Part shown: positions 1 to 64,000 of the stretch, piece after piece | Numbering within the stretch: the first letter of the stretch is position 1 | How the letters are laid out: every line of letters begins with the position of its first letter | Assembly: GCA_037442745.1 (NCBI GenBank) | Contig: JBBIPP010000005.1 | Location: forward strand, 24,741-88,740 | Length of the DNA stretch: 64,000 bases | Direction: 5' to 3' | Source of the DNA: an archaeon | GTDB lineage: Archaea; SpSt-1190; DYHY01 | Notes under the pieces: generated by a model | The model's input: only the letters and a program-made list of their open reading frames with translations | Told to the model about the DNA's origin: nothing | Database searches by the model: none | Translations under genes and position numbers: made by a program

Positions 1-88
1 GATTCTCAGATATGACGGACGGCCCCTTTCCGCGGGGAACGTTTTCAAGGGGTTTTCAAAAATTTCGAAAGAGGGGGGAAGAATCTGA

Positions 89-940
89 ATGGCAACTCTT
101 GGAGAGCTTTCGGCAAGGGTTCCTGACTGGTGCCCCGGATGCGGGAATTTCGCAATATTGAACGCTCTGAAAAAGTCGATTGTAGACCTGAAAATTGACC
201 CGAAGGATTTCGTCCTGACTGCTGGGATTGGCTGCTCCGGAAAAACCCCCCAATGGCTGAACACATATTCAATACACACTCTCCACGGGCGGGCGCTTCC
301 GGTTGCGACAGGAGTGAAGCTTGCGAACAGCGACCTGACAGTTGTTGTTTCCGGAGGGGACGGGGATGGCTATGGGATTGGTATTGGCCACTTTATCCAC
401 GCAATGAGGAGAAACATTGACATAACTTATCTTGTCCATGACAATCAGGTCTATGGATTGACAACCGGTCAGACTAGCCCAACAAGCGAAAAGGGCTATG
501 TCTCAAAATCCACCCCGGCCGGAGTAATAGAGGTTCCTGTGAACCCTATCGCCCTTGCAATTGAATCTGGAGCAACATATGTTGCGAGAGCCTATGCTGG
601 GGACTTGATGCACCTCTCGGGAATTATTACCGAAGCAATCAAACACAAGGGATTCTCCTTGGTTGACATTCTCCAGCCATGCGTCACGTTCAACAGGAGG
701 AACACCTACGACTGGTTCCAAAAAGTCATCTACAAACTCCCGTCAGAATACGACCCGAAAGACAGGCAAGCGGCGCTCCTGAAAGCGGAGGAATTTGGGG
801 AAAAAACAGGGATTCCGATAGGAGTTCTCTACAGGTCAGAGAGGCCGACATATTCGGACGAAGTCCCTCAGTTGAAGACGCCGATTGTCAGGCAAAGCCT
901 CGATATTGACATTGACAGGCTGATGGCGAAATTGGTCTGA
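89..940 (+). CDS. 2-oxoacid:ferredoxin oxidoreductase, beta (TPP-binding) subunit
   Basis: N-terminal CPGCG motif, GDGD TPP-binding loop, overall similarity to KorB/PorB; the alpha subunit would lie upstream, outside the window. Confidence 0.8.
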   Translation: MATLGELSARVPDWCPGCGNFAILNALKKSIVDLKIDPKDFVLTAGIGCSGKTPQWLNTYSIHTLHGRALPVATGVKLANSDLTVVVSGGDGDGYGIGIGHFIHAMRRNIDITYLVHDNQVYGLTTGQTSPTSEKGYVSKSTPAGVIEVPVNPIALAIESGATYVARAYAGDLMHLSGIITEAIKHKGFSLVDILQPCVTFNRRNTYDWFQKVIYKLPSEYDPKDRQAALLKAEEFGEKTGIPIGVLYRSERPTYSDEVPQLKTPIVRQSLDIDIDRLMAKLV

Positions 941-947
941 AAGCGCA

Positions 948-2051
948 ATGGAGCATCCGGCTCTTCACTGGAAGGCTCTTCCAAACAAATCAATCCAATG
1001 CCGTCTCTGTTCCCAGTTCTGCCTGATTAAAGAGGGCGAAAATGGTTTCTGCCGTGTCAGGAAGAATGCAAAGGGAAAGCTTCTCTCCCTGTCCTATGGA
1101 AATGCCTGTGGAATTTCAATTGACCCGATTGAGAAAAAGCCTTTCTTCCATTTCAGGCCAGGCTCATCCTGCCTCTCGTTTGGCACTCCAGGATGTAATT
1201 TCGCCTGCCTTGGCTGTCAGAACTGGGAGCTGTCGCAAGAGCCCAGACTTGTAGCTGAAGCGGAGCTAAAGTCCGTGCAACTGGATAAATCCCGGGATTC
1301 GCGCTGGCAGGGGCCGAGAATAGAGCCTGTTAAGGGAGAAAATCCTTCTTCAGAGAGAGCAGTCCGCCCAAAGGAAATTGTCGCTCTTGCCAAAGGAACG
1401 GACGGGATTGCATACACATATTCGGAGCCGACTATTTTCTACGAATATGTGAGGGACTGCGCGAAGCTGGCGAAAAGGCGGGGGCTCTACAACGCCCTAG
1501 TCTCCAACGGCTTTTTCTCGCCTGAACTTGCGGACGAGCTTTCAAAAGAGAAACTGTTTGACGCAATAAGGATTGACTACAAGTTCCCTGACAACGAAAG
1601 CTATCTGAAATATTGCGGAGCGAGGAAAAAACCAGTAGTTGGGAACATCAAAAAGATTTTTGAATCTGGAATCCATCTTGAGGTAATTAATCTAGTGATT
1701 CCTGGTCTAAACGATTCTGAAAAATCTCTTGGGAAAACTGCCAGAAAAATCGCGGGAATTGACCCTGAAATACCCGTTCATTTCTCAAGGTTCCACCCGG
1801 ACTATTCGTTCGGGGGAATCCCGACTCCGAAGGAAACCCTTCTCCTTGCGGGAAAAATAGCGGCCAAATGCGGGCTAAAGCACGTCTATCTCGGGAACGC
1901 GCCAGACATCCCCGGAGGGGAGAACGCCTTCTGCGCAGGATGCGGGGCCCTTTTGATTGAAAGGAGGGGATTTTTTGTTTCAAAAAACCTTTTGAACAAG
2001 TGGGGACGCTGTCCAGAATGCGGAAAGAAATTAAGGGGGGTTTTTAGTTGA
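948..2051 (+). CDS. AmmeMemoRadiSam-system radical SAM enzyme (AmrS-like)
   Basis: N-terminal Cys pair (CRLCSQFC), radical SAM CNFACLGC motif, conserved YTYSEPT and pyruvate formate-lyase-activase-like core; an atypical ~50 aa insertion follows the Cys motif. Confidence 0.7.
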   Translation: MEHPALHWKALPNKSIQCRLCSQFCLIKEGENGFCRVRKNAKGKLLSLSYGNACGISIDPIEKKPFFHFRPGSSCLSFGTPGCNFACLGCQNWELSQEPRLVAEAELKSVQLDKSRDSRWQGPRIEPVKGENPSSERAVRPKEIVALAKGTDGIAYTYSEPTIFYEYVRDCAKLAKRRGLYNALVSNGFFSPELADELSKEKLFDAIRIDYKFPDNESYLKYCGARKKPVVGNIKKIFESGIHLEVINLVIPGLNDSEKSLGKTARKIAGIDPEIPVHFSRFHPDYSFGGIPTPKETLLLAGKIAAKCGLKHVYLGNAPDIPGGENAFCAGCGALLIERRGFFVSKNLLNKWGRCPECGKKLRGVFS

Positions 2052-2695
2052 AGCTCGAGTCTTTGCCTGAGAAGAAAAAGCGGGCAGGAAAAATACTCTC
2101 AATCCTGCGGAAGGAATACTCTTCGGCGAAAATCTCCCTCAATTATTCCAATCCAGTCCAGATGGCTGTTGCTGTGATACTCTCCGCCCAATGCACTGAC
2201 AAAAAGGTCAACGAAGCGACCCCTGCTCTCTTCCGCAAATACAGGAAGCTCTCGGATTTCGCGAATGCAAAAAGAGCCGAATTGGAAAGGCTCATTTTCC
2301 GGACGGGATTCTACCGGAACAAGGCGAGAAACATAATAGGCTTTGCGAAAGGGCTCGAAAAACTTGGTGGAATTTTTCCTGACTCGCTTTCGGAACTGAC
2401 CAAGCTACCCGGGATTGGAAGGAAGACCGGGAACGTCATTCTCGCGAACCTCTACGGGAAAAACGAAGGGGTTATCGTCGACACCCATGTATTCAGGATT
2501 TCCCGGCTCCTCGGGCTCGCGAGAGGGAAAACTCCCGAGAAAGTTGAGAGGGACCTGATTGCAATTATTCCGGGGAAAAACAGGCTAGTTTTTTCCAATT
2601 CCATCGTCTTCCACGGGCGAGCTGTCTGCATTGCAAGGAGGCCGAAATGCCCGGAATGCTCTCTGAAAGGCCTATGTCCTTCGGCATTTGATTAA
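2048..2695 (+). CDS. nth: endonuclease III (DNA glycosylase/AP lyase, 4Fe-4S)
   Basis: HhH-GPD motif LPGIGRKTGNVIL, C-terminal CxxxxxxCxxCxxxxxC cluster, TTG start overlapping the upstream stop. Confidence 0.85.
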   Translation: MKLESLPEKKKRAGKILSILRKEYSSAKISLNYSNPVQMAVAVILSAQCTDKKVNEATPALFRKYRKLSDFANAKRAELERLIFRTGFYRNKARNIIGFAKGLEKLGGIFPDSLSELTKLPGIGRKTGNVILANLYGKNEGVIVDTHVFRISRLLGLARGKTPEKVERDLIAIIPGKNRLVFSNSIVFHGRAVCIARRPKCPECSLKGLCPSAFD

Positions 2696-2837
2696 GGAAC
2701 GCTTGCCAAGTCCGTCTTTGAATACGTGATTCTCTCGGGGCTTTCCGAAAGAATTTTCTCTGTATAGAATGTGGCGTCAGTCGCAATGGGGACTGGAATT
2801 ACTTTAACTCCGCGAGAAATTCCCGTAGCTCTCGCCT

Positions 2838-3954
2838 CTTTCACATAGCCTTAGGCGTCCCGAGATATTCGATTTCTGAATATTTTGACAAATCCAACGT
2901 TTTTCCGAGAACATTGTCAATAATGAACTGGCTTTGCTTTAACCTCTCGGTCGCGTTCCAGTAGTTTCCCGCATTGTCTTTCCCCGAAATTGCTTTCGAC
3001 ACGTCCGGAAGAGCTATAAGGCAGTCGTAAATCCGGTGTTCTGAGAAAAATTCCGAAATTATTTTGTTCCGGCTCGTTGAGGGGGCTGCGAAATCGTATT
3101 TCCGGTCGAATGAAGCTCCCTCATTGCCTCTGGGAATAGTGGGACAATGCCGACCGGGTTTTTCGGCAGGAATTCTTTGTATTCCGAGCGAATTGTTTTC
3201 GTATTTGAGCTCTCTTCGGCTGTGTCAAAGCCCCAAGCGAATCGTATAAATTTGGCCAGAACGGCTCGCAGTAGATTCCCGTCAAGGAGTCTTTGTACGA
3301 GAGCCTTTTCGGAATGCCCGGTGAAAGAATCGGCGACAGCGCAGTCGAAATCAGGGATTAAAGGCTTTTTCCCGGCTACAACTACTATGAAAGTGGTTCT
3401 TAAATAATTGTCGGGAGATAGTTCGCATATTCCTCTAGGCGCTCCTGGAAGAATTTCGCGTCCCGCCTGAGAATTTCTGTGAACTGCTCAATCTTATCAT
3501 AATAGAAATATTTCTCGCGAAGAGGCCTGATGAACTTTAGTATTGGGCTTGTGCACCATCTTGCAAGATAGTCTGTCTGGGTATAGCCGTCAATCTTGAA
3601 TTCAACCCAGCCGTGGTTCGCTGTAATCGGATTTTTCGGGTCAGTGCCGGGTTTCGGTTTCGGTGCGAAATACATTTTCATATTTACCCACATCCAGTTC
3701 AGGGCATACTTGTAGTCAACTTCGCCTTGCGCCCGTATCCACGCCGCAATGAATGTGCCTTCCCCTGGCTGAGTCGGGGGAACATTGACATATCTCACTT
3801 CCTGCGGATAATATGAGAGGTCGTTTAGGATCCCGAAGGTCTTCCTATAAATCTGGTCAATTCCCCAGCCCTCAATCCTGAATGTGATATAATGGAGGGC
3901 GTGATAATTGACAGGTCCTGACCAGTCAACAGTTTCTACTGGGGGGACTCCCAT
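2838..3954 (-). pseudogene. hypothetical protein interrupted by two frame changes (or sequencing indels)
   Basis: ORF 3400..3954 ends at a TAA, then protein-like translation continues in a second frame (about 3002..3397, no start codon) and a third frame (about 2838..3115); no family recognised. Confidence 0.35.
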
Positions 3955-4031
3955 TTTGCAGCAACCATCCCTGAAAAGGTATTATTAAGCGTTTTGGTCG
4001 AAAATCGCCCGAAAAACGTTTTAAATTTCAA

Positions 4032-4820
4032 TTGCTCAAAGGATTCGCAATGGCTCAGACAGCTCCTTCCCAGACATTTCCCGGCACTCTTCCAGATTCA
4101 AGGGAAAAGCGTGGGGCGGGAGTTAAACAGAGGCTCGGCTCGAAAATTGCCGGGGAAATTGTAATGTCCGAGTCCCCCCCAAAGGCGCTCAAAAAATGGC
4201 GGGAGATTTTCAAAATAAAGCAAAAGGAACTCGCAAAGGCGCTGAAAGTCAAGCCGTCCGTTATCAGCGACTATGAGAGCGGGAGGCGGAAGAGCCCGGG
4301 AACTGTTGTCGTAAGGAAGGTTGTCGAAACTCTTCTCGCAATTGATGAAACAAAGGGAAGCCAGACAATATTCGAGTTCTCAAACATGCTTTCAGGGGAC
4401 GCGATTTTCGAGATAATTCTCGACATCAAAGAATTCCAAAAGCCCCTGAAAGTGAAGGATTTCGTAGAGGCGACAAAGGGAACGGTTGTGAGCGGAACCC
4501 AGTATATTGACAGGGACGTTTTCGGATACACTGTTATTGACTCAATCAGGGCAATTGTGGAGTTCTCTCCGTTGGAACTTGCGAAAATATACGGTTCAAC
4601 AACCCAGAGGGCGCTAGTATTCTCGAAAATAACATCCGGAAGAAGCCCGATGATTGCAATAAAATTGACAAGCCTAAAGCCGGCTGTCGTCATTTTCCAC
4701 GGCCCCCAGGAAATTGACAAATTGGCAGTGAAGATTGCGGAGACCGAGAAAATTCCCGTGATTCTCTCCAATTTCCCGACTCTGGACGAATTGATTGCAT
4801 CCCTTCGGTCGAAATTCTGA
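4032..4820 (+). CDS. HTH (XRE-like) transcriptional regulator with C-terminal COG1395-like domain
   Basis: Helix-turn-helix ELAKALKVKPSVISDYESGRR followed by a ~180 aa conserved archaeal regulator domain. Confidence 0.55.
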   Translation: MLKGFAMAQTAPSQTFPGTLPDSREKRGAGVKQRLGSKIAGEIVMSESPPKALKKWREIFKIKQKELAKALKVKPSVISDYESGRRKSPGTVVVRKVVETLLAIDETKGSQTIFEFSNMLSGDAIFEIILDIKEFQKPLKVKDFVEATKGTVVSGTQYIDRDVFGYTVIDSIRAIVEFSPLELAKIYGSTTQRALVFSKITSGRSPMIAIKLTSLKPAVVIFHGPQEIDKLAVKIAETEKIPVILSNFPTLDELIASLRSKF

Positions 4821-4822
4821 TT

Positions 4823-5308
4823 ATGGAAAGAAAGTCGCAGTTGGCGCTGGAGTTCTTGGCAATAGTCGCAGTCGGGGCTCTTGCCCTCGCGTTCTCAGTC
4901 GCCCTCCTATTTGGTGGTTTTTCTGGGATTGAAAGGGCGGCTCTCGGTAGGAACGCGCAGGAAGTGGAAGACTTTCTATCTTTTGCGGGAAAAGCAGGGG
5001 GGCCGGGAGCATTCTCGTTGAAAAAGGGCTTGCGTGTCTTTCCAACCGGGGAGCTGGCAATTTTCTCTGGAAAAGGGGCAACTTTTGTCGCAACATGCGG
5101 GAAATTCTCCGGATTTTCTGAAAAAATTGTCTCTGAAGAGTTCCTTTCGGCCGAATTGCCGGAAGGATTCCTGCAATCAGGGTGTAGCAGGGGGCGTTTC
5201 AGTAGCGGAAAGGGGCTGTCCGGAAAACTTGTCATTCGGGCACTAGGGAGTTCGAGAGGAGAAAGGGTGATTTCTGTTGAGAAGGCCGAGGGAGAGTCTT
5301 CCAGATGA
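4823..5308 (+). CDS. archaeal type IV pilin-like protein (class III signal peptide)
   Basis: N-terminus MERKSQLALEFLAIVAVGALALAF matches the prepilin peptidase substrate motif (K-S/Q, E at +5, hydrophobic helix). Confidence 0.55.
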   Translation: MERKSQLALEFLAIVAVGALALAFSVALLFGGFSGIERAALGRNAQEVEDFLSFAGKAGGPGAFSLKKGLRVFPTGELAIFSGKGATFVATCGKFSGFSEKIVSEEFLSAELPEGFLQSGCSRGRFSSGKGLSGKLVIRALGSSRGERVISVEKAEGESSR

Positions 5309-5559
5309 AAAGCCAGATTGCGCTCGAATTCCTCCTCGTCTTCCTTGCGGCAGCCATTTCATTCTCGTTCGCTCTCGCATTCTCAAACGGAGCTTTTGGG
5401 GAAGGGGATCTGGGCGGGAAAGAGGGCGCGGAAAGAATTTCAAACTCGCACATAATCGGCTCCGCGCGGCATCTGGGAATCCCGTTCAGAACGGAAGTTA
5501 TCGGGAATTCTACCGCGCCTTCCGAATTCAGGAGCTATTCGAGGGGGCGCCCGGGATGA
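5305..5559 (+). CDS. archaeal type IV pilin-like protein (class III signal peptide)
   Basis: N-terminus MKSQIALEFLLVFLAAAISF; start overlaps the previous gene's stop. Confidence 0.5.
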   Translation: MKSQIALEFLLVFLAAAISFSFALAFSNGAFGEGDLGGKEGAERISNSHIIGSARHLGIPFRTEVIGNSTAPSEFRSYSRGRPG

Positions 5560-5915
5560 AGCGCGCCCAGATTTCCGCGGATTTCATTTTCTCGATTTTC
5601 TCATTCTCGCTTGTCTTCCTCTCGTTCCTCCATTTCGCAGTCTCGGTCGGGGACGAGTTCTCTGAAAGCGCCCGCTTCTTCAGGGAATTTTCCCAAGCTT
5701 CAATTGAAGGGGACCGGATTCTCATTAACCCTGAAGATGGGCTGGCGTCCCGCGAATTCGGAAGGGCAAGAAACCATTTGCTAAGAGCAGTCCCTGAAGA
5801 GAGGAATTCCTCGGATTCATTTGGCTATTGCCAGTTTCGGGCTGGAAGTTTCAAGGGAGAAGTTGTTGTGTTCAGGTCCTGCGCGAACAATCAAAATGAG
5901 GAAAGAGGAGAGTGA
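5556..5915 (+). CDS. archaeal type IV pilin-like protein (class III signal peptide)
   Basis: Internal ATG at 5556 gives MKRAQISADFIFSIFSFSLVFL; the listed ORF 5277..5915 has a spurious N-terminal extension. Confidence 0.45.
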   Translation: MKRAQISADFIFSIFSFSLVFLSFLHFAVSVGDEFSESARFFREFSQASIEGDRILINPEDGLASREFGRARNHLLRAVPEERNSSDSFGYCQFRAGSFKGEVVVFRSCANNQNEERGE

Positions 5916-6669
5916 AGACTCCGGTCAACCTGAGTCTCAATTCCCGACTCGAAACCTTTCTCGCTGACATATCCTCCGAAGGATTCCGTCTCAATCATTC
6001 TTTTAGCTTCAGGGTCCTGAAGAATTGAGGGACGGAAGGTCCCAAAACCTGGCGTTAGGGGAAGGATTGATTCCGCATCTTTCTCCTCCAATTGAACTCC
6101 GAGGGATTTTCCCACGCAGACTGCTTCCAGAGCAGCTGACTTAAGCTCCCTTGTAAGTTTGTTTGAGACAAGTTCCCAGCAGTTCTTTCCCGTAATTGCG
6201 CAAACATGGTTGAAGCCGACGTTCCAGAGGAATTTTTCCACTTGGAGTGCCTGATGTCATTTTGGATAACAAAGGGGATTTTCGCTTTCCTGAAAATTTC
6301 CGAGAGAATCATTATCCGCTCGATTCCGTTGTTCCCGTCCCTTTCCCCGAATTCTGCCTGCCCCGGCCAGGAGATTTCTATTTTCCTCGGTCCAGCCATT
6401 GAAAACCAGCCATTGACAAGGGAATTGGCAGGTCGTATTCCCAAAATTTCCTCGGCCAGCTCCTCGTTTCCAAGGCAGTTCTGAAAGCAGATGGCAATTT
6501 TGCCTTCTTTTACAAGGGGTTTTGCGGAGAGGCAGGCAGATTCTAGGTAGAAGGTTTTCGTTGAAATTGTTAGGCAATCAACAGGGCTTGTTGTTTCCGG
6601 CGCATTGGTCGCATTCACCCTTGAGACCGATTTCCCCCAAGTCTCCGAGATTTCAATCCAGTTCTTCAT
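5891..6669 (-). pseudogene. hypothetical protein with apparent frameshift near 6200
   Basis: Two overlapping minus-strand ORFs in different frames (6055..6669 and 5891..6241), both protein-like; no family recognised. Confidence 0.3.
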
Positions 6670-6790
6670 TGTTTCTTCCAGATTGGCTCCACTGGCAACG
6701 AGGGGGAATGAATAGCCAGCGCGCTCGAAGAAATATGCGAAAGAGCATCCGACGGCGACAGCGCCAATTATTGCTATTTTTTCAATTAGC

Positions 6791-7471
6791 CTAGAACCCG
6801 GAGATGATTTCCCTGACAGCAGCTTTCACGTCCTTTGCAAGGGTTATGTAGGATGCCAAAAGGACGCCTTCTGCTCCCAGTTCAATTGCTTTCCTGACAT
6901 CTTCGCCAGAGGAAATTCCCGCTCCGCAGAGTACTTTTGCCCCGGGGGAATTAGCTCTTACAGCTCTAACGCTTCCGTAAATGACCTCCGGCTTTGAGGA
7001 GGAGACCGAAATCCCCGAACCAATCAATTCTGGGGGTTCGACTGATACGAAATCGGGGGAGATCTTGGCGACAATTGCGGAATCAGCCTCGTCTGTTGCG
7101 CAGGCAATTGTGACAAGGCCGGTCTCCCTGCAGAGGGAAACAGTTTTCCCGAGAACCTCCTTTGGAACCTGGTGTTCTGCATGGTTGAGAAGAGTCCCCC
7201 TTGCTCCGGATAAGAAGATGGCGGAAGGGCTAAGGAACCCTGTATTTTTTCCGGGAGATATAAGATCAGCGTGCTGGGCGAAGACCTTGACTTTTTTGAC
7301 CGCTTTTGAGACAAGCGACAAGTCTGTTGCCTGAGGGCAGACAATTGCCTCAATGTCTTTCCTCTTCGTTCTCAAGAGTTCGGATTCAATTGCCTTGGCA
7401 ATTTTCACGGCGTTCTTTCCGCTCGACTCTGAATATGTCTTCAGGTTAACGACAAGATACTTTTTCTCCAT
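6791..7471 (-). CDS. tpiA: triosephosphate isomerase (archaeal short type)
   Basis: 226 aa, NHAEH catalytic motif, glycine-rich loop GAGISSGEDV, archaeal TIM length. Confidence 0.9.
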   Translation of the reverse strand: MEKKYLVVNLKTYSESSGKNAVKIAKAIESELLRTKRKDIEAIVCPQATDLSLVSKAVKKVKVFAQHADLISPGKNTGFLSPSAIFLSGARGTLLNHAEHQVPKEVLGKTVSLCRETGLVTIACATDEADSAIVAKISPDFVSVEPPELIGSGISVSSSKPEVIYGSVRAVRANSPGAKVLCGAGISSGEDVRKAIELGAEGVLLASYITLAKDVKAAVREIISGF

Positions 7472-7531
7472 AGTGCTTTCGCTTCTTGCCCCTTTCTTTA
7501 AATCCCTTTCCAGAAGAAATCCTTATTGGCG

Positions 7532-7699
7532 TTATGCGATTTTTTCGAACATGTGCTCGAGCTTTTTCATTATCTCGGGCATTGTCGTGTATTCCAAGTC
7601 GTCCGCAGGAAGGCGGTGTGGTTCGAAAGGACAGAGATTCCGGAGGAAATGCCAAATCTGGTTGGCATCATCCCTCACATTGTCAAAATATTGGTCATC
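7532..7699 (-). CDS. small hypothetical protein (55 aa)
   Basis: ATG-initiated protein-like ORF below the 60-aa track cutoff (MFDDQYFDNVRDDANQIWHFLRNL...). Confidence 0.2.
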   Translation of the reverse strand, partial: DDQYFDNVRDDANQIWHFLRNLCPFEPHRLPADDLEYTTMPEIMKKLEHMFEKIA

Positions 7700-7814
7700 G
7701 AACATGTCAACCGGCCCGCGAGCTTTCCGTTGCGGACTTGATCAGAGGGCAACGACCCTCTGGAGGCCGTCAAACCTTGTCGTATTTGATTCACTCTTGG
7801 AGACTGGCATCAGT

Positions 7815-8314
7815 GGCCAGTTATGGCTTCCCCCGCATCAAGCCGGAAACAATCCAAGGAGTTGTGAATGCTTCAATGACTTTGCCAACCGCAGGAAGGC
7901 CGGACTGGCACCTGACAATTGCGACTGGGTCGTCCTTTCCGACATATTTTCCGGCAATGAAGCTCAGGAGATTTGTAGAAGATACTGCCACGACAAGGCA
8001 GTCTCCTTTCTCCTAATTGATTTTATCACATACTTGCTTGTCGAGCCGATGAAGGCAATTAGCGCGTAGATTTCCTCTGGACAGGAGAATTCTATTTTCT
8101 TGTTCGCCTTGACGTAATTGACCTCGAAAATAAAGCAATCATTCATTGATTTGTCAATAACAAGCCCCGCAGTGTTGAAGGTGTCGGCGAACATTTTGTA
8201 TAGGGGCAAGTTCCATGACGAGGGCGTTGTCTTGTCCGCAATTAGGACAATTACCGGCTCGCTTTTTCTCTCATAGAACCCAATTTCAGCAACGCCCGGG
8301 CCGATTCCCTTCAC
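7815..8314 (-). pseudogene. hypothetical protein with apparent frameshift near 7990
   Basis: ORF 7964..8314 continues in the +1 frame to 7815 (..CLVVAVSSTNLLSFIAGKYVGKDDPVAIVRCQSGLPAVGKVIEAF..). Confidence 0.3.
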
Positions 8315-8372
8315 GTTCCCGGAAAAGCTGTCCGCGAGAATGTCTTGCCCCGCCCAGTGGAGCTTGAGCCCC

Positions 8373-8707
8373 TTAAGAATCCGTGCAGGAAAGGAAAACT
8401 TCCAATGCTAGCTTGTGGACACTTTCAGAATCAATTCCGTGGCGATGCGTCATTATCAGTTCCAAATAATCCCTGCAGGAGGAGACATTGTAGTTTATCA
8501 GGAACCCTTTTGCCTTTTCGTCATCAAGGTGCTTTTTCGCTCTTGTCGAAAGAATGGGTTGACTGAGACCTGCCCCGGATATTCCCAGAAATCCGCCTTG
8601 ATTGCGCTCATGGTTATTTTCCACTCTGACTTTTTTCCGACTTTTGCCTTTTCAGTTGAGACAGCCCCTTTCTTTTCCATTTTCGCCCTGAGCCCGGCCT
8701 CCTTCAT
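8373..8707 (-). pseudogene. hypothetical protein with apparent frameshift near 8520
   Basis: ORFs 8498..8707 and 8373..8624 overlap in different frames, both protein-like. Confidence 0.25.
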
Positions 8708-9265
8708 AAGAGTATTACATTGTATTACCTTCTGATTTAAATATTGTTTTCAATTTGTATGTGACCGCTAAAAGGATTCTCAATTGGGCTTTATTGACAA
8801 CTCCGCAAAATGGAGAACTGGCTTGCTTGATTTTTAAGAATAATGACACTCTCCAAAAGCCGGAATTTTTTCCTCTTGTTCAGCCGGATTCCGTGGAGGG
8901 AAGCTCAATTGACTATTTTTCGGGGCAAGTTTCCAAGGTTTTTCCGGAAGCTTCCCGTTATCTTGGAGTTGAAGGGCAGTTCCCGAGAAATCGGCTTTAA
9001 TTGAGGGGATTGCAAGCAGGATTGTCTAAGAAATCTGGCATCCAATCCCCGGCTATTCTGATGTTTCCGAAAGTTAGAGGGCGCGCAAAATCCTAGCAGT
9101 TTGCAGGGCTTTTGCGGCAAAGGAGGTGTGTGAAAAAACAATCCTTGACGAATACGATATTGGCAAGGAGTATCTCGCAATAGTGGCAGTTGAAATTGAC
9201 CCTATTTGTAAGAAAGATTTTCTAAGAGGGGTTGTCAGGGGAACTTTCAGGGGAAATTCCGTTCC

Positions 9266-10276
9266 TCAGTATTTCTGGTAATATTTGTCGGAGAATGCCG
9301 AATTGCGCTCGTGAAAGACCGTCTCCCAGACAGGCTTTGCGTTCGCGCTCACAATGTTGTTTATCTCCCGCATCCTCTTCAGTGATTCGTTCCTCAAGAA
9401 GCCGGAAAAGTCTGAAGAGGAGAAAGCTTCCTGCCAGACTGCGCGTCCTACTGCATATCCGCTCGCGCCAGCCTTCGATGCCAGGTAAATCTGCTTCCTG
9501 AAAATGTTGAAATGCGCCCCTTGGGAAAGAAGTATCCATGGAACGCTTGTCGCCTCATCCAGAGCTTTCGCGTGCCCTAGGGCCTTTTCAAGGTCGTGCT
9601 CATAGTTCAGGTCGCAGGGAAAGTCGGTCTTCAGTATGTCAATTCCGAGTTTCGAGAACCTCTCAGCAGTCCTTATTATCAGTTCGGGCTTTTTCTTTGC
9701 GAATTCGGGCGAATTCTTCTTCTCAGAGAGGCTGTAGGGGAGAGGCTCGACAAGAAAGAGGATGTCTTCCTTCCTGCACTCTTTCGAGAGCCCCCGTATC
9801 AGATTTTCTGCGCGCCTTGAGGCCCGCTTGTATTCCGGGCTGTAGAAAACGAAGAGCTTCACTCCGTCCGCTCCCGCCCTCTTGATTTTTCTGACTCCCC
9901 AATTCTTCAGGAGAACGGTGTTTCGCCCCGCCTTGTTCTCAAAATATCCCGTTTTCTCAATTGACGTCAGTACGCCCTTGTCCGAGAGGAGGCGCGAATA
10001 TATTGTCGGGAAGAGTATTGTCTCCGGGTCGAGGATGAATGCGTTCGCTTCTGGCGAGAGAATTGAGAGAATCTCCTGCTTTTTCGAGAATATTTCCACG
10101 AATTTGGCCTTGGCGGGATCGGACGGGCTTATCAGCTTCTTTATCGAGTCCCTGTGGTCAATTGCCAGAATTCTGAAGAATCCGTCCCTCGCAATCCGGG
10201 ATAGCCCGAGGAACTTGCCCGGGGCAAGCCTGTCGTGCGTTTTTTCTGCTTTGCTCTGCTTCTTTCTTGTTGCCAT
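9266..10276 (-). CDS. tagatose-1,6-bisphosphate aldolase family protein (LacD/DUF2090-like class I aldolase)
   Basis: Collinear similarity to LacD: ILAIDHRDS, ILDPE, EKTGY, GADGVKLFVFY, ILFLVEPLPY. Confidence 0.65.
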   Translation of the reverse strand: MATRKKQSKAEKTHDRLAPGKFLGLSRIARDGFFRILAIDHRDSIKKLISPSDPAKAKFVEIFSKKQEILSILSPEANAFILDPETILFPTIYSRLLSDKGVLTSIEKTGYFENKAGRNTVLLKNWGVRKIKRAGADGVKLFVFYSPEYKRASRRAENLIRGLSKECRKEDILFLVEPLPYSLSEKKNSPEFAKKKPELIIRTAERFSKLGIDILKTDFPCDLNYEHDLEKALGHAKALDEATSVPWILLSQGAHFNIFRKQIYLASKAGASGYAVGRAVWQEAFSSSDFSGFLRNESLKRMREINNIVSANAKPVWETVFHERNSAFSDKYYQKY

Positions 10277-10291
10277 TCCGTTCTTTTCCCC

Positions 10292-11245
10292 TCATATTTT
10301 CGGACGGGCTTTTCCGGCTTTCCTGATTGCAAGATGCTCCTTGTTTTTCCTGAAGAAAGAGTCTGCCTCCTTTTTTCTCGGAAGGCCGTCCGCCCCCTCC
10401 CGCGTGGCTTTCAAGGCTCCGCATGCGTTCCCGTATTGCACAGCCTCCTTTAGGCCCGCCCGAGAGAGGAGCTTTACAAGAAGCCCTCCTGAAAATGCGT
10501 CCCCCGCGCCAATTGTATCCTTGACTTTGATTGGAATTGTCCCTATTGTGAAGAAGGCATCTGTTTCCGCCTCATATACAATTGTCGGGAGCTTTCCTCC
10601 CTTGATAACAAATGGCTTGCCCGGGAAAATATTCTTGAGAGCTTTTCCGCCCCCGAGTTCTCTCGCTTCCTTGGAATTTATTATCAGAATATCCGAATTT
10701 CTGAGTATTTTTGAGAGCTTTGAACTGCCTAGCCGGGAAATTGACCTGCCGGGGTCGAAGGTAACTGTTTTTCCGGCCGATTTAGCGGCTGATGAGACTG
10801 CTTCCAGAAGCTGAATGGGCGCACCCGTCAGGTGGATTATCTTTGCATTCCGTATAAGGGAAAGGTCTATTTCGGGGAGGGTTATTTTCTCGTTTGCTCC
10901 AAGCATTTCAATTACTGCAGGAGTTCCATTAGAGTCTATTACAACAATTGAGGTTCCGGTCCTTGCCTTGGAATCAATCCGTACTCCCGAAGTGTTGACT
11001 CCTATTTTCCTCAGGGAATTGAGGACAATCTGTCCCCTGTCATCGAATCCGATTTTTCCAATTATTGCGGAAGTTTTCCCCAATTTGGCGGCATTGCAAC
11101 AAACGTTTGTCGCGCTCCCTCCGACCGAACCCTTGAAATTCCCCTTTACGAAGCTTGTCTTGTCTGGCTTGGGGAAACTCTCAACATAGCACCTCAGGTC
11201 GTATAGGATGTGTCCGAAACCGACAATTTCCGGGTGCTTTGCCAT
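10292..11245 (-). CDS. PfkB-family carbohydrate kinase
   Basis: Ribokinase-fold motifs including DTIGAGDAF and the N-terminal GG dipeptide region; adjacent to the LacD-like aldolase. Confidence 0.8.
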   Translation of the reverse strand: MAKHPEIVGFGHILYDLRCYVESFPKPDKTSFVKGNFKGSVGGSATNVCCNAAKLGKTSAIIGKIGFDDRGQIVLNSLRKIGVNTSGVRIDSKARTGTSIVVIDSNGTPAVIEMLGANEKITLPEIDLSLIRNAKIIHLTGAPIQLLEAVSSAAKSAGKTVTFDPGRSISRLGSSKLSKILRNSDILIINSKEARELGGGKALKNIFPGKPFVIKGGKLPTIVYEAETDAFFTIGTIPIKVKDTIGAGDAFSGGLLVKLLSRAGLKEAVQYGNACGALKATREGADGLPRKKEADSFFRKNKEHLAIRKAGKARPKI

Positions 11246-11297
11246 TTTCTTCGGGAAAGCAGTTGTTTTTTATATTAATCCCTTACCAATTTCACCA

Positions 11298-11846
11298 ATG
11301 GTTTTCCTATCAGACAGGGATTTATTGAGCGCAATAGGGAAGGGGGCTCTTAAAGTGGAGCCCTTTGACCCTGAAAAAATCAATCCGGGATCAATTGATT
11401 TCTCCCTCGGAACAGTTTTTCGCATTTTCAAATATTACCCTATGCTTGAAATTGACCCGAAAAACCGGGACGGGCTTGAGGAAATGACTGAAACTGTCGA
11501 GGTTCCTGTCGGGCAGGTTTTCATTTTGAAGCCAAGGGCGCTTGTTCTCGGAACAACTCTTGAGAAAATCGGGCTTTCTCCCGGGCATGTCGGGTTCATT
11601 GAGGGGAAATCAAGCTATGCAAGGCTAGGAGTCTCAATACATGTTACTGCTGGGTTCATCCATCCGGGGAGCTATGGCCTTCAGACACTTGAAATAAAGA
11701 ACTTGACGGACAACCCGATACGCCTCTATCCTGGAGCGAGAATATGCCAGATAATTGTTGCTGAAACGAAAACTCCGGCGGACAAGCCCTATTCTGGCAA
11801 ATACTATGACCAGAAAGGGCCCCTTGCGTCAAAAGTCACTGTCTAG
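11298..11846 (+). CDS. dcd: dCTP deaminase (dUTPase-fold)
   Basis: Begins at the internal ATG (MVFLSDRDLL); conserved beta-jellyroll dUTPase-like sequence. Confidence 0.75.
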   Translation: MVFLSDRDLLSAIGKGALKVEPFDPEKINPGSIDFSLGTVFRIFKYYPMLEIDPKNRDGLEEMTETVEVPVGQVFILKPRALVLGTTLEKIGLSPGHVGFIEGKSSYARLGVSIHVTAGFIHPGSYGLQTLEIKNLTDNPIRLYPGARICQIIVAETKTPADKPYSGKYYDQKGPLASKVTV

Positions 11847-11957
11847 TGTTCAAAACCAGAAAATTGGAAATTTTACCGGGAATTGCCCGAATTTGGGCTT
11901 ATCTGCCAAAAGAGTTAAAAATGGGGTTGTTTTCAAAAAAATGGGGACAAAAATAAA

Positions 11958-12161
11958 ATGGAATTGTCAATTGCACCAATGAGACGGCTAATCAAGGTTT
12001 CCGGAGCGGACCGAGTTTCGGACGATGCGGCGCTCGCTTTGGGCGAAGTTCTGGAAGAAATTGGGAAAAGCATTGCAGTCCGTTCCCTTGAATATGCCCG
12101 GCACGCAGGAAGGAAGACTGTCACTAGGGAAGACATCAAGCTTGCGGCAAAGAACTCTTAG
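11958..12161 (+). CDS. archaeal histone (HMf-like histone fold)
   Basis: 67 aa; PMRRLIK..AGA.RVS, ARHAGRKTV..EDI.LA histone-fold signature. Confidence 0.85.
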   Translation: MELSIAPMRRLIKVSGADRVSDDAALALGEVLEEIGKSIAVRSLEYARHAGRKTVTREDIKLAAKNS

Positions 12162-12191
12162 ATTTTTCTTGGTAAGTTATAGTCCTGCCAT

Positions 12192-12368
12192 CTTTCACTT
12201 TTCCGGTGTTTGAAAAGCCCTTTTTGAAATATAGGGGATTTCTGCGCCCTTGTCCGACGCAGTCTGGTGGCGGAAGCCCTTTTCAACGAATGCGCAGTCC
12301 CCTTTCTTCATGGAAAGTTCCCCCAGATCTTCTCGGACAATCAACTTTCCTTCAAGGCGGAGGAACAT
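12192..12368 (-). CDS. cupin-domain fragment (58 aa, second cupin motif only)
   Basis: AGGAGG 7 nt upstream of the ATG; KKGDCAFVEKGFRHQ resembles cupin motif 2; N-terminal half absent. Confidence 0.3.
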
Positions 12369-12680
12369 TTCGTCCTCCTAATTTTGGTAATTTCCGTGGA
12401 GTTCCACCTCGCACTTGACAATTACTGAACAGCAGTTCAATTTCTTGATTTAATTCGGGCTCCAGAATTTCGAGAATTTCGAGAGTTTTTCGGATAGGCT
12501 CACCTTTTCAATGAGCTGTTGTTGGCAGTTGGAAATATTTAACTCTGCTTGTGCTCGAATCCTGGAATTGAAAGGATTGTCCCGAACCTCTGGTTCAACT
12601 AGAACTCATTGGAGGCTGTTGAATTCTATTTCTCAGTTTCCAAAAATGGCGTCCTTTCGGTTGGGAGAATGGAATAGGTC

Positions 12681-12758
12681 TGGTGGGGTCGCTGGGATTT
12701 GAACCCAGGTCTCAAACACCCCAAGCTTGAAGCCTAGACCAAGCTAGCCGACGACCCC
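12681..12758 (-). tRNA. tRNA-Pro (anticodon GGG), CCA encoded
   Basis: Acceptor GGGGTCG/CGACCCC, T-arm CTGGG-TTCAAAT-CCCAG, anticodon loop TTGGGGT with G37, 3-prime CCA present. Confidence 0.7.
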
Positions 12759-12899
12759 GTCAGTTTTAAATGTTCAGTTGTCGCCTAGGGATGCAACCGG
12801 AGATTTTTCCCGCTTTATAACAATATTCACGCAAGGTAGGGAATGACATAAGCTATGCGAATGAAATTATTATTCGAATTTTTCGGTCTTTTGAAAGGC

Positions 12900-14087
12900 C
12901 TAAGGAGGGCATCCCAATGCTATCAACGCCGAGTCCAATTTTGTGTTCTGGTCTGAGAGAAGAGGAATTACATTCTTCCCAGAATATGCGTTGAAAGCCG
13001 AGACCTGTGCTTGCCCAACACGCTCGTTCCCTTCGGCAAGAGGAGTCATACCGAGGAAAATATTCTCCGCAAGCCCGGTTGCCATGAGGCCAGCCCGCAT
13101 ATAGTCAACTACCTGCATGTCATAAGTATATTTGGCTGAATTGAGTTTAGCTTGGGCTTTGGCAACATCCCTTGCTTCCGCAGGAATTGTGAAATTGTCC
13201 ATCCAGACCTTTTGGAAAAAGGCTGGAATTTTCTCGAAAAAGGTGCCGTTGAGATATTGACGCTCAAGCTGCGCCCGCTCGGAAACCGTTGAATTGTATT
13301 CTGATTTCTGGAGGTCCAGCTCAGCCGTGAGAGTGGCTAGCTCCTCTCTCTTGGCTCCAAATCCAGCAAGTATTTCGGACTGGGCAACCTCATACTTCTG
13401 CAGTTCCGGAGATTTTCCTAGAGCGGAATCTGTCTCGGAAACTAGGAATCTCGATGCATCAATCAAATCCTGCATTTCCGGTCCAGAGTCAGGGAGGGCG
13501 GAGAAATTAACTGCCTGCCTGATGTCCTGAAGGCATTTTTGAGTTGCTTGTCCGATGTCCCCTGCATTGAAAAATGCCAAAGTCTCCAGAGAAACTGTCT
13601 TGTTGAACGTTGTCGGATCTGTCTGCCCTGCAAGTATTTTCCCGTATTTGTCAGCCTCCTGTAAATATGCATTTAGCCGGGTACAGCTATCTGACGGAAG
13701 AGCAGTCGTTCCGTCGAAAGGATATGCGAAAAGGAGACTCTCTCCTGCATTTGAGCGTTCAGTAAGTAGGTTTATTACCGCCTGCCGGTCGTCCTTATAA
13801 CCTTCTAGACGAACGCATGAATCCGCGAAATCCCCGGAGAGGTCACTCACTGGAAAATTCCTGTATTGGATTCCCGGGTCAAGATATTCCCCTCCATTCG
13901 AGGAATTCTGGTAAACAGAATATCCTCCGGCGGCAGTTCCGGCAAGTGCAAGGGCAAGCCCGGAATAAACAATTGCTTTGGAATATTTACTTTGAACGCC
14001 ATTCATCTCAAGAGAGTTCGCCAAAGAGTCAATAACTCTTTTAGCTTGCCTCGGGAGCGCCCTCAGACTCTGGACAAATCCGTTCAT
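12900..14087 (-). CDS. hypothetical membrane-anchored protein (N-in, large extracytoplasmic domain)
   Basis: Single TM helix AIVYSGLALALAGTAAGG after a ~35 aa basic N-terminus; no recognised domain. Confidence 0.45.
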   Translation of the reverse strand: MNGFVQSLRALPRQAKRVIDSLANSLEMNGVQSKYSKAIVYSGLALALAGTAAGGYSVYQNSSNGGEYLDPGIQYRNFPVSDLSGDFADSCVRLEGYKDDRQAVINLLTERSNAGESLLFAYPFDGTTALPSDSCTRLNAYLQEADKYGKILAGQTDPTTFNKTVSLETLAFFNAGDIGQATQKCLQDIRQAVNFSALPDSGPEMQDLIDASRFLVSETDSALGKSPELQKYEVAQSEILAGFGAKREELATLTAELDLQKSEYNSTVSERAQLERQYLNGTFFEKIPAFFQKVWMDNFTIPAEARDVAKAQAKLNSAKYTYDMQVVDYMRAGLMATGLAENIFLGMTPLAEGNERVGQAQVSAFNAYSGKNVIPLLSDQNTKLDSALIALGCPP

Positions 14088-14280
14088 GCCAATCCCTCAG
14101 AAACCTTCATTGAAGAGGTTGTTTTTACCATTTTCCCCACTCCTGCAGGGGAACCGAATTGTCAGATATATACATATTTGCATAAAAAGACCAATTATTG
14201 CCCTAAATTTTCATTCCCATTCAATGATGAATTGGATGCGCAGGGCTCTCGCTAGGGAACAAAAATAAAAAGTTTTCCAA

Positions 14281-14478
14281 CTAACCCTTCCTGAATTTAG
14301 CAATCTGCTCTATCAGGTCAACTTGGCCTAGGAGCATCCGCCTGCAACAATACCTTTTTACCCCAAAGGAATCAATTACTGCTCCCGCATCCTCGCCCTT
14401 TCCAACCCTTTTCTTGAAATCCTCGTAGAATCCGGAAACCGGAAATCCGCAGGAAAAGCATCTTACAGGTATTATCAT
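14281..14478 (-). CDS. rpoN: DNA-directed RNA polymerase subunit N (Rpb10 homologue)
   Basis: MIIPVRCFSCG..CCRRM zinc-binding signature, 65 aa. Confidence 0.85.
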   Translation of the reverse strand: MIIPVRCFSCGFPVSGFYEDFKKRVGKGEDAGAVIDSFGVKRYCCRRMLLGQVDLIEQIAKFRKG

Positions 14479-14486
14479 CTTTAAAC

Positions 14487-14900
14487 TTACCTCTTTGATT
14501 TCTGCGCGGACGTTCTTGCAGTAGAAGGTCCTGGTTTTCTGGTCTCCTTCCTTCTCGGGTCAGCGACCAGGAGGCCTCTGTCATAGGACATGAACCTCTC
14601 CCTTATCTCCTGGCTGTTGGAATATTTGACAATCGCTTTCCCGACAGCAAGGCGCGCCGCGTCCGCCTGGCCAATCGCTCCTCCGCCCCGGACAGTTATT
14701 GTAATGTCCAAGCCAGAGGCAACCTCGTTTGCAAGAGAGAGGGGCTCCATTATTTTCTGCCGTGCCAAGAAAGGCTGGTGGTTCTCAAGAAGGGTTGAGT
14801 TTATCCTGACAATTCCAGTTCCTGGAATTGCGACTGCTCTTGCAATTGCAGATTTCCTCTTCCCGGATGCAACGACTGCTTTTGATTCTTTCTGTGCCAT
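14487..14900 (-). CDS. rps9p: ribosomal protein S9 (uS9)
   Basis: GGG..GQADAARLAVGKAIV, C-terminal basic tail ..TSAQKSKR. Confidence 0.9.
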   Translation of the reverse strand: MAQKESKAVVASGKRKSAIARAVAIPGTGIVRINSTLLENHQPFLARQKIMEPLSLANEVASGLDITITVRGGGAIGQADAARLAVGKAIVKYSNSQEIRERFMSYDRGLLVADPRRKETRKPGPSTARTSAQKSKR

Positions 14901-14905
14901 TTTTT

Positions 14906-15373
14906 CTACTCCTTCTTACCGACCCTGTGTGCAACCGCTTTCGGCTTTACCCCGAGATGTGCGAACGAATATTCCCTCAAAGTGTGGTATTTGTGGGGGG
15001 CTGCAAGAGTCCTGACAGCGATTTTTTCAGCGGGAATTCCGACAAGCTTTGCGGGGATTCCCTCATATGCCCGGAACCTTCCGAGAGCGAGTTTCCCTCT
15101 TGTTATTTTCCTTGGGACCATTCCGCGGACAGTCCGCCTGAACCAGAGCGCCGCATTTCTCGGCATATAGGGTCCCCAGTCCCGCCCTCCTCTCTCGGAC
15201 TTTATTTTGTAGTCGTTCGCCGAACTCTCGCTAACAAGCGCCTTTTCCGCGTTAATAACATCTATCTTCTCTCCGTTAAGGAGACGTTTTGCAATCAATG
15301 ATGCCGCCCTTCCGAGAGTTGCGCCAGCTACATCAATTACAACCAGTTTTCTTCCGCTCTCGTTTTCTGCCAT
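14906..15373 (-). CDS. rpl13p: ribosomal protein L13 (uL13)
   Basis: VIDVAGATLGRAASLIAKRLLNGEKIDVINAEKA typical uL13 N-terminus. Confidence 0.9.
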   Translation of the reverse strand: MAENESGRKLVVIDVAGATLGRAASLIAKRLLNGEKIDVINAEKALVSESSANDYKIKSERGGRDWGPYMPRNAALWFRRTVRGMVPRKITRGKLALGRFRAYEGIPAKLVGIPAEKIAVRTLAAPHKYHTLREYSFAHLGVKPKAVAHRVGKKE

Positions 15374-15727
15374 CTAAATCATCAGCCTCAGCCCGGTCCC
15401 TTTCGGGTTCTCCTTTGCAAGTTCGTCAATATAGAGGAATTTTCCGCCAGCCCTCTTGATTTTCTCGAGAGCGGAAGTTGATATTGCTTGAGCTGATATT
15501 GTGAATTTTCCGGAGAGTTCGCCGTTCCCGAGGACTTTGCCGGGAACAACAATTGTCTCCTTTGTTTTTTCTGCAACCCGGGAAATCTCGGACAGATTCG
15601 CCTCAGCCCTTATTTTCGTCGGCTTTTCGAGAATTTCGGCTGCCCGCTTCCATATTCCCGCTTTTGTTTTCCGTAGTTCCCTGATTGTTCCAATAGTAAT
15701 CGGATTCGTTGGACCGCGTTTAACCAT
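15374..15727 (-). CDS. rpl18e: ribosomal protein L18e (eL18)
   Basis: 117 aa, archaeal/eukaryotic-specific L18e, canonical operon position upstream of L13-S9-RpoN. Confidence 0.85.
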   Translation of the reverse strand: MVKRGPTNPITIGTIRELRKTKAGIWKRAAEILEKPTKIRAEANLSEISRVAEKTKETIVVPGKVLGNGELSGKFTISAQAISTSALEKIKRAGGKFLYIDELAKENPKGTGLRLMI

Positions 15728-15799
15728 TTTTACCTGAAATTGGGAGGGTTTCAGTCCTTTTTAAGTCTTATCTTGGCTGAAAACCCGCGTTTTCCGCTA

Positions 15800-17683
15800 C
15801 TAGTAAAGCATCCGGATTATCCGAAATAGGCCGGTTGACCCCCCAATTGCTTTTGTTTTGCTATGCAAGTATTTTCCTGGAAAGAGATCTCCTGAAAGTA
15901 TTGAGCGGGCAAGACAGTCAGAAGCCCCCTGTATCCTTCTTGTATCATATTGCTCTACTCCGACGGAATAGAGGAGCTTTGATTCTTTCATCAGCTTCGC
16001 GCCTAGGAGCTCAGTGTCAATGTCCGTTTCGACGCCAGCTTTTTTTACTGACTTGGCAAACTCATTGGAAATTCTCAAGAAACCTTCCCTGATCTCGGCT
16101 TTCCTTTGTTCGCTAATGTCTGTTAGGGGATTGTGTTCAAATTCACTTTTGTTACCTACAACATTTACTATTTTCTCAAGGCCGGCGGAATATGCCTTGT
16201 ATGTCAGGTCTCGGACAATTTCCGCTTTCCTGACTTCTTGCGAATACTCAGTTATCCTGTTCCGCCCCATCAGTTTCGAGTAGTTCGCCGCATCGTCCGC
16301 CCACGAAATTAGCTCTTGGGAATTTTCCTTTCCCCCGGAAATTCCGATTGATGCAGTTATCGGGGAATCGTCAGAAGGAGATGCAACTATTCTTTCTCTT
16401 GAAATCCTCTCCTGCACTTTTTCTGCCAGTTCGCGGGCGCTCTCAACCCCTCCACCGACCGAAATTATGAACTCCTCGCCCCCATACCTTATTGCGGAAG
16501 CTCTTTTGGCTCCGAGAATTATCTTTCTGGCTTTTGCAAAAATTCCCGCTCCCTCGTTAGCCCTGTTGTATTCGGAAACAGTTTCCTCAATTGCCTTTGC
16601 AACCCTTCCAAGGACAACGTCTCCTCCGGTGTGGCCGTAGCGCTGGTTCTTGACGCTGAAATTGTCCAAGTCAATCATTACAATGGAGTTCTCCTCTCTT
16701 CCCGAGGCCTGTGTTTTCCCAATCTCGCGTTTTGCCCCGTCCCTTGAAGGGAGAGAGACTGGTTCAGGGTTTCCGGAAGGAGTCAGAACTTGTGTGTATT
16801 CATTAGGAATGTCTTTGATGTTGAAATTCTCCCTGAGAAGCGCCCTTGATACTGCGTCTGAAAAGCCAAGGACCTCCCGATAGGAGTTCGGGTCAACGCC
16901 CGAGGATTTCATCAGAGTTATGTTGTCTCTGAAAAGAGCGCTTGCGGGTTCTGGGAGAAGGCTGGCTATCTCGTTTATTTTGTCTTCGTTCTTCATTGCG
17001 GAATAGTGCATGTTCCAGACTGCGCTCCTGAGGATTTCGGCTATCGCAGAGTTCCTCGTATTGCCGGAACTCAGGTTCCTCCCCAAAAGCTTTGAATATT
17101 CGACTGCGAAATCAGCCCCTTCCCTTGCCGAAGCGGCCGCATTCTGAAAACCGTTGCCCCCGACAATGGAAGAATTATATCCGACTGAAATTGTGAGCTT
17201 TCTCGCTTCAGGATGTTCTTCGGGGACTATTTGTGCGCCTTCAACCGCTTTCCGAAGTCCCTCCGCAATTTCCCTAACCCTCTCTCGGTCAACAGTTGAA
17301 ATGAGAAAAGTCTCCTCCCCGCCATATCGGAACAGTTTGACTGTGTCGACCTGGCCGGAAAATGCTTCCGCAAGAAAATCAAAATTAATTGCCCGCCCGG
17401 CCCTCCGAATATTTTTCTTCAGTAATCCGGAGATTCCTTTCAGGGATTCGTCCTCAATTGACCTGTTGACCTTTTCGACATATTCCCGAGCAACTTCTCC
17501 GTATTTCCGGAGAACCTCGTCCCCAACATTGTGGGAATATGTGTTATAACCTGAGAAATAGTCCAGATCCCCGAAAACTGCGGAGAAATTTCCTGTCTTT
17601 TCAGCGCGGGCAGCTAGTTTTCCGACTTGCAGTTTAACTTCGGATTTCGAGAGGAAACCTGTCAGCAAGTCTTTCTTTGCCAT
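15800..17683 (-). CDS. tandem GGDEF-domain protein (two putative diguanylate cyclase domains)
   Basis: Two complete GGDEF domains: DLDYFSGYNTYSHNVGDEVL..RYGGEETFLIS and IDLDNFSVKNQRYGHTGGDVVL..RYGGEEFIIS, each followed by YSKL(L/M)GRN. Confidence 0.75.
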   Translation of the reverse strand: MAKKDLLTGFLSKSEVKLQVGKLAARAEKTGNFSAVFGDLDYFSGYNTYSHNVGDEVLRKYGEVAREYVEKVNRSIEDESLKGISGLLKKNIRRAGRAINFDFLAEAFSGQVDTVKLFRYGGEETFLISTVDRERVREIAEGLRKAVEGAQIVPEEHPEARKLTISVGYNSSIVGGNGFQNAAASAREGADFAVEYSKLLGRNLSSGNTRNSAIAEILRSAVWNMHYSAMKNEDKINEIASLLPEPASALFRDNITLMKSSGVDPNSYREVLGFSDAVSRALLRENFNIKDIPNEYTQVLTPSGNPEPVSLPSRDGAKREIGKTQASGREENSIVMIDLDNFSVKNQRYGHTGGDVVLGRVAKAIEETVSEYNRANEGAGIFAKARKIILGAKRASAIRYGGEEFIISVGGGVESARELAEKVQERISRERIVASPSDDSPITASIGISGGKENSQELISWADDAANYSKLMGRNRITEYSQEVRKAEIVRDLTYKAYSAGLEKIVNVVGNKSEFEHNPLTDISEQRKAEIREGFLRISNEFAKSVKKAGVETDIDTELLGAKLMKESKLLYSVGVEQYDTRRIQGASDCLARSILSGDLFPGKYLHSKTKAIGGSTGLFRIIRMLY

Positions 17684-17837
17684 GTCAATATTAATTACTA
17701 TTAAGTGATTAAAAACACTTTCTATAAATAGCCTCTAAAAAGACCTAAAACGATATTAAAAAATAAAAGTCCAAAAAAAAGGCTTTATTTCAGGTCAAGA
17801 TTTTTTTAAATAAACAAAGGTGCGTCCTTTTTGGAAA

Positions 17838-18241
17838 ATGAAGAAGATTTCCGATTTCCCTCCAGCGGAAGAAATGCCTTGGGCAACGGCAGTGAAGGCA
17901 TTCATTGTGAATGAAAAAGAAGTCTAGTCCTCAAGAGGAATTCCAACCTCCCGCACTCTCCCGGAGAATATTATATTCCGGGCGGAAGACTTGAGAACGG
18001 GGAAGACCCGGTAGCGTGGGTGAAACTGGAGACTATCGAGGAAACTGGCCTAGAAATCTGGGTCGGGCAAGTTATTGCAGTAAATAGCTTTGACAGAGAC
18101 GACCTCCAGAGAATAACAATGCTAATTTTCCTCTGCTCAATTGAGGGGCGAGGTAAAGTTTCTCTCAAGGAAAAGGAAGCAGTCTCTTTCGAATGGCTGT
18201 CTGTGAAGGATGTCGAAAACATCTCTCGAAGTTCAAAGTAG
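17838..18241 (+). pseudogene. NUDIX hydrolase interrupted by a 1-bp frameshift near 17924
   Basis: MKKISDFP..AFIVNEKEV runs into a TAG; the -1 frame continues LVLKRNSNLP..YIPGGRLENGED..KLETIEETGLE (Nudix box); the event is a missing C in a CC run. Confidence 0.5.
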
Positions 18242-18280
18242 TTGTCGAGAACTATCTGAAGTTCTTCAAGGGAAGATTGC

Positions 18281-18964
18281 CTAGTAGCTTATGAAAATGA
18301 ACTCCGCTCCAGTCATTTTCCTGTAAAAATCGAGGTCTGGCACTTTCTGGCCGGCCGATCGCAGGGTTTCAAGACCAGTCCATGACAGGAACCATCCGCC
18401 GGGTTCGAGGATTACGAGAATCATGTTCGTGAGAAGGCTTCCCTCCCAAGTATATACAATCCCTCCGAGGAAAAGGAAAAGAAGGCCTATTCCGGTGAAT
18501 ATTTTCCCCTCATTTTTCACCTTGTTTAGGGCATCTTGTTTCTCCTTATTTGCCTTTGAAAAATGCCTCTTCAACCTCTGCTTTATGAGCCCCTCAGATA
18601 TTGCGTCCCGCTTTCCGGATGGAATCATTATCCGTATTTCAAGGCCCCGCTCAACTTTCCCTATTGACGCCCTCTTGCATTCCTCCAAAAAGTCCTGGGA
18701 GAGCGTCCTCTGGGAGATGTGCCGGGCGTCAAAGTCTGAGAATATGTCGTCATAAGTGTCAATCATTAGGGAAATGTTCCAGTTGTCGAGGGCTTCCGGA
18801 GAAATTTCAGAATCCTTTTTCGTTTGGATCTTTTTCCTTATAGGAAAAAGCGATGAGGCTGCAAGAGTCTTTTGCAAATCTTCCTTCTTTTCAGGCGCTG
18901 TCCGGGAATCTTCTGACATGAAAGGAGGGAAAATGAAAGTAGGATAAATGCCTATCGGGAACAA
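18281..18964 (-). CDS. hypothetical membrane protein
   Basis: C-terminal hydrophobic helices (IFTGIGLLFLFLGGIVYTW, NMILVILEPGGWFLSW); likely start at MSEDSRT. Confidence 0.4.
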   Translation of the reverse strand: MFPIGIYPTFIFPPFMSEDSRTAPEKKEDLQKTLAASSLFPIRKKIQTKKDSEISPEALDNWNISLMIDTYDDIFSDFDARHISQRTLSQDFLEECKRASIGKVERGLEIRIMIPSGKRDAISEGLIKQRLKRHFSKANKEKQDALNKVKNEGKIFTGIGLLFLFLGGIVYTWEGSLLTNMILVILEPGGWFLSWTGLETLRSAGQKVPDLDFYRKMTGAEFIFISY

Positions 18965-19520
18965 TATCTTGGTTAACTGATGTCAGGGACGGGTCAAGGA
19001 ATACGCAATTTCTTGCGTCAATTTTCCGTATTCTGGGCGAGGAAAGCGAAAGTGTTTGCATTCTGTTGCCGGGGGGCGTTACTTTGAAAATTGAGCGGAT
19101 TTTTGCGCTCTTACATTAATAGTAATTTAAGGTTAGTAGTTTCGCTTATTAAAGGGCGGAAAACCGTAAGCAGTAGAGGGGCTCGGGAAAAACTCCGGCG
19201 GAGCATTATGCAGAAAGCTTTCTTTCAAAAGGTTGTTAGGGAAGGGAAAGAGCTTGTAAATTACGCTCTCGGCGTTGGCTATGTCGCGGATTTGCAAAAA
19301 TACAACGGGACAAGAAAAAAGGTTGCTTACTAGTCCGTTGCCTGGCAAAGTAAGGTTCTCTTTTTGACATTGAAAGGATTTTTGTTTTCAAGAAAAGAGG
19401 GTTTCTGGCACCAGTGCAGTGGCACGGATCTAGCCTATATTTTCGACAGAGGGAAGTCGGAGCGTTGGCGGAAATCTCAGACTGTGCCTGTCTAGAATTA
19501 CGCCCAATAAAAAGAACAGG

Positions 19521-19607
19521 TGCAGGAGGAGGGATTTGAACCCACGAAGGCACTTATGCCACGGGATCTTAAGTCCCGCCCTTTTGACCAGGCTCGGGCA
19601 CTCCTGC
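19521..19607 (-). tRNA. tRNA-Leu (anticodon TAA)
   Basis: 87 nt; GCAGGAG/CTCCTGC acceptor, anticodon loop CTTAAGA, long variable arm, T-arm GTGGG-TTCAAAT-CCCTC; no encoded CCA. Confidence 0.8.
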
Positions 19608-19663
19608 AAAGGTTGTGTGGAATAATCGGATTAATAAGGATGCTGTCCGGATTTTCAGGAAAA

Positions 19664-20065
19664 ATGGATGCGGATTGCGTTTTCTGCAGGATTGCGAATG
19701 GAATTGCCCCGGCGGACATTGTCTATGAGGACGACAGATTCATTTCGTTCCTTTCGATTGACCAAAAAACCCCGGGCCATTCTGTGGTAATACCGAAGGA
19801 GCATTTCAGGTGGTTCTATGACGTTCCTGAAACTGGGGAATATTTCGAGGTAGTGAAAAAAATTGCCCTTGCAACGAAAAGGGCTCTTTCAGCTGACTCG
19901 GTCTCAATTCTCACACTGGGTTTTGAGATACCCCATTCACATGTCTGGGTAATTCCTAGGAAGGAAGGGGACGGCCATGGAGCTAACATAGACTTTTCAC
20001 TGCATGCAAGAATGTCCCATGCCAAAAGGAAGGAAATTGCGAGAAAAATTAGGGAATGTTTATAA
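19664..20065 (+). CDS. HIT-family (histidine triad) nucleotide hydrolase
   Basis: CVFCRIANG zinc-ribbon-like N-terminus and HSHVWVIP histidine triad; true start is the internal ATG at 19664 (the listed ORF N-terminus overlaps tRNA-Leu). Confidence 0.8.
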   Translation: MDADCVFCRIANGIAPADIVYEDDRFISFLSIDQKTPGHSVVIPKEHFRWFYDVPETGEYFEVVKKIALATKRALSADSVSILTLGFEIPHSHVWVIPRKEGDGHGANIDFSLHARMSHAKRKEIARKIRECL

Positions 20066-20090
20066 CTCTAAATCCGGGATAATTGGGACA

Positions 20091-20300
20091 ATGGTCTCTT
20101 CAAAAGGCAGGAAGGGCTTCGAAGGGGTTTTCTTCTCAAAGCTCCTGATAGGTATTGCGATAGGCATAGGAATACTTGTTTTCGCAAAGCAGGGAATTGG
20201 TCTCTGGACTGTAGCGCTCGTTGCCCTGATTTTCCTCTTCTACATGGGCTTTTCCGACCCCAGAGGCGACTATCCCCAGAACAAGTACAAAGTAAGGTAG
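20091..20300 (+). CDS. small membrane protein (hypothetical)
   Basis: Two hydrophobic helices (LLIGIAIGIGILVFA, LWTVALVALIFLFYMGF). Confidence 0.3.
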   Translation: MVSSKGRKGFEGVFFSKLLIGIAIGIGILVFAKQGIGLWTVALVALIFLFYMGFSDPRGDYPQNKYKVR

Positions 20301-20484
20301 AAAGAGGCGCACTTTTCTTGGAAAATGGAAAGCCTTCAAGAAACACCTGTCCGGGATTCAAGTTGAGTAGGCGCACTGGGGAAGCGGAAAGAGAAAGGCA
20401 ATTCTCTCGAAAACCGATGCAGTTTCAACAGCACTGCATGCGCTGACAAAGGGCTTTCTTTCGGGCGGAAGCGAATTTTCCTAG

Positions 20485-20640
20485 CATTCCAATGAGAAAA
20501 TTGACAAGTTCTTCCTTGTTCTTCTTGGAAATGGACAAGTTAAGTTTGAAGAGGAGCTCTCTTTTGACTATTTGGAGGGCGACCTAATATATGTTCCTGC
20601 AGGCGAAAGGCACAGAATATTTGCGAAGACAGATAGTTAG
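20485..20640 (+). pseudogene. cupin-domain C-terminal fragment (no start codon)
   Basis: ..LVLLGNGQVKFEEELSFDYLEGDLIYVPAGERHRIF.. matches cupin motif 2; begins directly after an in-frame TAG with no N-terminal half. Confidence 0.3.
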
Positions 20641-20718
20641 TTCTTTTTCGTGAGGCTTGACGGCTGAATTTTCCCGACTGAAAAATCTTTTAAACCTCGG
20701 AAACCACCGATTCCTCGA

Positions 20719-20793
20719 GCTCCTGTCGTCTAGTCCGGCCAAGGATTCGGGCCTTTCGAGCCTGAGACCCGGGTTCAAATCCCGGCGGGAGCA
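20719..20793 (+). tRNA. tRNA-Glu (anticodon TTC)
   Basis: GCTCCTG/CGGGAGC acceptor, D-arm TAGTCCGGCCAAGGA, anticodon loop CTTTCGA, T-arm CCGGG-TTCAAAT-CCCGG. Confidence 0.85.
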
Positions 20794-21288
20794 CTCAAAT
20801 TCCAAGAACTTGTTTTAATTTGGAATTTGAGCACTTTGCTCGTACCTCGCTCGGAACCAGTAATTATCCTCCTGACATTGCCGAATTCAAATTAAGTATT
20901 GGCTCAGCCGGCAACTGAGCTTTGGCGAGGTCTGAAGCCTCGGCAGAAAGTCGCGGATTGTCTGCGGACAAGAGCGCCCCACGCATTTTTTAGGGATTGA
21001 CTGCAAAGACCGAACTACAGCGGCATAAATACCGCGGATTCTCCTGCCCTTTGGCGGGATCCGTGCGCATCCACAGGAAAATCTTGAGCGCGCATATCTC
21101 CGACCTTGAAAGCGTGTAGTTTTGCGCGCGAAAGAATAAATTGCGTTCTGACAGGATTTTGACCGGAAAAGGGGTGAATTTTCCAGACAATTTTCCGCAT
21201 CCAGACCCTTCGGGCGGAGGGAGTTTCTTGGTGGTTTTTCAATAACTTTCGGAAAAATTGATTTAAATGTCGTGAGCAATCCCGGGGA

Positions 21289-21844
21289 ATGAAGAACGGA
21301 GGAATTTTCGCTCTTGTTTTCGGAGCAATGATGAACTTTCTCTTCTTCCTTGTCATCCACAAGAACGCAAGCTACCAGTATCTCATGAGTTCAGATATTC
21401 TCGTTTTCTTCGTAATGATGAAGCTCTCGTTCGGGGGCTTTGCGCTTGGGCTCCTTTTGAGAAGGTTCCTTGCGAAAAGGGACAAGTATTTCCCGGGCAA
21501 GGGCGAAACCCTCGGAATTCTCGCATACCTGAGCCTGGGAATATTCCTCGTGCTAAACATCTTAGGAACGCCTTCGCCTTGGAGGAGGCGTTTTCGTTTA
21601 TGTTGTGTCGTTCATGTGCGCTTTCGTTCCTTCAGTTTTCTGGGGGATTCTCTACTCCCTGCTAATTAAATCCGAAAAGGGAGCGAGCAGGATTCTCATC
21701 GCGCTTCTTTTCGGCTCAGTCATTGCCCTGATTATCTACAACTATTTCCTTGTATACCTTCCTTTCGTCGCAATATACTCGGCATTTTTCCTCGTCTTGC
21801 TTCTTGCGGAGTTTTGGGAAAGCCGGAGTCTGCGTTTCGTCTAG
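21289..21844 (+). pseudogene. hypothetical polytopic membrane protein with apparent frameshift near 21620
   Basis: Two consecutive hydrophobic ORFs in different frames (21289..21669 and 21605..21844). Confidence 0.3.
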
Positions 21845-22401
21845 GCCCTTCCAGCACTTTCATTCGTTTTCTTGCTCGCCCAAAGCGCGCTTCTTTCCGG
21901 GGAATATGACCTTCCGCAGAGGTATGGTGGAGTGGAACGCCTGAACCGCTCTTTTTTCGGTCAATATGGTATTCTGGACATTGTTGTTTTTGATAACGCG
22001 CCGGGCTATCACATGTTTTCTGACAAAATTAGCCCCTCGCCAATTGCCGTCAAGGGAGATGTTGAGAATGTCCAAATCTAGGCGATTGTTCCGTATTTTG
22101 TCAGGGAATATGAAAAGTCCCTGATAATAGGTGCTGGCAGAGGCCAAGACATTTGCAATGTTTCCCCAAAGGAGGATTGATGTTGCTAATTTTTTCTTTG
22201 CCAGCAGGCGGGAGAGTCTTTCTGCCCAATTGACCGGCTTCTCTTTCAGGAAGTTGAGCTGGACTGGCGTTATTTAGAGGAAAGCGACTTGCCTTGCGGC
22301 GAAGAATGCGGAGAAGAGAATGAAAAAAGAGTAAAATGAGCGCCTCACCAAGGGAAAGAAGCATGACAATTTCGGATGGTTTTTGCCCGGGGTTAAGGAG
22401 A

Positions 22402-24585
22402 TTATCGCTTTCCAACTCCAAAAAGGCTCTTGAAGAAATTTGCAAGGAAATCGAGCAACTTGGAGATTATTGGTATTGAGGTTCCTTTGCTTTCTTCTGG
22501 GAGTTTCGGAAGGGGGGTTGTTCCGTTCACGACTAGGATCTCCTCAGTTGGACTTTCTGATTCCACAAGAGCTCCTCCGGAAATCAGTTCCCTTATTTGC
22601 TCAGTTATTGTGTCATCCCCAGTTGAGGAGACTATTTCTGATAAGGGGGCAGTTCTTCCGGAACCTCCAAATCCTCCGGAACCTCCAAATCCTCCGGACG
22701 ACGATGAGGGGAAAGAGGGGGGAAAGGAGGAAGAGGAGGAAGAGGAGGAAGTCTCCAGAATCTGGTCGTGTATTTCCTCCGGTAGAACCTCTTCGGGAAT
22801 TGCGTCTGAGGACGAGTTGTCAGGATATGTAGCGTTCTCGGGAATTTCAAAGAAAGTGAATTTCAAGTCAGGCTCAATTAAGCTTCCTAGTTCAAAGGAG
22901 AATCTGTCATTTTCCAAGGAAGAATTTTCCGGCTCCGTCACGTTCGATGCTAACTCGAATATGTTCTTCGGGAGGACAATATCCCCAACCTCAAAGAAGA
23001 ACTTGCCATCCGAAGGAGTGGAAGAGTTCCAGAGTATCTTGTTCCGGGTGAGGGCCGCCTTCGTAAAGGGCATTACATATGGAGTAATATTTACGCTCCA
23101 CTTGTGAGTCAGGGAATCCGAATCATATACATGGAGAGCTTTGCCCACATTTACCGGATAGGCAATTCCCGCCGCATCAAGGACATAGAGCTCCTTCCCG
23201 TCCGCCGATACCGAGATGCTTTGCGCAATTCTCCCTGAAGGTATCTGGGAGAGTCTTGCAAATTTTTCGGTTGTTATCAACTCATTTTCAGGGAGGGAGA
23301 AATCGGTTGTTGAGGGATGTGTCGATTTCAGGCCGCCCGCTCGGTATATCACCTTACCCAAAGTGCCCATATTGACATTCACTCCGACGCCGTAGAGGTT
23401 CCTGCTCGGATGAGTCTCAATGTCGACTAGAAACGCTTCAGCCGGCCAAGCTTGCCTGTCTAAGCCCCCCGCATACTTTAGGTAAATTATATTGTCAGTC
23501 GTCATTTTAGAGAAATATATTTTTCCGTGTTCTTCGGAAATTGAGGAGATTGCTCCGGAAGTATATTGCCCAAGATTGTGGCGGTAAAGAATTGTTGAAA
23601 GCCAGTTTGCCTCATATATATATCCGGGGCTCGGGGAGACTCCAATGAATGCCCTCAAGCCATCTGGGGAGAATGCGATTGAGGAAACTGAGATGTTTTT
23701 GTGCGCTCCGAGGAAGGAAACATAGTTGGTTGGAGATAGTGAACCTCTCCAGAAAATATGGATGAATCCCTTCCCAGACGGTAAGTGCTCGCCCGAAACA
23801 TATATTGTCCCCATTGGGTCAACATAGAGGTTCTCCGCCCAGAAACTATATGAAAAGGAATAGGAAGAGAGGATTGCAAGGTTTGAGGAATTTACCCTGA
23901 AAAGCTTGCTGACAGGTATCCCTGCAAAGGGCCTTCTCACACCCAATACATAGAGAACCTCGTCAGTCGGGTTGAGGGCGACATCTAGTGGCGTGAAATT
24001 CAGGGAGAGGTTCGCTATCTGCTTCCTCAAATCTCTGTCAATTACCGCAACCCCTTTTCCCGCAGCAACAAATGCGAGGGATTTCTTCGAAAAAGATTCA
24101 ATTACAGAATCAGAGAAGCCGAATTCCTCTTCAGAAACCGCTAGGCCCGGAAGAGTCAATCCGTCCGTGGAAAGGTTTTCCGAGCCGTTTGAGGCGGGAA
24201 CGGATGTTGCAGTCGGGTTCGATTGGATTGGCGTGACTATTTTGACGGAGGTTGTTGTCAGGTTCTTTGCGGAAGTTGTCGTAATTGGATTGAGCGAAGT
24301 TGTCAGAAGAGGAATTGTTGTAAGAGTTTTTATCGAGGTTGTTGCGACAGGTATTGTCGAGAACGTCTTTATTGAAGTTGTCGTAATCAAAGGGATTGTC
24401 GAGAGCGCCTTGATGGAGGTTGTCGCAAATGTGGTTGTTGTTGTGTTGTTAACAATTGGAATCGGACTGGGAGAAACAACCCTTATTGTGGAAAGAGTCA
24501 ATGCGAAAGATGGCAGGAGAATGAGAGAAAAGAAAATTGCCAATAGGGAGAGCTTTCCGAGGAAATTTTCGAACTTGTTTGCCAT
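22402..24585 (-). CDS. secreted/surface protein with Thr-rich tandem repeats and Ser/Gly-rich linker
   Basis: Signal peptide LSLLAIFFSLILLPSFALT; repeats TTSIK(A/T)(L/F)STIP; poly-Ser and FGGSGGFGGSG tract; 727 aa. Confidence 0.6.
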   Translation of the reverse strand: MANKFENFLGKLSLLAIFFSLILLPSFALTLSTIRVVSPSPIPIVNNTTTTTFATTSIKALSTIPLITTTSIKTFSTIPVATTSIKTLTTIPLLTTSLNPITTTSAKNLTTTSVKIVTPIQSNPTATSVPASNGSENLSTDGLTLPGLAVSEEEFGFSDSVIESFSKKSLAFVAAGKGVAVIDRDLRKQIANLSLNFTPLDVALNPTDEVLYVLGVRRPFAGIPVSKLFRVNSSNLAILSSYSFSYSFWAENLYVDPMGTIYVSGEHLPSGKGFIHIFWRGSLSPTNYVSFLGAHKNISVSSIAFSPDGLRAFIGVSPSPGYIYEANWLSTILYRHNLGQYTSGAISSISEEHGKIYFSKMTTDNIIYLKYAGGLDRQAWPAEAFLVDIETHPSRNLYGVGVNVNMGTLGKVIYRAGGLKSTHPSTTDFSLPENELITTEKFARLSQIPSGRIAQSISVSADGKELYVLDAAGIAYPVNVGKALHVYDSDSLTHKWSVNITPYVMPFTKAALTRNKILWNSSTPSDGKFFFEVGDIVLPKNIFELASNVTEPENSSLENDRFSFELGSLIEPDLKFTFFEIPENATYPDNSSSDAIPEEVLPEEIHDQILETSSSSSSSSFPPSFPSSSSGGFGGSGGFGGSGRTAPLSEIVSSTGDDTITEQIRELISGGALVESESPTEEILVVNGTTPLPKLPEESKGTSIPIISKLLDFLANFFKSLFGVGKR
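22660..22760. repeat. short tandem DNA repeats inside a CDS (GGAACCTCCAAATCCTCC x2; GAGGAA/GAGGAG run)
   Basis: Direct repeats visible at 22661-22700 and 22715-22760; they encode the Gly/Ser low-complexity tract of the surface protein. Confidence 0.6.
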
Positions 24586-25049
24586 CTTTTCTATGGAGGG
24601 AGAGAAGGGTTTAAAAATCTTGATAATCGTATTTTTTACAGGTTTTTCGGGCAGAGAGGAATTTTAGAGCCTCATAAACTAGCTTGCCAAAGGAGGCTTT
24701 TCAAGAAAAGGACAATTGCGCTCAAGAAGCCAGTTGCCTGGGGAAGTAGTAGAAAATGGAGCCAACAAGCCAGATTCAATACGCCAATCAGCATCCGCCT
24801 TAGGAAGGTTTCTTCCGGCTCTTACAGAAAAATTCGCATGAGAAGTTCCAATTGGTTTTCTTGGAAAGTTTCTTGGCTTCAACTTTCTCTGACATTTGTA
24901 AAAATTGGCTGGCCGGGCATTAAACAATTTTTCTCCCCGAATTGCCTGCGAGTTAAGTCCTCTTGTTTTTCGGGCGGCCGGAGGGGGGCGCAAATCCCTT
25001 TGAATATCTTTGGCAAGAAATAAAAGCCCGCCCCACTATTATTGGAAAA

Positions 25050-25493
25050 ATGGCTGAAACTCTCTCAAATTTCATTGTCCTTGCAAAGAAGAACACATAC
25101 TCCAAGTCTGCGAAGGAAAAAATGAATCCGGACGGCTCGAGGGATTTCTTTTTCAAAAAAGGGAACCTCTCCTGTTCGGACAAATACTACGGAACCCGCT
25201 CGTTCTCCTGTCAGGAAACATTCTTCTCAGGAAAAACCCTGCTCTGGTCAATCGTCTATACAGGAAGGTCCCTTGTTTCTGGGAGCGAGGAGAAAATGTT
25301 GGAGGAGTTCCTGAAAAAGTTCCTCTCAAGAGTCGAAAGGGACTCTCAATTCCGAGGCCAATTGAGTTTCAGAATTGGGAAGTTCTCATATGAGAACACT
25401 TTTTTCGGAAGCCTCTCAATGTTCTCTGGCTCAGGCAATGAAATCCTGTGGGGAAGTAGTTCTAGTTCTCTCCTATTCCGGGGGGGCTGTTGA
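25050..25493 (+). CDS. hypothetical protein
   Basis: ATG at 25050 (MAETLSNFIVLAKK..); no family recognised. Confidence 0.3.
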   Translation: MAETLSNFIVLAKKNTYSKSAKEKMNPDGSRDFFFKKGNLSCSDKYYGTRSFSCQETFFSGKTLLWSIVYTGRSLVSGSEEKMLEEFLKKFLSRVERDSQFRGQLSFRIGKFSYENTFFGSLSMFSGSGNEILWGSSSSSLLFRGGC

Positions 25494-26324
25494 ATGACAC
25501 GCTCAAAGGGAACTGTCGCGATAATAGGTTCGGGAGCTGTCGGCTCCTCAACGGCTTTTGCCCTCATTCTCCGGGAATCCTGCGAAAGAATAATTCTCTA
25601 TGACGCTTTCCCGAAAATTTCCCGGGGGAAATTTCTTGACCTCTCTCCGGCAACATGGGCTTTTGGAAAGAAAGTCGAGGTTGGGTTCTCTGAAAATTTC
25701 CCGGATAAGGCGGACATTTTCGTGATAACTGCGGGCCTTCCAAGAAAAGCGGGAATGACAAGAAAAGACCTCCTTGGGGAAAACGAGGGAATAGTCCTCC
25801 CAATCCTTGAGAAATTGAAGAACTCCGGGGCAATTGTTCTGCTTGTGACAAACCCGGTCGACCTCCTTGTTAAAGCGGGCGTTGAGAAAGTCGGCTTTCC
25901 GGAAAAACTGCTTGTTGGCATTTCCTCCCTCCTTGATTCAGTTCGGCTTTCAGACACTCTTGGGAAAGGGGCGGTTGTTCTCGGGCCCCATAACGAGAAA
26001 TTGGTTGCTCTTGGCGCAGGGGAAGGGGACGAATCTGCAGTCAGGTGGAGAGGCGCGGAAATAATCTCTCTCCTCTCGTCAAGCGCGCAGTATTCTCCCG
26101 GTGCGGTTATTGCGAAAACTGTTGAACTGGTTCTTTCCGGAAACCAGGAGAAAGAAATTATTCCCTGCTCCGTCTATCTTCGGGACTGGAACGGCTTTTC
26201 AAAAATCGCTTTCGGAGTTCCGGTTCTTCTCGGGAAGGGGGGAATTGAGGGGTTCCCGGAAATCGAATTTACTGGTCCCGAGATTGAAAAATTGATGGAG
26301 GGCGCGCGCTCCCTTGAAGGCTGA
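25494..26324 (+). CDS. mdh: malate/L-lactate dehydrogenase (LDH-like MDH)
   Basis: Rossmann GSGAVGSS, ITAGLPRKAGMTRKDLL substrate/catalytic loop, NPVD motif. Confidence 0.85.
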   Translation: MTRSKGTVAIIGSGAVGSSTAFALILRESCERIILYDAFPKISRGKFLDLSPATWAFGKKVEVGFSENFPDKADIFVITAGLPRKAGMTRKDLLGENEGIVLPILEKLKNSGAIVLLVTNPVDLLVKAGVEKVGFPEKLLVGISSLLDSVRLSDTLGKGAVVLGPHNEKLVALGAGEGDESAVRWRGAEIISLLSSSAQYSPGAVIAKTVELVLSGNQEKEIIPCSVYLRDWNGFSKIAFGVPVLLGKGGIEGFPEIEFTGPEIEKLMEGARSLEG

Positions 26325-27021
26325 CTCTCTGCGTTTCCTTCGCCAAGAGAAACTGATTTCTCGGAAATCCCTCTTGGAAAAAACAATTGCGATAATCGGC
26401 CTCGGCGGCCTCGGATGCCCTTCCGCGGAATATCTAGGAGCGGCAGGCGTCGGAAAAATTTTCCTTGTTGACAGGGACGTTATTGAACTGTCGAACCTGA
26501 ACCGCCAGTTCCTCTATTCGGAAAAGAGCGTTTCAAGGGAAAAGGCGTTTGTTGCAAAAGAGACTCTTTCAGAAAAATATCCGGATACTGAATTCGTTTC
26601 AGTCGTCGGTTCGGTAAAGGCTCTTTCGGAATTCTCCCTGTCAGTTGTCCTCGACTGCACGGACACTCTTGAGAGCAGACGGGAGATAAATTCATTTTTC
26701 ACTCGGAAAAAAATTCCGGTTGTCTACGGTTCGGCCCTCGGGTGGACGGGAGCAGTCTCCTCTTTAGTTCCGGGCGGATTCTGCCTAGAGTGCTTCCTTC
26801 ACGGAAAGGGAAAGAACTGGGCCTGTGAAACTTCTGGGATTGTCGGGCCTGTTGCCGGAGCAATCGGGTGCATGCAAGCAATGGATGCGCTGAAAATTCT
26901 TTCCGGAAAAATGAAAAAGCCCGAGGGAATCAGGTATTTCGATTTCCTCTCCGGGGAAAACTGGCTTGTTCCTGTGAGAAAAAGGAAGGATTGTCCTGTT
27001 TGCCCAAAAAATGGCAAATAG
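26314..27021 (+). CDS. ThiF/MoeB-family E1-like enzyme (UbaA-like)
   Basis: IIGLGGLGCPSAEYLGAAGVGKIFLVDRDVIELSNLNRQ nucleotide-binding motif; C-terminal CxxC..CPVCP zinc site; TTG start. Confidence 0.8.
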   Translation: MKADSLRFLRQEKLISRKSLLEKTIAIIGLGGLGCPSAEYLGAAGVGKIFLVDRDVIELSNLNRQFLYSEKSVSREKAFVAKETLSEKYPDTEFVSVVGSVKALSEFSLSVVLDCTDTLESRREINSFFTRKKIPVVYGSALGWTGAVSSLVPGGFCLECFLHGKGKNWACETSGIVGPVAGAIGCMQAMDALKILSGKMKKPEGIRYFDFLSGENWLVPVRKRKDCPVCPKNGK

Positions 27022-27062
27022 AAAGAAACAAGCCTTATATTCAAAAACAACTCAATAACTAT

Positions 27063-27527
27063 ATGGCTATTCGCAAAGGCGATTTCCTACTAAAAGATGG
27101 GCGTAGGGCCCATTTAGAAGAGTGGAACTATGACGACCTCGCCGAGTTTGTCACGAGAAAAAGCCATCCCTTAGAAGAGCGTCCCGGAAAGACTGTGATA
27201 AAGGGATTCTCCTACTTGCGTCCATCTCTTGCGGACGATTTGAGGGAAACTGACAAAACTAATCCGTATTCTTCCGAGAAAAATCTTTCCGAAATGGAAA
27301 CGCAGCCAGACAATTCATGTCCCAATGAGTCATACCATCGAGCAATTGTGGCAAAGGACTCCGAGACGGGCGCAGTAATGGGAGCGACCCTCCTTGTGTG
27401 GAAGAAGGACGACAGGAATTTTTGGAGATACCGGGCGAGGTTCGTCGACGTTCACTCTGATTACAAGAACAATGGCGTGGGCACGGCTCTCGTGCAAGCA
27501 ATCGACGGAGCGGATTTTCTTAAATGA
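27063..27527 (+). CDS. GNAT-like acetyltransferase (putative)
   Basis: C-terminal NNGVGTALV resembles the acetyl-CoA binding Q/RxxGxG/A motif; weak. Confidence 0.35.
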   Translation: MAIRKGDFLLKDGRRAHLEEWNYDDLAEFVTRKSHPLEERPGKTVIKGFSYLRPSLADDLRETDKTNPYSSEKNLSEMETQPDNSCPNESYHRAIVAKDSETGAVMGATLLVWKKDDRNFWRYRARFVDVHSDYKNNGVGTALVQAIDGADFLK

Positions 27528-27852
27528 AAAATACTCGAAGCCACTTTTTTCACGGAGGAAGGCCATGAACATCTCAAAAGCGTGATGGAAAGGGAACTAA
27601 AAGCTGAAAATTACGCGCTGGTTTTTGAGGGGCTTGGTCTGAAAGAAACCCCTAAAAAGCCGGGAAAGTATGGAAAATTTTAATGTTGCTTCGAGGTTTC
27701 GACAAAAAATGAAAGTGGTTGCGCGCTTCAGCAGGGGGCTGAGCCGAAGGCGAAGTCGCCGGAAAACTGATGTAATATGAGAGCAATTGTAATTTTTTCC
27801 GGATGCCGAAGCGACCGAGGGGAGCGGAGGTCCCCTGAAAACCGGATGTAGA

Positions 27853-28530
27853 ATGAATGTAGTTGTTTTGTTTTCAGGGGGAAAGGATTCAACCTACTCA
27901 ATCTGGTGGGCAATCAATCAGGGTTTTGAAGTTGTCTCCCTTCTCTCGGCAATTCCGTCTGAAGAGAGCATGATGTTTCACCATCCGAACGCCCTTCTCA
28001 CCGAGAAATTGGCGGAGTGTATTTCAATTCCTTGGAAGGGTTTTTCCTCGGGAGTCGGGGAGAGAGAGGAGCTCAGGAACTTGGAAAAGGCTCTTTCCGA
28101 ATTCAGGGGAAAAGCAGAAGCTGTTGTCTCCGGAGCCATTGCGTCAGACTATCAGAAGAACCGGATTGACAGGATTTCGGAAAAGCTCGGGCTGATTTCT
28201 TATTCCCCCCTTTGGCACAAGAATCAGGAGAGTTTGGTGAGGGAAATCATCTCGGCGGGTTTCGATGTCCGAGTTGCGGGGGTCTTTGCCGAAGGTTTGG
28301 GTGAGAAGTGGCTTGGACGGAAAATAGATTCGGACGCAATTGACGAGCTAGTCTCCCTTGAGAAAAAGTTCGGGGTGTCCGTCGCTGGGGAGGGAGGGGA
28401 ATGGGAATCCATTGTTGTTAATTGCCCGATTTTCGAAAAAAGGCTCGAGATTCTTTCGGCGGAAAATGTCTGGGAAGGGAATTCCGGAAAATATATTGTA
28501 AAAAGCTGGAAAATTTCGGGAAAATCCTAG
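27853..28530 (+). CDS. dph6: diphthine-ammonia ligase (diphthamide synthetase, PP-loop ATPase)
   Basis: N-terminal VVLFSGGKDS PP-loop; MJ0570-family length and conservation. Confidence 0.8.
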   Translation: MNVVVLFSGGKDSTYSIWWAINQGFEVVSLLSAIPSEESMMFHHPNALLTEKLAECISIPWKGFSSGVGEREELRNLEKALSEFRGKAEAVVSGAIASDYQKNRIDRISEKLGLISYSPLWHKNQESLVREIISAGFDVRVAGVFAEGLGEKWLGRKIDSDAIDELVSLEKKFGVSVAGEGGEWESIVVNCPIFEKRLEILSAENVWEGNSGKYIVKSWKISGKS

Positions 28531-29339
28531 AAATTGGAAATGAAAAGCTCGCTTCCCAAAGGCGCGTTCCCCTTCCAGGCGTTGTTCATCCCGTATTGGA
28601 GGGACCATTCCTCGATTTTTCCAAAAGAAAACAGTTCCCTTATTTCTGGGGAGTTGTCATATGTTACTAGCCATTTGTGGGGGCAACGTTTCACCAGTCC
28701 CGCGAGTTTCCAATGGTCAAAGTCGGTGTGCAAAATCCCCCGCTTTCCGTAGAGCTTCGATTTCGTCCTTGAAAGATAGGGCGGGTCGAGGAAAATGAAA
28801 ACCCCTGTTCCCCTTTCGGAGAGAATGTAGGAATAGTCGGAGTTCGTTATCCGGACATTTTGAAGTGGCTTTTCAAGAGAGCGCACCCTCGAGATTGCTG
28901 ACTGGGTGAATCTCCCCTCGAAAGCTTTCCTTGAGAAACCCCCTGCTTCCGTTGTCCCGGAGAAGCTTATCCTGTTGAGAATGAAGAAGCGGACAGCCCG
29001 CTCCAGTTCGTCTGATGGGGATTTTTTCGAAAGTTTCAGGAAAAGCTCCTTTCCGTTTCCGGCATCGGTCTTTTCCCTGGAAATTGCCTCAACCAAGTCC
29101 CCATTCCTCTCCTTTGCAGTCTTCCAGAACGAAACCAGCCCAAGATTGATGTCATTTATCCAGTATTTCCTTCCGGGGAATTTCTCTAGGCAATACAGGA
29201 AAACCGAGCCTCCGCCGACCATTGGCTCCCGGTATTCCGAGAAATCTTCCGGAATCTTCGGTATTATTCTCCTTGCCGCCCGGTACTTTCCTCCCGGATA
29301 CCGGAGAGGGCTCCGAAGAGTCCGCCAATAGGGAATCAT
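28527..29339 (-). CDS. dam: DNA adenine methyltransferase (Dam family, N6-adenine)
   Basis: YPGGK SAM-binding motif near the N-terminus and DPPY catalytic motif; ATG overlaps the upstream stop (ATGA). Confidence 0.8.
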   Translation of the reverse strand: MIPYWRTLRSPLRYPGGKYRAARRIIPKIPEDFSEYREPMVGGGSVFLYCLEKFPGRKYWINDINLGLVSFWKTAKERNGDLVEAISREKTDAGNGKELFLKLSKKSPSDELERAVRFFILNRISFSGTTEAGGFSRKAFEGRFTQSAISRVRSLEKPLQNVRITNSDYSYILSERGTGVFIFLDPPYLSRTKSKLYGKRGILHTDFDHWKLAGLVKRCPHKWLVTYDNSPEIRELFSFGKIEEWSLQYGMNNAWKGNAPLGSELFISNF

Positions 29340-30718
29340 TTTTTCGTGTCCGCCCCGAAAAAATCGGGAAGGGGAACTCCCGCCCGCTTGCATATCCGCG
29401 CGGTAGCCTTCCCTAGAGCTTCTGATGTTTTCCTTGAATCGAATTTCAGATGTAGCGAGTTGGAGACAATTTCCTGTCCCCTGACATAGACATCTTTTGG
29501 TATGTCTCCTGTAGCCGAATAGACCAGGAGGGAGACAGGGTTTGCAATTGGCTTCAGCCGGAAATTCGAGAGATCGAGAAGAAGAAAGTCAGCTTCTTTT
29601 CCTATTTCAATAGAACCGGTCTCTTTTTCAATTCCCAGAGCCCGGGCACCCCCGATTGTCGCATAATCGAGCGCCTTTTGGGCGGACACTGCGGTAGCGT
29701 CCCACCTGTGATGCTTGTGTATTAGGGCAGAAAATTTCATTGTGTCGAACATGTCAAGCGTGTTGTTCGATGCCGGACCGTCCGTTCCGAGGGATATTTT
29801 GGCGTCATAGGAGTCGAGTTCGGGGATTGGGGAAACCCCTCCGGTTGCAAGCTTCATGTTGGATACCGGGCAGTGCGAAACTCCCGCTCCTGTTCTGGCA
29901 ATTGTCCTAGCCTCTGACTTTGATATCCATCCGCAGTGCGCAAGGGTTGTTCTCGGGGAAAGGACTCCAAGGGAATCGAGGACCTCTATCGGCCTCTTTC
30001 CCCTCGAGATTTCGGAATCAGAGACCTCTTTCCTTGTTTCGCTTGCGTGTATCTGGAAAAATGTGTTGTATTTCTCGGCAAGGGAAAAGCATTCTTTTAT
30101 TGTCTCGTCCCCTGTAGTGTAAATTGCGTGGGGCGCGATTCCTGGCCGGACAATTGAGCCGGCCTTGCTTTTTTTCAGAATTTTCTCCGCTCGCTTGACT
30201 TTCTCTGAAGGGTCTCCGAAATCGGTAATGCTATAGCCGGAAAATACCCGCATCCCCGATTTTTCAAGGGACTCGTAATAGAGTTCAGTTCGCATATACA
30301 TGTCAAGGACTGTCGTAGTCCCGGTGAGCGCGGCCTCCATTAGTGAGAACTCCGCCCCTGAGACATATTCCGTTTTCCCCATTTTTTCCTCAAGTGGGAA
30401 AATTCTTGTTGTCAGCCATTCGTGAAGTGGGAGATCGTCACCCAAACCGCGCAGAACGGACATTGGAAGGTGGTTGTGCGTGTTTATCAGGCCAGGCATC
30501 ATCAGCCGGCCCTTGCAGTCAATTTGCTCCTCCCCTCTGTTGCGTTTCAAGCCGAACCCTATTTCCAAGAAAAGCCCCCGGGAAACCCTGACATCGCAGG
30601 AGCGAAGAATCCTCCTTTCAGAATTCTGGGTAACTGCGAGAGAGACTCCTTTCAGGAGAAAGCTCCCTCTTGCTCCATCCAGCCCGGCCGTCCTCCTGCG
30701 AGCCTCCCGTCCTGCCAT
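29336..30718 (-). CDS. mtaD: 5-methylthioadenosine/S-adenosylhomocysteine deaminase (amidohydrolase)
   Basis: MPGLINTHNHLPMS metal-binding motif; amidohydrolase core. Confidence 0.8.
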   Translation of the reverse strand: MAGREARRRTAGLDGARGSFLLKGVSLAVTQNSERRILRSCDVRVSRGLFLEIGFGLKRNRGEEQIDCKGRLMMPGLINTHNHLPMSVLRGLGDDLPLHEWLTTRIFPLEEKMGKTEYVSGAEFSLMEAALTGTTTVLDMYMRTELYYESLEKSGMRVFSGYSITDFGDPSEKVKRAEKILKKSKAGSIVRPGIAPHAIYTTGDETIKECFSLAEKYNTFFQIHASETRKEVSDSEISRGKRPIEVLDSLGVLSPRTTLAHCGWISKSEARTIARTGAGVSHCPVSNMKLATGGVSPIPELDSYDAKISLGTDGPASNNTLDMFDTMKFSALIHKHHRWDATAVSAQKALDYATIGGARALGIEKETGSIEIGKEADFLLLDLSNFRLKPIANPVSLLVYSATGDIPKDVYVRGQEIVSNSLHLKFDSRKTSEALGKATARICKRAGVPLPDFFGADTKK

Positions 30719-30720
30719 TA

Positions 30721-32019
30721 TCAGGTTCCTTCCGAATATCCGGAGAGGTATTTCTCCTGCTCCTTTGTAAGTTTGTCAATTGAAGAGCCCATTGAGATGA
30801 GCTTCATTCTCGCGACAAGCGCGTCTTGCTCGGGCGACACAAGCCTTACTTGGGGCTTTGCATTCTTTCCTGAATTCTTGTCCCGGACAATCTCGAGAAT
30901 TGAGAGGAGCTGGTTCGCAAAGGACATGTCCATTACTTCTGAAGGATGTCCTTCTGCAGCGGCGAGGTTGACGAGCCGACCTTCCGATAGAATGAAAACG
31001 CGCTTTCCCTTCACAACATATTCGTCCATATCCGGGAGCACCCGCCTCTTCTTCCCTCCAGCCTCCCTGAGAATTGCCGGAACATTGATCTCAACGTCAA
31101 AGTGCCCGCTGTTCGCAAGTATTGCCCCGTCCTTCATTTCCCTGACATGTGATGCGGTTATCACGTCCCGGCATCCAGTAGCTGTTATGAAAATGTCTCC
31201 CTCCTTTGCGGCATCGGTCATTTTCATTACCCTAAAGCCGTTCATTCTCGCCTTGAGGGCTGCCATTGAATCTATTTCAGTAACAATAACGTTCGCTCCT
31301 AGGCCCCGTGCCCTCTCGGCAATCCCGCTTCCGACATGGCCGTATCCCGCGACTACCGCAGTCTTGCCCGCAAACATTGTGTTGGTTGCCCGGAGAATCC
31401 CGTCAATTGTCGACTGCCCAGTCCCCCAGATGTTGTCAAAGTCAGCCTTTGTCTTGGCGTCAGCAACCGAAATTACTGGATATTTCAGTTTCCCGTCCCG
31501 GGCCATTGCCCTGATTCTCATTGCGCCAGTCGTAGTCTCCTCGCATCCGCCAATCATTCCGGCAAGGTATTCGGGCATTTTCTCGTGGATGTAGAAAACA
31601 AGATCCGCCCCGTCGTCAACAGTAATGTTCGGCTTTATTTCGAGGCATTTTCGTATGCACCAGTAGTATTCCTCGTTGTTCTGCCCCCTCCATGCGAACA
31701 CCTGCACTCCAGCTTGGGCGAGCGCCGCGGCAACGTCGTCTTGGGTTGAGAGTGGGTTACAGCCTGACCAAGAAACCGTTGCCCCGAGGTCTCGGAGAGT
31801 CTCGACTAGCACTGCAGTCTCCTTTGTCACGTGAAGGCAGCCGGATATCCTTATTCCCTTCAGTGGTCGCTTTCCCTTGTTAGCCCTGCGAAGCTCCATT
31901 AAGACAGGCATGTTTTTCTCGGCAAGGGATATTTTCAGACGGCCTTCCTTTGCGAGGGAAATGTCTTTCACCTTGAACTTTTCGTTTCCTGACAGTCCGG
32001 ATTCATTTTCAGCTTTCAT
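30721..32019 (-). CDS. ahcY: S-adenosyl-L-homocysteine hydrolase
   Basis: NAD-binding GKTAVVAGYGHVGSG and conserved AhcY catalytic-domain sequence. Confidence 0.9.
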   Translation of the reverse strand: MKAENESGLSGNEKFKVKDISLAKEGRLKISLAEKNMPVLMELRRANKGKRPLKGIRISGCLHVTKETAVLVETLRDLGATVSWSGCNPLSTQDDVAAALAQAGVQVFAWRGQNNEEYYWCIRKCLEIKPNITVDDGADLVFYIHEKMPEYLAGMIGGCEETTTGAMRIRAMARDGKLKYPVISVADAKTKADFDNIWGTGQSTIDGILRATNTMFAGKTAVVAGYGHVGSGIAERARGLGANVIVTEIDSMAALKARMNGFRVMKMTDAAKEGDIFITATGCRDVITASHVREMKDGAILANSGHFDVEINVPAILREAGGKKRRVLPDMDEYVVKGKRVFILSEGRLVNLAAAEGHPSEVMDMSFANQLLSILEIVRDKNSGKNAKPQVRLVSPEQDALVARMKLISMGSSIDKLTKEQEKYLSGYSEGT

Positions 32020-32639
32020 TTTCTAGTAATTCCTTTCCTTTCTTTTTCTCTCTTTCTCTCAGAAGGATTTCGCGGGGCTTCTCTCGCCTCGGCTGAGAGT
32101 ATTGAATTGAGGATTCCTCGGACGAAATCCTTCTTTTGCCTGAAAGACGGGACAACAAAGTCGGGATAATCGAATTCGCTGAAGAATTCCCCGACCTGCC
32201 TTGCGCAGTCCGCGAGCATTAGCGTCCTCTTCTCATTCCCGGAAATCCTTGCCTCAAGATATGCCCGGTTGATTTCCCCTATTGAATCGGCAAGTCCCAG
32301 GAGAACCGCTTCGGGAGGAATTCCCTCCATTTCCGGGAACCGCCCATTCTTCGAGACTGAAAAGAAAATCAGGGCTTCGGAATACTCCTGGAAAGCGAGC
32401 TGGACAGGGAAACTGGAATAATAGATTGAGGGATTTTTCCTCAGGGCTCTCTTGAGAATTGAGATTTTTTTTCCGGCATTTAGAAGGAGGATGCGCGCCT
32501 CCTCCTTTTTTCCCGAATGATATAGCGCAATTGAGCGATCAGAGAGTATTTTCACCACTCGGGCAATCGGGTTTAGTAAATCTGATTCCGAGAGCTTTTT
32601 GTCAAGAGCCTTTTTTGAGGACAGGAGAGTCGATTTCAT
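32016..32639 (-). CDS. alpha-helical hypothetical protein, possibly translin-family (COG2178-like)
   Basis: 207 aa, predicted all-helical, LLGLADSIGEINRAYLEA reminiscent of translin; tentative. Confidence 0.3.
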   Translation of the reverse strand: MKSTLLSSKKALDKKLSESDLLNPIARVVKILSDRSIALYHSGKKEEARILLLNAGKKISILKRALRKNPSIYYSSFPVQLAFQEYSEALIFFSVSKNGRFPEMEGIPPEAVLLGLADSIGEINRAYLEARISGNEKRTLMLADCARQVGEFFSEFDYPDFVVPSFRQKKDFVRGILNSILSAEAREAPRNPSERKREKERKGITRK

Positions 32640-32698
32640 GCAGTGTTTCTGAGCCGAAAACGGGCGAATTTAAAAGGTTTCGAGAAATCCCCCGGTGA

Positions 32699-33349
32699 AT
32701 GATTGTTGCGGGAATTGATGAGGCAGGAAAGGGACCGGTTCTCGGGCCAATGATAATTGCGATTTTCGAGGTTGATGAGGCCTGTCTTGGGGAGGTGCTG
32801 GCATCTGGAGCGAAAGACTCAAAGCTCCTCTCGGAGAACAAAAGGGAGGAAATCCTTTCTCGCCTTGAGAAAATAGGCTCTGGAAAAGTCAAGGTAATCT
32901 CCCCACAGGAGCTAGACTCCCGGGATTGCTCACTGAACGAGTTTGAGATGAGGGAAATTGCAAAGCTTATTGACAGTTCCCGGGCTGAGGAATTCTATAT
33001 CGACTCTATTGAAGCCAATGGGGAGAGGCTTGCTGAGAAAATAAGGGCGCACCTAAGGGTGAAAAGAACGGTCCGGATAATTGCGAAACCAAAGGCTGAC
33101 CGGGATTATCCGGTTGTCTCCGCGGCAAGCATTTTCGCAAAAGTGAGAAGGGAGCTTGAAGTAGCAAAGCTCAAGAAGGTTTTCGGGGATTTCGGCTCCG
33201 GCTATCCTTCGGACGAGCGGACACTTGAGTACTTGAAGAATTTCATTGCGGAGAATGGCGCACCTCCATCAATTGCAAGGAAATCGTGGGAAACTGTTCG
33301 AAAGCTTATTAAAGGGGGAAAAGACCCCGTTCAGAAGAAGCTTTTTTAG
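32699..33349 (+). CDS. rnhB: ribonuclease HII
   Basis: MIVAGIDEAGKGPVLGPM N-terminal catalytic motif. Confidence 0.85.
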   Translation: MIVAGIDEAGKGPVLGPMIIAIFEVDEACLGEVLASGAKDSKLLSENKREEILSRLEKIGSGKVKVISPQELDSRDCSLNEFEMREIAKLIDSSRAEEFYIDSIEANGERLAEKIRAHLRVKRTVRIIAKPKADRDYPVVSAASIFAKVRRELEVAKLKKVFGDFGSGYPSDERTLEYLKNFIAENGAPPSIARKSWETVRKLIKGGKDPVQKKLF

Positions 33350-33410
33350 GAATAGCAATACAATTTTCAAGCATTGCAATCTTGAAGAACGGAAAAAGTG
33401 ATTTGAAAAA

Positions 33411-34256
33411 ATGGAAAAGAAAAAAAACAGCGCTTACCAGACAGCGAGCCTCAAGAAGAATTTGATTGACTCTGCGAATAGGATAATTGACTCTGAGCTC
33501 GCAGGACATGAAAAGGCGCAAAAGTTCGCGGAAATACTCCGGAAGAACAGGACAATATCTTTCTACCAGGAGCAGGCGAACATACTGACTGTAAAGAGGC
33601 TTTCATTCAACGACCACGGGCCGGTCCACTCCCTGATTGTCACGGGAAACGCGCTAAAGCTCCTCTCGCTTTTCGAAAAGGCCGGGCTCACGCCGAGCGT
33701 AAAGGATGGCAGCCCGGTTTTCGGCTCAGATGAGGCACGGCTTGTAGTCTTTGCGGGCGCATATTTGCACGACATCGGGAACATGATCCACCGGGAAAAG
33801 CACGAGTTCTTCTCGACAGTCCTCGCAAAGGACATTGTGGAGAGGGCGCTAATTGAGGTCTATCCGGAAAACGAGAGGAGCAGGGCATATCTCCTGGGAG
33901 AAATACTCCACGCAATACTCTCCCATGACGAGGAAATACAGGCAGTTAGCATAGAAGCCGGCATTGTGAAGATTGCTGACGGAACGGACTGCACTGAAGG
34001 GAGGAGCAGGGTTCCTTTCATTCTCGGGGACTTTGGAATACACACAATGTCTGCGAGATCAATAACTGACGTGAACCTCCTTTCGGGAGAGGAAAACGAA
34101 AAGCCGGTTGTAATTGAGGTCAGGATGAAGGACTCTACAGGAATTTTCCAGATTGAGCAGGTCCTCATGAAGAAAATAAAGACAAGCGGTCTTGCGGACA
34201 AGGTGAAGGTAAAGGCAGTCGTTGAGACTGAAAAAGGCAAGGAGATAACCTTCTAA
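33411..34256 (+). CDS. HD-domain phosphohydrolase
   Basis: H..HD (FNDHGPVHS) and LHDIGN motifs. Confidence 0.7.
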   Translation: MEKKKNSAYQTASLKKNLIDSANRIIDSELAGHEKAQKFAEILRKNRTISFYQEQANILTVKRLSFNDHGPVHSLIVTGNALKLLSLFEKAGLTPSVKDGSPVFGSDEARLVVFAGAYLHDIGNMIHREKHEFFSTVLAKDIVERALIEVYPENERSRAYLLGEILHAILSHDEEIQAVSIEAGIVKIADGTDCTEGRSRVPFILGDFGIHTMSARSITDVNLLSGEENEKPVVIEVRMKDSTGIFQIEQVLMKKIKTSGLADKVKVKAVVETEKGKEITF

Positions 34257-34315
34257 GGGGCTAAAAGAACCAAAAAGCTTTTTTAACCGGCCGGGCAGCG
34301 GGTTCGCTGTTTCAG

Positions 34316-34651
34316 ATGGATGAAAAAGGGGGAGATTCCTTGGAAGCGAAAACCGAAAATCCCCAGGTAATTATCCTGAAAAGGGCCACCTCAGTTCAGC
34401 GGGAGAAAAAAGACGTCCCAATGGGCATAGTTCTCCTGGTAGGAGTCCTGATATGGGTCCTTGTTTTCGGAACAATTTTCTCCTATGCGGCGTTTTCCCC
34501 GTGCAGTTTCGTTGCAGTTGTTATTGGCGAAAGGAAGACCCTTGAGACAATTGCCGACCGGCTCTCAATGGACTTTACTGACGAGAACCATTGCAGGCAC
34601 TTCTTGAGGCTGACAGTCGTCACTCCCGGTTTTGTTGCGGAAGAAGGATAG
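34316..34651 (+). CDS. small membrane protein, paralogue A of a two-member family
   Basis: KKDVPMGIVLLVGVLIWVLVFGTIFSYAAFSPCSF closely parallels the 36167..36535 product. Confidence 0.45.
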   Translation: MDEKGGDSLEAKTENPQVIILKRATSVQREKKDVPMGIVLLVGVLIWVLVFGTIFSYAAFSPCSFVAVVIGERKTLETIADRLSMDFTDENHCRHFLRLTVVTPGFVAEEG

Positions 34652-34726
34652 CAAAAGTTGCTTGCGTTGTCGGGAATAGCCAAGGAACTCTGAAAAGAAG
34701 CAATTCCGGAGATTGGTTGAAAAAAC

Positions 34727-35122
34727 TCAGGTCTTGAGGAGATGCCTCTCCATTACAACCCAGTAATCAATCTGGTTTCCGGGCTGAGCCTTTGCCCGGA
34801 TGTCGTTGAAATCCTCCTTTTCGGGAATGTCGATTTCAAAAGTCTCATAGCTAGCATTGTCCATTAACTGGAGCCTGTTCCCGCTAACAGAGAGTATCTG
34901 GGCCTGCCTCTTGTCAATTATCGGAATGTCGCATTTCGCGTGCGTTGGCGATATTGTCGAGTGCCTCGAGCCGTCAAACATTGAAAAGCCGTCAATTCTC
35001 GCCTTTGCGTGCCCGTGTTTTCCCGGGGCGGAGATGTCGACTGAGACAATCTTGCAGGGATGACCGTCCATTATTAGGAAGCTTCCCTTTTTTATTTCGC
35101 GTATTTCGCCCTGTCTTTTCAT
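34727..35122 (-). CDS. translation initiation factor 5A (aIF-5A)
   Basis: Hypusination loop SAPGKHGHAK; 131 aa. Confidence 0.85.
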   Translation of the reverse strand: MKRQGEIREIKKGSFLIMDGHPCKIVSVDISAPGKHGHAKARIDGFSMFDGSRHSTISPTHAKCDIPIIDKRQAQILSVSGNRLQLMDNASYETFEIDIPEKEDFNDIRAKAQPGNQIDYWVVMERHLLKT

Positions 35123-35184
35123 TGGAGATTCGGCACCCTGAAAACCGCTCCTTGGGAAAGGTATAAAAGCTTTTTTATCACGGA

Positions 35185-35658
35185 TTGGGAGGTCGAATGA
35201 ATTTCATTTTCCATTTCTTCTTCAATTTCGCGGTCGCATCGCTCTGCTTTGGCCCTATTGAGGCGAAGAGGGCGGTTATTCCAATAGCGATTTTCTCGAC
35301 AATAATTGACGTTGACCATGTCAGATATATTATCAGGGAATGGCGGGGTATATTGAAAAAGAGGTTCGGGGCGAAATCGAGGACAATTTTCCACGATTTT
35401 CTCGGGCTCGCAATCTTCTCCTGGATTTTCTCAATAATCTTCTTCCTCCCATATAGGGAATTCCTCTTCCTCGAGGCGTCAATACTCTCGGTAATCCTTC
35501 ATCTTGCAGTCGACTTCCTAGCTGGAAAAGCTCATCCACTCCAGCCTTTCAGCTTCGTTGAGACCTGCTTTTTCGCTATTTCCGCTCGCGCAAAAATTAT
35601 TCTGGAAATTTCCCTGACAGTTGTTTTCGGAGGTGTTTTCCTTTTCCTGTGGCAGTGA
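35185..35658 (+). CDS. membrane-bound metal-dependent hydrolase (YdjM/DUF457-like)
   Basis: Multiple TM helices with IIDVDHV and HLAVDFLAG metal-ligand-like motifs. Confidence 0.45.
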   Translation: MGGRMNFIFHFFFNFAVASLCFGPIEAKRAVIPIAIFSTIIDVDHVRYIIREWRGILKKRFGAKSRTIFHDFLGLAIFSWIFSIIFFLPYREFLFLEASILSVILHLAVDFLAGKAHPLQPFSFVETCFFAISARAKIILEISLTVVFGGVFLFLWQ

Positions 35659-36116
35659 ACAGGAGGGCGAAGAAGAGGAAGCGGATTCTCCCCTTTTTCG
35701 ACTCAATCAGGAATTTCTATGAAAGGTCTGCAAACAGGCTCCCACTTCCTAACGTTTCCCCGAATCTCCTCTCGGGAGCGTCCCTTTTCTTGAGCATTGT
35801 TTTTATGGTAATTGCTTTCAGGAGAGCCTTCGTCCCGGCAATCGCTGTTCTTGGGCTGGTTTTACTAATGGACGCCTTGGACGGAATTATTGCAAGGAAA
35901 TATTCCCGGGAAAGCGAAAGTGGGGCTGCAATAGACTTTTTCGTCGACAGGCTGTCTGAGGGCATAGTAACCCTTCCTTTCTTCTTTCCTTGGTTCATTC
36001 TTTTCGGGCTAAACAACCTTGTCTCAATAATCGGGCTTGCGAAAAAACGGCACACCATCCTTCCAATAAGGCTTTTCCTCATGATATGGCTTGTCAGGGA
36101 AGAATTCTTTCCTTAA
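35649..36116 (+). CDS. CDP-alcohol phosphatidyltransferase family protein
   Basis: DALDGIIARKYSRESESGAAIDFFVDRLSE matches D-G-x-x-A-R...G...D...D. Confidence 0.7.
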   Translation: MAVNRRAKKRKRILPFFDSIRNFYERSANRLPLPNVSPNLLSGASLFLSIVFMVIAFRRAFVPAIAVLGLVLLMDALDGIIARKYSRESESGAAIDFFVDRLSEGIVTLPFFFPWFILFGLNNLVSIIGLAKKRHTILPIRLFLMIWLVREEFFP

Positions 36117-36166
36117 AACCAATTAAAAACGTTTAAATATTCGGATTCCCAAAGTTATAAAGGATT

Positions 36167-36535
36167 ATGAGGCGGGGACAGGTTCCTTTGGGAGCTTCCG
36201 GCAATGCAAAGCAGGATTACTACTCCCGGCTCTACAGGCAGGCGGAGAAAAAGGATGTCCCTCTTGCAGTCGTTATAATTGTCGGGGTTTTCATATGGGT
36301 CCTGATTTTCGGCTCAGTCCTAGCGTTCGCTGTTCTTGCGCCGTGCAGTTTCACGAAAACCCTTGTGGGAGATGACACTTTTGAAAAGTTCCAAAATCCG
36401 GCAATAAGAAGCCCGCCTTGCGATCCTGCCCGGGACGCGACCTGTGTTGTCTGGAAGCTCGATGATGCAAGGTCCTGCGGATGCTTTTTGAGATATACTG
36501 TTATGGGAACTGGTTGCCCTGGCTATCTTGAATAA
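36167..36535 (+). CDS. small membrane protein, paralogue B, with Cys-rich C-terminus
   Basis: KKDVPLAVVIIVGVFIWVLIFGSVLAFAVLAPCSF; C-terminal CDPARDATCVVW..CGCFLRYTVMGTGCPGY. Confidence 0.45.
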   Translation: MRRGQVPLGASGNAKQDYYSRLYRQAEKKDVPLAVVIIVGVFIWVLIFGSVLAFAVLAPCSFTKTLVGDDTFEKFQNPAIRSPPCDPARDATCVVWKLDDARSCGCFLRYTVMGTGCPGYLE

Positions 36536-36959
36536 ACCACCGGTTGTCCTTGATTCGACCTGTTTCATACTTGCTTGGAAGCTTCCCTGCTCAATGAACA
36601 GATTCTCTTTTTTCACTACAGGAATGGTTTCCGGGGAAATGCGCTCGCCGGAGGCAATCCGGAGATTTTCAGCAGTCTCGCCAGCCGTCAAAAACCCGGG
36701 AAAGGAGAGCGTGGAAGAGGCGAAAAGGATTTCCAAAAAATTAAATGACAAGAAGCTTTCCGAGGCAGACATCTCAGTCCTTGCCCTAGCTCTTGAGCTA
36801 AATTGCCCCGTTGTCACTGATGACTATTCCCTCCAGAACGCTTGTTTTGGAGCAGGAATCGAGCCAATTCCCCTGAGTTTCAAAGGGATTTCCGAAATGA
36901 GAAAATTCACCCCTGATTCCGCCAATAAGGGGCGATTGGGCCGGCCAAAGGATAAATAG
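36528..36959 (+). CDS. PIN-domain protein (putative)
   Basis: VVLDSTCFI and DISVLALALELNCPVVTDDYSL resemble PIN acidic motifs; basic C-terminal tail. Confidence 0.4.
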   Translation: MNKPPVVLDSTCFILAWKLPCSMNRFSFFTTGMVSGEMRSPEAIRRFSAVSPAVKNPGKESVEEAKRISKKLNDKKLSEADISVLALALELNCPVVTDDYSLQNACFGAGIEPIPLSFKGISEMRKFTPDSANKGRLGRPKDK

Positions 36960-37014
36960 GAAAAGGCAATAGTCATACTGTCTCGTTCTGCAAGCAGTTC
37001 TCTAGCCAGAAATA

Positions 37015-37263
37015 TTGCTAATTGTCCTGCGAAATTGTCTTTCATCAGGTATGGTGACACAAACCGAAATGACCTCACAGCAGAAAATAGTGCTCAAAGA
37101 AAAGCAAGGCCAGTTTGAAAAAGAGTTAGAAGGAGAAATTCTCGAGCAGGCTGGCTCCCCTGAAAAGAAGGACACAGTCCTCCTCCTCTGGCGGGATATC
37201 TCGATGGAAATTGTCCAGATGGACATTTCAGCAATAAGGGAAAAGCTCGACCGCCTGAGCTGA
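37015..37263 (+). CDS. small hypothetical protein (possibly coiled-coil)
   Basis: Protein-like ORF with charged heptad-like segment; no family assigned. Confidence 0.25.
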   Translation: MLIVLRNCLSSGMVTQTEMTSQQKIVLKEKQGQFEKELEGEILEQAGSPEKKDTVLLLWRDISMEIVQMDISAIREKLDRLS

Positions 37264-38550
37264 AAAACACTCACACGGGAACGCAAGACGGAAATCTCCA
37301 ATAGACTGCCAAAGAAGGAAACTGGAAGAACTTATTCAATCCCCCCCTCTTCCCCACCAATTCATGTTCTGTTCGGCCGACATTCGGGGAGTTTCCACGC
37401 GTTCCATTCATTTTTGCTGAAATTTCATGAAAACTTCAAATAATCCAGTGAATTATTTATTGACTCAATAAGGCTTTTTATTTAGAAAAATCGTTTTATG
37501 TCCAAGTTTAATGTATTCCTCAACTTCGTTATTGGGTAATTCAATGGAGGGCTTTTTCTGCATTTTATTCGGCAAGCAAATAGCGTGTCCCGAACTGGAA
37601 ATAACAAACAATGGCGAAGAATGCGCTTCCCTAGCAAATACTAAAATGGTCGAGAGAATTCTGTTATGTGTTTTGGATATTTGAAGGAAAGGGGAATATT
37701 CATCTATGTTCTTTAGGGAGGAAGTTATCATTTTTCCGCGCGCGTCTTGTGTTGGTGCCGCTTTTAGGAAACCACAAGTAAAGTTCCCAAGCAACCATTT
37801 TGAACGAATTCGGCGATATGCAGACCGCTCAATCCAAATTTGCTATTCGGAATCTTTGTCCGCAAGTTGCTTCTCTTTCTTTGATTATTTTTTAAGAGCA
37901 AATCAAATTTGAGCAAGAACACGAATTTCTTTGTCCTGTATTTGCTTCTAATAACTGGCCAATTGGCCTTTTTCTTTGCTCAACAATCAATTCTTTTGTT
38001 TCTTCATTGCCTAAGAAAGCCAATTCTCTGTTCTTGAATTTTTTAACAAAATAAATTATTTCATCTTTTGACAAGATGAGCTTCTCTCTGGTTGCTCCTT
38101 CCATTAAATAGGTAGAATAACTATAAGAATCAACAATCACCTATTTAGAAAATATCCAGGTGTTCTTCCAAATAAATCGCGAGACCGAACGGATTATCGT
38201 CGAGGATTGTTGCGCTTCCGGAAGAACGAGCAAGTTGTTTATATCTACAGGTTCACCTATATGCTTGTCAAATATTCGCATATTGTTGGAATCAATGACA
38301 AAGTTAAACTCATCTAATCAAAAACCTATTTGCTCAGAAGAGCTTTCTTAACATCCAGAGGCTGGTTCTTTGGAGAAAGAAGCTCAACATAATGAAAATA
38401 GTGACTTGATTGTATAACTTTTTATCAAATTTCCTTGTTTGAAAACTCTTTTAAACCAGAAAAAACCTCCTACTCATAGGTCTGGCGGAATGGATAACGC
38501 CGCGCCAGAACCGGTAGACTATTCGGCGTACCAAATAGGTGTACAGAAAA

Positions 38551-39012
38551 ATGGCACGAATATACGCGCACAAGAAGGGAAAGAGCGGGAGCACCAGGCA
38601 TGTCAGGTCCTCGAACCCCTCCTGGGTTAGATTTGCCCCGGAAGAGATTGAGAAAATCGTCCAGAGGCTCGGAAAAGAAGGAAAGCAGACATCTGAAATA
38701 GGGATGCTTCTCCGCGACCAGTGGGGAATCCCCTCGGTAAAGCTTGCGACAGGGAAGACAATAACCGAAATTCTCTCGGACGCTAAACTGATTTCCGATT
38801 ATCCTGAAGACCTCCTGAACCTGATGACAAAGGCGGTCAAAATCAGAAAGCATCTCGTTGTTGCAACAGCCGACAAGCACTCTACAAGGGGGCTCAAGAA
38901 CACTGAGATGAAAATTCTCAGGCTAGTCAAATACTACAAGAAGGAAGGACGGCTTGCGGCTAACTGGCAATACGACCCGGAAACCGCTGCAATAATCGTA
39001 TCAGGGAGATAA
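38551..39012 (+). CDS. rps15p: ribosomal protein S15 (uS15, S13e-type)
   Basis: MARIYAHKKGKSGS..; ATG at 38551 preferred over the listed upstream start. Confidence 0.85.
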   Translation: MARIYAHKKGKSGSTRHVRSSNPSWVRFAPEEIEKIVQRLGKEGKQTSEIGMLLRDQWGIPSVKLATGKTITEILSDAKLISDYPEDLLNLMTKAVKIRKHLVVATADKHSTRGLKNTEMKILRLVKYYKKEGRLAANWQYDPETAAIIVSGR

Positions 39013-39027
39013 AGGTGATAACGAAAA

Positions 39028-39762
39028 ATGGCAACTAAAGGAACTGCGCAGGACAGATGGAAACGAAAGGACTGGTATACAGTCCTAGCTCCGGACTATT
39101 TCCACAATGTGGAGGTCGGAAAAATCCTCTCAACAGAGGCAAAAACCCTTCCTGGGAAGAGCATTGACACGACAGTCTATGACATGACGAACGACCCGAA
39201 AAAGGCGCACATGAAAATGCTCCTTGAGATAACTCACCTCGAGGGTAAAAAGGCGCACACAAAAATAAGGGACTTGGAGCTCGTCCGCGCGTTTGTTCGT
39301 AGCCTAGTCAGGAGACGGATTACAAAAATAGAATCCGTCGTGTCTGTTGAGACAAGGGACGCAATCAAGGTCAGGATAAAGGCTCTGACAATAACTGCCG
39401 CGAAATGCAGGTCAAGCCAGAAGGGGAAAATCAGAAGGGCAATGATGAAAGCGACCTTCGAACTCGGAAAAGCCAAGACTTTCGAGGAGCTCCTGATGGA
39501 CACTATTGGGGAAAAGCTTCAGAAAGTGATCAGGGAAGAGATAAACCTGATCTACCCTGTGCGGAACGTCGAAATCAGGCGGATACAGGTTATAAACCCG
39601 CCGATTTCAGTAGGCCGTCCGAAATCGAAGAAGGAAGGGGCGTCCTCTGAAAAAAAGCTCTCTCCTCAGGAGGAAGAGGAAGGAATCCGGGCAGACCAGT
39701 TCCCATCGGACGAGGAAAAAGAAGCTTCTTCTGAGGAAGAAACTGAACAAAAGGGAGAATAG
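39028..39762 (+). CDS. rps3ae: ribosomal protein S3Ae (eS1) with acidic C-terminal extension
   Basis: Conserved N-terminus GTAQDRWKRKDWYTVLAP; eukaryote/archaea-specific. Confidence 0.85.
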   Translation: MATKGTAQDRWKRKDWYTVLAPDYFHNVEVGKILSTEAKTLPGKSIDTTVYDMTNDPKKAHMKMLLEITHLEGKKAHTKIRDLELVRAFVRSLVRRRITKIESVVSVETRDAIKVRIKALTITAAKCRSSQKGKIRRAMMKATFELGKAKTFEELLMDTIGEKLQKVIREEINLIYPVRNVEIRRIQVINPPISVGRPKSKKEGASSEKKLSPQEEEEGIRADQFPSDEEKEASSEEETEQKGE

Positions 39763-39889
39763 TTAGTAGGGATTCCCGCCGCCGGTCTTTTGTTTTTGAG
39801 GGCGGCGGGCAATTTTCATTTTTTAGCAATTTCAAGGGATTTTCATGGAAGGTTCCAATGGTCTCTCCTGAACGCGGGAATACGAATAA

Positions 39890-40219
39890 TCAGCCAATTT
39901 CCTTCCCGAACCTCCGGGCAGTCTTCCGCATTATCTCGTCATCCGCCATGCGCAACTCTTCAGTGTTCCTGACTGCCTTCCAGTCGGCAAGCTCAGGGAC
40001 ATCTAAGATTTCATCCGGGACTTTCCTCATAATTGCCGAATATCTAGGGTTCGGCTCCCCTTTAAGGAGGAAAATCCCCTGCATCCATTCCACGTAGAAA
40101 TAGAGGACTCTGTCGTGGTTGGGGGTGCCTATGGACATTTTCTTTAGAGACAGTTCCTTGTCCTCTTTGCCTTCAATATATTTGCAGGATAGTCCGGTTT
40201 CCGGAGCAAGGGAATCCAA
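39890..40219 (-). CDS. hypothetical protein (TTG start)
   Basis: Protein-like ORF; the in-frame upstream region extends ~30 codons without an ATG. Confidence 0.3.
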   Translation of the reverse strand: MDSLAPETGLSCKYIEGKEDKELSLKKMSIGTPNHDRVLYFYVEWMQGIFLLKGEPNPRYSAIMRKVPDEILDVPELADWKAVRNTEELRMADDEIMRKTARRFGKEIG

Positions 40220-40753
40220 AGCCTCACTAGTCTTGTCCCTGAACTCTCCGAACTTTATTCCGGGAATAACTTGCTCGCGGGAATTGTCGACAGTCTTTTC
40301 ATGGCATTTCCCAATATGCTGAAAATGTATTGCTCCCCTCTAGCCAAAAATCGAGTCTGCGTATTTGGGCTCACGGAGATATTGGGAATGCTCTTCCCTT
40401 GGCAGTTCCTTGAAATTGACAACACGCCTTTCTGTAACCAAGAAGACATATCCAATTTGTTTCAGGCGAGCAATAGAAAATAGGTATGTTTTTATGTGTA
40501 TTTAGACATGTTTAAACATATTGAAACAGTATGCGAAAGATAGAGCTGAAGAAAAGCAATATTTTTCTCTAAGACGACATTGAAGAGATTTTTGAGGAAG
40601 TTGTCAAACCGATAGGAAGCTGGGCAATGATACTGGCAATGAAGAAATTCATTGGAAAAAATGTCTATATTTTTGTAAGAAAATAATAAGATTTACGAAG
40701 CCCTAACAGGCTTGGCTAGTCCAGTTGGCTAATTATGCGACACAGCTCTGAAC

Positions 40754-41317
40754 TCACTCCTTTCTCTTTTCAACCTCTTCTTTCTCCTTTAGGACTTTAT
40801 CGGAGAGAGTCTTTATGCTCTGTGCCAGATAAGCTGGCTTTTCAGGAAAATACAGAGGTTCAGAGAGTGTGTCAATACCTTCTCCGTCAAGATAGCGAAG
40901 AGTTGCGAATTCCCCAAAGAAGGGGATTTTGGTAATCTTCACTTCCTTGAACTTTTCTAATGGAACATACTTCACCTTCTTATCCTGAAGGGCGTGCTGT
41001 ACTATTATGTTTTTTTCAGTCAGAAAGACTTTTTCCTTTTGGAAGCGCTCTCCCGCGTTCTTGACTAGCTTCCAATAGAGGAGGACTATGGAAGTCGAGG
41101 AAGCAAGGAAAATGAGGATTGGGAATGTTGAAAAAATGTTTCTTCCAAAGGAAATTATTCCGGCAATTGAGAAAATCATGGCAAAGGAAAAAACCGCCTT
41201 TTCAATGTTTTGCTTTTTTCCGCTGTCAATTAGAAGGTAATAGCTTATTGCTCGCTCTGACTGGAGAAATTCTCCCCTGATTTTTTCCGCGCCTTCGAGG
41301 GAGAGTATCCCGGGCAT
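40754..41317 (-). CDS. membrane protein with bacterial PH-like domain (YdbT/DUF304-like)
   Basis: Two TM helices followed by a ~90 aa beta-rich domain, charged C-terminal tail. Confidence 0.4.
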   Translation of the reverse strand: MPGILSLEGAEKIRGEFLQSERAISYYLLIDSGKKQNIEKAVFSFAMIFSIAGIISFGRNIFSTFPILIFLASSTSIVLLYWKLVKNAGERFQKEKVFLTEKNIIVQHALQDKKVKYVPLEKFKEVKITKIPFFGEFATLRYLDGEGIDTLSEPLYFPEKPAYLAQSIKTLSDKVLKEKEEVEKRKE

Positions 41318-41324
41318 CTTTTCC

Positions 41325-41540
41325 CTATTCCTTGGATTTCTTCGAAATTGTTATTACCGCAACCCCTATCCACAAAAGCCCTCCGAACATTATCAGGAGA
41401 AGGGAGAGGACTAGTGCCAGAATTGAGTCAATGTTTGAGAAAGCGCCGAAACCGCCAGCTGCAATTCCTGAGGAAACAAGAACGCCCCCAAGAATGCAAA
41501 AAGAACCGAGAATCCAGTAGAATACGTTTCGAAAGTTCAT
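41325..41540 (-). CDS. small membrane protein (71 aa)
   Basis: Two hydrophobic helices; lysine-rich C-terminus. Confidence 0.3.
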   Translation of the reverse strand: MNFRNVFYWILGSFCILGGVLVSSGIAAGGFGAFSNIDSILALVLSLLLIMFGGLLWIGVAVITISKKSKE

Positions 41541-41984
41541 ATCAGATTAATTGACACAAGGACTATATTTTAACTCTTTTGAAGGAACCAAAAATGGGCC
41601 ATAATAGGAAACTGGAATTATTGAAAAAATAAAAATTGGCCGGGACTCCCGAGAAAGATTTGTCCCGAGCCGGTTTATTGACTATTTTGCTCCCTGTTTT
41701 TCAGGAACTTAGAGGTCCTGAGGCATTACTGTTTTTCTGCCGTTCGCGTCAGCCCTTTTGAGAGCTCCTGCGACCAATTCCTCTATTTTCTTGTCAATTG
41801 CGTCATAGGTGTCAGCAGACATTCTCATGTCCTTCTTCCTAACTACTTCCGCAACAGCCGATTTTACTACCATTGCCATTGGCTTTTTTTCACCTGTTTC
41901 ACCGGCTCTAGTGCCGGTATATAAGTATTTGGTTTTCCGGCTATTTAGGGCTTCTCGTGGGTTTTTAACGGATGATTGTGTTAC

Positions 41985-43070
41985 TTAGTAGAGTTCCTTT
42001 CGGATTTTTTTGGACAAGTTCTCGTTTCCTTTCGCCTTCACAAGAATGTCGTCCTCAAGCCTTACCCCGAACTTTCCCTTGAAATAGAGTCCCGGTTCAA
42101 CTGTCACAATCTGGTTTTCCAGAAGCCTTCGTTTTTCCCTTGAATAGAGGCCGGGCCCAACCTCGTGGACAAGGAATCCGAGGGAATGCCCGAGGGAATG
42201 GAGAATTGCCCTCTCCGGAAAATTCTTTTTCAGAAGTTCGACAGAACAGTTGTTTATTTCCGAGCCATTTCTCCCTGCTGAGACTTTTTTAATTGACTCT
42301 TCCTGGGCGAAATTGACTGCGGAATGTACTGCAACGAAGCTCTTCGAGGGATTTTTGCCAACCCATATTGTCCGGGTGATGTCGGCACAGGATTGGTTAA
42401 TTTTCGCCCCGAAATCAACAAGGAAAGGCTCCTCTTTCTTCACAATCCTCCCAGTCGGGACATGGTGCGGGTTCGCCGAGTTCGGGCCGGAGGCAACTAT
42501 TGTCTCAAACGCTTCCTCCCCCCCAAATTCAAGAAATTTTTTCCTGATGGTAAGTGCGATTTCCCGTTCAGAGAGCCCCGCGAATTTCCCGTCGAAGGAT
42601 TCTAGCGCGTGTCCGGTTATTGCTATTGCCTTCCGGTGGTCCTTCAGTTCCTTTTTCGACCGGACCGCCCGGAGTTCCTGCAGGCTTTCAGAGGAAACAA
42701 ATTTCCTTTTAGGAAGGGATTTCCTCAAGAAATCGAACTGGGATTTGGAAAGGTAATCGCATGAAGAATTGTCAGAAAAATTGAGAGCAACTGTCGAGCC
42801 TTCGGGAATCCTTCCTGCCAAGAGTTCTCCGCAAGCTTCCGTTACTGGAGGAAGGGGAATTTTCTCGAAATGGCCCGGCACCTGGGCAGCCTCCATCCCC
42901 CCGATAATGAAGAACGGCCGGCTTTTCCTCGAAAACCCGATTATGTGGAATCCAGATATTTTCTTTCCGGCGAAAGCCTCCGAGTTAGGGTCCTTTCCTT
43001 CGGACGAGACTGTGAGCCAATAGTCAACTTTGAGTTCGGAGAGCCGTCTTTTCACGAGCGAAGAATCCAT
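41985..43070 (-). CDS. M24-family Xaa-Pro aminopeptidase/dipeptidase
   Basis: Pita-bread fold motifs (DFGAKINQSCADITR, HSLGHSLGFLVHE); start moved to the internal ATG to avoid a 90-nt overlap with Taw1. Confidence 0.75.
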   Translation of the reverse strand: MDSSLVKRRLSELKVDYWLTVSSEGKDPNSEAFAGKKISGFHIIGFSRKSRPFFIIGGMEAAQVPGHFEKIPLPPVTEACGELLAGRIPEGSTVALNFSDNSSCDYLSKSQFDFLRKSLPKRKFVSSESLQELRAVRSKKELKDHRKAIAITGHALESFDGKFAGLSEREIALTIRKKFLEFGGEEAFETIVASGPNSANPHHVPTGRIVKKEEPFLVDFGAKINQSCADITRTIWVGKNPSKSFVAVHSAVNFAQEESIKKVSAGRNGSEINNCSVELLKKNFPERAILHSLGHSLGFLVHEVGPGLYSREKRRLLENQIVTVEPGLYFKGKFGVRLEDDILVKAKGNENLSKKIRKELY

Positions 43071-43101
43071 TTGGAAAGTTGGTTCTTCTTGTTTTATTAG
43101 C

Positions 43102-44079
43102 TTATTGGGGAAAGGCCTTTCTCTTGATAATCCGTCCGTTCTCAGACAGTCTGTCCTTGGAAAGCAAAACAACCCTTGATTCAGGGAATTCATCAGTAAT
43201 TAGATAGCCGGAATAGTCCGCGATTTTTCGGGCAAAATCCCGGATTTCCTCATGAGCCAGCATTTCGTTCTGCGTCAGCCGTCTCCTCGAGTATCCTACA
43301 TTGACATAGCTTTTGACTTCAACATAGTGGGGCTTTGCCAACTTTATCAGTGAGGCGTATTTCTCCGGGGAGGAAAAGTTCCTTCCGCGGACAAGGGTGA
43401 GGCGAAGCACCTTTCTTGTTCTCAGCTTCGGAAGGAGCCGGAGAGTTGAGAGCAATTTCTTCCACATACCCCGCTCAATTGGAACGCATGTCTTCTTGTA
43501 GCTGGTTTCGTCGGGCGCCGGAAGGGTAACATATAGCTGGGTTGGCAAGGGCGAGAGTTTCCGGAGAATTTCTGGCAGTGTCCCGTTAGTGACAAGAAAA
43601 GTCGTTGCCCCGAATTTTTTGTATCCGGAAATCAGTTTTCCCAGCTGGGGAAATGCGGTTGGTTCCCCGGAAAGGGAAATTGCCACCTGGTTTGGCCTGA
43701 TTGCCTCCTCGAACTTTTCCCTGGGAACGTTCGGGTTCCCCTTGAATCCGACAAGGAGCTTCTTCTGGGCCTCTATTGTCTCCGAAACAAGGACAGGGAT
43801 GTCTTCAGGCTCCCCTTTCATTGGCTTTCTTCCCATAGTTCTCGTGTCCCTCCAGCAGAAAATGCACCTGTGGTTGCAGGAGAAAATGTCTGGCGCCATC
43901 TGGAGGCACCGGTGGCTTGCAATTCCGTAGAACCTCTGCTTGTAGCATCCGCCCTTTCCTAGGAGCGCCTTCTTCGTATATGTGCATACCTTCACTCCAG
44001 CCCTCCGGCTTTTTCCGGAAATCCGGTATCCTGCGTTTTCCAGCCTGTTCTCGGTTTCAAGAGGGAATTCTTCTGCCAT
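43102..44079 (-). CDS. taw1: tRNA 4-demethylwyosine synthase (radical SAM, Taw1/TYW1)
   Basis: CNHRCIFCW radical SAM motif plus second Cys cluster; TYW1-family length. Confidence 0.8.
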   Translation of the reverse strand: MAEEFPLETENRLENAGYRISGKSRRAGVKVCTYTKKALLGKGGCYKQRFYGIASHRCLQMAPDIFSCNHRCIFCWRDTRTMGRKPMKGEPEDIPVLVSETIEAQKKLLVGFKGNPNVPREKFEEAIRPNQVAISLSGEPTAFPQLGKLISGYKKFGATTFLVTNGTLPEILRKLSPLPTQLYVTLPAPDETSYKKTCVPIERGMWKKLLSTLRLLPKLRTRKVLRLTLVRGRNFSSPEKYASLIKLAKPHYVEVKSYVNVGYSRRRLTQNEMLAHEEIRDFARKIADYSGYLITDEFPESRVVLLSKDRLSENGRIIKRKAFPQ

Positions 44080-44085
44080 TCCTCC

Positions 44086-44982
44086 TCAAACCTCTATTTT
44101 CTCAAGATCCCTTGCAGAAAACGAGTTCGGGAAAATTTTCCTTGCGGACGCTTCCTGGAGCGAGACATCAGTCACTCTTCTTGAGAAATGGACGAGAGCG
44201 AGTTTTTTCGCCCCGGCTTCCCTTGCGACCCTGGCAGCGTCAAGTGGGGTTGAGTGGAAATATTCCTCCGCCTTCTCCTGGTTGTCCTCAGGGAACGTCG
44301 CCTCGTGAATCAGAAGGTCCGAGTCTTTCGCCAAGTTGACGAGGTTCTGGCAGTATTTGGTATCCCCTCCATAGGTTATCTTTATTCCCTTCTCTGCAGT
44401 GAAATATTCGGGAAAAGGGCCTCCTTTCTTCGGCAGTGGGATTTTCGAATACTCTTTCGTTTTCCCCCTCAATTTCTCTGGGAGCTTATCTGGAACAAGA
44501 TGGAGCCGTTCATTTTCAACGAAGGAATAGCCAACGGAGGGCGTGTGATGGAAAGTTTTGCAGGAGAAGATTGAGTACTTCTCGCCCTTGAAAATCTCCA
44601 GTGGCCCCTTTGAGAGCTTTACCGGTATGAACTTGGTCGGAAACTTCGGCTTCCTGTCAGAAAGCCGGACAATTCTCTGGAGTTTTTCAGAAGCGGCCTT
44701 TGGGGAATAAATCTCAATCCTCGCTTTTCGCCCGTAGAGCTCGAGGGATGAGAGAAGGCCGGGGAGGCCGAGAAAATGGTCCGGATGGAAGTGTGTTATG
44801 AAAATCTGTTCTATTTTCATCGGGTTTATCCCAGCCTCTTGAATCCTGACCTGCGTCCCTTCCCCGCAGTCGAAGAGGATGTTCTCTCCCTCGAAAGAAA
44901 CGACAATTGCTGGGTGAGCCCTCTCTTTTGAGGGAACTGTTGAGCCGGTTCCAAGAAAAGAGACGGATACCCTTCCTGCCAT
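44086..44982 (-). CDS. rnz: ribonuclease Z (tRNA 3-prime endonuclease)
   Basis: HFHPDH metallo-beta-lactamase motif; short-form RNase Z length. Confidence 0.85.
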   Translation of the reverse strand: MAGRVSVSFLGTGSTVPSKERAHPAIVVSFEGENILFDCGEGTQVRIQEAGINPMKIEQIFITHFHPDHFLGLPGLLSSLELYGRKARIEIYSPKAASEKLQRIVRLSDRKPKFPTKFIPVKLSKGPLEIFKGEKYSIFSCKTFHHTPSVGYSFVENERLHLVPDKLPEKLRGKTKEYSKIPLPKKGGPFPEYFTAEKGIKITYGGDTKYCQNLVNLAKDSDLLIHEATFPEDNQEKAEEYFHSTPLDAARVAREAGAKKLALVHFSRRVTDVSLQEASARKIFPNSFSARDLEKIEV

Positions 44983-44988
44983 TTTCCC

Positions 44989-46284
44989 TTACAGCTCCCA
45001 AGACCTTTTCTTTGAAACGAATTGGAAAATGCGAGCCCGTTCGCATTCGGGCAAATCCGAATAGATTGACTGGAATGCTTTCTGGCTGTCAATTATCTCG
45101 AATGTCGGAAGGAACGTCCGCCCCATTGAGATTACCGCCTGCCTTGCCTCGAAAATTCTCCTAGTGTCCTTTGCATAGAGCCGGCCATTTTCCTGATAGA
45201 CCTTTTCAGCCCCGTGTTTTGCAACGAACGCCTCGATGTAGTCCCTCCTCACGTTCAGGGGCGGGCCTTCGAACAGTTTGGTTCTAGGGAGAATGGGCTT
45301 TTGAAAATCCAGTAGGAGAAGAGTGTCTCCAGTATTTGGATTGACTCCAAAAGCACTCCCAGTTATCTGGAACTCCAAGTCTGAGACATCCTTTTCAATC
45401 TGGCAGACGCTTTTTCTCGCCTTGGAATAAGTTGCATCCTCGTTCGCACTCTTCTCAACATAGGATATTCCTATAATACCCTTCCCAAGTTTCGGAAGGC
45501 TGGCTGGAACGCTCTTTGGAAAGAAGAAAGAGTCCGAAGGTTTCTTCAGGAAGGCTTTTGCCCCTTCCTTCAACAGTTCAATTGCTTCCTTTGAGACTGC
45601 GGAGGCAACGTTCCTCTCAGGGTCAATCGGGTCCGGGAACTCCATTGGGAAGGAGAGGCCCTCTGCCGCCCGGAGTATTCCCTCGAATTTCTCGTGCCGT
45701 ATTGCCAAAAGCTCGCAGAGATATCCGGAGAAACCCTGGTTCCTCGAGTCAGCCCCGTAAACCCCAATTCCCCTTGCGAAAGCCTTGAAGAGGCGCGCAG
45801 ATTCCCTGTTCTTGAGATTTGCATTTACATATTCGGCGTGGAGGGGTGTCCTGTCAACCGCGCTTCTCAACTCTTCGCCCTGTTTGAAGCAATATGCAGG
45901 AACAATGTCAAAATTGAGCCCTTTGAACTCGCATGTGAAGTATTCGTGGGATGCTAATTTCTTCTCGAATTTTTTCGGGGAGAGGGCCCTTGCGCAGGCT
46001 TCTGCGTCAACGAGACCTTCGACTTCCGCGGATTTTCCGTCTGAGACAATCAAGAACAAATCAACATCTCTTATTCCGGAAAGATAAGTGTCCTTTGCGA
46101 AAGAACCGCACACAATAGGTTCGGAATTCTTGCAGGCTTTGCGGCATATTTTGAGCGCAGCTTCGACAGCAAGCGAGGCTGATTTTCGTTCCTTGTCGGA
46201 CGGATTTATTCTCAGGGATATTCTCTCAACTGTTTTTTCAAATGAATTTTTCGGCAATTTTCTTTTTGGGGATTTCTCTGCCAT
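44989..46284 (-). CDS. cca: CCA-adding enzyme (archaeal class I tRNA nucleotidyltransferase)
   Basis: GSFAKDTYLSGIRDVDLFL nucleotidyltransferase motif; archaeal Cca architecture. Confidence 0.85.
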   Translation of the reverse strand: MAEKSPKRKLPKNSFEKTVERISLRINPSDKERKSASLAVEAALKICRKACKNSEPIVCGSFAKDTYLSGIRDVDLFLIVSDGKSAEVEGLVDAEACARALSPKKFEKKLASHEYFTCEFKGLNFDIVPAYCFKQGEELRSAVDRTPLHAEYVNANLKNRESARLFKAFARGIGVYGADSRNQGFSGYLCELLAIRHEKFEGILRAAEGLSFPMEFPDPIDPERNVASAVSKEAIELLKEGAKAFLKKPSDSFFFPKSVPASLPKLGKGIIGISYVEKSANEDATYSKARKSVCQIEKDVSDLEFQITGSAFGVNPNTGDTLLLLDFQKPILPRTKLFEGPPLNVRRDYIEAFVAKHGAEKVYQENGRLYAKDTRRIFEARQAVISMGRTFLPTFEIIDSQKAFQSIYSDLPECERARIFQFVSKKRSWEL

Positions 46285-46508
46285 TTTAGAGGGCTTTCTG
46301 GAGAGAGCCTTTTAATTCTTGGGCAAAATGAGATATGGTCTATTTTCAGGCAGTTGCAAAAATAAAGGCTGAAAAAAATACTTTTCTGAGCCATTAAAAA
46401 GAAAATCCGGGTAGGTGGCGAGGTCCCTTTTGGGGAATGTCAGTCGGAATTGCCGACAAATATCACCCGCCGCCCGGGATGAAGTTAGAATATCTACCTT
46501 CAATTTGG

Positions 46509-46769
46509 TTATAAAGCAGGGGAGAGGGCGGTTTTCCGGTATTCGGCGAGAACGGATATTATTTCGCCAAATATTGAGGTTCTACCGAAATCCGGTTCGT
46601 AAGCCGGGCCGATTTCTCCTGCGACAATTAAATTTCTGTCGCTGGCCCCTCTGAGGAGGGACTTCGTACTCGGAGATTCCGAGCCTCGCTTTTGGCTAAT
46701 CCTAGCTTGGCCGGTCTTTTTGCCTGAGGACAGCATATTTTCCGGATTGCTATTTTTTCTTCCCGACAT
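46509..46769 (-). CDS. hypothetical small protein
   Basis: Protein-like ORF overlapping the NUDIX remnant by 20 nt; uncertain. Confidence 0.2.
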   Translation of the reverse strand: MSGRKNSNPENMLSSGKKTGQARISQKRGSESPSTKSLLRGASDRNLIVAGEIGPAYEPDFGRTSIFGEIISVLAEYRKTALSPAL

Positions 46770-47205
46770 AAACTCCGGCAGTGCGCTTTTCTCTCTTGAT
46801 TGCTAGGGAAAGTTCCTTTTTCATGAATTCCGGGAAGAATTTTATTTTCGGCAAAGCGTTCAAAGAAACACATTCGAGGGAATAGTCCTCGAATTTTTTG
46901 CACGGATCGAAATCGTTCGTCAACATTCTTTCCGATGTTATTTTCCCTAGAAAAACTGGTTCAATCACGTGCTTCTTTTTCAAGGGAATGAAATCGCGGA
47001 GATATAGGAGGTTTCCGACATTTATTTCCTAGTTCGTTTCCTCAAGAATTTCCCGCTTCAATGCATTTTCAATTGTCTCGCCCAATTCAACCCGTCCTCC
47101 CGGAAGGCAGAAGAATTTGTCTTTCCTCCTTTTTATTAGGAGAATTTTTCCCCTGTCAATTATTACCGCGCTCACCCTGACATATGGTTCTTTTTGTTTT
47201 GGCAT
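46750..47205 (-). pseudogene. NUDIX hydrolase with in-frame TAG inside the Nudix box
   Basis: MPKQKEPYVRVSAVII..GGRVELGETIENALKREILEETN-TAG-EINVGNLLYL..HVIEPVFLGKI: the same frame continues through a TAG at 47029-47031. Confidence 0.45.
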
Positions 47206-47275
47206 TGCTTTCCCTGCTGGAAAACCGGCACTTAAATAGGTTTTTCCGGAAAAATCCGCAATGTGAAAAAGGCGG

Positions 47276-47930
47276 GTGGCTGCGCTCATGATTGGCGCTG
47301 ACGGGGTTCTCCTGAAAAAGGGCGCCCTCTTCAGCGAAGGGCTTTCTGTCCGCCAAAAAATCCCGAAAACGAAAATAAACGCATTCTTCAATGAGTTCAG
47401 GGACTTCCTCGTTGGGCGGGCGGATGTTTCGGAAAAAATCAAGAAATGTCTCAATTACTTGGACTGGAATGGTTCAGTTGAGTGGCTTCTTTCGTTCTGG
47501 CACGGGGAAATTGAGCCGGGCGCATCCCTTTTCAAATGGGCGCTCTCAGCCGGGAAAAGGAGTGTTTTGGTGTTTCTCGCAAAAAACAACGACAAAAGAA
47601 GGGCGGAATCTTTATCGAAAAGTCTGGGGCTTAAAGAAGTTCGATGGAGTCCTCTCGTCTGCATCTCTTTGGGCAATGAAGCCGGAAAGGGATTTTTGCA
47701 GGAAAGCCCTCGGCGTTCTCGGGGAGATTCGCCGGGGTATTTTGAAGAGCCAAATACTCCTTGTTGACGACGACCTGAAGAATGTCCTTGGCGCAATGGA
47801 GGTCGGGTTCTGGGAAATCCGCTACTCGAGCTTTTCAGACTTCTCAAAAACTCTCAAGAAAAAATCCCGGAACTCGTTACTTGATTTCAATCCCGAGGGG
47901 CGTTGCCTCGAACTCTATCCAGTCTGTTAG
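47276..47930 (+). pseudogene. HAD-superfamily hydrolase-like protein with apparent frameshift near 47700
   Basis: N-terminal IGADGVLL (degenerate motif I) and C-terminal ILLVDDDLKNVLGAMEVGF (motifs III/IV) lie in different frames. Confidence 0.3.
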
Positions 47931-48569
47931 GACTTTTCCCGTTGGTCTCCTCGGCACCCTGAAATAGTCCCGCCCCCCTTCGCTCTTGAACTCAATTGTG
48001 GCGTCAGTCAGATGCTCGAGAGTGGTTATTACCCGCTCGTCATGCATCCCCGCCTCTATTGAGAACAGCGTTGTTGCTCCCAATCCCTTCAGGCGGGCGC
48101 CCATTACCTGTATGAACCTGAACACAATGTCTGCGTTGTTGTAGAGGACAAGGGTTGAGAGGGAATGGAAAGACATTCGGGAGTTCGCCCCCGGTTTTGA
48201 AATCTCAGAGAGCGCTCTTGACACTGCAATTGATAGCTCGTTTAATGAAGAAGGTCCGGGAACTATGATATCTGAATTCCTTCCTTCTGGCATCTTCTGC
48301 TGGAGCGCCCAGGAATAGCAGTCAACGAATTTTGCCCTTGAGAGATCCATTCCGAAGGATAAAGCCCGCTTCTCAAGATCGGCAGGCGAATTGTCAGTCG
48401 TAACATATGCGCAAGGTTCGCCAATCTTTGTTCCATATGCCAGGAATTGGGAGAGGAACAGGTCTTTTTTCGAGGAAGGGGAGCCTATAACTAGGAAATT
48501 GGTTTTCTCGGAAAAGCCCCCATCAAGGAGCTCGTCAAATTTCCCTATCCCTATTTTCAAAAAGAGCAT
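47877..48569 (-). CDS. KaiC/RecA-superfamily ATPase-like protein (FlaH/KaiC-like single domain)
   Basis: FDELLDGGFSEKTNFLVIGSPSSKKDLF (P-loop-like, slightly degenerate) and RecA-like core; 230 aa. Confidence 0.55.
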   Translation of the reverse strand: MLFLKIGIGKFDELLDGGFSEKTNFLVIGSPSSKKDLFLSQFLAYGTKIGEPCAYVTTDNSPADLEKRALSFGMDLSRAKFVDCYSWALQQKMPEGRNSDIIVPGPSSLNELSIAVSRALSEISKPGANSRMSFHSLSTLVLYNNADIVFRFIQVMGARLKGLGATTLFSIEAGMHDERVITTLEHLTDATIEFKSEGGRDYFRVPRRPTGKVLTDWIEFEATPLGIEIK

Positions 48570-48581
48570 TTCTCTGTTAAT

Positions 48582-48956
48582 TCACCCCAATTTCAATGAT
48601 ATTTTCTCGCTCGCCCTGCCCATTTCGAGGAGCACTAGGCCAAGATTCCCTGTTGGTCTCACAAGGCAGACTAACAGAGCCTGGTTTCCGGCAGGAATTG
48701 CGATTAGTTTCCCCTTTTCTGATTCGACTATTATCTGCGGGAATTTCCCGAGATTAAGCTCTCCTGCGGAAGTCTCGGCAGTTCCGACAATTGCGGCTGA
48801 CATTGCTGCAATTGTCCGGGAGTCTATTTTCGTGGAAAGGGAGGAGGAAATCATTAGCCCGTCCTTTCGGGCAATTGCAGCCCCTTGGATGTCTCCGAAT
48901 TCCTGGAGGTGCGCAAGTACAGTTTCAAGCTCTTTCTGTTTCTCTTCCAGTCCCAT
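48582..48956 (-). CDS. roadblock/LC7 (MglB-like) domain protein
   Basis: IQGAAIARKDGLMISS ... AAMSAAIVGTAE ... LLVCLV..NLGLVLLEM, typical Roadblock fold signature. Confidence 0.65.
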   Translation of the reverse strand: MGLEEKQKELETVLAHLQEFGDIQGAAIARKDGLMISSSLSTKIDSRTIAAMSAAIVGTAETSAGELNLGKFPQIIVESEKGKLIAIPAGNQALLVCLVRPTGNLGLVLLEMGRASEKISLKLG

Positions 48957-48958
48957 TT

Positions 48959-50158
48959 TCAGGCAGTCCCTCCGGGAGCCTTTCCTTCATTCTTAAATCC
49001 TATTATCAGGTCAAAAAGGGCGACAAGAGTGTCGAAAATCCCAGTTCCGTCAAGGGCAATTGTCCGTATTAAGGGAACTCTTGGGGAAATTGAGAGGGCT
49101 TTTCTGATTTCTTCCGATTCGATTGCGCCTTCAAGGTCGCTTTTGTTCGCTGCAACAACGAAAGGAAGCCGCCCTCCGGAAACAAGGTAAATCATTTCCC
49201 GCGCCCTTTGGAAAGATTCCCGGTCAGTCGAATCGACAACGAGAATTACCCCGAAAGTGTCCCTCGCAAGTATTGGGAGAATGAAGTTGAACGCCTCCTG
49301 GCCGGGAGTCCCGAACAAGTCTATTGAAAATCCCTTGTATTCAACATATCCGTGGTCAAGGGCAACTGTTGTTCCTAGCCTGTCGACTGAGACTGCCTTT
49401 GTCGAGATTTTGTGTATGAATGTTGACTTTCCCGAGTGGTAGGGGCCTGTGACAATCACTTTCGGGACATATAGGGAAATCCCTCCGCCTGTTGACGAAA
49501 CCTTGAACGGTATGTGGAGGTCCTTTCTTGATGAAACAGTATAGAAGCTCCTCTCAATGAAATTCTCCTCAACTGAATCTATTGTTATTGTGCAAGGGAA
49601 AAGATTGCATAGGCTTTTTGCGAGCAAATCGTCCTCTTCGGTAATTCTTGGAAAGAGAAAAATCGGGCACATTCCGCCCTGTGCGGATTTTTCCATTAGC
49701 GCAAGTATTTGCTCGGTCAGTTTTTTGTCGCCTTCGTTGAAGAAGCCGGACGCAAGGGAATCGAAAACAATCAGCTTCGAGCCTGTCTTTTCCGAATATT
49801 CTGGGATAATTCCGCTCATTTCCGAGAGGGATTTCACTGAAGTGATTCCCTCCTCAGCCCCGCCTGACGGGAAAATCCCCAGGTTCGCGGAATATGCGTC
49901 AATGAACTTGAGGTTTGCCGGATTGAATGCAAGCCTCATTGACAAGAGTCTCTCTCGGACGAATGACGGCATTTTGTCGGAAACGAAATATGTGCAAGGG
50001 ACGCTCTTCGACGCTTCCGCAACAATCTGCTGGCCGAATACCTCAACATCCGAGCCCAAGGATCCAGTTATTAGGACTGGGCTTTTCAGGGAGAGCCCTC
50101 CGCCCAAAAGCTCGTCCATTTTCGGTATTCCTGTTCTGATAATTGAGTCAGCCGTCAT
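48959..50158 (-). CDS. fusion protein: KaiC/RecA-like (degenerate Walker A) N-domain plus Ras-like small GTPase C-domain
   Basis: N-domain GIPKMDELLGGGLSLKSPVLITGSLGSDVEVF lacks GK[ST]; C-domain has G1 GPYHSGKST, G3 DLFGTPGQE, G4 NKSD (MglA/Arf-like). Confidence 0.65.
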   Translation of the reverse strand: MTADSIIRTGIPKMDELLGGGLSLKSPVLITGSLGSDVEVFGQQIVAEASKSVPCTYFVSDKMPSFVRERLLSMRLAFNPANLKFIDAYSANLGIFPSGGAEEGITSVKSLSEMSGIIPEYSEKTGSKLIVFDSLASGFFNEGDKKLTEQILALMEKSAQGGMCPIFLFPRITEEDDLLAKSLCNLFPCTITIDSVEENFIERSFYTVSSRKDLHIPFKVSSTGGGISLYVPKVIVTGPYHSGKSTFIHKISTKAVSVDRLGTTVALDHGYVEYKGFSIDLFGTPGQEAFNFILPILARDTFGVILVVDSTDRESFQRAREMIYLVSGGRLPFVVAANKSDLEGAIESEEIRKALSISPRVPLIRTIALDGTGIFDTLVALFDLIIGFKNEGKAPGGTA

Positions 50159-50159
50159 C

Positions 50160-50558
50160 TCAGAGAGTTCCCTCCGCGAGAATCTGGGAAACCTTGTTTG
50201 CAACCCGCCCCATTTCAAGAAGGACGAGCCCGAGGTTCGCCCTGTCGCTCACAAGGCATATCAAAAGGGCGAAACTGCCCGCCCCAGTTGCAATTAATTT
50301 TCCCTTTTCAGCCTCGACAACAATCTGGAGGAACCTTCCAAGCTGGAGTTCGGCAGAGCAGGTTTCCGCCGTTCCGACAAGGGCAGCCGACATTGCGGCA
50401 ACCATTTTTCCGTCCGTTTCCTTTGGAAGGAGGGATGCTACCATTAGTCCGTCCCGCCGGACAACTGCGACACCTTGAATTTCTGGAAGAGTCTCTAGGA
50501 AAGCGAGGACATCCTCCAATTGCTTTTCAATTCCGGGTTTCTCTGAAACAGCTTCCAT
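50160..50558 (-). CDS. roadblock/LC7 (MglB-like) domain protein
   Basis: IQGVAVVRRDGLMVAS ... AAMSAALVGTAE ... LLICLV..NLGLVLLEM. Confidence 0.65.
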   Translation of the reverse strand: MEAVSEKPGIEKQLEDVLAFLETLPEIQGVAVVRRDGLMVASLLPKETDGKMVAAMSAALVGTAETCSAELQLGRFLQIVVEAEKGKLIATGAGSFALLICLVSDRANLGLVLLEMGRVANKVSQILAEGTL

Positions 50559-50939
50559 CTAACCAGCCCCCTTGCCTGGCTCCTTGACGAAACTGTTGTT
50601 TAACTCTAAAAGCCAGTTGGGAAGAAGATCTTGACAGCTACTCGGCTCGACAATTTTGGATTTGCAGGGCTTGTCCAATCCTGAACAGGCACGTCCGGCG
50701 AGTGTTTTTGCAACAGGCCCGATTATTTTCACATAAAGGTTGACGAATGCGTCAACGCCTTCTTTTGAAAAATCCTCCGGAACTGTTATTTTTCCGTCTT
50801 TTGAGGCTGATACTCCCTTGAGAGACCCGGCAAGAGTATATGCAGTTCTCCCTATTATTTTGGCAACATTTTCGGCAATTGCCGAGCAGAGGGAATTGTA
50901 AAAACGGGTTTTCTCTTCAGCGGAAAGTTCCATTGGCAA
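50559..50939 (-). CDS. small Cys-containing hypothetical protein co-operonic with the GTPase/roadblock genes
   Basis: 126 aa; Cys at CSAI, RACSGLDKPCKSK, SSCQD; abuts the upstream roadblock gene. Confidence 0.4.
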   Translation of the reverse strand: MPMELSAEEKTRFYNSLCSAIAENVAKIIGRTAYTLAGSLKGVSASKDGKITVPEDFSKEGVDAFVNLYVKIIGPVAKTLAGRACSGLDKPCKSKIVEPSSCQDLLPNWLLELNNSFVKEPGKGAG

Positions 50940-51047
50940 TTTGGAACAGATATTAACAAAATCTTTATTTATATTTTGTTAATTGGCTCTTTTTAACAAG
51001 AATTCGTGAAATAAGCATTTCCTAGTGGTTTGATTCCTTTTTGAATG

Positions 51048-51881
51048 TTAAAATGAATTCAGTTTGACATTCAATTTCGCTTTCAGGTCATAATAATTCT
51101 CCTCGTCAATCTCGCCTGCGAAATATTTGCGGGTAAGTTCTGATAGCGTTCCTTCGACTTTTTCAGGCGCTTCGGTTTTTTTTGCATAACTGACGAGAGC
51201 CTCGGAGAGTTCTTCAATATCAGAAATTGCCTGTTTGAAATTTGTGTTAATTTCGGAATATTCTTGTATAAGTGCCAATTTTTCGTCAATTTTCCCCAAT
51301 TCTCTTATTATTCTGGATTTAATATCATAATAGCTTGAATCAGATGCAAGTCCGTTAAGATGCTCTTTTTCAAGAGTGAAGAGCGCGTTTTCGAGCTCAT
51401 CCTTGCGCTTAATTTGAGAATCTATTGAAAGTTCTCCAATTATTGAAGCAAGAAGGAGAATCTGTTTTGAGAAAAAGTCAATTATTTCATTTTTTGGCCG
51501 ATTTTTCTTTCCAAGAGAATATTTGAATTTAGATTCCCCCAAGGAGAACTCTGGAATGCTGGAATCGTCAGTTGAAAAGTTTTTGGTCCTATTCAAGGCC
51601 GCCGCTTCGAAATTTCTTTTGTCTCGTTCCAGAAAACTTTTTTCGCTACCTTCAGAGTTTCCGACAAAGTTCTCCTTGAGGAGTTCAGTGACGGACTTGC
51701 TCATATTAGGCTCCCTTTTCGGGTCCGGAAAATTGGGAGGTTCCTTTTGGTTGATTAGGGAAGTTCTTTTCACTTCTTTGGGTTCACCAATAGGTTCCTT
51801 GGAGGAAGAAACTGCTGTTTTCAAGTCAATCAGACTTTGGGGTTTGGTAAATTTGTTTAGAAATTTATCTGACGGGTTCAT
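51048..51881 (-). CDS. coiled-coil protein with SHOCT-like C-terminal tail
   Basis: Low-complexity N-half, heptad-rich C-half, ends ..YFAGEIDEENYYDLKAKLNVKL. Confidence 0.45.
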   Translation of the reverse strand: MNPSDKFLNKFTKPQSLIDLKTAVSSSKEPIGEPKEVKRTSLINQKEPPNFPDPKREPNMSKSVTELLKENFVGNSEGSEKSFLERDKRNFEAAALNRTKNFSTDDSSIPEFSLGESKFKYSLGKKNRPKNEIIDFFSKQILLLASIIGELSIDSQIKRKDELENALFTLEKEHLNGLASDSSYYDIKSRIIRELGKIDEKLALIQEYSEINTNFKQAISDIEELSEALVSYAKKTEAPEKVEGTLSELTRKYFAGEIDEENYYDLKAKLNVKLNSF

Positions 51882-52366
51882 TCAGTCTCCTGCTCCCCTC
51901 CCGAAGATTTTTCCGACATACCAGAGTTCAATATGAAAAAGCTCACTCTTCCCTCTTTTTCTTTGGAAATTGCTGATTTTCTAGTAAGAGAATTAAGCAC
52001 TTCGCTTGTTCTGGTCCTAGAAAGGCCCGAAAGAAGAGAAGCTTCAGGAGCGCTTATTTTACCGCTTTTTTTAACAAGATCAAATATTGCTCTTTCAACC
52101 TCATTAAAATCCGGCTCTTTTTTCTTTTTTGAAACAGGTTTTTCAACAGTTTTTGTCAAAAGTTCAAGATTTTCAAGCTTTTCTCTTACCTGAAGCAATT
52201 GGTGGTTTGAATATGCAACAGAATCGGAAGTGTGTTTCATTTGTCGATCAAGTTCCTCAAAACGGGCCAGAATAAGTGATTTAAGTTCCGACAAATCCCG
52301 TTCAATTTCATCGAATCCGACGGCTTTCTTAAAGAAACTTGACGGCGGATTAAGCTGTTCGGGCAT
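51878..52366 (-). CDS. coiled-coil plus winged-helix (HTH) DNA-binding protein
   Basis: ERAIFDLVKKSGKISAPEASLLSGLSRTRTSEVLNSLTRKS resembles a TrmB/MarR-type wHTH; overlaps the downstream gene by 4 nt. Confidence 0.45.
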   Translation of the reverse strand: MPEQLNPPSSFFKKAVGFDEIERDLSELKSLILARFEELDRQMKHTSDSVAYSNHQLLQVREKLENLELLTKTVEKPVSKKKKEPDFNEVERAIFDLVKKSGKISAPEASLLSGLSRTRTSEVLNSLTRKSAISKEKEGRVSFFILNSGMSEKSSGGEQETE

Positions 52367-52730
52367 TATTTATTCTACCTAGAGCTATTCTAACATCCTT
52401 TTATTTATCTATTGTGTTACAACTATCGACAGGTATTTAGCCATTGAGTAGTTCTTCCGACATATTGAAAGGTATTACCAAAGTTTTGAATGTTCAAAGA
52501 TTTCGCGTATCGGGACTTGAAATTCAGGCTTTATTTGACGGAGAATTAGCCAGGAAAAAGCAGTTCTTCAAACGTCAAGATGTGTCGAAAAACATGTTTT
52601 AAAAAAAGCTAAAAATTCCAACTATCTAAAGTGCTAATAAGGGAGGCTATAAGTTCTTAACTGAATCTTCTAAAAACCTATCTGTTCATTGGAGGACGCC
52701 AGTTATGTACAATTCAAACAATAAAACGGT

Positions 52731-52850
52731 GTTCGACAAATAAGACTCTTTGGACACATATGGACACATTGAGGTTTCTAGTAATCAAATAAAACACCCA
52801 TTAATTTGTTTAATTGGCAGTTTCGACACATTATTAATCTGACGAACAAA
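52731..52850. promoter_or_regulatory. AT-rich intergenic region with iteron-like direct repeats (YGRACAMAT-like)
   Basis: gttcgacaaat, tggacacatatggacacatt, tttcgacacatt and gacgaacaaat lie within 120 bp, inside a 520-bp AT-rich spacer between divergent operon halves. Confidence 0.4.
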
Positions 52851-52889
52851 TTAACTCCAGTTCAACAATAGGGCGAATAATCAGCCGTC

Positions 52890-53657
52890 TTATCGGTATC
52901 TCAACCAATTGACAACTCTTTCAAGAATATATTTCTCTTTGTATTCAATTTCACATAACCAGGAAGCAATTTTTCTGTAACTTTCAACTGTTTTAGAATT
53001 TGGCCGATAATAAAGCAATACTTTTCGTTCAGACAGTGCTTTGTGTATGTTGGTATCGAAAGGAATTTTGCCAACAACGGGAAGATCTGTAAGAGTCTCA
53101 ATTTCAATTGAAGAAAATTCATGGCCCTTATTATGAATCATATTAACAACAACACCCAAAGGAGTTCTATTGTATTTTTGGATTAATTTATGGCATCTCA
53201 TAATGTCGACTGCTGACGGAGCCTGAGGAATTGTGACGAACAGGGCTTCGTCACATGCTTTCATTGTAACAATTGCTTCTCTCCCAAGACCTGCTGCAGC
53301 ATCAAGAAAAACAAAATCAGCTTTCTTGACCAGTTTTTTCACAACTTTCTCTAGGTCAATTAAATCAACTCCCTTGAGATCGTTAACTGAAAGACCGGCC
53401 GGAATAACGCTCATTCCACTTTTATGTTTGTAGATTGCATCCTCAAGATTAGCTTTGCCTTGCAGAACTGTGTTAAGAGTAACTGGCGTATCATATAGTC
53501 CCAAATAAAGGCCAAGATGCGATGTTGTGAAATTACAGTCAAGAACAACAACATTCTTTTTGAATTCTTCAGCAAGAACTGCTCCGAGGTTTGCAACAAG
53601 AGTTGTTTTTCCAACTCCGCCCTTGCCACTAATTACCCCAATTATTCTTGTATTCAT
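52890..53657 (-). CDS. MinD/ParA-family ATPase
   Basis: Deviant Walker A GKGGVGKTT; 255 aa; low-GC. Confidence 0.8.
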   Translation of the reverse strand: MNTRIIGVISGKGGVGKTTLVANLGAVLAEEFKKNVVVLDCNFTTSHLGLYLGLYDTPVTLNTVLQGKANLEDAIYKHKSGMSVIPAGLSVNDLKGVDLIDLEKVVKKLVKKADFVFLDAAAGLGREAIVTMKACDEALFVTIPQAPSAVDIMRCHKLIQKYNRTPLGVVVNMIHNKGHEFSSIEIETLTDLPVVGKIPFDTNIHKALSERKVLLYYRPNSKTVESYRKIASWLCEIEYKEKYILERVVNWLRYR

Positions 53658-53658
53658 T

Positions 53659-54954
53659 TCAATTCGTCTGGCCTTTTATTTGGTTTATTTTTCGTTGAAG
53701 TTCCTCAAGTTTCCGCTCGTTTCCCATCTTCAGTTCAGAGTAGCTTTCAGCTGAAATAAAACCTTGTTTGTATTCCCTTTCAAGAATTAAGAGGATTTTC
53801 CTGACTTTGGAAAGCTCAGTTTCAAGGGAATTGATGTTCAGATCTTGACTGTCAAGAAGATCCTTTATTCTCCGAAGACTTGCCATATCCCCTTCCAAAC
53901 TGCGCAATTTTTCGATTTGAACTGCTTTTTCATTGTTCTGAGCCCGTTCCTGGAAAATTTCGGATTGGGGTTGTTTCGAAAGGATTGGAGAGCTTTCCCG
54001 TTCAAAAGAGTCTGCCTTTTCTTCGAAAGTTCTGCGGGAAATTGAAATCCGTTCCTCTTCCTCTTTTTCGCTGTTCGCTTCCTGGTAAATCATTGCTTCC
54101 CGCTCGCCCGCAGTCTGTCTTTTCAGGAAACGGAAATTTTCATCCATTCTTACCTCGGGTTGGGGTATTGGAGCTTCTTTAAAGCCAATCTTTCTCATTA
54201 CTCTTGTAAAAAAGGTTGTGCGTTCTTTGTATTTTTCATTAACAAGCTGACCTGCCAGTTTGAAGAAAACTTGGGAGGACTCGCTTTTCGGAAAATATTG
54301 GACAATTGGAACCCGGTGGGCAATTGACGCAGGAATCCTGACTTCGTCTGGAATTACGGCCAAAACAGGAACTCCGCAAGTTGTCTCAATTTCGTTCACG
54401 CTTGTCTCGAATTTCTGTCGTTTGTATTCATTCACAACAATTCCCTTTATCGGGATTTGGAGCTCTTTTGCAGTTTCAATTACCTTTATTGCCCCTGCAA
54501 TTGAGGGGACTTCGGGCGTTGTGACAATAACTAGTTCATCGCAGGCATGCATTGCCGCCTTCACTTCGGCGCCAACTCCTGCCGCGCCGTCAACAAGAAT
54601 TACGTCATAGTTGTCAACAAGATGGTAGAGCTTGTCCCGCAGTTTCTCATAATACGCCTTTCTTTTTATTGAAAGGGAGGAGGGAATTACGTGGAGTCCT
54701 GATTCCTGGATATATACAGATTGGGCTGGAGCGACTCGGTCGTCCAAAACATCGTGGAGAGTTGTCGGGGGGTAGAGAAAGCCCAAATGAAGCCCGAGAT
54801 TGGCTGAAGTAACGTTTCCGTCAACAACAAGGACTTTTTTCCTGAACTCCTTTACAAGCGCGAGGCCGATATTCGCGGTAAGCGTTGTTTTCCCGACCCC
54901 GCCCTTGCCGGAAACAATGCCAATTATTTTAGCTCTGTCCAAGGGAATTGCCAT
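53659..54954 (-). CDS. MinD/ParA-family ATPase with ~170 aa C-terminal coiled-coil/SHOCT-like extension
   Basis: GKGGVGKTT Walker A, complete ATPase domain, then a charged coiled-coil ending ..QGFISAESYSELKMGNERKLEEL. Confidence 0.8.
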   Translation of the reverse strand: MAIPLDRAKIIGIVSGKGGVGKTTLTANIGLALVKEFRKKVLVVDGNVTSANLGLHLGFLYPPTTLHDVLDDRVAPAQSVYIQESGLHVIPSSLSIKRKAYYEKLRDKLYHLVDNYDVILVDGAAGVGAEVKAAMHACDELVIVTTPEVPSIAGAIKVIETAKELQIPIKGIVVNEYKRQKFETSVNEIETTCGVPVLAVIPDEVRIPASIAHRVPIVQYFPKSESSQVFFKLAGQLVNEKYKERTTFFTRVMRKIGFKEAPIPQPEVRMDENFRFLKRQTAGEREAMIYQEANSEKEEEERISISRRTFEEKADSFERESSPILSKQPQSEIFQERAQNNEKAVQIEKLRSLEGDMASLRRIKDLLDSQDLNINSLETELSKVRKILLILEREYKQGFISAESYSELKMGNERKLEELQRKINQIKGQTN

Positions 54955-55057
54955 CTAGCGCCGGATTAGGATTGCTTCATATTTAAGAATTTGTTGTATT
55001 ATTTCAGGACGCAGAGTTAAAGCGTTCCCCTGCCAGTATCGAGGCATCCCTTGCCTG

Positions 55058-55435
55058 ATGAGCTATTTTTCTGGCTTGCTCGCGGGAATTTCAAAAAACC
55101 CGTCCAATATTTATCAGTTCCTCCCTATTTTGGGCCTTGCCCTATCCAAGTCTGCCGGGCTTGCTATTTTCTTCTCAATTATTGGAACCGCCCTCGGCCC
55201 AGAAAGATGTGCGTTGGTTTCAAGCTATATGAACAAACACCTGAAATCGTCCGAGAGGGCAGCCGCAATTTCCACAGTATCAATGGCAAAAACGGGCGGG
55301 ATTGCTTTTGGGAACCTCATTATCGGAAGATTGACTGCAATTCTCCCGGGAAAAATTGTTCTTATTGGTCTTGGGTTGCTAGCAATTGCATTCTCCATTT
55401 TCTTCCAAGTTGAGGAGAGTAATCTCAATGAATAG
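55058..55435 (+). CDS. MFS-transporter-like C-terminal fragment (possible gene remnant)
   Basis: 125 aa with ~4 TM helices and MAKTGGIAFGNLIIGRL; too short for a full 12-TM transporter. Confidence 0.3.
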   Translation: MSYFSGLLAGISKNPSNIYQFLPILGLALSKSAGLAIFFSIIGTALGPERCALVSSYMNKHLKSSERAAAISTVSMAKTGGIAFGNLIIGRLTAILPGKIVLIGLGLLAIAFSIFFQVEESNLNE

Positions 55436-55467
55436 AAATTTATAAAAAAACTGCTACTTTCTGCGAA

Positions 55468-57252
55468 ATGGCCGATGAACCCAAATTTTATCTTACCTCT
55501 ACAGGGTGCCTCAGTCTGCGCATGGACACCACTCGCCTATTTACCTATCTGAAAAGAAACGGATATAAAGAAACTAAATCCGCAAAAAATGCTGAAAAAA
55601 TAATAATAACTACATGCATTGTCACCAAATACAAAGAAAGCCATTCTTTGGGCCTGATAAAAAAACTCCTACGCGACAATCCAAAAGCAAGAATAATTGT
55701 CGCTGGTTGCGGGGCAAAAACAGAACAATTGAACAAAAAACTGAAAAATGTTTCGTATATAAATACTTGGGAGTTGTTTGAACAGGAGTTTCCCGGAAAA
55801 ACCAGTTTGTCTGAAATAGGGTATTTGGGAACTCCTGAAGATCTCAACTACACCCCGCCATACCTAAAAAAAGGCCTCTTCGAGCACTATGCGTCTTTTG
55901 AGAGGACTCTCTTTAGGATGGGGGGCGAAATTTTTTCTGACTTTTTCAGGTATGGAACGCAAGGAATTGAATTCATAGATGAGCCTTCTCCGAGCTACCG
56001 AGTCGTAGTATCGACCGGATGTCCTTACAGCTGTTCTTATTGCATAGTGCGTTTTCTTAGGGGAAAGTATACAAGCGTGCCAGAAAAAAGCATATTAGAC
56101 CAGATTGGACGCGGTTGGAAAAAAGGATACAGAAAATTCTTGCTAATTGCCGATGATTTGGGTTTTTACGGCTACGACCTCGAAAAAAGGAGGTTGATTG
56201 GCAGACTCCTTTCAAAAATATTCTCAAAATTCCCAACGGCGCGCCTCGCCCTTCGGTATCTTGAGCCGATGGACCTTCCTTACATTTGGAAAGATTTGTC
56301 GAAGCATCTTAGAAGTGGCAGAATTTTTTATGTAAACATCCCGATCCAAACCGCATCCAAAAAACTTCTCCTAAGAATGAACAGGAGAACTCAGAACAAG
56401 TCATTGGAATTGATAAGAAATTTGCGCAATAATTTTTCTGGTTCAGCAATAACCCACATAATGACCGGGCATCCCGGGGAAACTCCCAATGATTTGAGAA
56501 TAACATCTGATTTTTTGGAATCTGCAAAGTTCAGCGATGTAATAGTTCACAGATTCTCGCCCCGTCCAGGAACGCCATTGGAAAAGGCATGTCCTTCAAG
56601 AACTGTTAAAGAGGGGTATGGCGTTCTCCTTAACAACGCAAAGAAGAACCGCGTCGACAGATTCAAGGAATTTTTTTCGTTAAATCCGACAACAAAGAAA
56701 AAGTTGGGGGGAAGGGAAGTCGAATATCGTTTCAGAGAGAAAACAATCCCTGCGGAGTTTCTCAAGAAAATCAAGTTTTCCGGAAAAGTGTCCCAACAAG
56801 ACATTGTCCTTATGCATCCTTCGGAAGACGGTTTTGTGGCCAGAATACGGAAAGAGGGCGCTGGGTTTTTCCTCCAATTCAAGGCGCGAAAGAGTGAGAA
56901 TTTCTGGAATGAGTTTTCAGTGAAGGTCCATAAAAAAGAGGCTCTCTCGGCATACAAGGTCCTCTCGGAATTCATGGAGCCGGTCGCATCCGTCCGAAAA
57001 ATGAGGAGTTCCGGGGCTTTTTCCGGTGTGAAAATATTCCGGGATTCGGTCTTTGGGATAGGAAATTTCGTGGAATTCGAGTCGGATGAGGAAAAGAAGG
57101 TCGCATCACTTCTAGCCAGAATTGGTCTAGAAAAAAACTGTTCTCTTCCTCCATACGGGAAAATTTTAAACGAAAATCTTTCAAAAAAATCCCTTGCTCT
57201 TGAAACTAGGAGAGCGGTTAAAGCCCTTTTCGCGGAAGAGTTGGGAAAATAG
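55468..57252 (+). CDS. radical SAM methylthiotransferase (MiaB/MtaB-like) with long C-terminal extension
   Basis: MTTase N-domain (LTSTGCLSLRMD..TTCIV..AGCGA), radical SAM CPYSCSYC, then ~200 extra residues. Confidence 0.7.
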   Translation: MADEPKFYLTSTGCLSLRMDTTRLFTYLKRNGYKETKSAKNAEKIIITTCIVTKYKESHSLGLIKKLLRDNPKARIIVAGCGAKTEQLNKKLKNVSYINTWELFEQEFPGKTSLSEIGYLGTPEDLNYTPPYLKKGLFEHYASFERTLFRMGGEIFSDFFRYGTQGIEFIDEPSPSYRVVVSTGCPYSCSYCIVRFLRGKYTSVPEKSILDQIGRGWKKGYRKFLLIADDLGFYGYDLEKRRLIGRLLSKIFSKFPTARLALRYLEPMDLPYIWKDLSKHLRSGRIFYVNIPIQTASKKLLLRMNRRTQNKSLELIRNLRNNFSGSAITHIMTGHPGETPNDLRITSDFLESAKFSDVIVHRFSPRPGTPLEKACPSRTVKEGYGVLLNNAKKNRVDRFKEFFSLNPTTKKKLGGREVEYRFREKTIPAEFLKKIKFSGKVSQQDIVLMHPSEDGFVARIRKEGAGFFLQFKARKSENFWNEFSVKVHKKEALSAYKVLSEFMEPVASVRKMRSSGAFSGVKIFRDSVFGIGNFVEFESDEEKKVASLLARIGLEKNCSLPPYGKILNENLSKKSLALETRRAVKALFAEELGK

Positions 57253-57263
57253 CATAAATACCA

Positions 57264-58331
57264 ATGAGGTATTCTCTCGCAACAATGGCGCAGAAACGCG
57301 AGAAAAGAAAATCCTTGTCCGAACTAGAGTTTCCAAAGAATTCCTCTCAGGAGGAAAAGATCAGGCACATTCTGGAATATGCAGTTCTCGCTCCTTCAAC
57401 CCTCAACTCCCAGCCATGGAAATTCAAAATTGAGGGCTCGAGAGTCTCATTCCTGGGAGACTTTTCCAAGGAAATGAAGGCAGTTGACCCAGAAAGAAGG
57501 CAGATACATTTCTCCCTCGGGGCAGTTGTCGGGAATTTCCTCGTTGCCTTGGACAAGTTCGGTCTCTCAGCAAAAGCTGAATTCCCTGAAGAAGGGTTTG
57601 CAGCTGCAATTGTTACTGTCGGATTCCCTGAAACCCATAATGGGGAGGAGCATGCGGAGGTCTCGGGAGGGATTTTTCCCCCAGAAATGTTCCACTCAAT
57701 TGAGAGAAGGGCAACATCCCACGCAATTTTCAAGAGGGAAGAAATTCCTGAGGAGGTTCTCATGCATCTTGCAGGGGCGGTTGTTGGCGGAGAGGGGATT
57801 CTCCTTTCTTTGATAACGGGAGAAATGCCAAAAGCCAAAGCTGGGGAAATTGTCAGGAATTCCCAGATAAAGCTCGGGGAATCAAAGGACTATAGGAAGG
57901 AAACATCGGCATTGATTAGGCACTCCTATTCCGCGCACTTGGACGGGAAAGTTTTTGGATTCTCCGGGCCATTGAGCCTTCTCAATTCCCGCCTTGCCAG
58001 GACTCGCTCTTTCTGGAAGAGGGAGGGAGAACGGCTTGAAAAACGCTTTTCCCAGGCACCCTTGGTCTGCGTTCTCTCAACTGAAAAGGATTTGAGGCAG
58101 TCTTGGATTAGGGCGGGAATTGCATTTGAGCTTTTCTCGCTCACTGCGACTGCCATTGGCTATGAAATTGAAGGAACGTTCGCCCCTATTGAGGACAAGG
58201 AGAGAAGAAGCGAACTGAAAGCCCTGATTGAGCAGGAAGGATTTCCCCAGATTGTCCTCCGGGTTGGAACCGGGGAGAAATTGACTGGGAAGACTCCGAG
58301 AAAGCCTGTTGAGGAATTCTTGAGTGATTAG
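57264..58331 (+). CDS. nitroreductase-family flavoprotein
   Basis: LAPSTLNSQPWKF nitroreductase signature; two-lobed length. Confidence 0.6.
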   Translation: MRYSLATMAQKREKRKSLSELEFPKNSSQEEKIRHILEYAVLAPSTLNSQPWKFKIEGSRVSFLGDFSKEMKAVDPERRQIHFSLGAVVGNFLVALDKFGLSAKAEFPEEGFAAAIVTVGFPETHNGEEHAEVSGGIFPPEMFHSIERRATSHAIFKREEIPEEVLMHLAGAVVGGEGILLSLITGEMPKAKAGEIVRNSQIKLGESKDYRKETSALIRHSYSAHLDGKVFGFSGPLSLLNSRLARTRSFWKREGERLEKRFSQAPLVCVLSTEKDLRQSWIRAGIAFELFSLTATAIGYEIEGTFAPIEDKERRSELKALIEQEGFPQIVLRVGTGEKLTGKTPRKPVEEFLSD

Positions 58332-58926
58332 TCTGAAAAAGGGCTTTTTTAAGTAGTTAATCACTAATTAGCGATTAATATGTTTAAAGGAAGAGAACAC
58401 TAGTAAAGGAATTGCTCAAATACAGAAACTTGTTCTTTCCAAGGCAGTCGAAATTGGCGCCCACTATTAGTTCTAGGTAAGCAAAATTGCTCCTGCGCAG
58501 TTGAAGGAATTTTTCGGCTTGGGCCAGATATGACAACGCCGAACGGATGGTTGTTTCAGTCAGGGATTGAACGCACGCGACCCGAGCCAGCCAAACGAGA
58601 TAGTTTTCTGGAGGCAAATCGATTGTGGCCCGACTGCTCAAATAAGGCATTCCCCGGCAGTTGACAAGAGCATTCTTGACAGCGCAGGGTTCCAAGTATT
58701 CTTCCGGGCCGATTGGAATAATTGGCGGGACAGGAAAGGAAACTGTCCAATTGAAAGCAGGAATTGATTGGCAAGGAAAACATCCGTACAATTTCATTGA
58801 CATCACATGCGGGCAAATTTCTTGTTGCAGGTGTTCGGCAATAACCCTGACTGACAGGACTTGCTCTGCGAAAAGGCTTATTCCTGAATTGAGTTCAAAA
58901 AGCCCGAAAAGTGAGTGAAAAATAGG

Positions 58927-61900
58927 TTAATCTTCGCCAACGCCCAGTTCCTTGTCCAAAACAGCAAGCTTCCTCTCGTTGTTGTTCTTCAATTCCGAGT
59001 AGGTGGAGTCCGATATCAGCCCTTCCTTGTGCTGGCTCTCAATAAGTTTCAGCGCCTTTTTCACCCGCTCCCTCGTCCTGATAAGGTCTGCAGGGGTCGA
59101 TTTCTTCACCTGTATTGCCTCCTTGATTTCCCTTGCAGCCTCTTTCTTGACAATTGTTCGGACCTTCCTCAAGGTCCTTGACACCCAGATTATTACGATT
59201 ATTCCCAGAATCAGTATCAGGAGGGCAATAAAATATGGGAATGCTGTCGCTGGGAGAATCAGGGAAATCACAGGAGTTGTTGGCTGGGCTTTTTGGGGAA
59301 TTCTGTTCAGCTCGAACTCGGCCCTATCAAGGTAATTATGCGCCTTCCTTATTGCGTCCCCGGCGTTCCGAAGAGCCCCCTCATCTACGAACTTTCCGGC
59401 AGTCTCTATCTGGAGCTTGCCTTGCGCCATTATGTCAATTACGTCAGTGACATTTTTGCCGTTCTCCATTGCTATTGAGAGAATGTCCTCAAGCTCTCCG
59501 TACCTTCCCTTTAGGAACTGGATTTCGTAAAAGAGGCGCTCCCTCTCTGACGCAAAAACTGATATTGCTGTTATTTTCGAGGAATTGGCCTCTTCTGAGA
59601 AGGCGTTGATTGTCAGGGGATAGACCTGCGCCTTGGCTTCGGTCGGGACAACAAGGCGGACAATGAATGTCGCAGTCCCGTCAGAGTCGAGGAAAGAGGC
59701 GTTACCGGACACTATCTCAATCCAGTCGGCAGACACCCCATCGAAGGTTATTGTTATGTTATGGAGCGTCTCAGTTCCGAGGTTCTGGACCTCGACATTG
59801 AAGAAACGGACTGAATTCCTCTCAACAAATAGGTCGCGCTCCCTCGGATAGTCAGATAGTGCAAGGCTGTATGTGGGTTTCGCTGGAATTGATGTTGTGG
59901 TTGTTGTTGTCGGTCCAGCAATTTCGAACACGTCATCCCCTTCGTCGTCGGGAATTGTTGTCTCAACAACCGGGTCAGTTACCATGAAAAGTGTGTTCGC
60001 AATTGCCGGGGAATCCGGCCCGTCATACTCTATCCGGACAGTCAGGTTGTGAATACCTTTGGTCTCGGAGAGGTATAGCTGAAAATTCCGGTAGTAGGTT
60101 TCCGTTGAAAAGGAAGGGATTTTCACCTCCTCTCTTGAGGAATATACAAGGCCGTTGTCAATCCAATATGTCATGTTGACATCGAACTGGTCGGTCGGCC
60201 CCATGTTCGTCGCGTTTATCCGGAACTTGAGATTGCTTCCGGCGGGAACCGGGGAATTTAGGACTTCAATTGAAACGTCGAACGGCCCGCCCTGAGTAAC
60301 CTCGAAAGGCCATGCGTCAAGAGTGCTTGTCCCCGCTTTCGTTGCGTTGAAGAGAGCGAAATAGTTGCCAGTAGTGTTGGTGTTAACTGTCGAGTAATAG
60401 TCATATAATCCGGCGCTCGAATGCGTGAAATTGGAGAGCTCGAGATATTTCCAGAGAATTGGGCCGAATTCTGTCACATAATAGAGGGAAATTGTCAGGT
60501 TATCAACGTCTATCGGGAGTCCGGTTGTCCTGTCAACTGTTATTGCGCCGGTGTGGAATTCCTTGTTTGTGTAAATCCGTGAGTTCATTTTTGGGATAAT
60601 TTGGAGAGGCTTGTCAGACTGCACAATGAATGAGCTGTTGCGCTGGAAATATAGCTCGGAGGAAATCAGGGGCTCGTAAAAGTTCGAGGGAGCATAAAGT
60701 GTATAGTTCGTCCCGTCAGGAGCTCCCGTTGGAATAATGAAAATTGATATCGGGGCAACTCCTGACGCGTCAGTTACAATGGGAACAGTTGTGACGTCAG
60801 AGAGAAAAGGAAGGAGTGAGCCGGACGGGTTCCTGACAGAGAGGTTTGAGGACACTCCTGAAAGGGGGGCTCCGAAAAAGTCGGTTGCCGAGAACTCGAC
60901 CGAGCCGAATGCCCCCGGCTTGTAGAGAGGTATCTCTGTTCTTGCAGTGAGATTCACGTGCGTATAGACTGTAAAGTTTCCTGTCGCGTTCCCGCTGCTC
61001 CCGATTCCGTCAGTTGCTGACACGAACGCCGAATAGTTGCCTTTCCTGATTGTGTTCGCCCAGGACGATGGAAAGGAGACAGTGTAGTTGAAAACCCATC
61101 CGCTGAGGGAATAGTGCGCGCCAGAGGGCGAAAGCTGGGTCGAATAAACTGTGGAGTTCGGGCCAGTAACATTAATCGAGGCTCCCGTAATATTTAGCCC
61201 GGAAAAGTCTGTGACGCTCGCGTTAATTGTCGTATATTCGCTCTGGGTAAAGTTGTCGGGGAAGAAATAAAGGAGAATTGAGGGTGGGCCTGTCCTCAGA
61301 TAGAACCACAATTGGTAAAACGACCAGTTCGCGAAATTGTCCGGGTGCTCTGCCGAGACGTTCACCGAATAGTTCCCGGCGGAAAAGCCGGCCGAATTCC
61401 AGGTGCAGTTGTAGAGGCCACCGGTCTCGTTCGCAACGCATACAAATGAGGTCAGGTTGAAAAGAGTGAAATTGAGGCTTGCCCCGGGAACGAATCTCGA
61501 GCACTCGTCTGTGACATTAGCTTCAAATGGCACGAAATCTCCTTGGGCGGGAGTAGAATACTGGGACGGGGCTAAAAGCTCCGTTCCAAGGTTCCCGACA
61601 ACCGAATATGTGAAAAGGGAGGAAGAATTCTCCTTGTAATAGGAGGAGCCGGAATAGTTCGCTTTCCAGGAAACCTCCCCGTGTGGAATAAGGCAGTCCG
61701 GGTCGAACTCCGCTGTCGCGTTCCCGTCGCTTTCAGTATAGTTCCAGCCTGCCAAGAGCCACCCTGATGAGAAGCTGTCAGTCCAGAACGACAAATTCTC
61801 GCCTGGAATTATTGTCCCGTTGTCAATGTCATATAGGCTTGCTCCGAAAACAACTGTTCCAGCTCCCGGTCTGACAACCGGGCTTCCGGAAATGGAGAGG

Positions 61901-63372
61901 AAAACAATTGAAACGTCGTTTCTCTCGACTTCCGGCAGGAAGAATTCCGATGTGTTGTAGAAGGTCGGATAGTGGTAGGGGTCGGTATATTCTATCAAAA
62001 ATGACCGGTTGAAGCCAATATCCAAGGCGGAAAATGGCTTTTCCGACCAGTTCGCATATGAGGCTGGGGCAATCTCAATTGTCGAATATTTCCGCCAGCC
62101 GGATGTCGCATTTACCCAGAGAGTGACATTGACAGTGTCCGGGTTCAAGTCGTCGTCTGAAACGTTGACTGAGAAATTGAAATATTCGTTCCAGCCTCCG
62201 ATAACAGGATTAACTGAGAATTCTGATATTGTCGGTATTTTGTCGGCAGTATAGTAGAAGGCTGTTGAATTGAATGAAGAATTAAACGACCTTTTGGTAG
62301 CGCGTGAATTGACAATATAGGTTCCGTTCGGAGATTCCCAAGGGAGGAAAATACGGAGAAGATAGCCTCCGGTCGAATTGGTTATTGTCACGTTTTCGGC
62401 TGCAAATGAATTGTTCGGGAAGAATATTGTCGCGTTAATTGTCGCGTTCTCAATTGGCGCGCCCCCGGAATCCCGCATTATTCCGATTAGCTCGAGAGTC
62501 TCGTTAAAATTGTAGGAAACTGCGGTATCGGACGTTACATTCGTTGGCTGGGCCTGGGCGTCTTCGCCAATTGCAGTATATGCGACAACTGAATAGTTAC
62601 CGACAGTGTAGAACCGGACAGTGTCGATTGCTGCGCCATATACCCCGTACGCATCAACAGCTCCGTATGTCGGATAGCTTCCGAAAGTGTCTGAAACGAA
62701 CCTTCCATATACCTGGGAGCCCCAGTATGATTCATTCCAGCTTCCCGTGCCAGTCCTGTCAGGACCTTTCTGGGATCCGTCAACATAGAGCCTCATTCTG
62801 TCCCCTGATGCTGGTTCTGCCGCCCATTTGAATGAAATCTCGACCCGCTTCGCCCAGCTCCGGTTATATGGTATTGCGGGAGTCCCGGTTGTGTCGTTTA
62901 TCCACGGGGAATAGTCGTTCATTCCGTCTTTGTATCCGCTTCGCCAGTAAATATTCTCAAGAATCTGCTCGCCCGGCGCCTTGTTTCCGTTCTCAAGGGC
63001 GTCGAAATAGAGGAAGAAGGTCCGGTTAGTTCCGTTGACAGTTCCGTTAGCAATCCACTTTACAAGAACTTCCTGAGCGGAAATATTGGAATATTCGAGA
63101 GGATGTTCGGTCAGGTTCTCGTATATTCGGAGGGATTTGTAGTCAAGGGTCGCTCCGGACATGTTCGCCTGTGAGAACGCTCTTGTGAAATTCAGGGTGA
63201 AATTAACTGAAAGGTTTTCCCCGGAAGGGGGATATGAGATTTTTATCGGAACTCGGACATGCCAGGAAGAATTAAACCAGGGAGCGCTTGAGAATCCTAG
63301 TGAAACTGAAAAGAAAGCCAAAAAAAGGAAGGAAAAAGCAATGAAAACAGCCCGTTTTCTCCCTAAATCCAT
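58927..63372 (-). CDS. giant surface protein (1481 aa): signal peptide, heavily N-glycosylatable ectodomain, C-terminal TM anchor, cytoplasmic SHOCT-like tail
   Basis: Signal peptide AVFIAFSFLFLAFFSVSLGF; very many N-x-S/T sequons; TM PYFIALLILILGIIVIIWV; tail ..HKEGLISDSTYSELKNNNERKLAVLDKEL. Confidence 0.7.
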   Translation of the reverse strand: MDLGRKRAVFIAFSFLFLAFFSVSLGFSSAPWFNSSWHVRVPIKISYPPSGENLSVNFTLNFTRAFSQANMSGATLDYKSLRIYENLTEHPLEYSNISAQEVLVKWIANGTVNGTNRTFFLYFDALENGNKAPGEQILENIYWRSGYKDGMNDYSPWINDTTGTPAIPYNRSWAKRVEISFKWAAEPASGDRMRLYVDGSQKGPDRTGTGSWNESYWGSQVYGRFVSDTFGSYPTYGAVDAYGVYGAAIDTVRFYTVGNYSVVAYTAIGEDAQAQPTNVTSDTAVSYNFNETLELIGIMRDSGGAPIENATINATIFFPNNSFAAENVTITNSTGGYLLRIFLPWESPNGTYIVNSRATKRSFNSSFNSTAFYYTADKIPTISEFSVNPVIGGWNEYFNFSVNVSDDDLNPDTVNVTLWVNATSGWRKYSTIEIAPASYANWSEKPFSALDIGFNRSFLIEYTDPYHYPTFYNTSEFFLPEVERNDVSIVFLSISGSPVVRPGAGTVVFGASLYDIDNGTIIPGENLSFWTDSFSSGWLLAGWNYTESDGNATAEFDPDCLIPHGEVSWKANYSGSSYYKENSSSLFTYSVVGNLGTELLAPSQYSTPAQGDFVPFEANVTDECSRFVPGASLNFTLFNLTSFVCVANETGGLYNCTWNSAGFSAGNYSVNVSAEHPDNFANWSFYQLWFYLRTGPPSILLYFFPDNFTQSEYTTINASVTDFSGLNITGASINVTGPNSTVYSTQLSPSGAHYSLSGWVFNYTVSFPSSWANTIRKGNYSAFVSATDGIGSSGNATGNFTVYTHVNLTARTEIPLYKPGAFGSVEFSATDFFGAPLSGVSSNLSVRNPSGSLLPFLSDVTTVPIVTDASGVAPISIFIIPTGAPDGTNYTLYAPSNFYEPLISSELYFQRNSSFIVQSDKPLQIIPKMNSRIYTNKEFHTGAITVDRTTGLPIDVDNLTISLYYVTEFGPILWKYLELSNFTHSSAGLYDYYSTVNTNTTGNYFALFNATKAGTSTLDAWPFEVTQGGPFDVSIEVLNSPVPAGSNLKFRINATNMGPTDQFDVNMTYWIDNGLVYSSREEVKIPSFSTETYYRNFQLYLSETKGIHNLTVRIEYDGPDSPAIANTLFMVTDPVVETTIPDDEGDDVFEIAGPTTTTTTSIPAKPTYSLALSDYPRERDLFVERNSVRFFNVEVQNLGTETLHNITITFDGVSADWIEIVSGNASFLDSDGTATFIVRLVVPTEAKAQVYPLTINAFSEEANSSKITAISVFASERERLFYEIQFLKGRYGELEDILSIAMENGKNVTDVIDIMAQGKLQIETAGKFVDEGALRNAGDAIRKAHNYLDRAEFELNRIPQKAQPTTPVISLILPATAFPYFIALLILILGIIVIIWVSRTLRKVRTIVKKEAAREIKEAIQVKKSTPADLIRTRERVKKALKLIESQHKEGLISDSTYSELKNNNERKLAVLDKELGVGED

Positions 63373-63527
63373 TCCAGCACTCCTTTGTCCCCCTTTGGCA
63401 ATTGCCCATCAGTTTTTAAGGGTTTTATTAAATAAAACTTGCCATATATATGTAGTTTTTGGTGATTTAACCTTTTTAAAATGGTTAAAGAAAGACATTT
63501 TTAGGAGAATTTGGAAATAAAGTGGAA

Positions 63528-64000
63528 AATGGGAATTCTCGACAAATTGAGGGAAATTGGAGCTAATATTTCTGACAAATTCCCCAAAATAAGGTTCAAG
63601 AAAGACGATGTTGGGGGGCCCCGGGAAGAAATTCCTTCGGTTGATATCCCTCCAGTTGAAGAGCCAAAGGCCCGGGCTGGAGGAACTTATTCTACAAAGG
63701 CTGAAGAGAAGCCAGCCATTGCCGAAATCGTCCCAGCCACTCCCTTGTCTGAAAAACCAATGCCTGCGCCTGAGGAAAAGCCGATTGAGAACCCTGAAGA
63801 AAAGTTCTTCTCCGCAATTGACAGGTTCTCCTTGGAAGATCTCCGGAAAAGAAAGTCGGATCTCGAAAAAATGCTCAAAGTTGCGGATGAAGAACTCTCG
63901 GCCGGAATAATAACCGAAGGCAGTTATAACGAGATACGGAAGAACGCCGGGGAGAAACTGAGGGAAGTTTCGTTCGAATTAAAAGCGGTCGAAAAGCTCC
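63528..64000 (+). CDS. hypothetical protein, partial at window end, with SHOCT-like segment
   Basis: ATG at 63528; Pro/Glu-rich middle; ..SAGIITEGSYNEIRKNAGEKL motif; truncated by the window. Confidence 0.35.

Follow-up and report, generated by a model that had tools for sequence, protein, structure and literature searches.

The locus raises the question why a MinD-family ATPase, a coiled-coil protein and a giant surface protein, all encoded within one 64,000-nt stretch of DNA (the window), should end in the same short tail. We found that the region holds one lineage's version of an envelope-associated gene system, conserved among tiny symbiotic archaea of the DPANN type, a description of which was not found in the literature. 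The system probably connects a giant, glycosylated surface protein with a scaffold and positioning proteins in the cytoplasm. An earlier note on this DNA, which had seen here a low-GC, plasmid-type partition cassette with SHOCT-like tails, was half right: its observation is confirmed, its interpretation only partly supported. The features are collected in Table 1.

Table 1. Features of the locus, ordered by position in the window; residues refer to the encoded protein.
Feature	Position	Strand	Remarks
CC277	51048..51881	-	disordered N-terminal half and two hairpin modules
CC277 hairpin modules	residues ~154-206 (51264-51422) and 235-277 (51051-51179)		module HMM starts at 155 and 236
wHTH162	51878..52366	-	N-terminal coiled coil, C-terminal wHTH (residues ~79-150)
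AT-rich spacer	52367..52889		upstream of the wHTH gene
YSGACA starts	52424, 52455, 52580 (inverted), 52731, 52749, 52759, 52821		
MinD-short (255 aa)	52890..53657	-	Pfam CbiA/ParA/AAA_31; TIGR01969
MinD-short terminal amphipathic helix	52893-52931		ILERVVNWLRYR; resembles a membrane-targeting sequence
MinD-long (431 aa)	53659..54954	-	Pfam CbiA/ParA/AAA_31; TIGR01969
MinD-long archaeal MinD ATPase core	residues 1-245		
MinD-long short amphipathic helix	residues ~247-257 (54184-54216)		
MinD-long linker and long helices			between amphipathic helix and C-terminal hairpin
MinD-long C-terminal hairpin module	residues ~376-431 (53662-53829)		
Variable insert	55058..58331	+	between surface-protein gene and MinD-long
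Surface protein (1481 aa)	58927..63372	-	
Surface-protein N-terminus			signal-like hydrophobic segment
Surface-protein C-terminal TM helix	residues ~1366-1403 (59164-59277)		
Surface-protein basic cytoplasmic tail	residues 1429-1481 (58930-59088)		with hairpin module
p185 (185 aa)	63529..64000	+	clipped by window end; length read on parent contig
p185 hairpin module (one)	63835-63993	+	

Searching through the scaffold's central domain, we found 21 further metagenomic loci. All of these that were sufficiently long carry a HerA-like ATPase, a scaffold and a tailed surface protein in this order on one strand, and a single MinD follows the surface-protein gene directly in 12 of the 21, though not in L015, L017, L018 and L025. 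In total, the same-strand order recurs in 23 other DPANN-type loci, with a MinD directly next in 14. The core has four parts, i.e. a membrane HerA/FtsK-like P-loop ATPase with a glycosylated Ig-like ectodomain, an all-helical cytoplasmic scaffold with one to three hairpin copies, a heavily N-glycosylated surface protein with a C-terminal TM anchor and a short hairpin-bearing cytoplasmic tail, and an archaeal MinD ATPase with a terminal amphipathic helix. Additional hairpin carriers in this lineage are MinD-long (a duplicated MinD), CC277 (two copies) and p185. The operon opens with the gene of a membrane protein whose cytoplasmic part is a P-loop domain of the FtsK/HerA type (Pfam DUF87, E 3e-12 to 4e-13). 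This family has 429 matches at E<=1e-10; the named ones belong to Aenigmarchaeota, Nanoarchaeota, Woesearchaeota, Pacearchaeota and Micrarchaeota, and all of them are annotated only as DUF87 or hypothetical. No HerA-like gene was found in the window. Since the contig ends 157 bp upstream of the scaffold orthologue, exactly where this gene is expected, the system may be incomplete here.

The link between MinD and surface protein that had been suspected for the window is strongly supported by the divergent relatives L004/L005 and L006, in which the order is surface-protein orthologue, MinD-long, MinD-short, and in which both of the first two keep their tails. The window's surface protein, with a large ectodomain of Ig-like domains and 69 N-x-S/T sequons, is orthologous over its full length to L004_1467 (35% identity over 1499 aa), and L006_565 matches it at both ends. 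Divergently transcribed from its gene is that of p185, a small cytoplasmic protein with a very basic C-terminus, past which the same contig encodes a 175-aa membrane protein and then p612 (L008 158-1996). The latter, a 612-aa scaffold orthologue with three modules just beyond the window end, had been overlooked in the earlier note, as had the second CC277 copy (residues ~155-205). On its other side the surface-protein gene borders on an insert with an MFS remnant, a MiaB-like radical-SAM enzyme and a nitroreductase-like protein. This interval varies in close relatives (MFS and metallophosphatase genes in L010, ~9 kb of other genes in L003), and in L004 and L006 it is absent, so that the surface-protein gene abuts MinD-long; the insert is outside the system.

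The shared tail is a helix-turn-helix hairpin of ~50 aa, of which five copies lie in the window and three further ones just beyond. All four tails quoted earlier exist as written, the fourth ORF starting at 63529 on the plus strand. The tails of MinD-long and the surface protein are 34% identical over ~77 aa (BLAST E 3.6e-8, small database) and therefore share more than a 20-aa motif; the tail is a real homologous module. AF2 predicted it as a confident hairpin (helix, G-x-I-S turn, helix; pLDDT 88-92), and the modules of the scaffold at pLDDT >90. A profile search of 1.84 billion proteins yielded only 251 module-bearing cluster representatives at E<=1e-3. The best 150 of these comprised 44 scaffolds, 40 surface-protein homologues in which a TM helix precedes the C-terminal module by 50-70 aa, five MinDs, three p185-like proteins, one CC277 and 57 others, mostly short proteins or fragments. 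The hairpin occurs mostly in the protein families of the system, and many small proteins consist of one to four modules. CC277-type proteins form a single 50%-identity cluster among the module-bearing representatives, and the only CC277 orthologue found was that of the close relative L010.

As to the proposed identity of the tail with SHOCT, the pattern and the predicted fold are indeed SHOCT-like, but no copy reached the Pfam threshold: the window's own four tails had no match to Pfam SHOCT even at E<=10, and seven out of 20 instances matched below threshold (26.1 bits at best, where the cutoff is 27). GvpG was matched by 11 of the 20, likewise below threshold. To call the tail an oligomerisation module was an overstatement, as the only experiment on a SHOCT domain, reported in the paper that defined SHOCT, gave no support for oligomerisation (PMC3581485).

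Both ATPases of the window are archaeal MinD proteins, not plasmid ParA. They pass NCBIfam TIGR01969 minD_arch (MinD-long 213.5 bits, MinD-short 218.1 bits; cutoff 201.75) and stay below the ParA_partition cutoff (44 and 53 bits against 180); in public annotation they are called 'cell division ATPase MinD'. Both have the deviant Walker A motif KGGVGKT and, immediately after the ATPase core, an amphipathic helix whose character is kept in orthologues. In the AF2 model of MinD-long, the core (pLDDT >90) is followed by a helix at 341-396, a turn at 397-401 (QGFIS) and a last helix at 402-430 (pLDDT 88-92), and both extension and module persist in orthologues of 44-54% identity, some of which have two module copies. 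MinD-short orthologues (~50% identity) come directly after MinD-long in L004 and L006. In the four-gene operons the single MinD resembles MinD-short (44-50% identity, 208-235 bits) more than it does MinD-long (37-41%, 130-167 bits): MinD-short is the system's ancestral MinD and MinD-long a paralogue with an acquired hairpin. The single MinD has no hairpin in any of the 12 loci, and the hairpin is therefore not a general coupling between MinD and the complex.

The winged helix of wHTH162 gave a sub-cutoff match to Pfam TrmB (E 0.0016) and, when a three-sequence profile was run against PDB, a match to the Lrp DNA-binding domain (E 4.3e-4) besides weaker ones of BlaI and ArsR/HlyU type. Because its stop overlaps the CC277 start, the two genes are probably translationally coupled. 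Homologues were found in only two lineages: in L004/L005 one adjoins the MinD pair on the opposite strand (33% identity, E 7e-17), and none was detected in L006 or L011-L031. The AT-rich spacer with short repeats is confirmed (523 bp, GC 0.34, a repeated 10-nt motif). Its core motif YSGACA occurs in six to seven copies, at 11.5 per kb compared to 2.2 per kb elsewhere in the window, and the long form TTSGACAMAT has five matches in 64 kb where 0.67 are expected, four of them within 52580-52831. About five of the seven copies are retained in the close relative L010. The L004 spacer (12612-13121), upstream of the wHTH homologue, has seven copies of the core and is the densest stretch of that locus (13.7 against 1.9 per kb). 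wHTH162 may bind this array, most likely as a local transcription regulator of the wHTH-CC277 unit.

We consider the chances about even that the hairpins constitute a cytoplasmic interaction network and that membrane-binding MinDs assemble or position an envelope complex. The hairpins would bind each other or a common partner, and the resulting cytoplasmic lattice would tether and cluster the surface protein from the cell interior. ATP-bound MinD dimers on the membrane would control where, or whether, the complex assembles, much as TadZ, FlhG, BcsQ and Haloferax MinD4 act on their cargos. Points against this reading are the hairpin-free MinDs of the 12 loci, the four loci in which no MinD comes directly next, the outcome of the SHOCT experiment, the HerA-like gene not seen in the window, the wHTH homologues of only two lineages, and the ~4 kb of unrelated genes that part the surface-protein gene from the MinD genes in the window.

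A different reading, in line with the earlier note, was that of a horizontally acquired, plasmid-type partition cassette on a low-GC island. Its parts would be a ParA-like ATPase, a wHTH protein as centromere-binding adaptor and an iteron array as centromere, and it would serve to segregate DNA or to tether cargo to the nucleoid. The GC dip is real: a full calculation in 500-bp windows gave 0.338-0.412 for 50750-54249, or 0.34-0.41 across 50.75-54.2 kb, against ~0.47-0.52 in both flanks, which makes it the minimum of the whole 64 kb. Four-fold degenerate sites deviate sharply only in MinD-short (0.25) and the wHTH gene (0.28), CC277 and MinD-long both being at 0.47 and typical genes at 0.50-0.58. 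The claimed gene set is also present (tandem MinD pair, spacer, coiled-coil plus winged-helix protein, coiled-coil protein), with all four genes on the minus strand, and genes for a Walker-type ATPase and a probable DNA-binding protein adjoin a repeat array, which is reminiscent of SegAB or ParABS. However, both closer relatives examined, L010 and L009 (MinD-long 96% and 78% identical), have the same genes in the same order, at the same locus and with the same low GC, and the orthologues in L004 and L006 are of normal GC; the low GC is old and clade-specific. Around the segment there is no tRNA within 30 kb, no Rfam match nearby and, among the neighbouring genes put through Pfam, no integrase or other mobility gene. 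By their scores the ATPases are MinD, the array follows the MinD genes and precedes the wHTH gene in the manner of an operator, no relatives of the cassette were found on viral contigs, and the best match in the plasmid database, at only 32% identity, is itself annotated minD. A partition cassette is thereby largely refuted, and we hold it to be very improbable.

Somewhat better placed, yet unlikely, is a primarily HerA/FtsK-driven pump, either for DNA uptake or transfer, as in Ced or conjugation systems, or for protein export, as with the type VII ATPase EssC/EccC and its WXG100 helical hairpins. The hairpins would then be substrates or adaptors recognised by the ATPase, and MinD would help to assemble or localise the machine, as VirC1 and TadZ do. 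This would suit an operon that starts with a membrane FtsK/HerA-type ATPase (T4SS-DNA_transf passes in L019, 21.4 against 20.1 bits), the weak NCBIfam matches to CedD, TraB and TraD, the many small module-only proteins, and the fact that MinD/ParA-family ATPases accompany T4SS and Tad machines. Yet the matches to specific translocases fall far under the family cutoffs (e.g. CedD, 36 against 600 bits), the proteins scanned included no recognisable pilin, relaxase, VirB-like or channel component, modules on a tail-anchored membrane protein and on a scaffold of 500-700 aa are not substrate-like, and the ATPase gene is not seen in the window. We find it more doubtful still that generic division-site MinDs lie beside surface genes by chance, their tails being coiled-coil or SHOCT-type decorations with no function in common. 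In its favour, both proteins are bona fide archaeal MinDs, annotated as such for cell division, and in the window their genes are 4 kb distant from that of the surface protein. Against this stand the order of scaffold, tailed surface protein and MinD on one strand in 14 other loci of divergent lineages, and the rarity of the module and its concentration in exactly these families. Moreover, published work on Haloferax, as cited in abstracts, reports that its MinD paralogues affect motility structures and cell shape rather than the position of the Z ring.

Among known modules, the hairpin is related, as far as sub-cutoff matches indicate, to SHOCT (PF09851) and the C-terminal part of GvpG (PF05120), which likewise have a core of ~30 aa, usually C-terminal, with two amphipathic helices, a turn with a conserved Gly and the register G-x-I-[ST]-x3-[YF]-x3-[KR]. 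It differs in its length (~50-75 aa), long first helix and conserved N-E-x-K-L extension, and in being confined to one gene system instead of many architectures. Archaeal SegAB and pNOB8 ParA-AspA-ParB share the adjoining genes for a Walker-type ATPase and a small DNA-binding protein next to a short-repeat cluster. Here, however, the ATPases are of the MinD and not the ParA/SegA family, no similarity of wHTH162 to SegB, AspA or ParB was detected, the repeats are upstream of the wHTH gene, and the genes conserved alongside encode membrane and surface proteins. Type VII secretion (EssC/EccC, WXG100) also has a membrane FtsK/HerA-superfamily ATPase encoded with helix-turn-helix hairpin proteins, but this is an analogy only, with no sequence relationship; our ATPase has a large extracellular Ig-like domain, and our hairpins sit on the scaffold and the membrane protein's tail. 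By description, the surface protein resembles C-terminally anchored, N-glycosylated Ig-like proteins of DPANN archaea, e.g. the Nanobdella aerobiophila candidates, which have a large glycosylated Ig-like ectodomain and a C-terminal TM anchor and are proposed to serve as S-layer anchor or in host contact; in its passages on ATPases, operons and gene clusters that preprint mentions neither a conserved cytoplasmic tail module nor linkage to MinD, scaffold or HerA genes (bioRxiv 10.1101/2023.10.27.564410).

The nearest systems are those in which MinD/ParA-family ATPases place envelope machines, namely TadZ/CpaE (Tad pili), FlhG/FleN (flagella), BcsQ (cellulose synthase), VirC1 (T4SS), ParC/PpfA (chemoreceptor arrays) and Haloferax MinD4 (archaellum and chemosensory arrays). 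Haloferax MinD4 has a long C-terminal extension too. To our knowledge, a dedicated hairpin common to ATPase and cargo has not been described for the TadZ, FlhG, BcsQ, VirC1, ParC or MinD4 systems. The window MinDs resemble these ATPases in their deviant Walker A motif, MinD clade and amphipathic helix after the core, and in sharing an operon with a membrane complex that MinD presumably organises. Unlike them, the system has two tandem MinD paralogues here, its cargo is an unrelated set of HerA-like ATPase, scaffold and tail-anchored glycoprotein, and the coupling appears to run via a hairpin that ATPase and cargo have in common.

By comparing gene order with that of divergent loci harboring two MinD genes, we found that the connection suggested in the earlier note between the MinD ATPases and the surface protein of the window holds. 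In two independent lineages (L004/L005 and L006), a surface-protein orthologue lies directly before the gene of the longer MinD (MinD-long) on the same strand, and that of the shorter one (MinD-short) follows. The L004 orthologue shows 35% identity to the surface protein over 1499 aa, that of L006 matches it at both ends, and in each a transmembrane (TM) helix is followed by a basic segment and, at the C-terminus, by the hairpin module, i.e. the helix-turn-helix tail of some 50 aa that several proteins of the locus have in common. Further upstream, both loci encode a coiled-coil protein with two to three modules (L004_721 and L006_519), referred to below as the scaffold, and a large protein in which a TM helix connects a glycosylated Ig-like ectodomain to a cytoplasmic P-loop domain of the HerA/FtsK type. 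The corresponding scaffold, p612, is situated just beyond the window end on the same contig, with three modules and 33% identity to L004_721 (E 2e-88). On this contig, p612, the surface protein and MinD-short (~50% identical to its orthologues) are encoded within ~14 kb.

A metagenome scan seeded with the conserved central domain of the scaffold yielded 21 more loci; those of sufficient length all encode, in this order on the same strand, a HerA-like ATPase, a scaffold with one to three modules and a tail-anchored surface protein, in which the module sits C-terminal to the TM helix. In 12 of the 21, the surface-protein gene is directly followed by a single MinD without the hairpin. The four genes constitute a conserved gene system, in which the hairpin is found on the cytoplasmic parts and on the tail of the surface protein. 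No description of the operon or of the module was found in the literature searched, from which much subscription literature was missing, so that an earlier comparative-genomic mention is possible; nor was the system described in literature linking DPANN archaea to DUF87, HerA or FtsK. In one sub-clade (in the range L013-L029, e.g. L019 1-7611), a NosD/beta-helix surface protein (1284-1800 aa) and three small proteins lacking Pfam matches are encoded ahead of the core operon, and DUF1512 and sugar epimerase genes come after it; these flanking genes may be plain within-genus synteny or extra components of the system.

Both MinDs of the window exceeded the curated cutoff (201.75 bits) of the NCBIfam model for archaeal MinD (TIGR01969, minD_arch), with 213.5 bits for MinD-long and 218.1 bits for MinD-short. 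They share the deviant Walker A motif KGGVGKT, in the form SGKGGVGKTT, and residues K17, K22, D45 and D122 are invariant in an alignment of 28 sequences. The ATPase core is followed by a candidate membrane-targeting amphipathic helix, TTFFTRVMRKIGF in MinD-long (helix 248-255 in the AF2 model) and ILERVVNWLRYR at the very end of MinD-short, and the amphipathic character of this helix is kept in MinD orthologues. For MinD-long, AF2 gave a confident MinD core and disordered linkers; the C-terminal tail is predicted to be a helical hairpin, since the model places a helix (341-396), a turn (397-401, QGFIS) and another helix (402-430) there with a pLDDT of 88-92. The extension and its module are retained in MinD-long orthologues of 44-54% identity, some of which have two copies. 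In sequence, the single MinD (~252 aa) of the four-gene loci resembles MinD-short (44-50% identity) more than MinD-long (37-41%); MinD-short therefore represents the ancestral MinD of the system, and MinD-long a paralogue that acquired the module in some lineages. Beyond their own orthologues, the nearest MinD relatives belong to Aenigmatarchaeota, Woesearchaeota and Nanoarchaeota, and because of this the organism is most likely a DPANN-type archaeon, as judged from these relatives rather than from a placement. The window corresponds, in reverse complement, to a part of contig CAZBJK010000004.1 from the archaeal MAG GCA_964492285.1.

The four tails quoted in the earlier note, including that of the partial ORF (p185), are all present. 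Their homology stands, and is not limited to 20 aa but covers ~50-75 aa (34% identity over 77 aa between MinD-long and the surface-protein tail), and the coiled-coil protein CC277 has a second copy at ~155-205. As for the suggested assignment to the SHOCT family, the two-helix fold and the motif register G-x-I-[ST]-x3-[YF]-x3-[KR] agree with the published description (PMC3581485), with the Gly and Tyr at least 90% conserved in a module alignment (A2), but none of the four tails matched Pfam SHOCT at E<=10. Full proteins and isolated window tails likewise gave only weak matches to GvpG and to the CdvA coiled coil. When 20 instances of the module (alignment A1), gathered from the window and from relatives, were scanned singly against Pfam, seven matched SHOCT (PF09851, gathering threshold 27 bits), four SHOCT_2 and 11 GvpG (PF05120, 30.6 bits), all below threshold. 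The best SHOCT score was 26.1 bits (E 6.8e-6, second copy in P0013) and the best GvpG score 23.5 bits (CC277 tail), GvpG matches being confined to profile positions ~28-67. The module is here called SHOCT-like rather than a SHOCT member, with a putative binding function. Oligomerisation, the role that the earlier note attached to SHOCT, was not supported by the SHOCT-defining paper's own experiment (PMC3581485).

A profile of the module retrieved 251 cluster representatives at E<=1e-3 among 1.84 billion. The best 150 of these 251 comprised 44 scaffolds, 40 tail-anchored surface proteins of up to 2102 aa, five MinDs, three p185-like proteins and one CC277, the other 57 being unclassified, mostly short proteins or fragments. 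A profile search of the PDB gave nothing significant (best E 0.18), and querying a word index with the alignment of the 20 modules gave no matches, such an index being ill-suited to modules of 50 aa. Directly after the conserved Tyr, the MinD-long and surface-protein modules of one genome carry the same residue in the window (SYSELK in MinD-long, 53662-53829; TYSELK in the surface protein, 58930-59088) and in L004 (SYEELK, TYEELK), and different residues in L003 (SYSELK, TYDELK) and in L006 (SYRELR, TYQELK). With a concerted residue in two of four lineages, too few to call, co-variation among the tails is at most anecdotal.

The scaffold was modeled by AF2 as all-helical, with long helices in 65-286 and module hairpins of pLDDT >90, and had no significant PDB match by sequence profile or by fold (best Foldseek E 0.27). 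Chains of crenarchaeal CdvA filaments recurred only at an insignificant E of 0.28-1.2, and no relationship to CdvA is claimed. The HerA-like family gave 429 matches at E<=1e-10, the named ones coming from several DPANN phyla and labelled only as DUF87 or hypothetical. In its members, which are widespread in those phyla, one TM helix joins a heavily N-glycosylated Ig-like ectodomain (up to ~2900 aa) to a cytoplasmic HerA/FtsK-type P-loop ATPase with a coiled coil at the C-terminus, e.g. L004 1-3282, L006 1-2100 and the first gene in L011-L030, such as L018 3-9920 (3305 aa). No HerA-like homologue was found in the window or in the parent-contig stretch beyond its position 64000 (L008). The contig ends 157 bp 5' of p612 (L008 1-157), the site of the HerA-like ATPase gene in every other locus; the break may stem from difficulty in assembling a surface-domain gene that is long and repetitive.

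Features of the window in and around the MinD genes, with GC at four-fold degenerate sites (GC4)
Feature	Position	Strand	GC4	Description
Second low-GC patch	37465-38140	minus	0.44; 0.29	ORFs of 109 aa and 82 aa, GC 0.38 and 0.32
Roadblock/KaiC cluster	47877-50939	minus		five genes directly downstream of CC277
CC277	51048-51881	minus	0.47	coiled-coil protein, two modules
wHTH162	51878-52366	minus	0.28	coiled coil and winged helix
Spacer				523 bp between wHTH162 and MinD-short, GC 0.34
MinD-short	52890-53657	minus	0.25	MinD ATPase
MinD-long	53659-54954	minus	0.47	MinD ATPase with module
125-aa ORF	55058-55435	plus		weak MFS_1 and VTT matches
p185	from 63529	plus		185 aa on parent contig
Typical window genes			0.50-0.58	

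The segment holding the MinD genes had been read in the earlier note as a low-GC island of the plasmid partition type. Its low GC was confirmed by a full 500-bp profile (0.338-0.412 over 50750-54249, the window minimum, against ~0.47-0.52 in the flanks), and per-gene statistics limit the synonymous-site signal to MinD-short and wHTH162. The term island is apt for this atypical composition but not for mobility: neither tRNA nor Rfam matches were found near the segment, no integrase was among the Pfam matches of the scanned neighbor genes, and the genes are not absent from relatives. Since a low-GC MinD-short occurs also in L010 and L009 (MinD-long 96% and 78% identical) and a low-GC wHTH gene also in L010, since the syntenic L004 and L006 orthologues have a GC normal for their genomes, and since tRNA and Rfam matches near the segment and integrase matches among the scanned neighbors are lacking, the anomaly is old and clade-specific, and not a recently acquired mobile cassette. 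Possible sources are xenologous replacement in the clade ancestor, or a local mutational or regulatory bias. As regards a partition ATPase, the two MinDs reached only 44.4 and 52.6 bits with the ParA_partition model (NF041546, cutoff 180) and stayed far under the cutoffs of the SopA, RepA and PrgP models; the plasmid database held nothing nearer than minD at 32% identity, and the viral contigs searched held no relatives. What the partition reading does have in its favor is the pairing of a probable winged-helix protein with a repeat array, both kept in two lineages. TTSGACAMAT has five matches in 64 kb (0.67 expected), four of them within 250 bp of spacer, its core YSGACA is ~five-fold enriched in the spacer, and in the equally long L004 spacer 5' of the wHTH homologue the enrichment is ~seven-fold despite a very different base composition. 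The spacer is about as conserved against L010 as coding DNA, which is uninformative on selection. The wHTH family profile matched the Lrp DNA-binding domain (E 4e-4) and other winged-helix repressors, and wHTH is missing from most loci of the system. Because, among the loci examined, homologues of wHTH162 are restricted to the window clade and L004/L005, and because the array lies upstream of its own gene, a local regulator with putative operator sites is favored over a centromere.

Close relatives differ in what separates the surface-protein gene from MinD-long: radical-SAM and nitroreductase genes and an MFS remnant here, and other genes in L010 and L003. The 125-aa ORF looks like the 3' remnant of an MFS transporter, apparently truncated on arrival of the radical-SAM gene; at the equivalent site the transporter is intact in L010 (393 aa), L009 (416 aa) and L003. 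On the other side, the Roadblock/KaiC cluster encodes a protein of 126 aa and unknown function, one of the Roadblock/LC7 type, a fusion (419 aa) of a KaiC-like ATPase to an Arf/Ras-like small GTPase, another Roadblock protein and a further KaiC-like ATPase; it is retained in L010 but does not adjoin the system in either L004 or L006. Ras-superfamily GTPase oscillators that position the archaeal divisome, Dip and Arco, are the subject of two 2026 preprints. They were rejected as a match for the MinD system, as those papers treat Ras-type GTPases and SepF-like proteins.

As to how the parts might work together, the modules could bind one another or a common partner, whereby the surface protein would be tethered and clustered, and the MinD ATPases, membrane-bound via their predicted amphipathic helices, would govern assembly or placement. 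Taken to its full extent, this leads to a tentative and, as a whole, rather unlikely picture of an undescribed DPANN-wide envelope-spanning apparatus, in which the hairpin module wires the giant glycosylated surface protein and the HerA/FtsK membrane motor, with its own ectodomain, to the scaffold and the MinDs, so that a contact structure, perhaps the site at which these obligate episymbionts attach to the host or exchange with it, is positioned or clustered from inside, with transfer across it possibly being powered. As the main alternative, the apparatus may chiefly be a HerA/FtsK-driven translocation machine; this addresses the activity of the complex, and is compatible with MinD as its organiser.

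DPANN archaea spend their lives attached to host cells, and how their contact structures are made, placed and used is largely unknown, hence the interest of a locus pointing to a system of surface glycoprotein, membrane motor ATPase, scaffold and MinD-type spatial regulators conserved across several DPANN lineages. Its members are marked by a putative private interaction module. The system thereby provides concrete candidate parts for an apparatus at the symbiont surface, and may place SHOCT-like modules, of still unknown role, in a functional context. Lastly, judging from gene order and sequence, the locus would offer a rare example among archaea, open to direct test, in which one particular cargo is physically tied to a MinD-family ATPase, and the role proposed here for MinD would parallel those of TadZ, FlhG, BcsQ, VirC1 and Haloferax MinD4.
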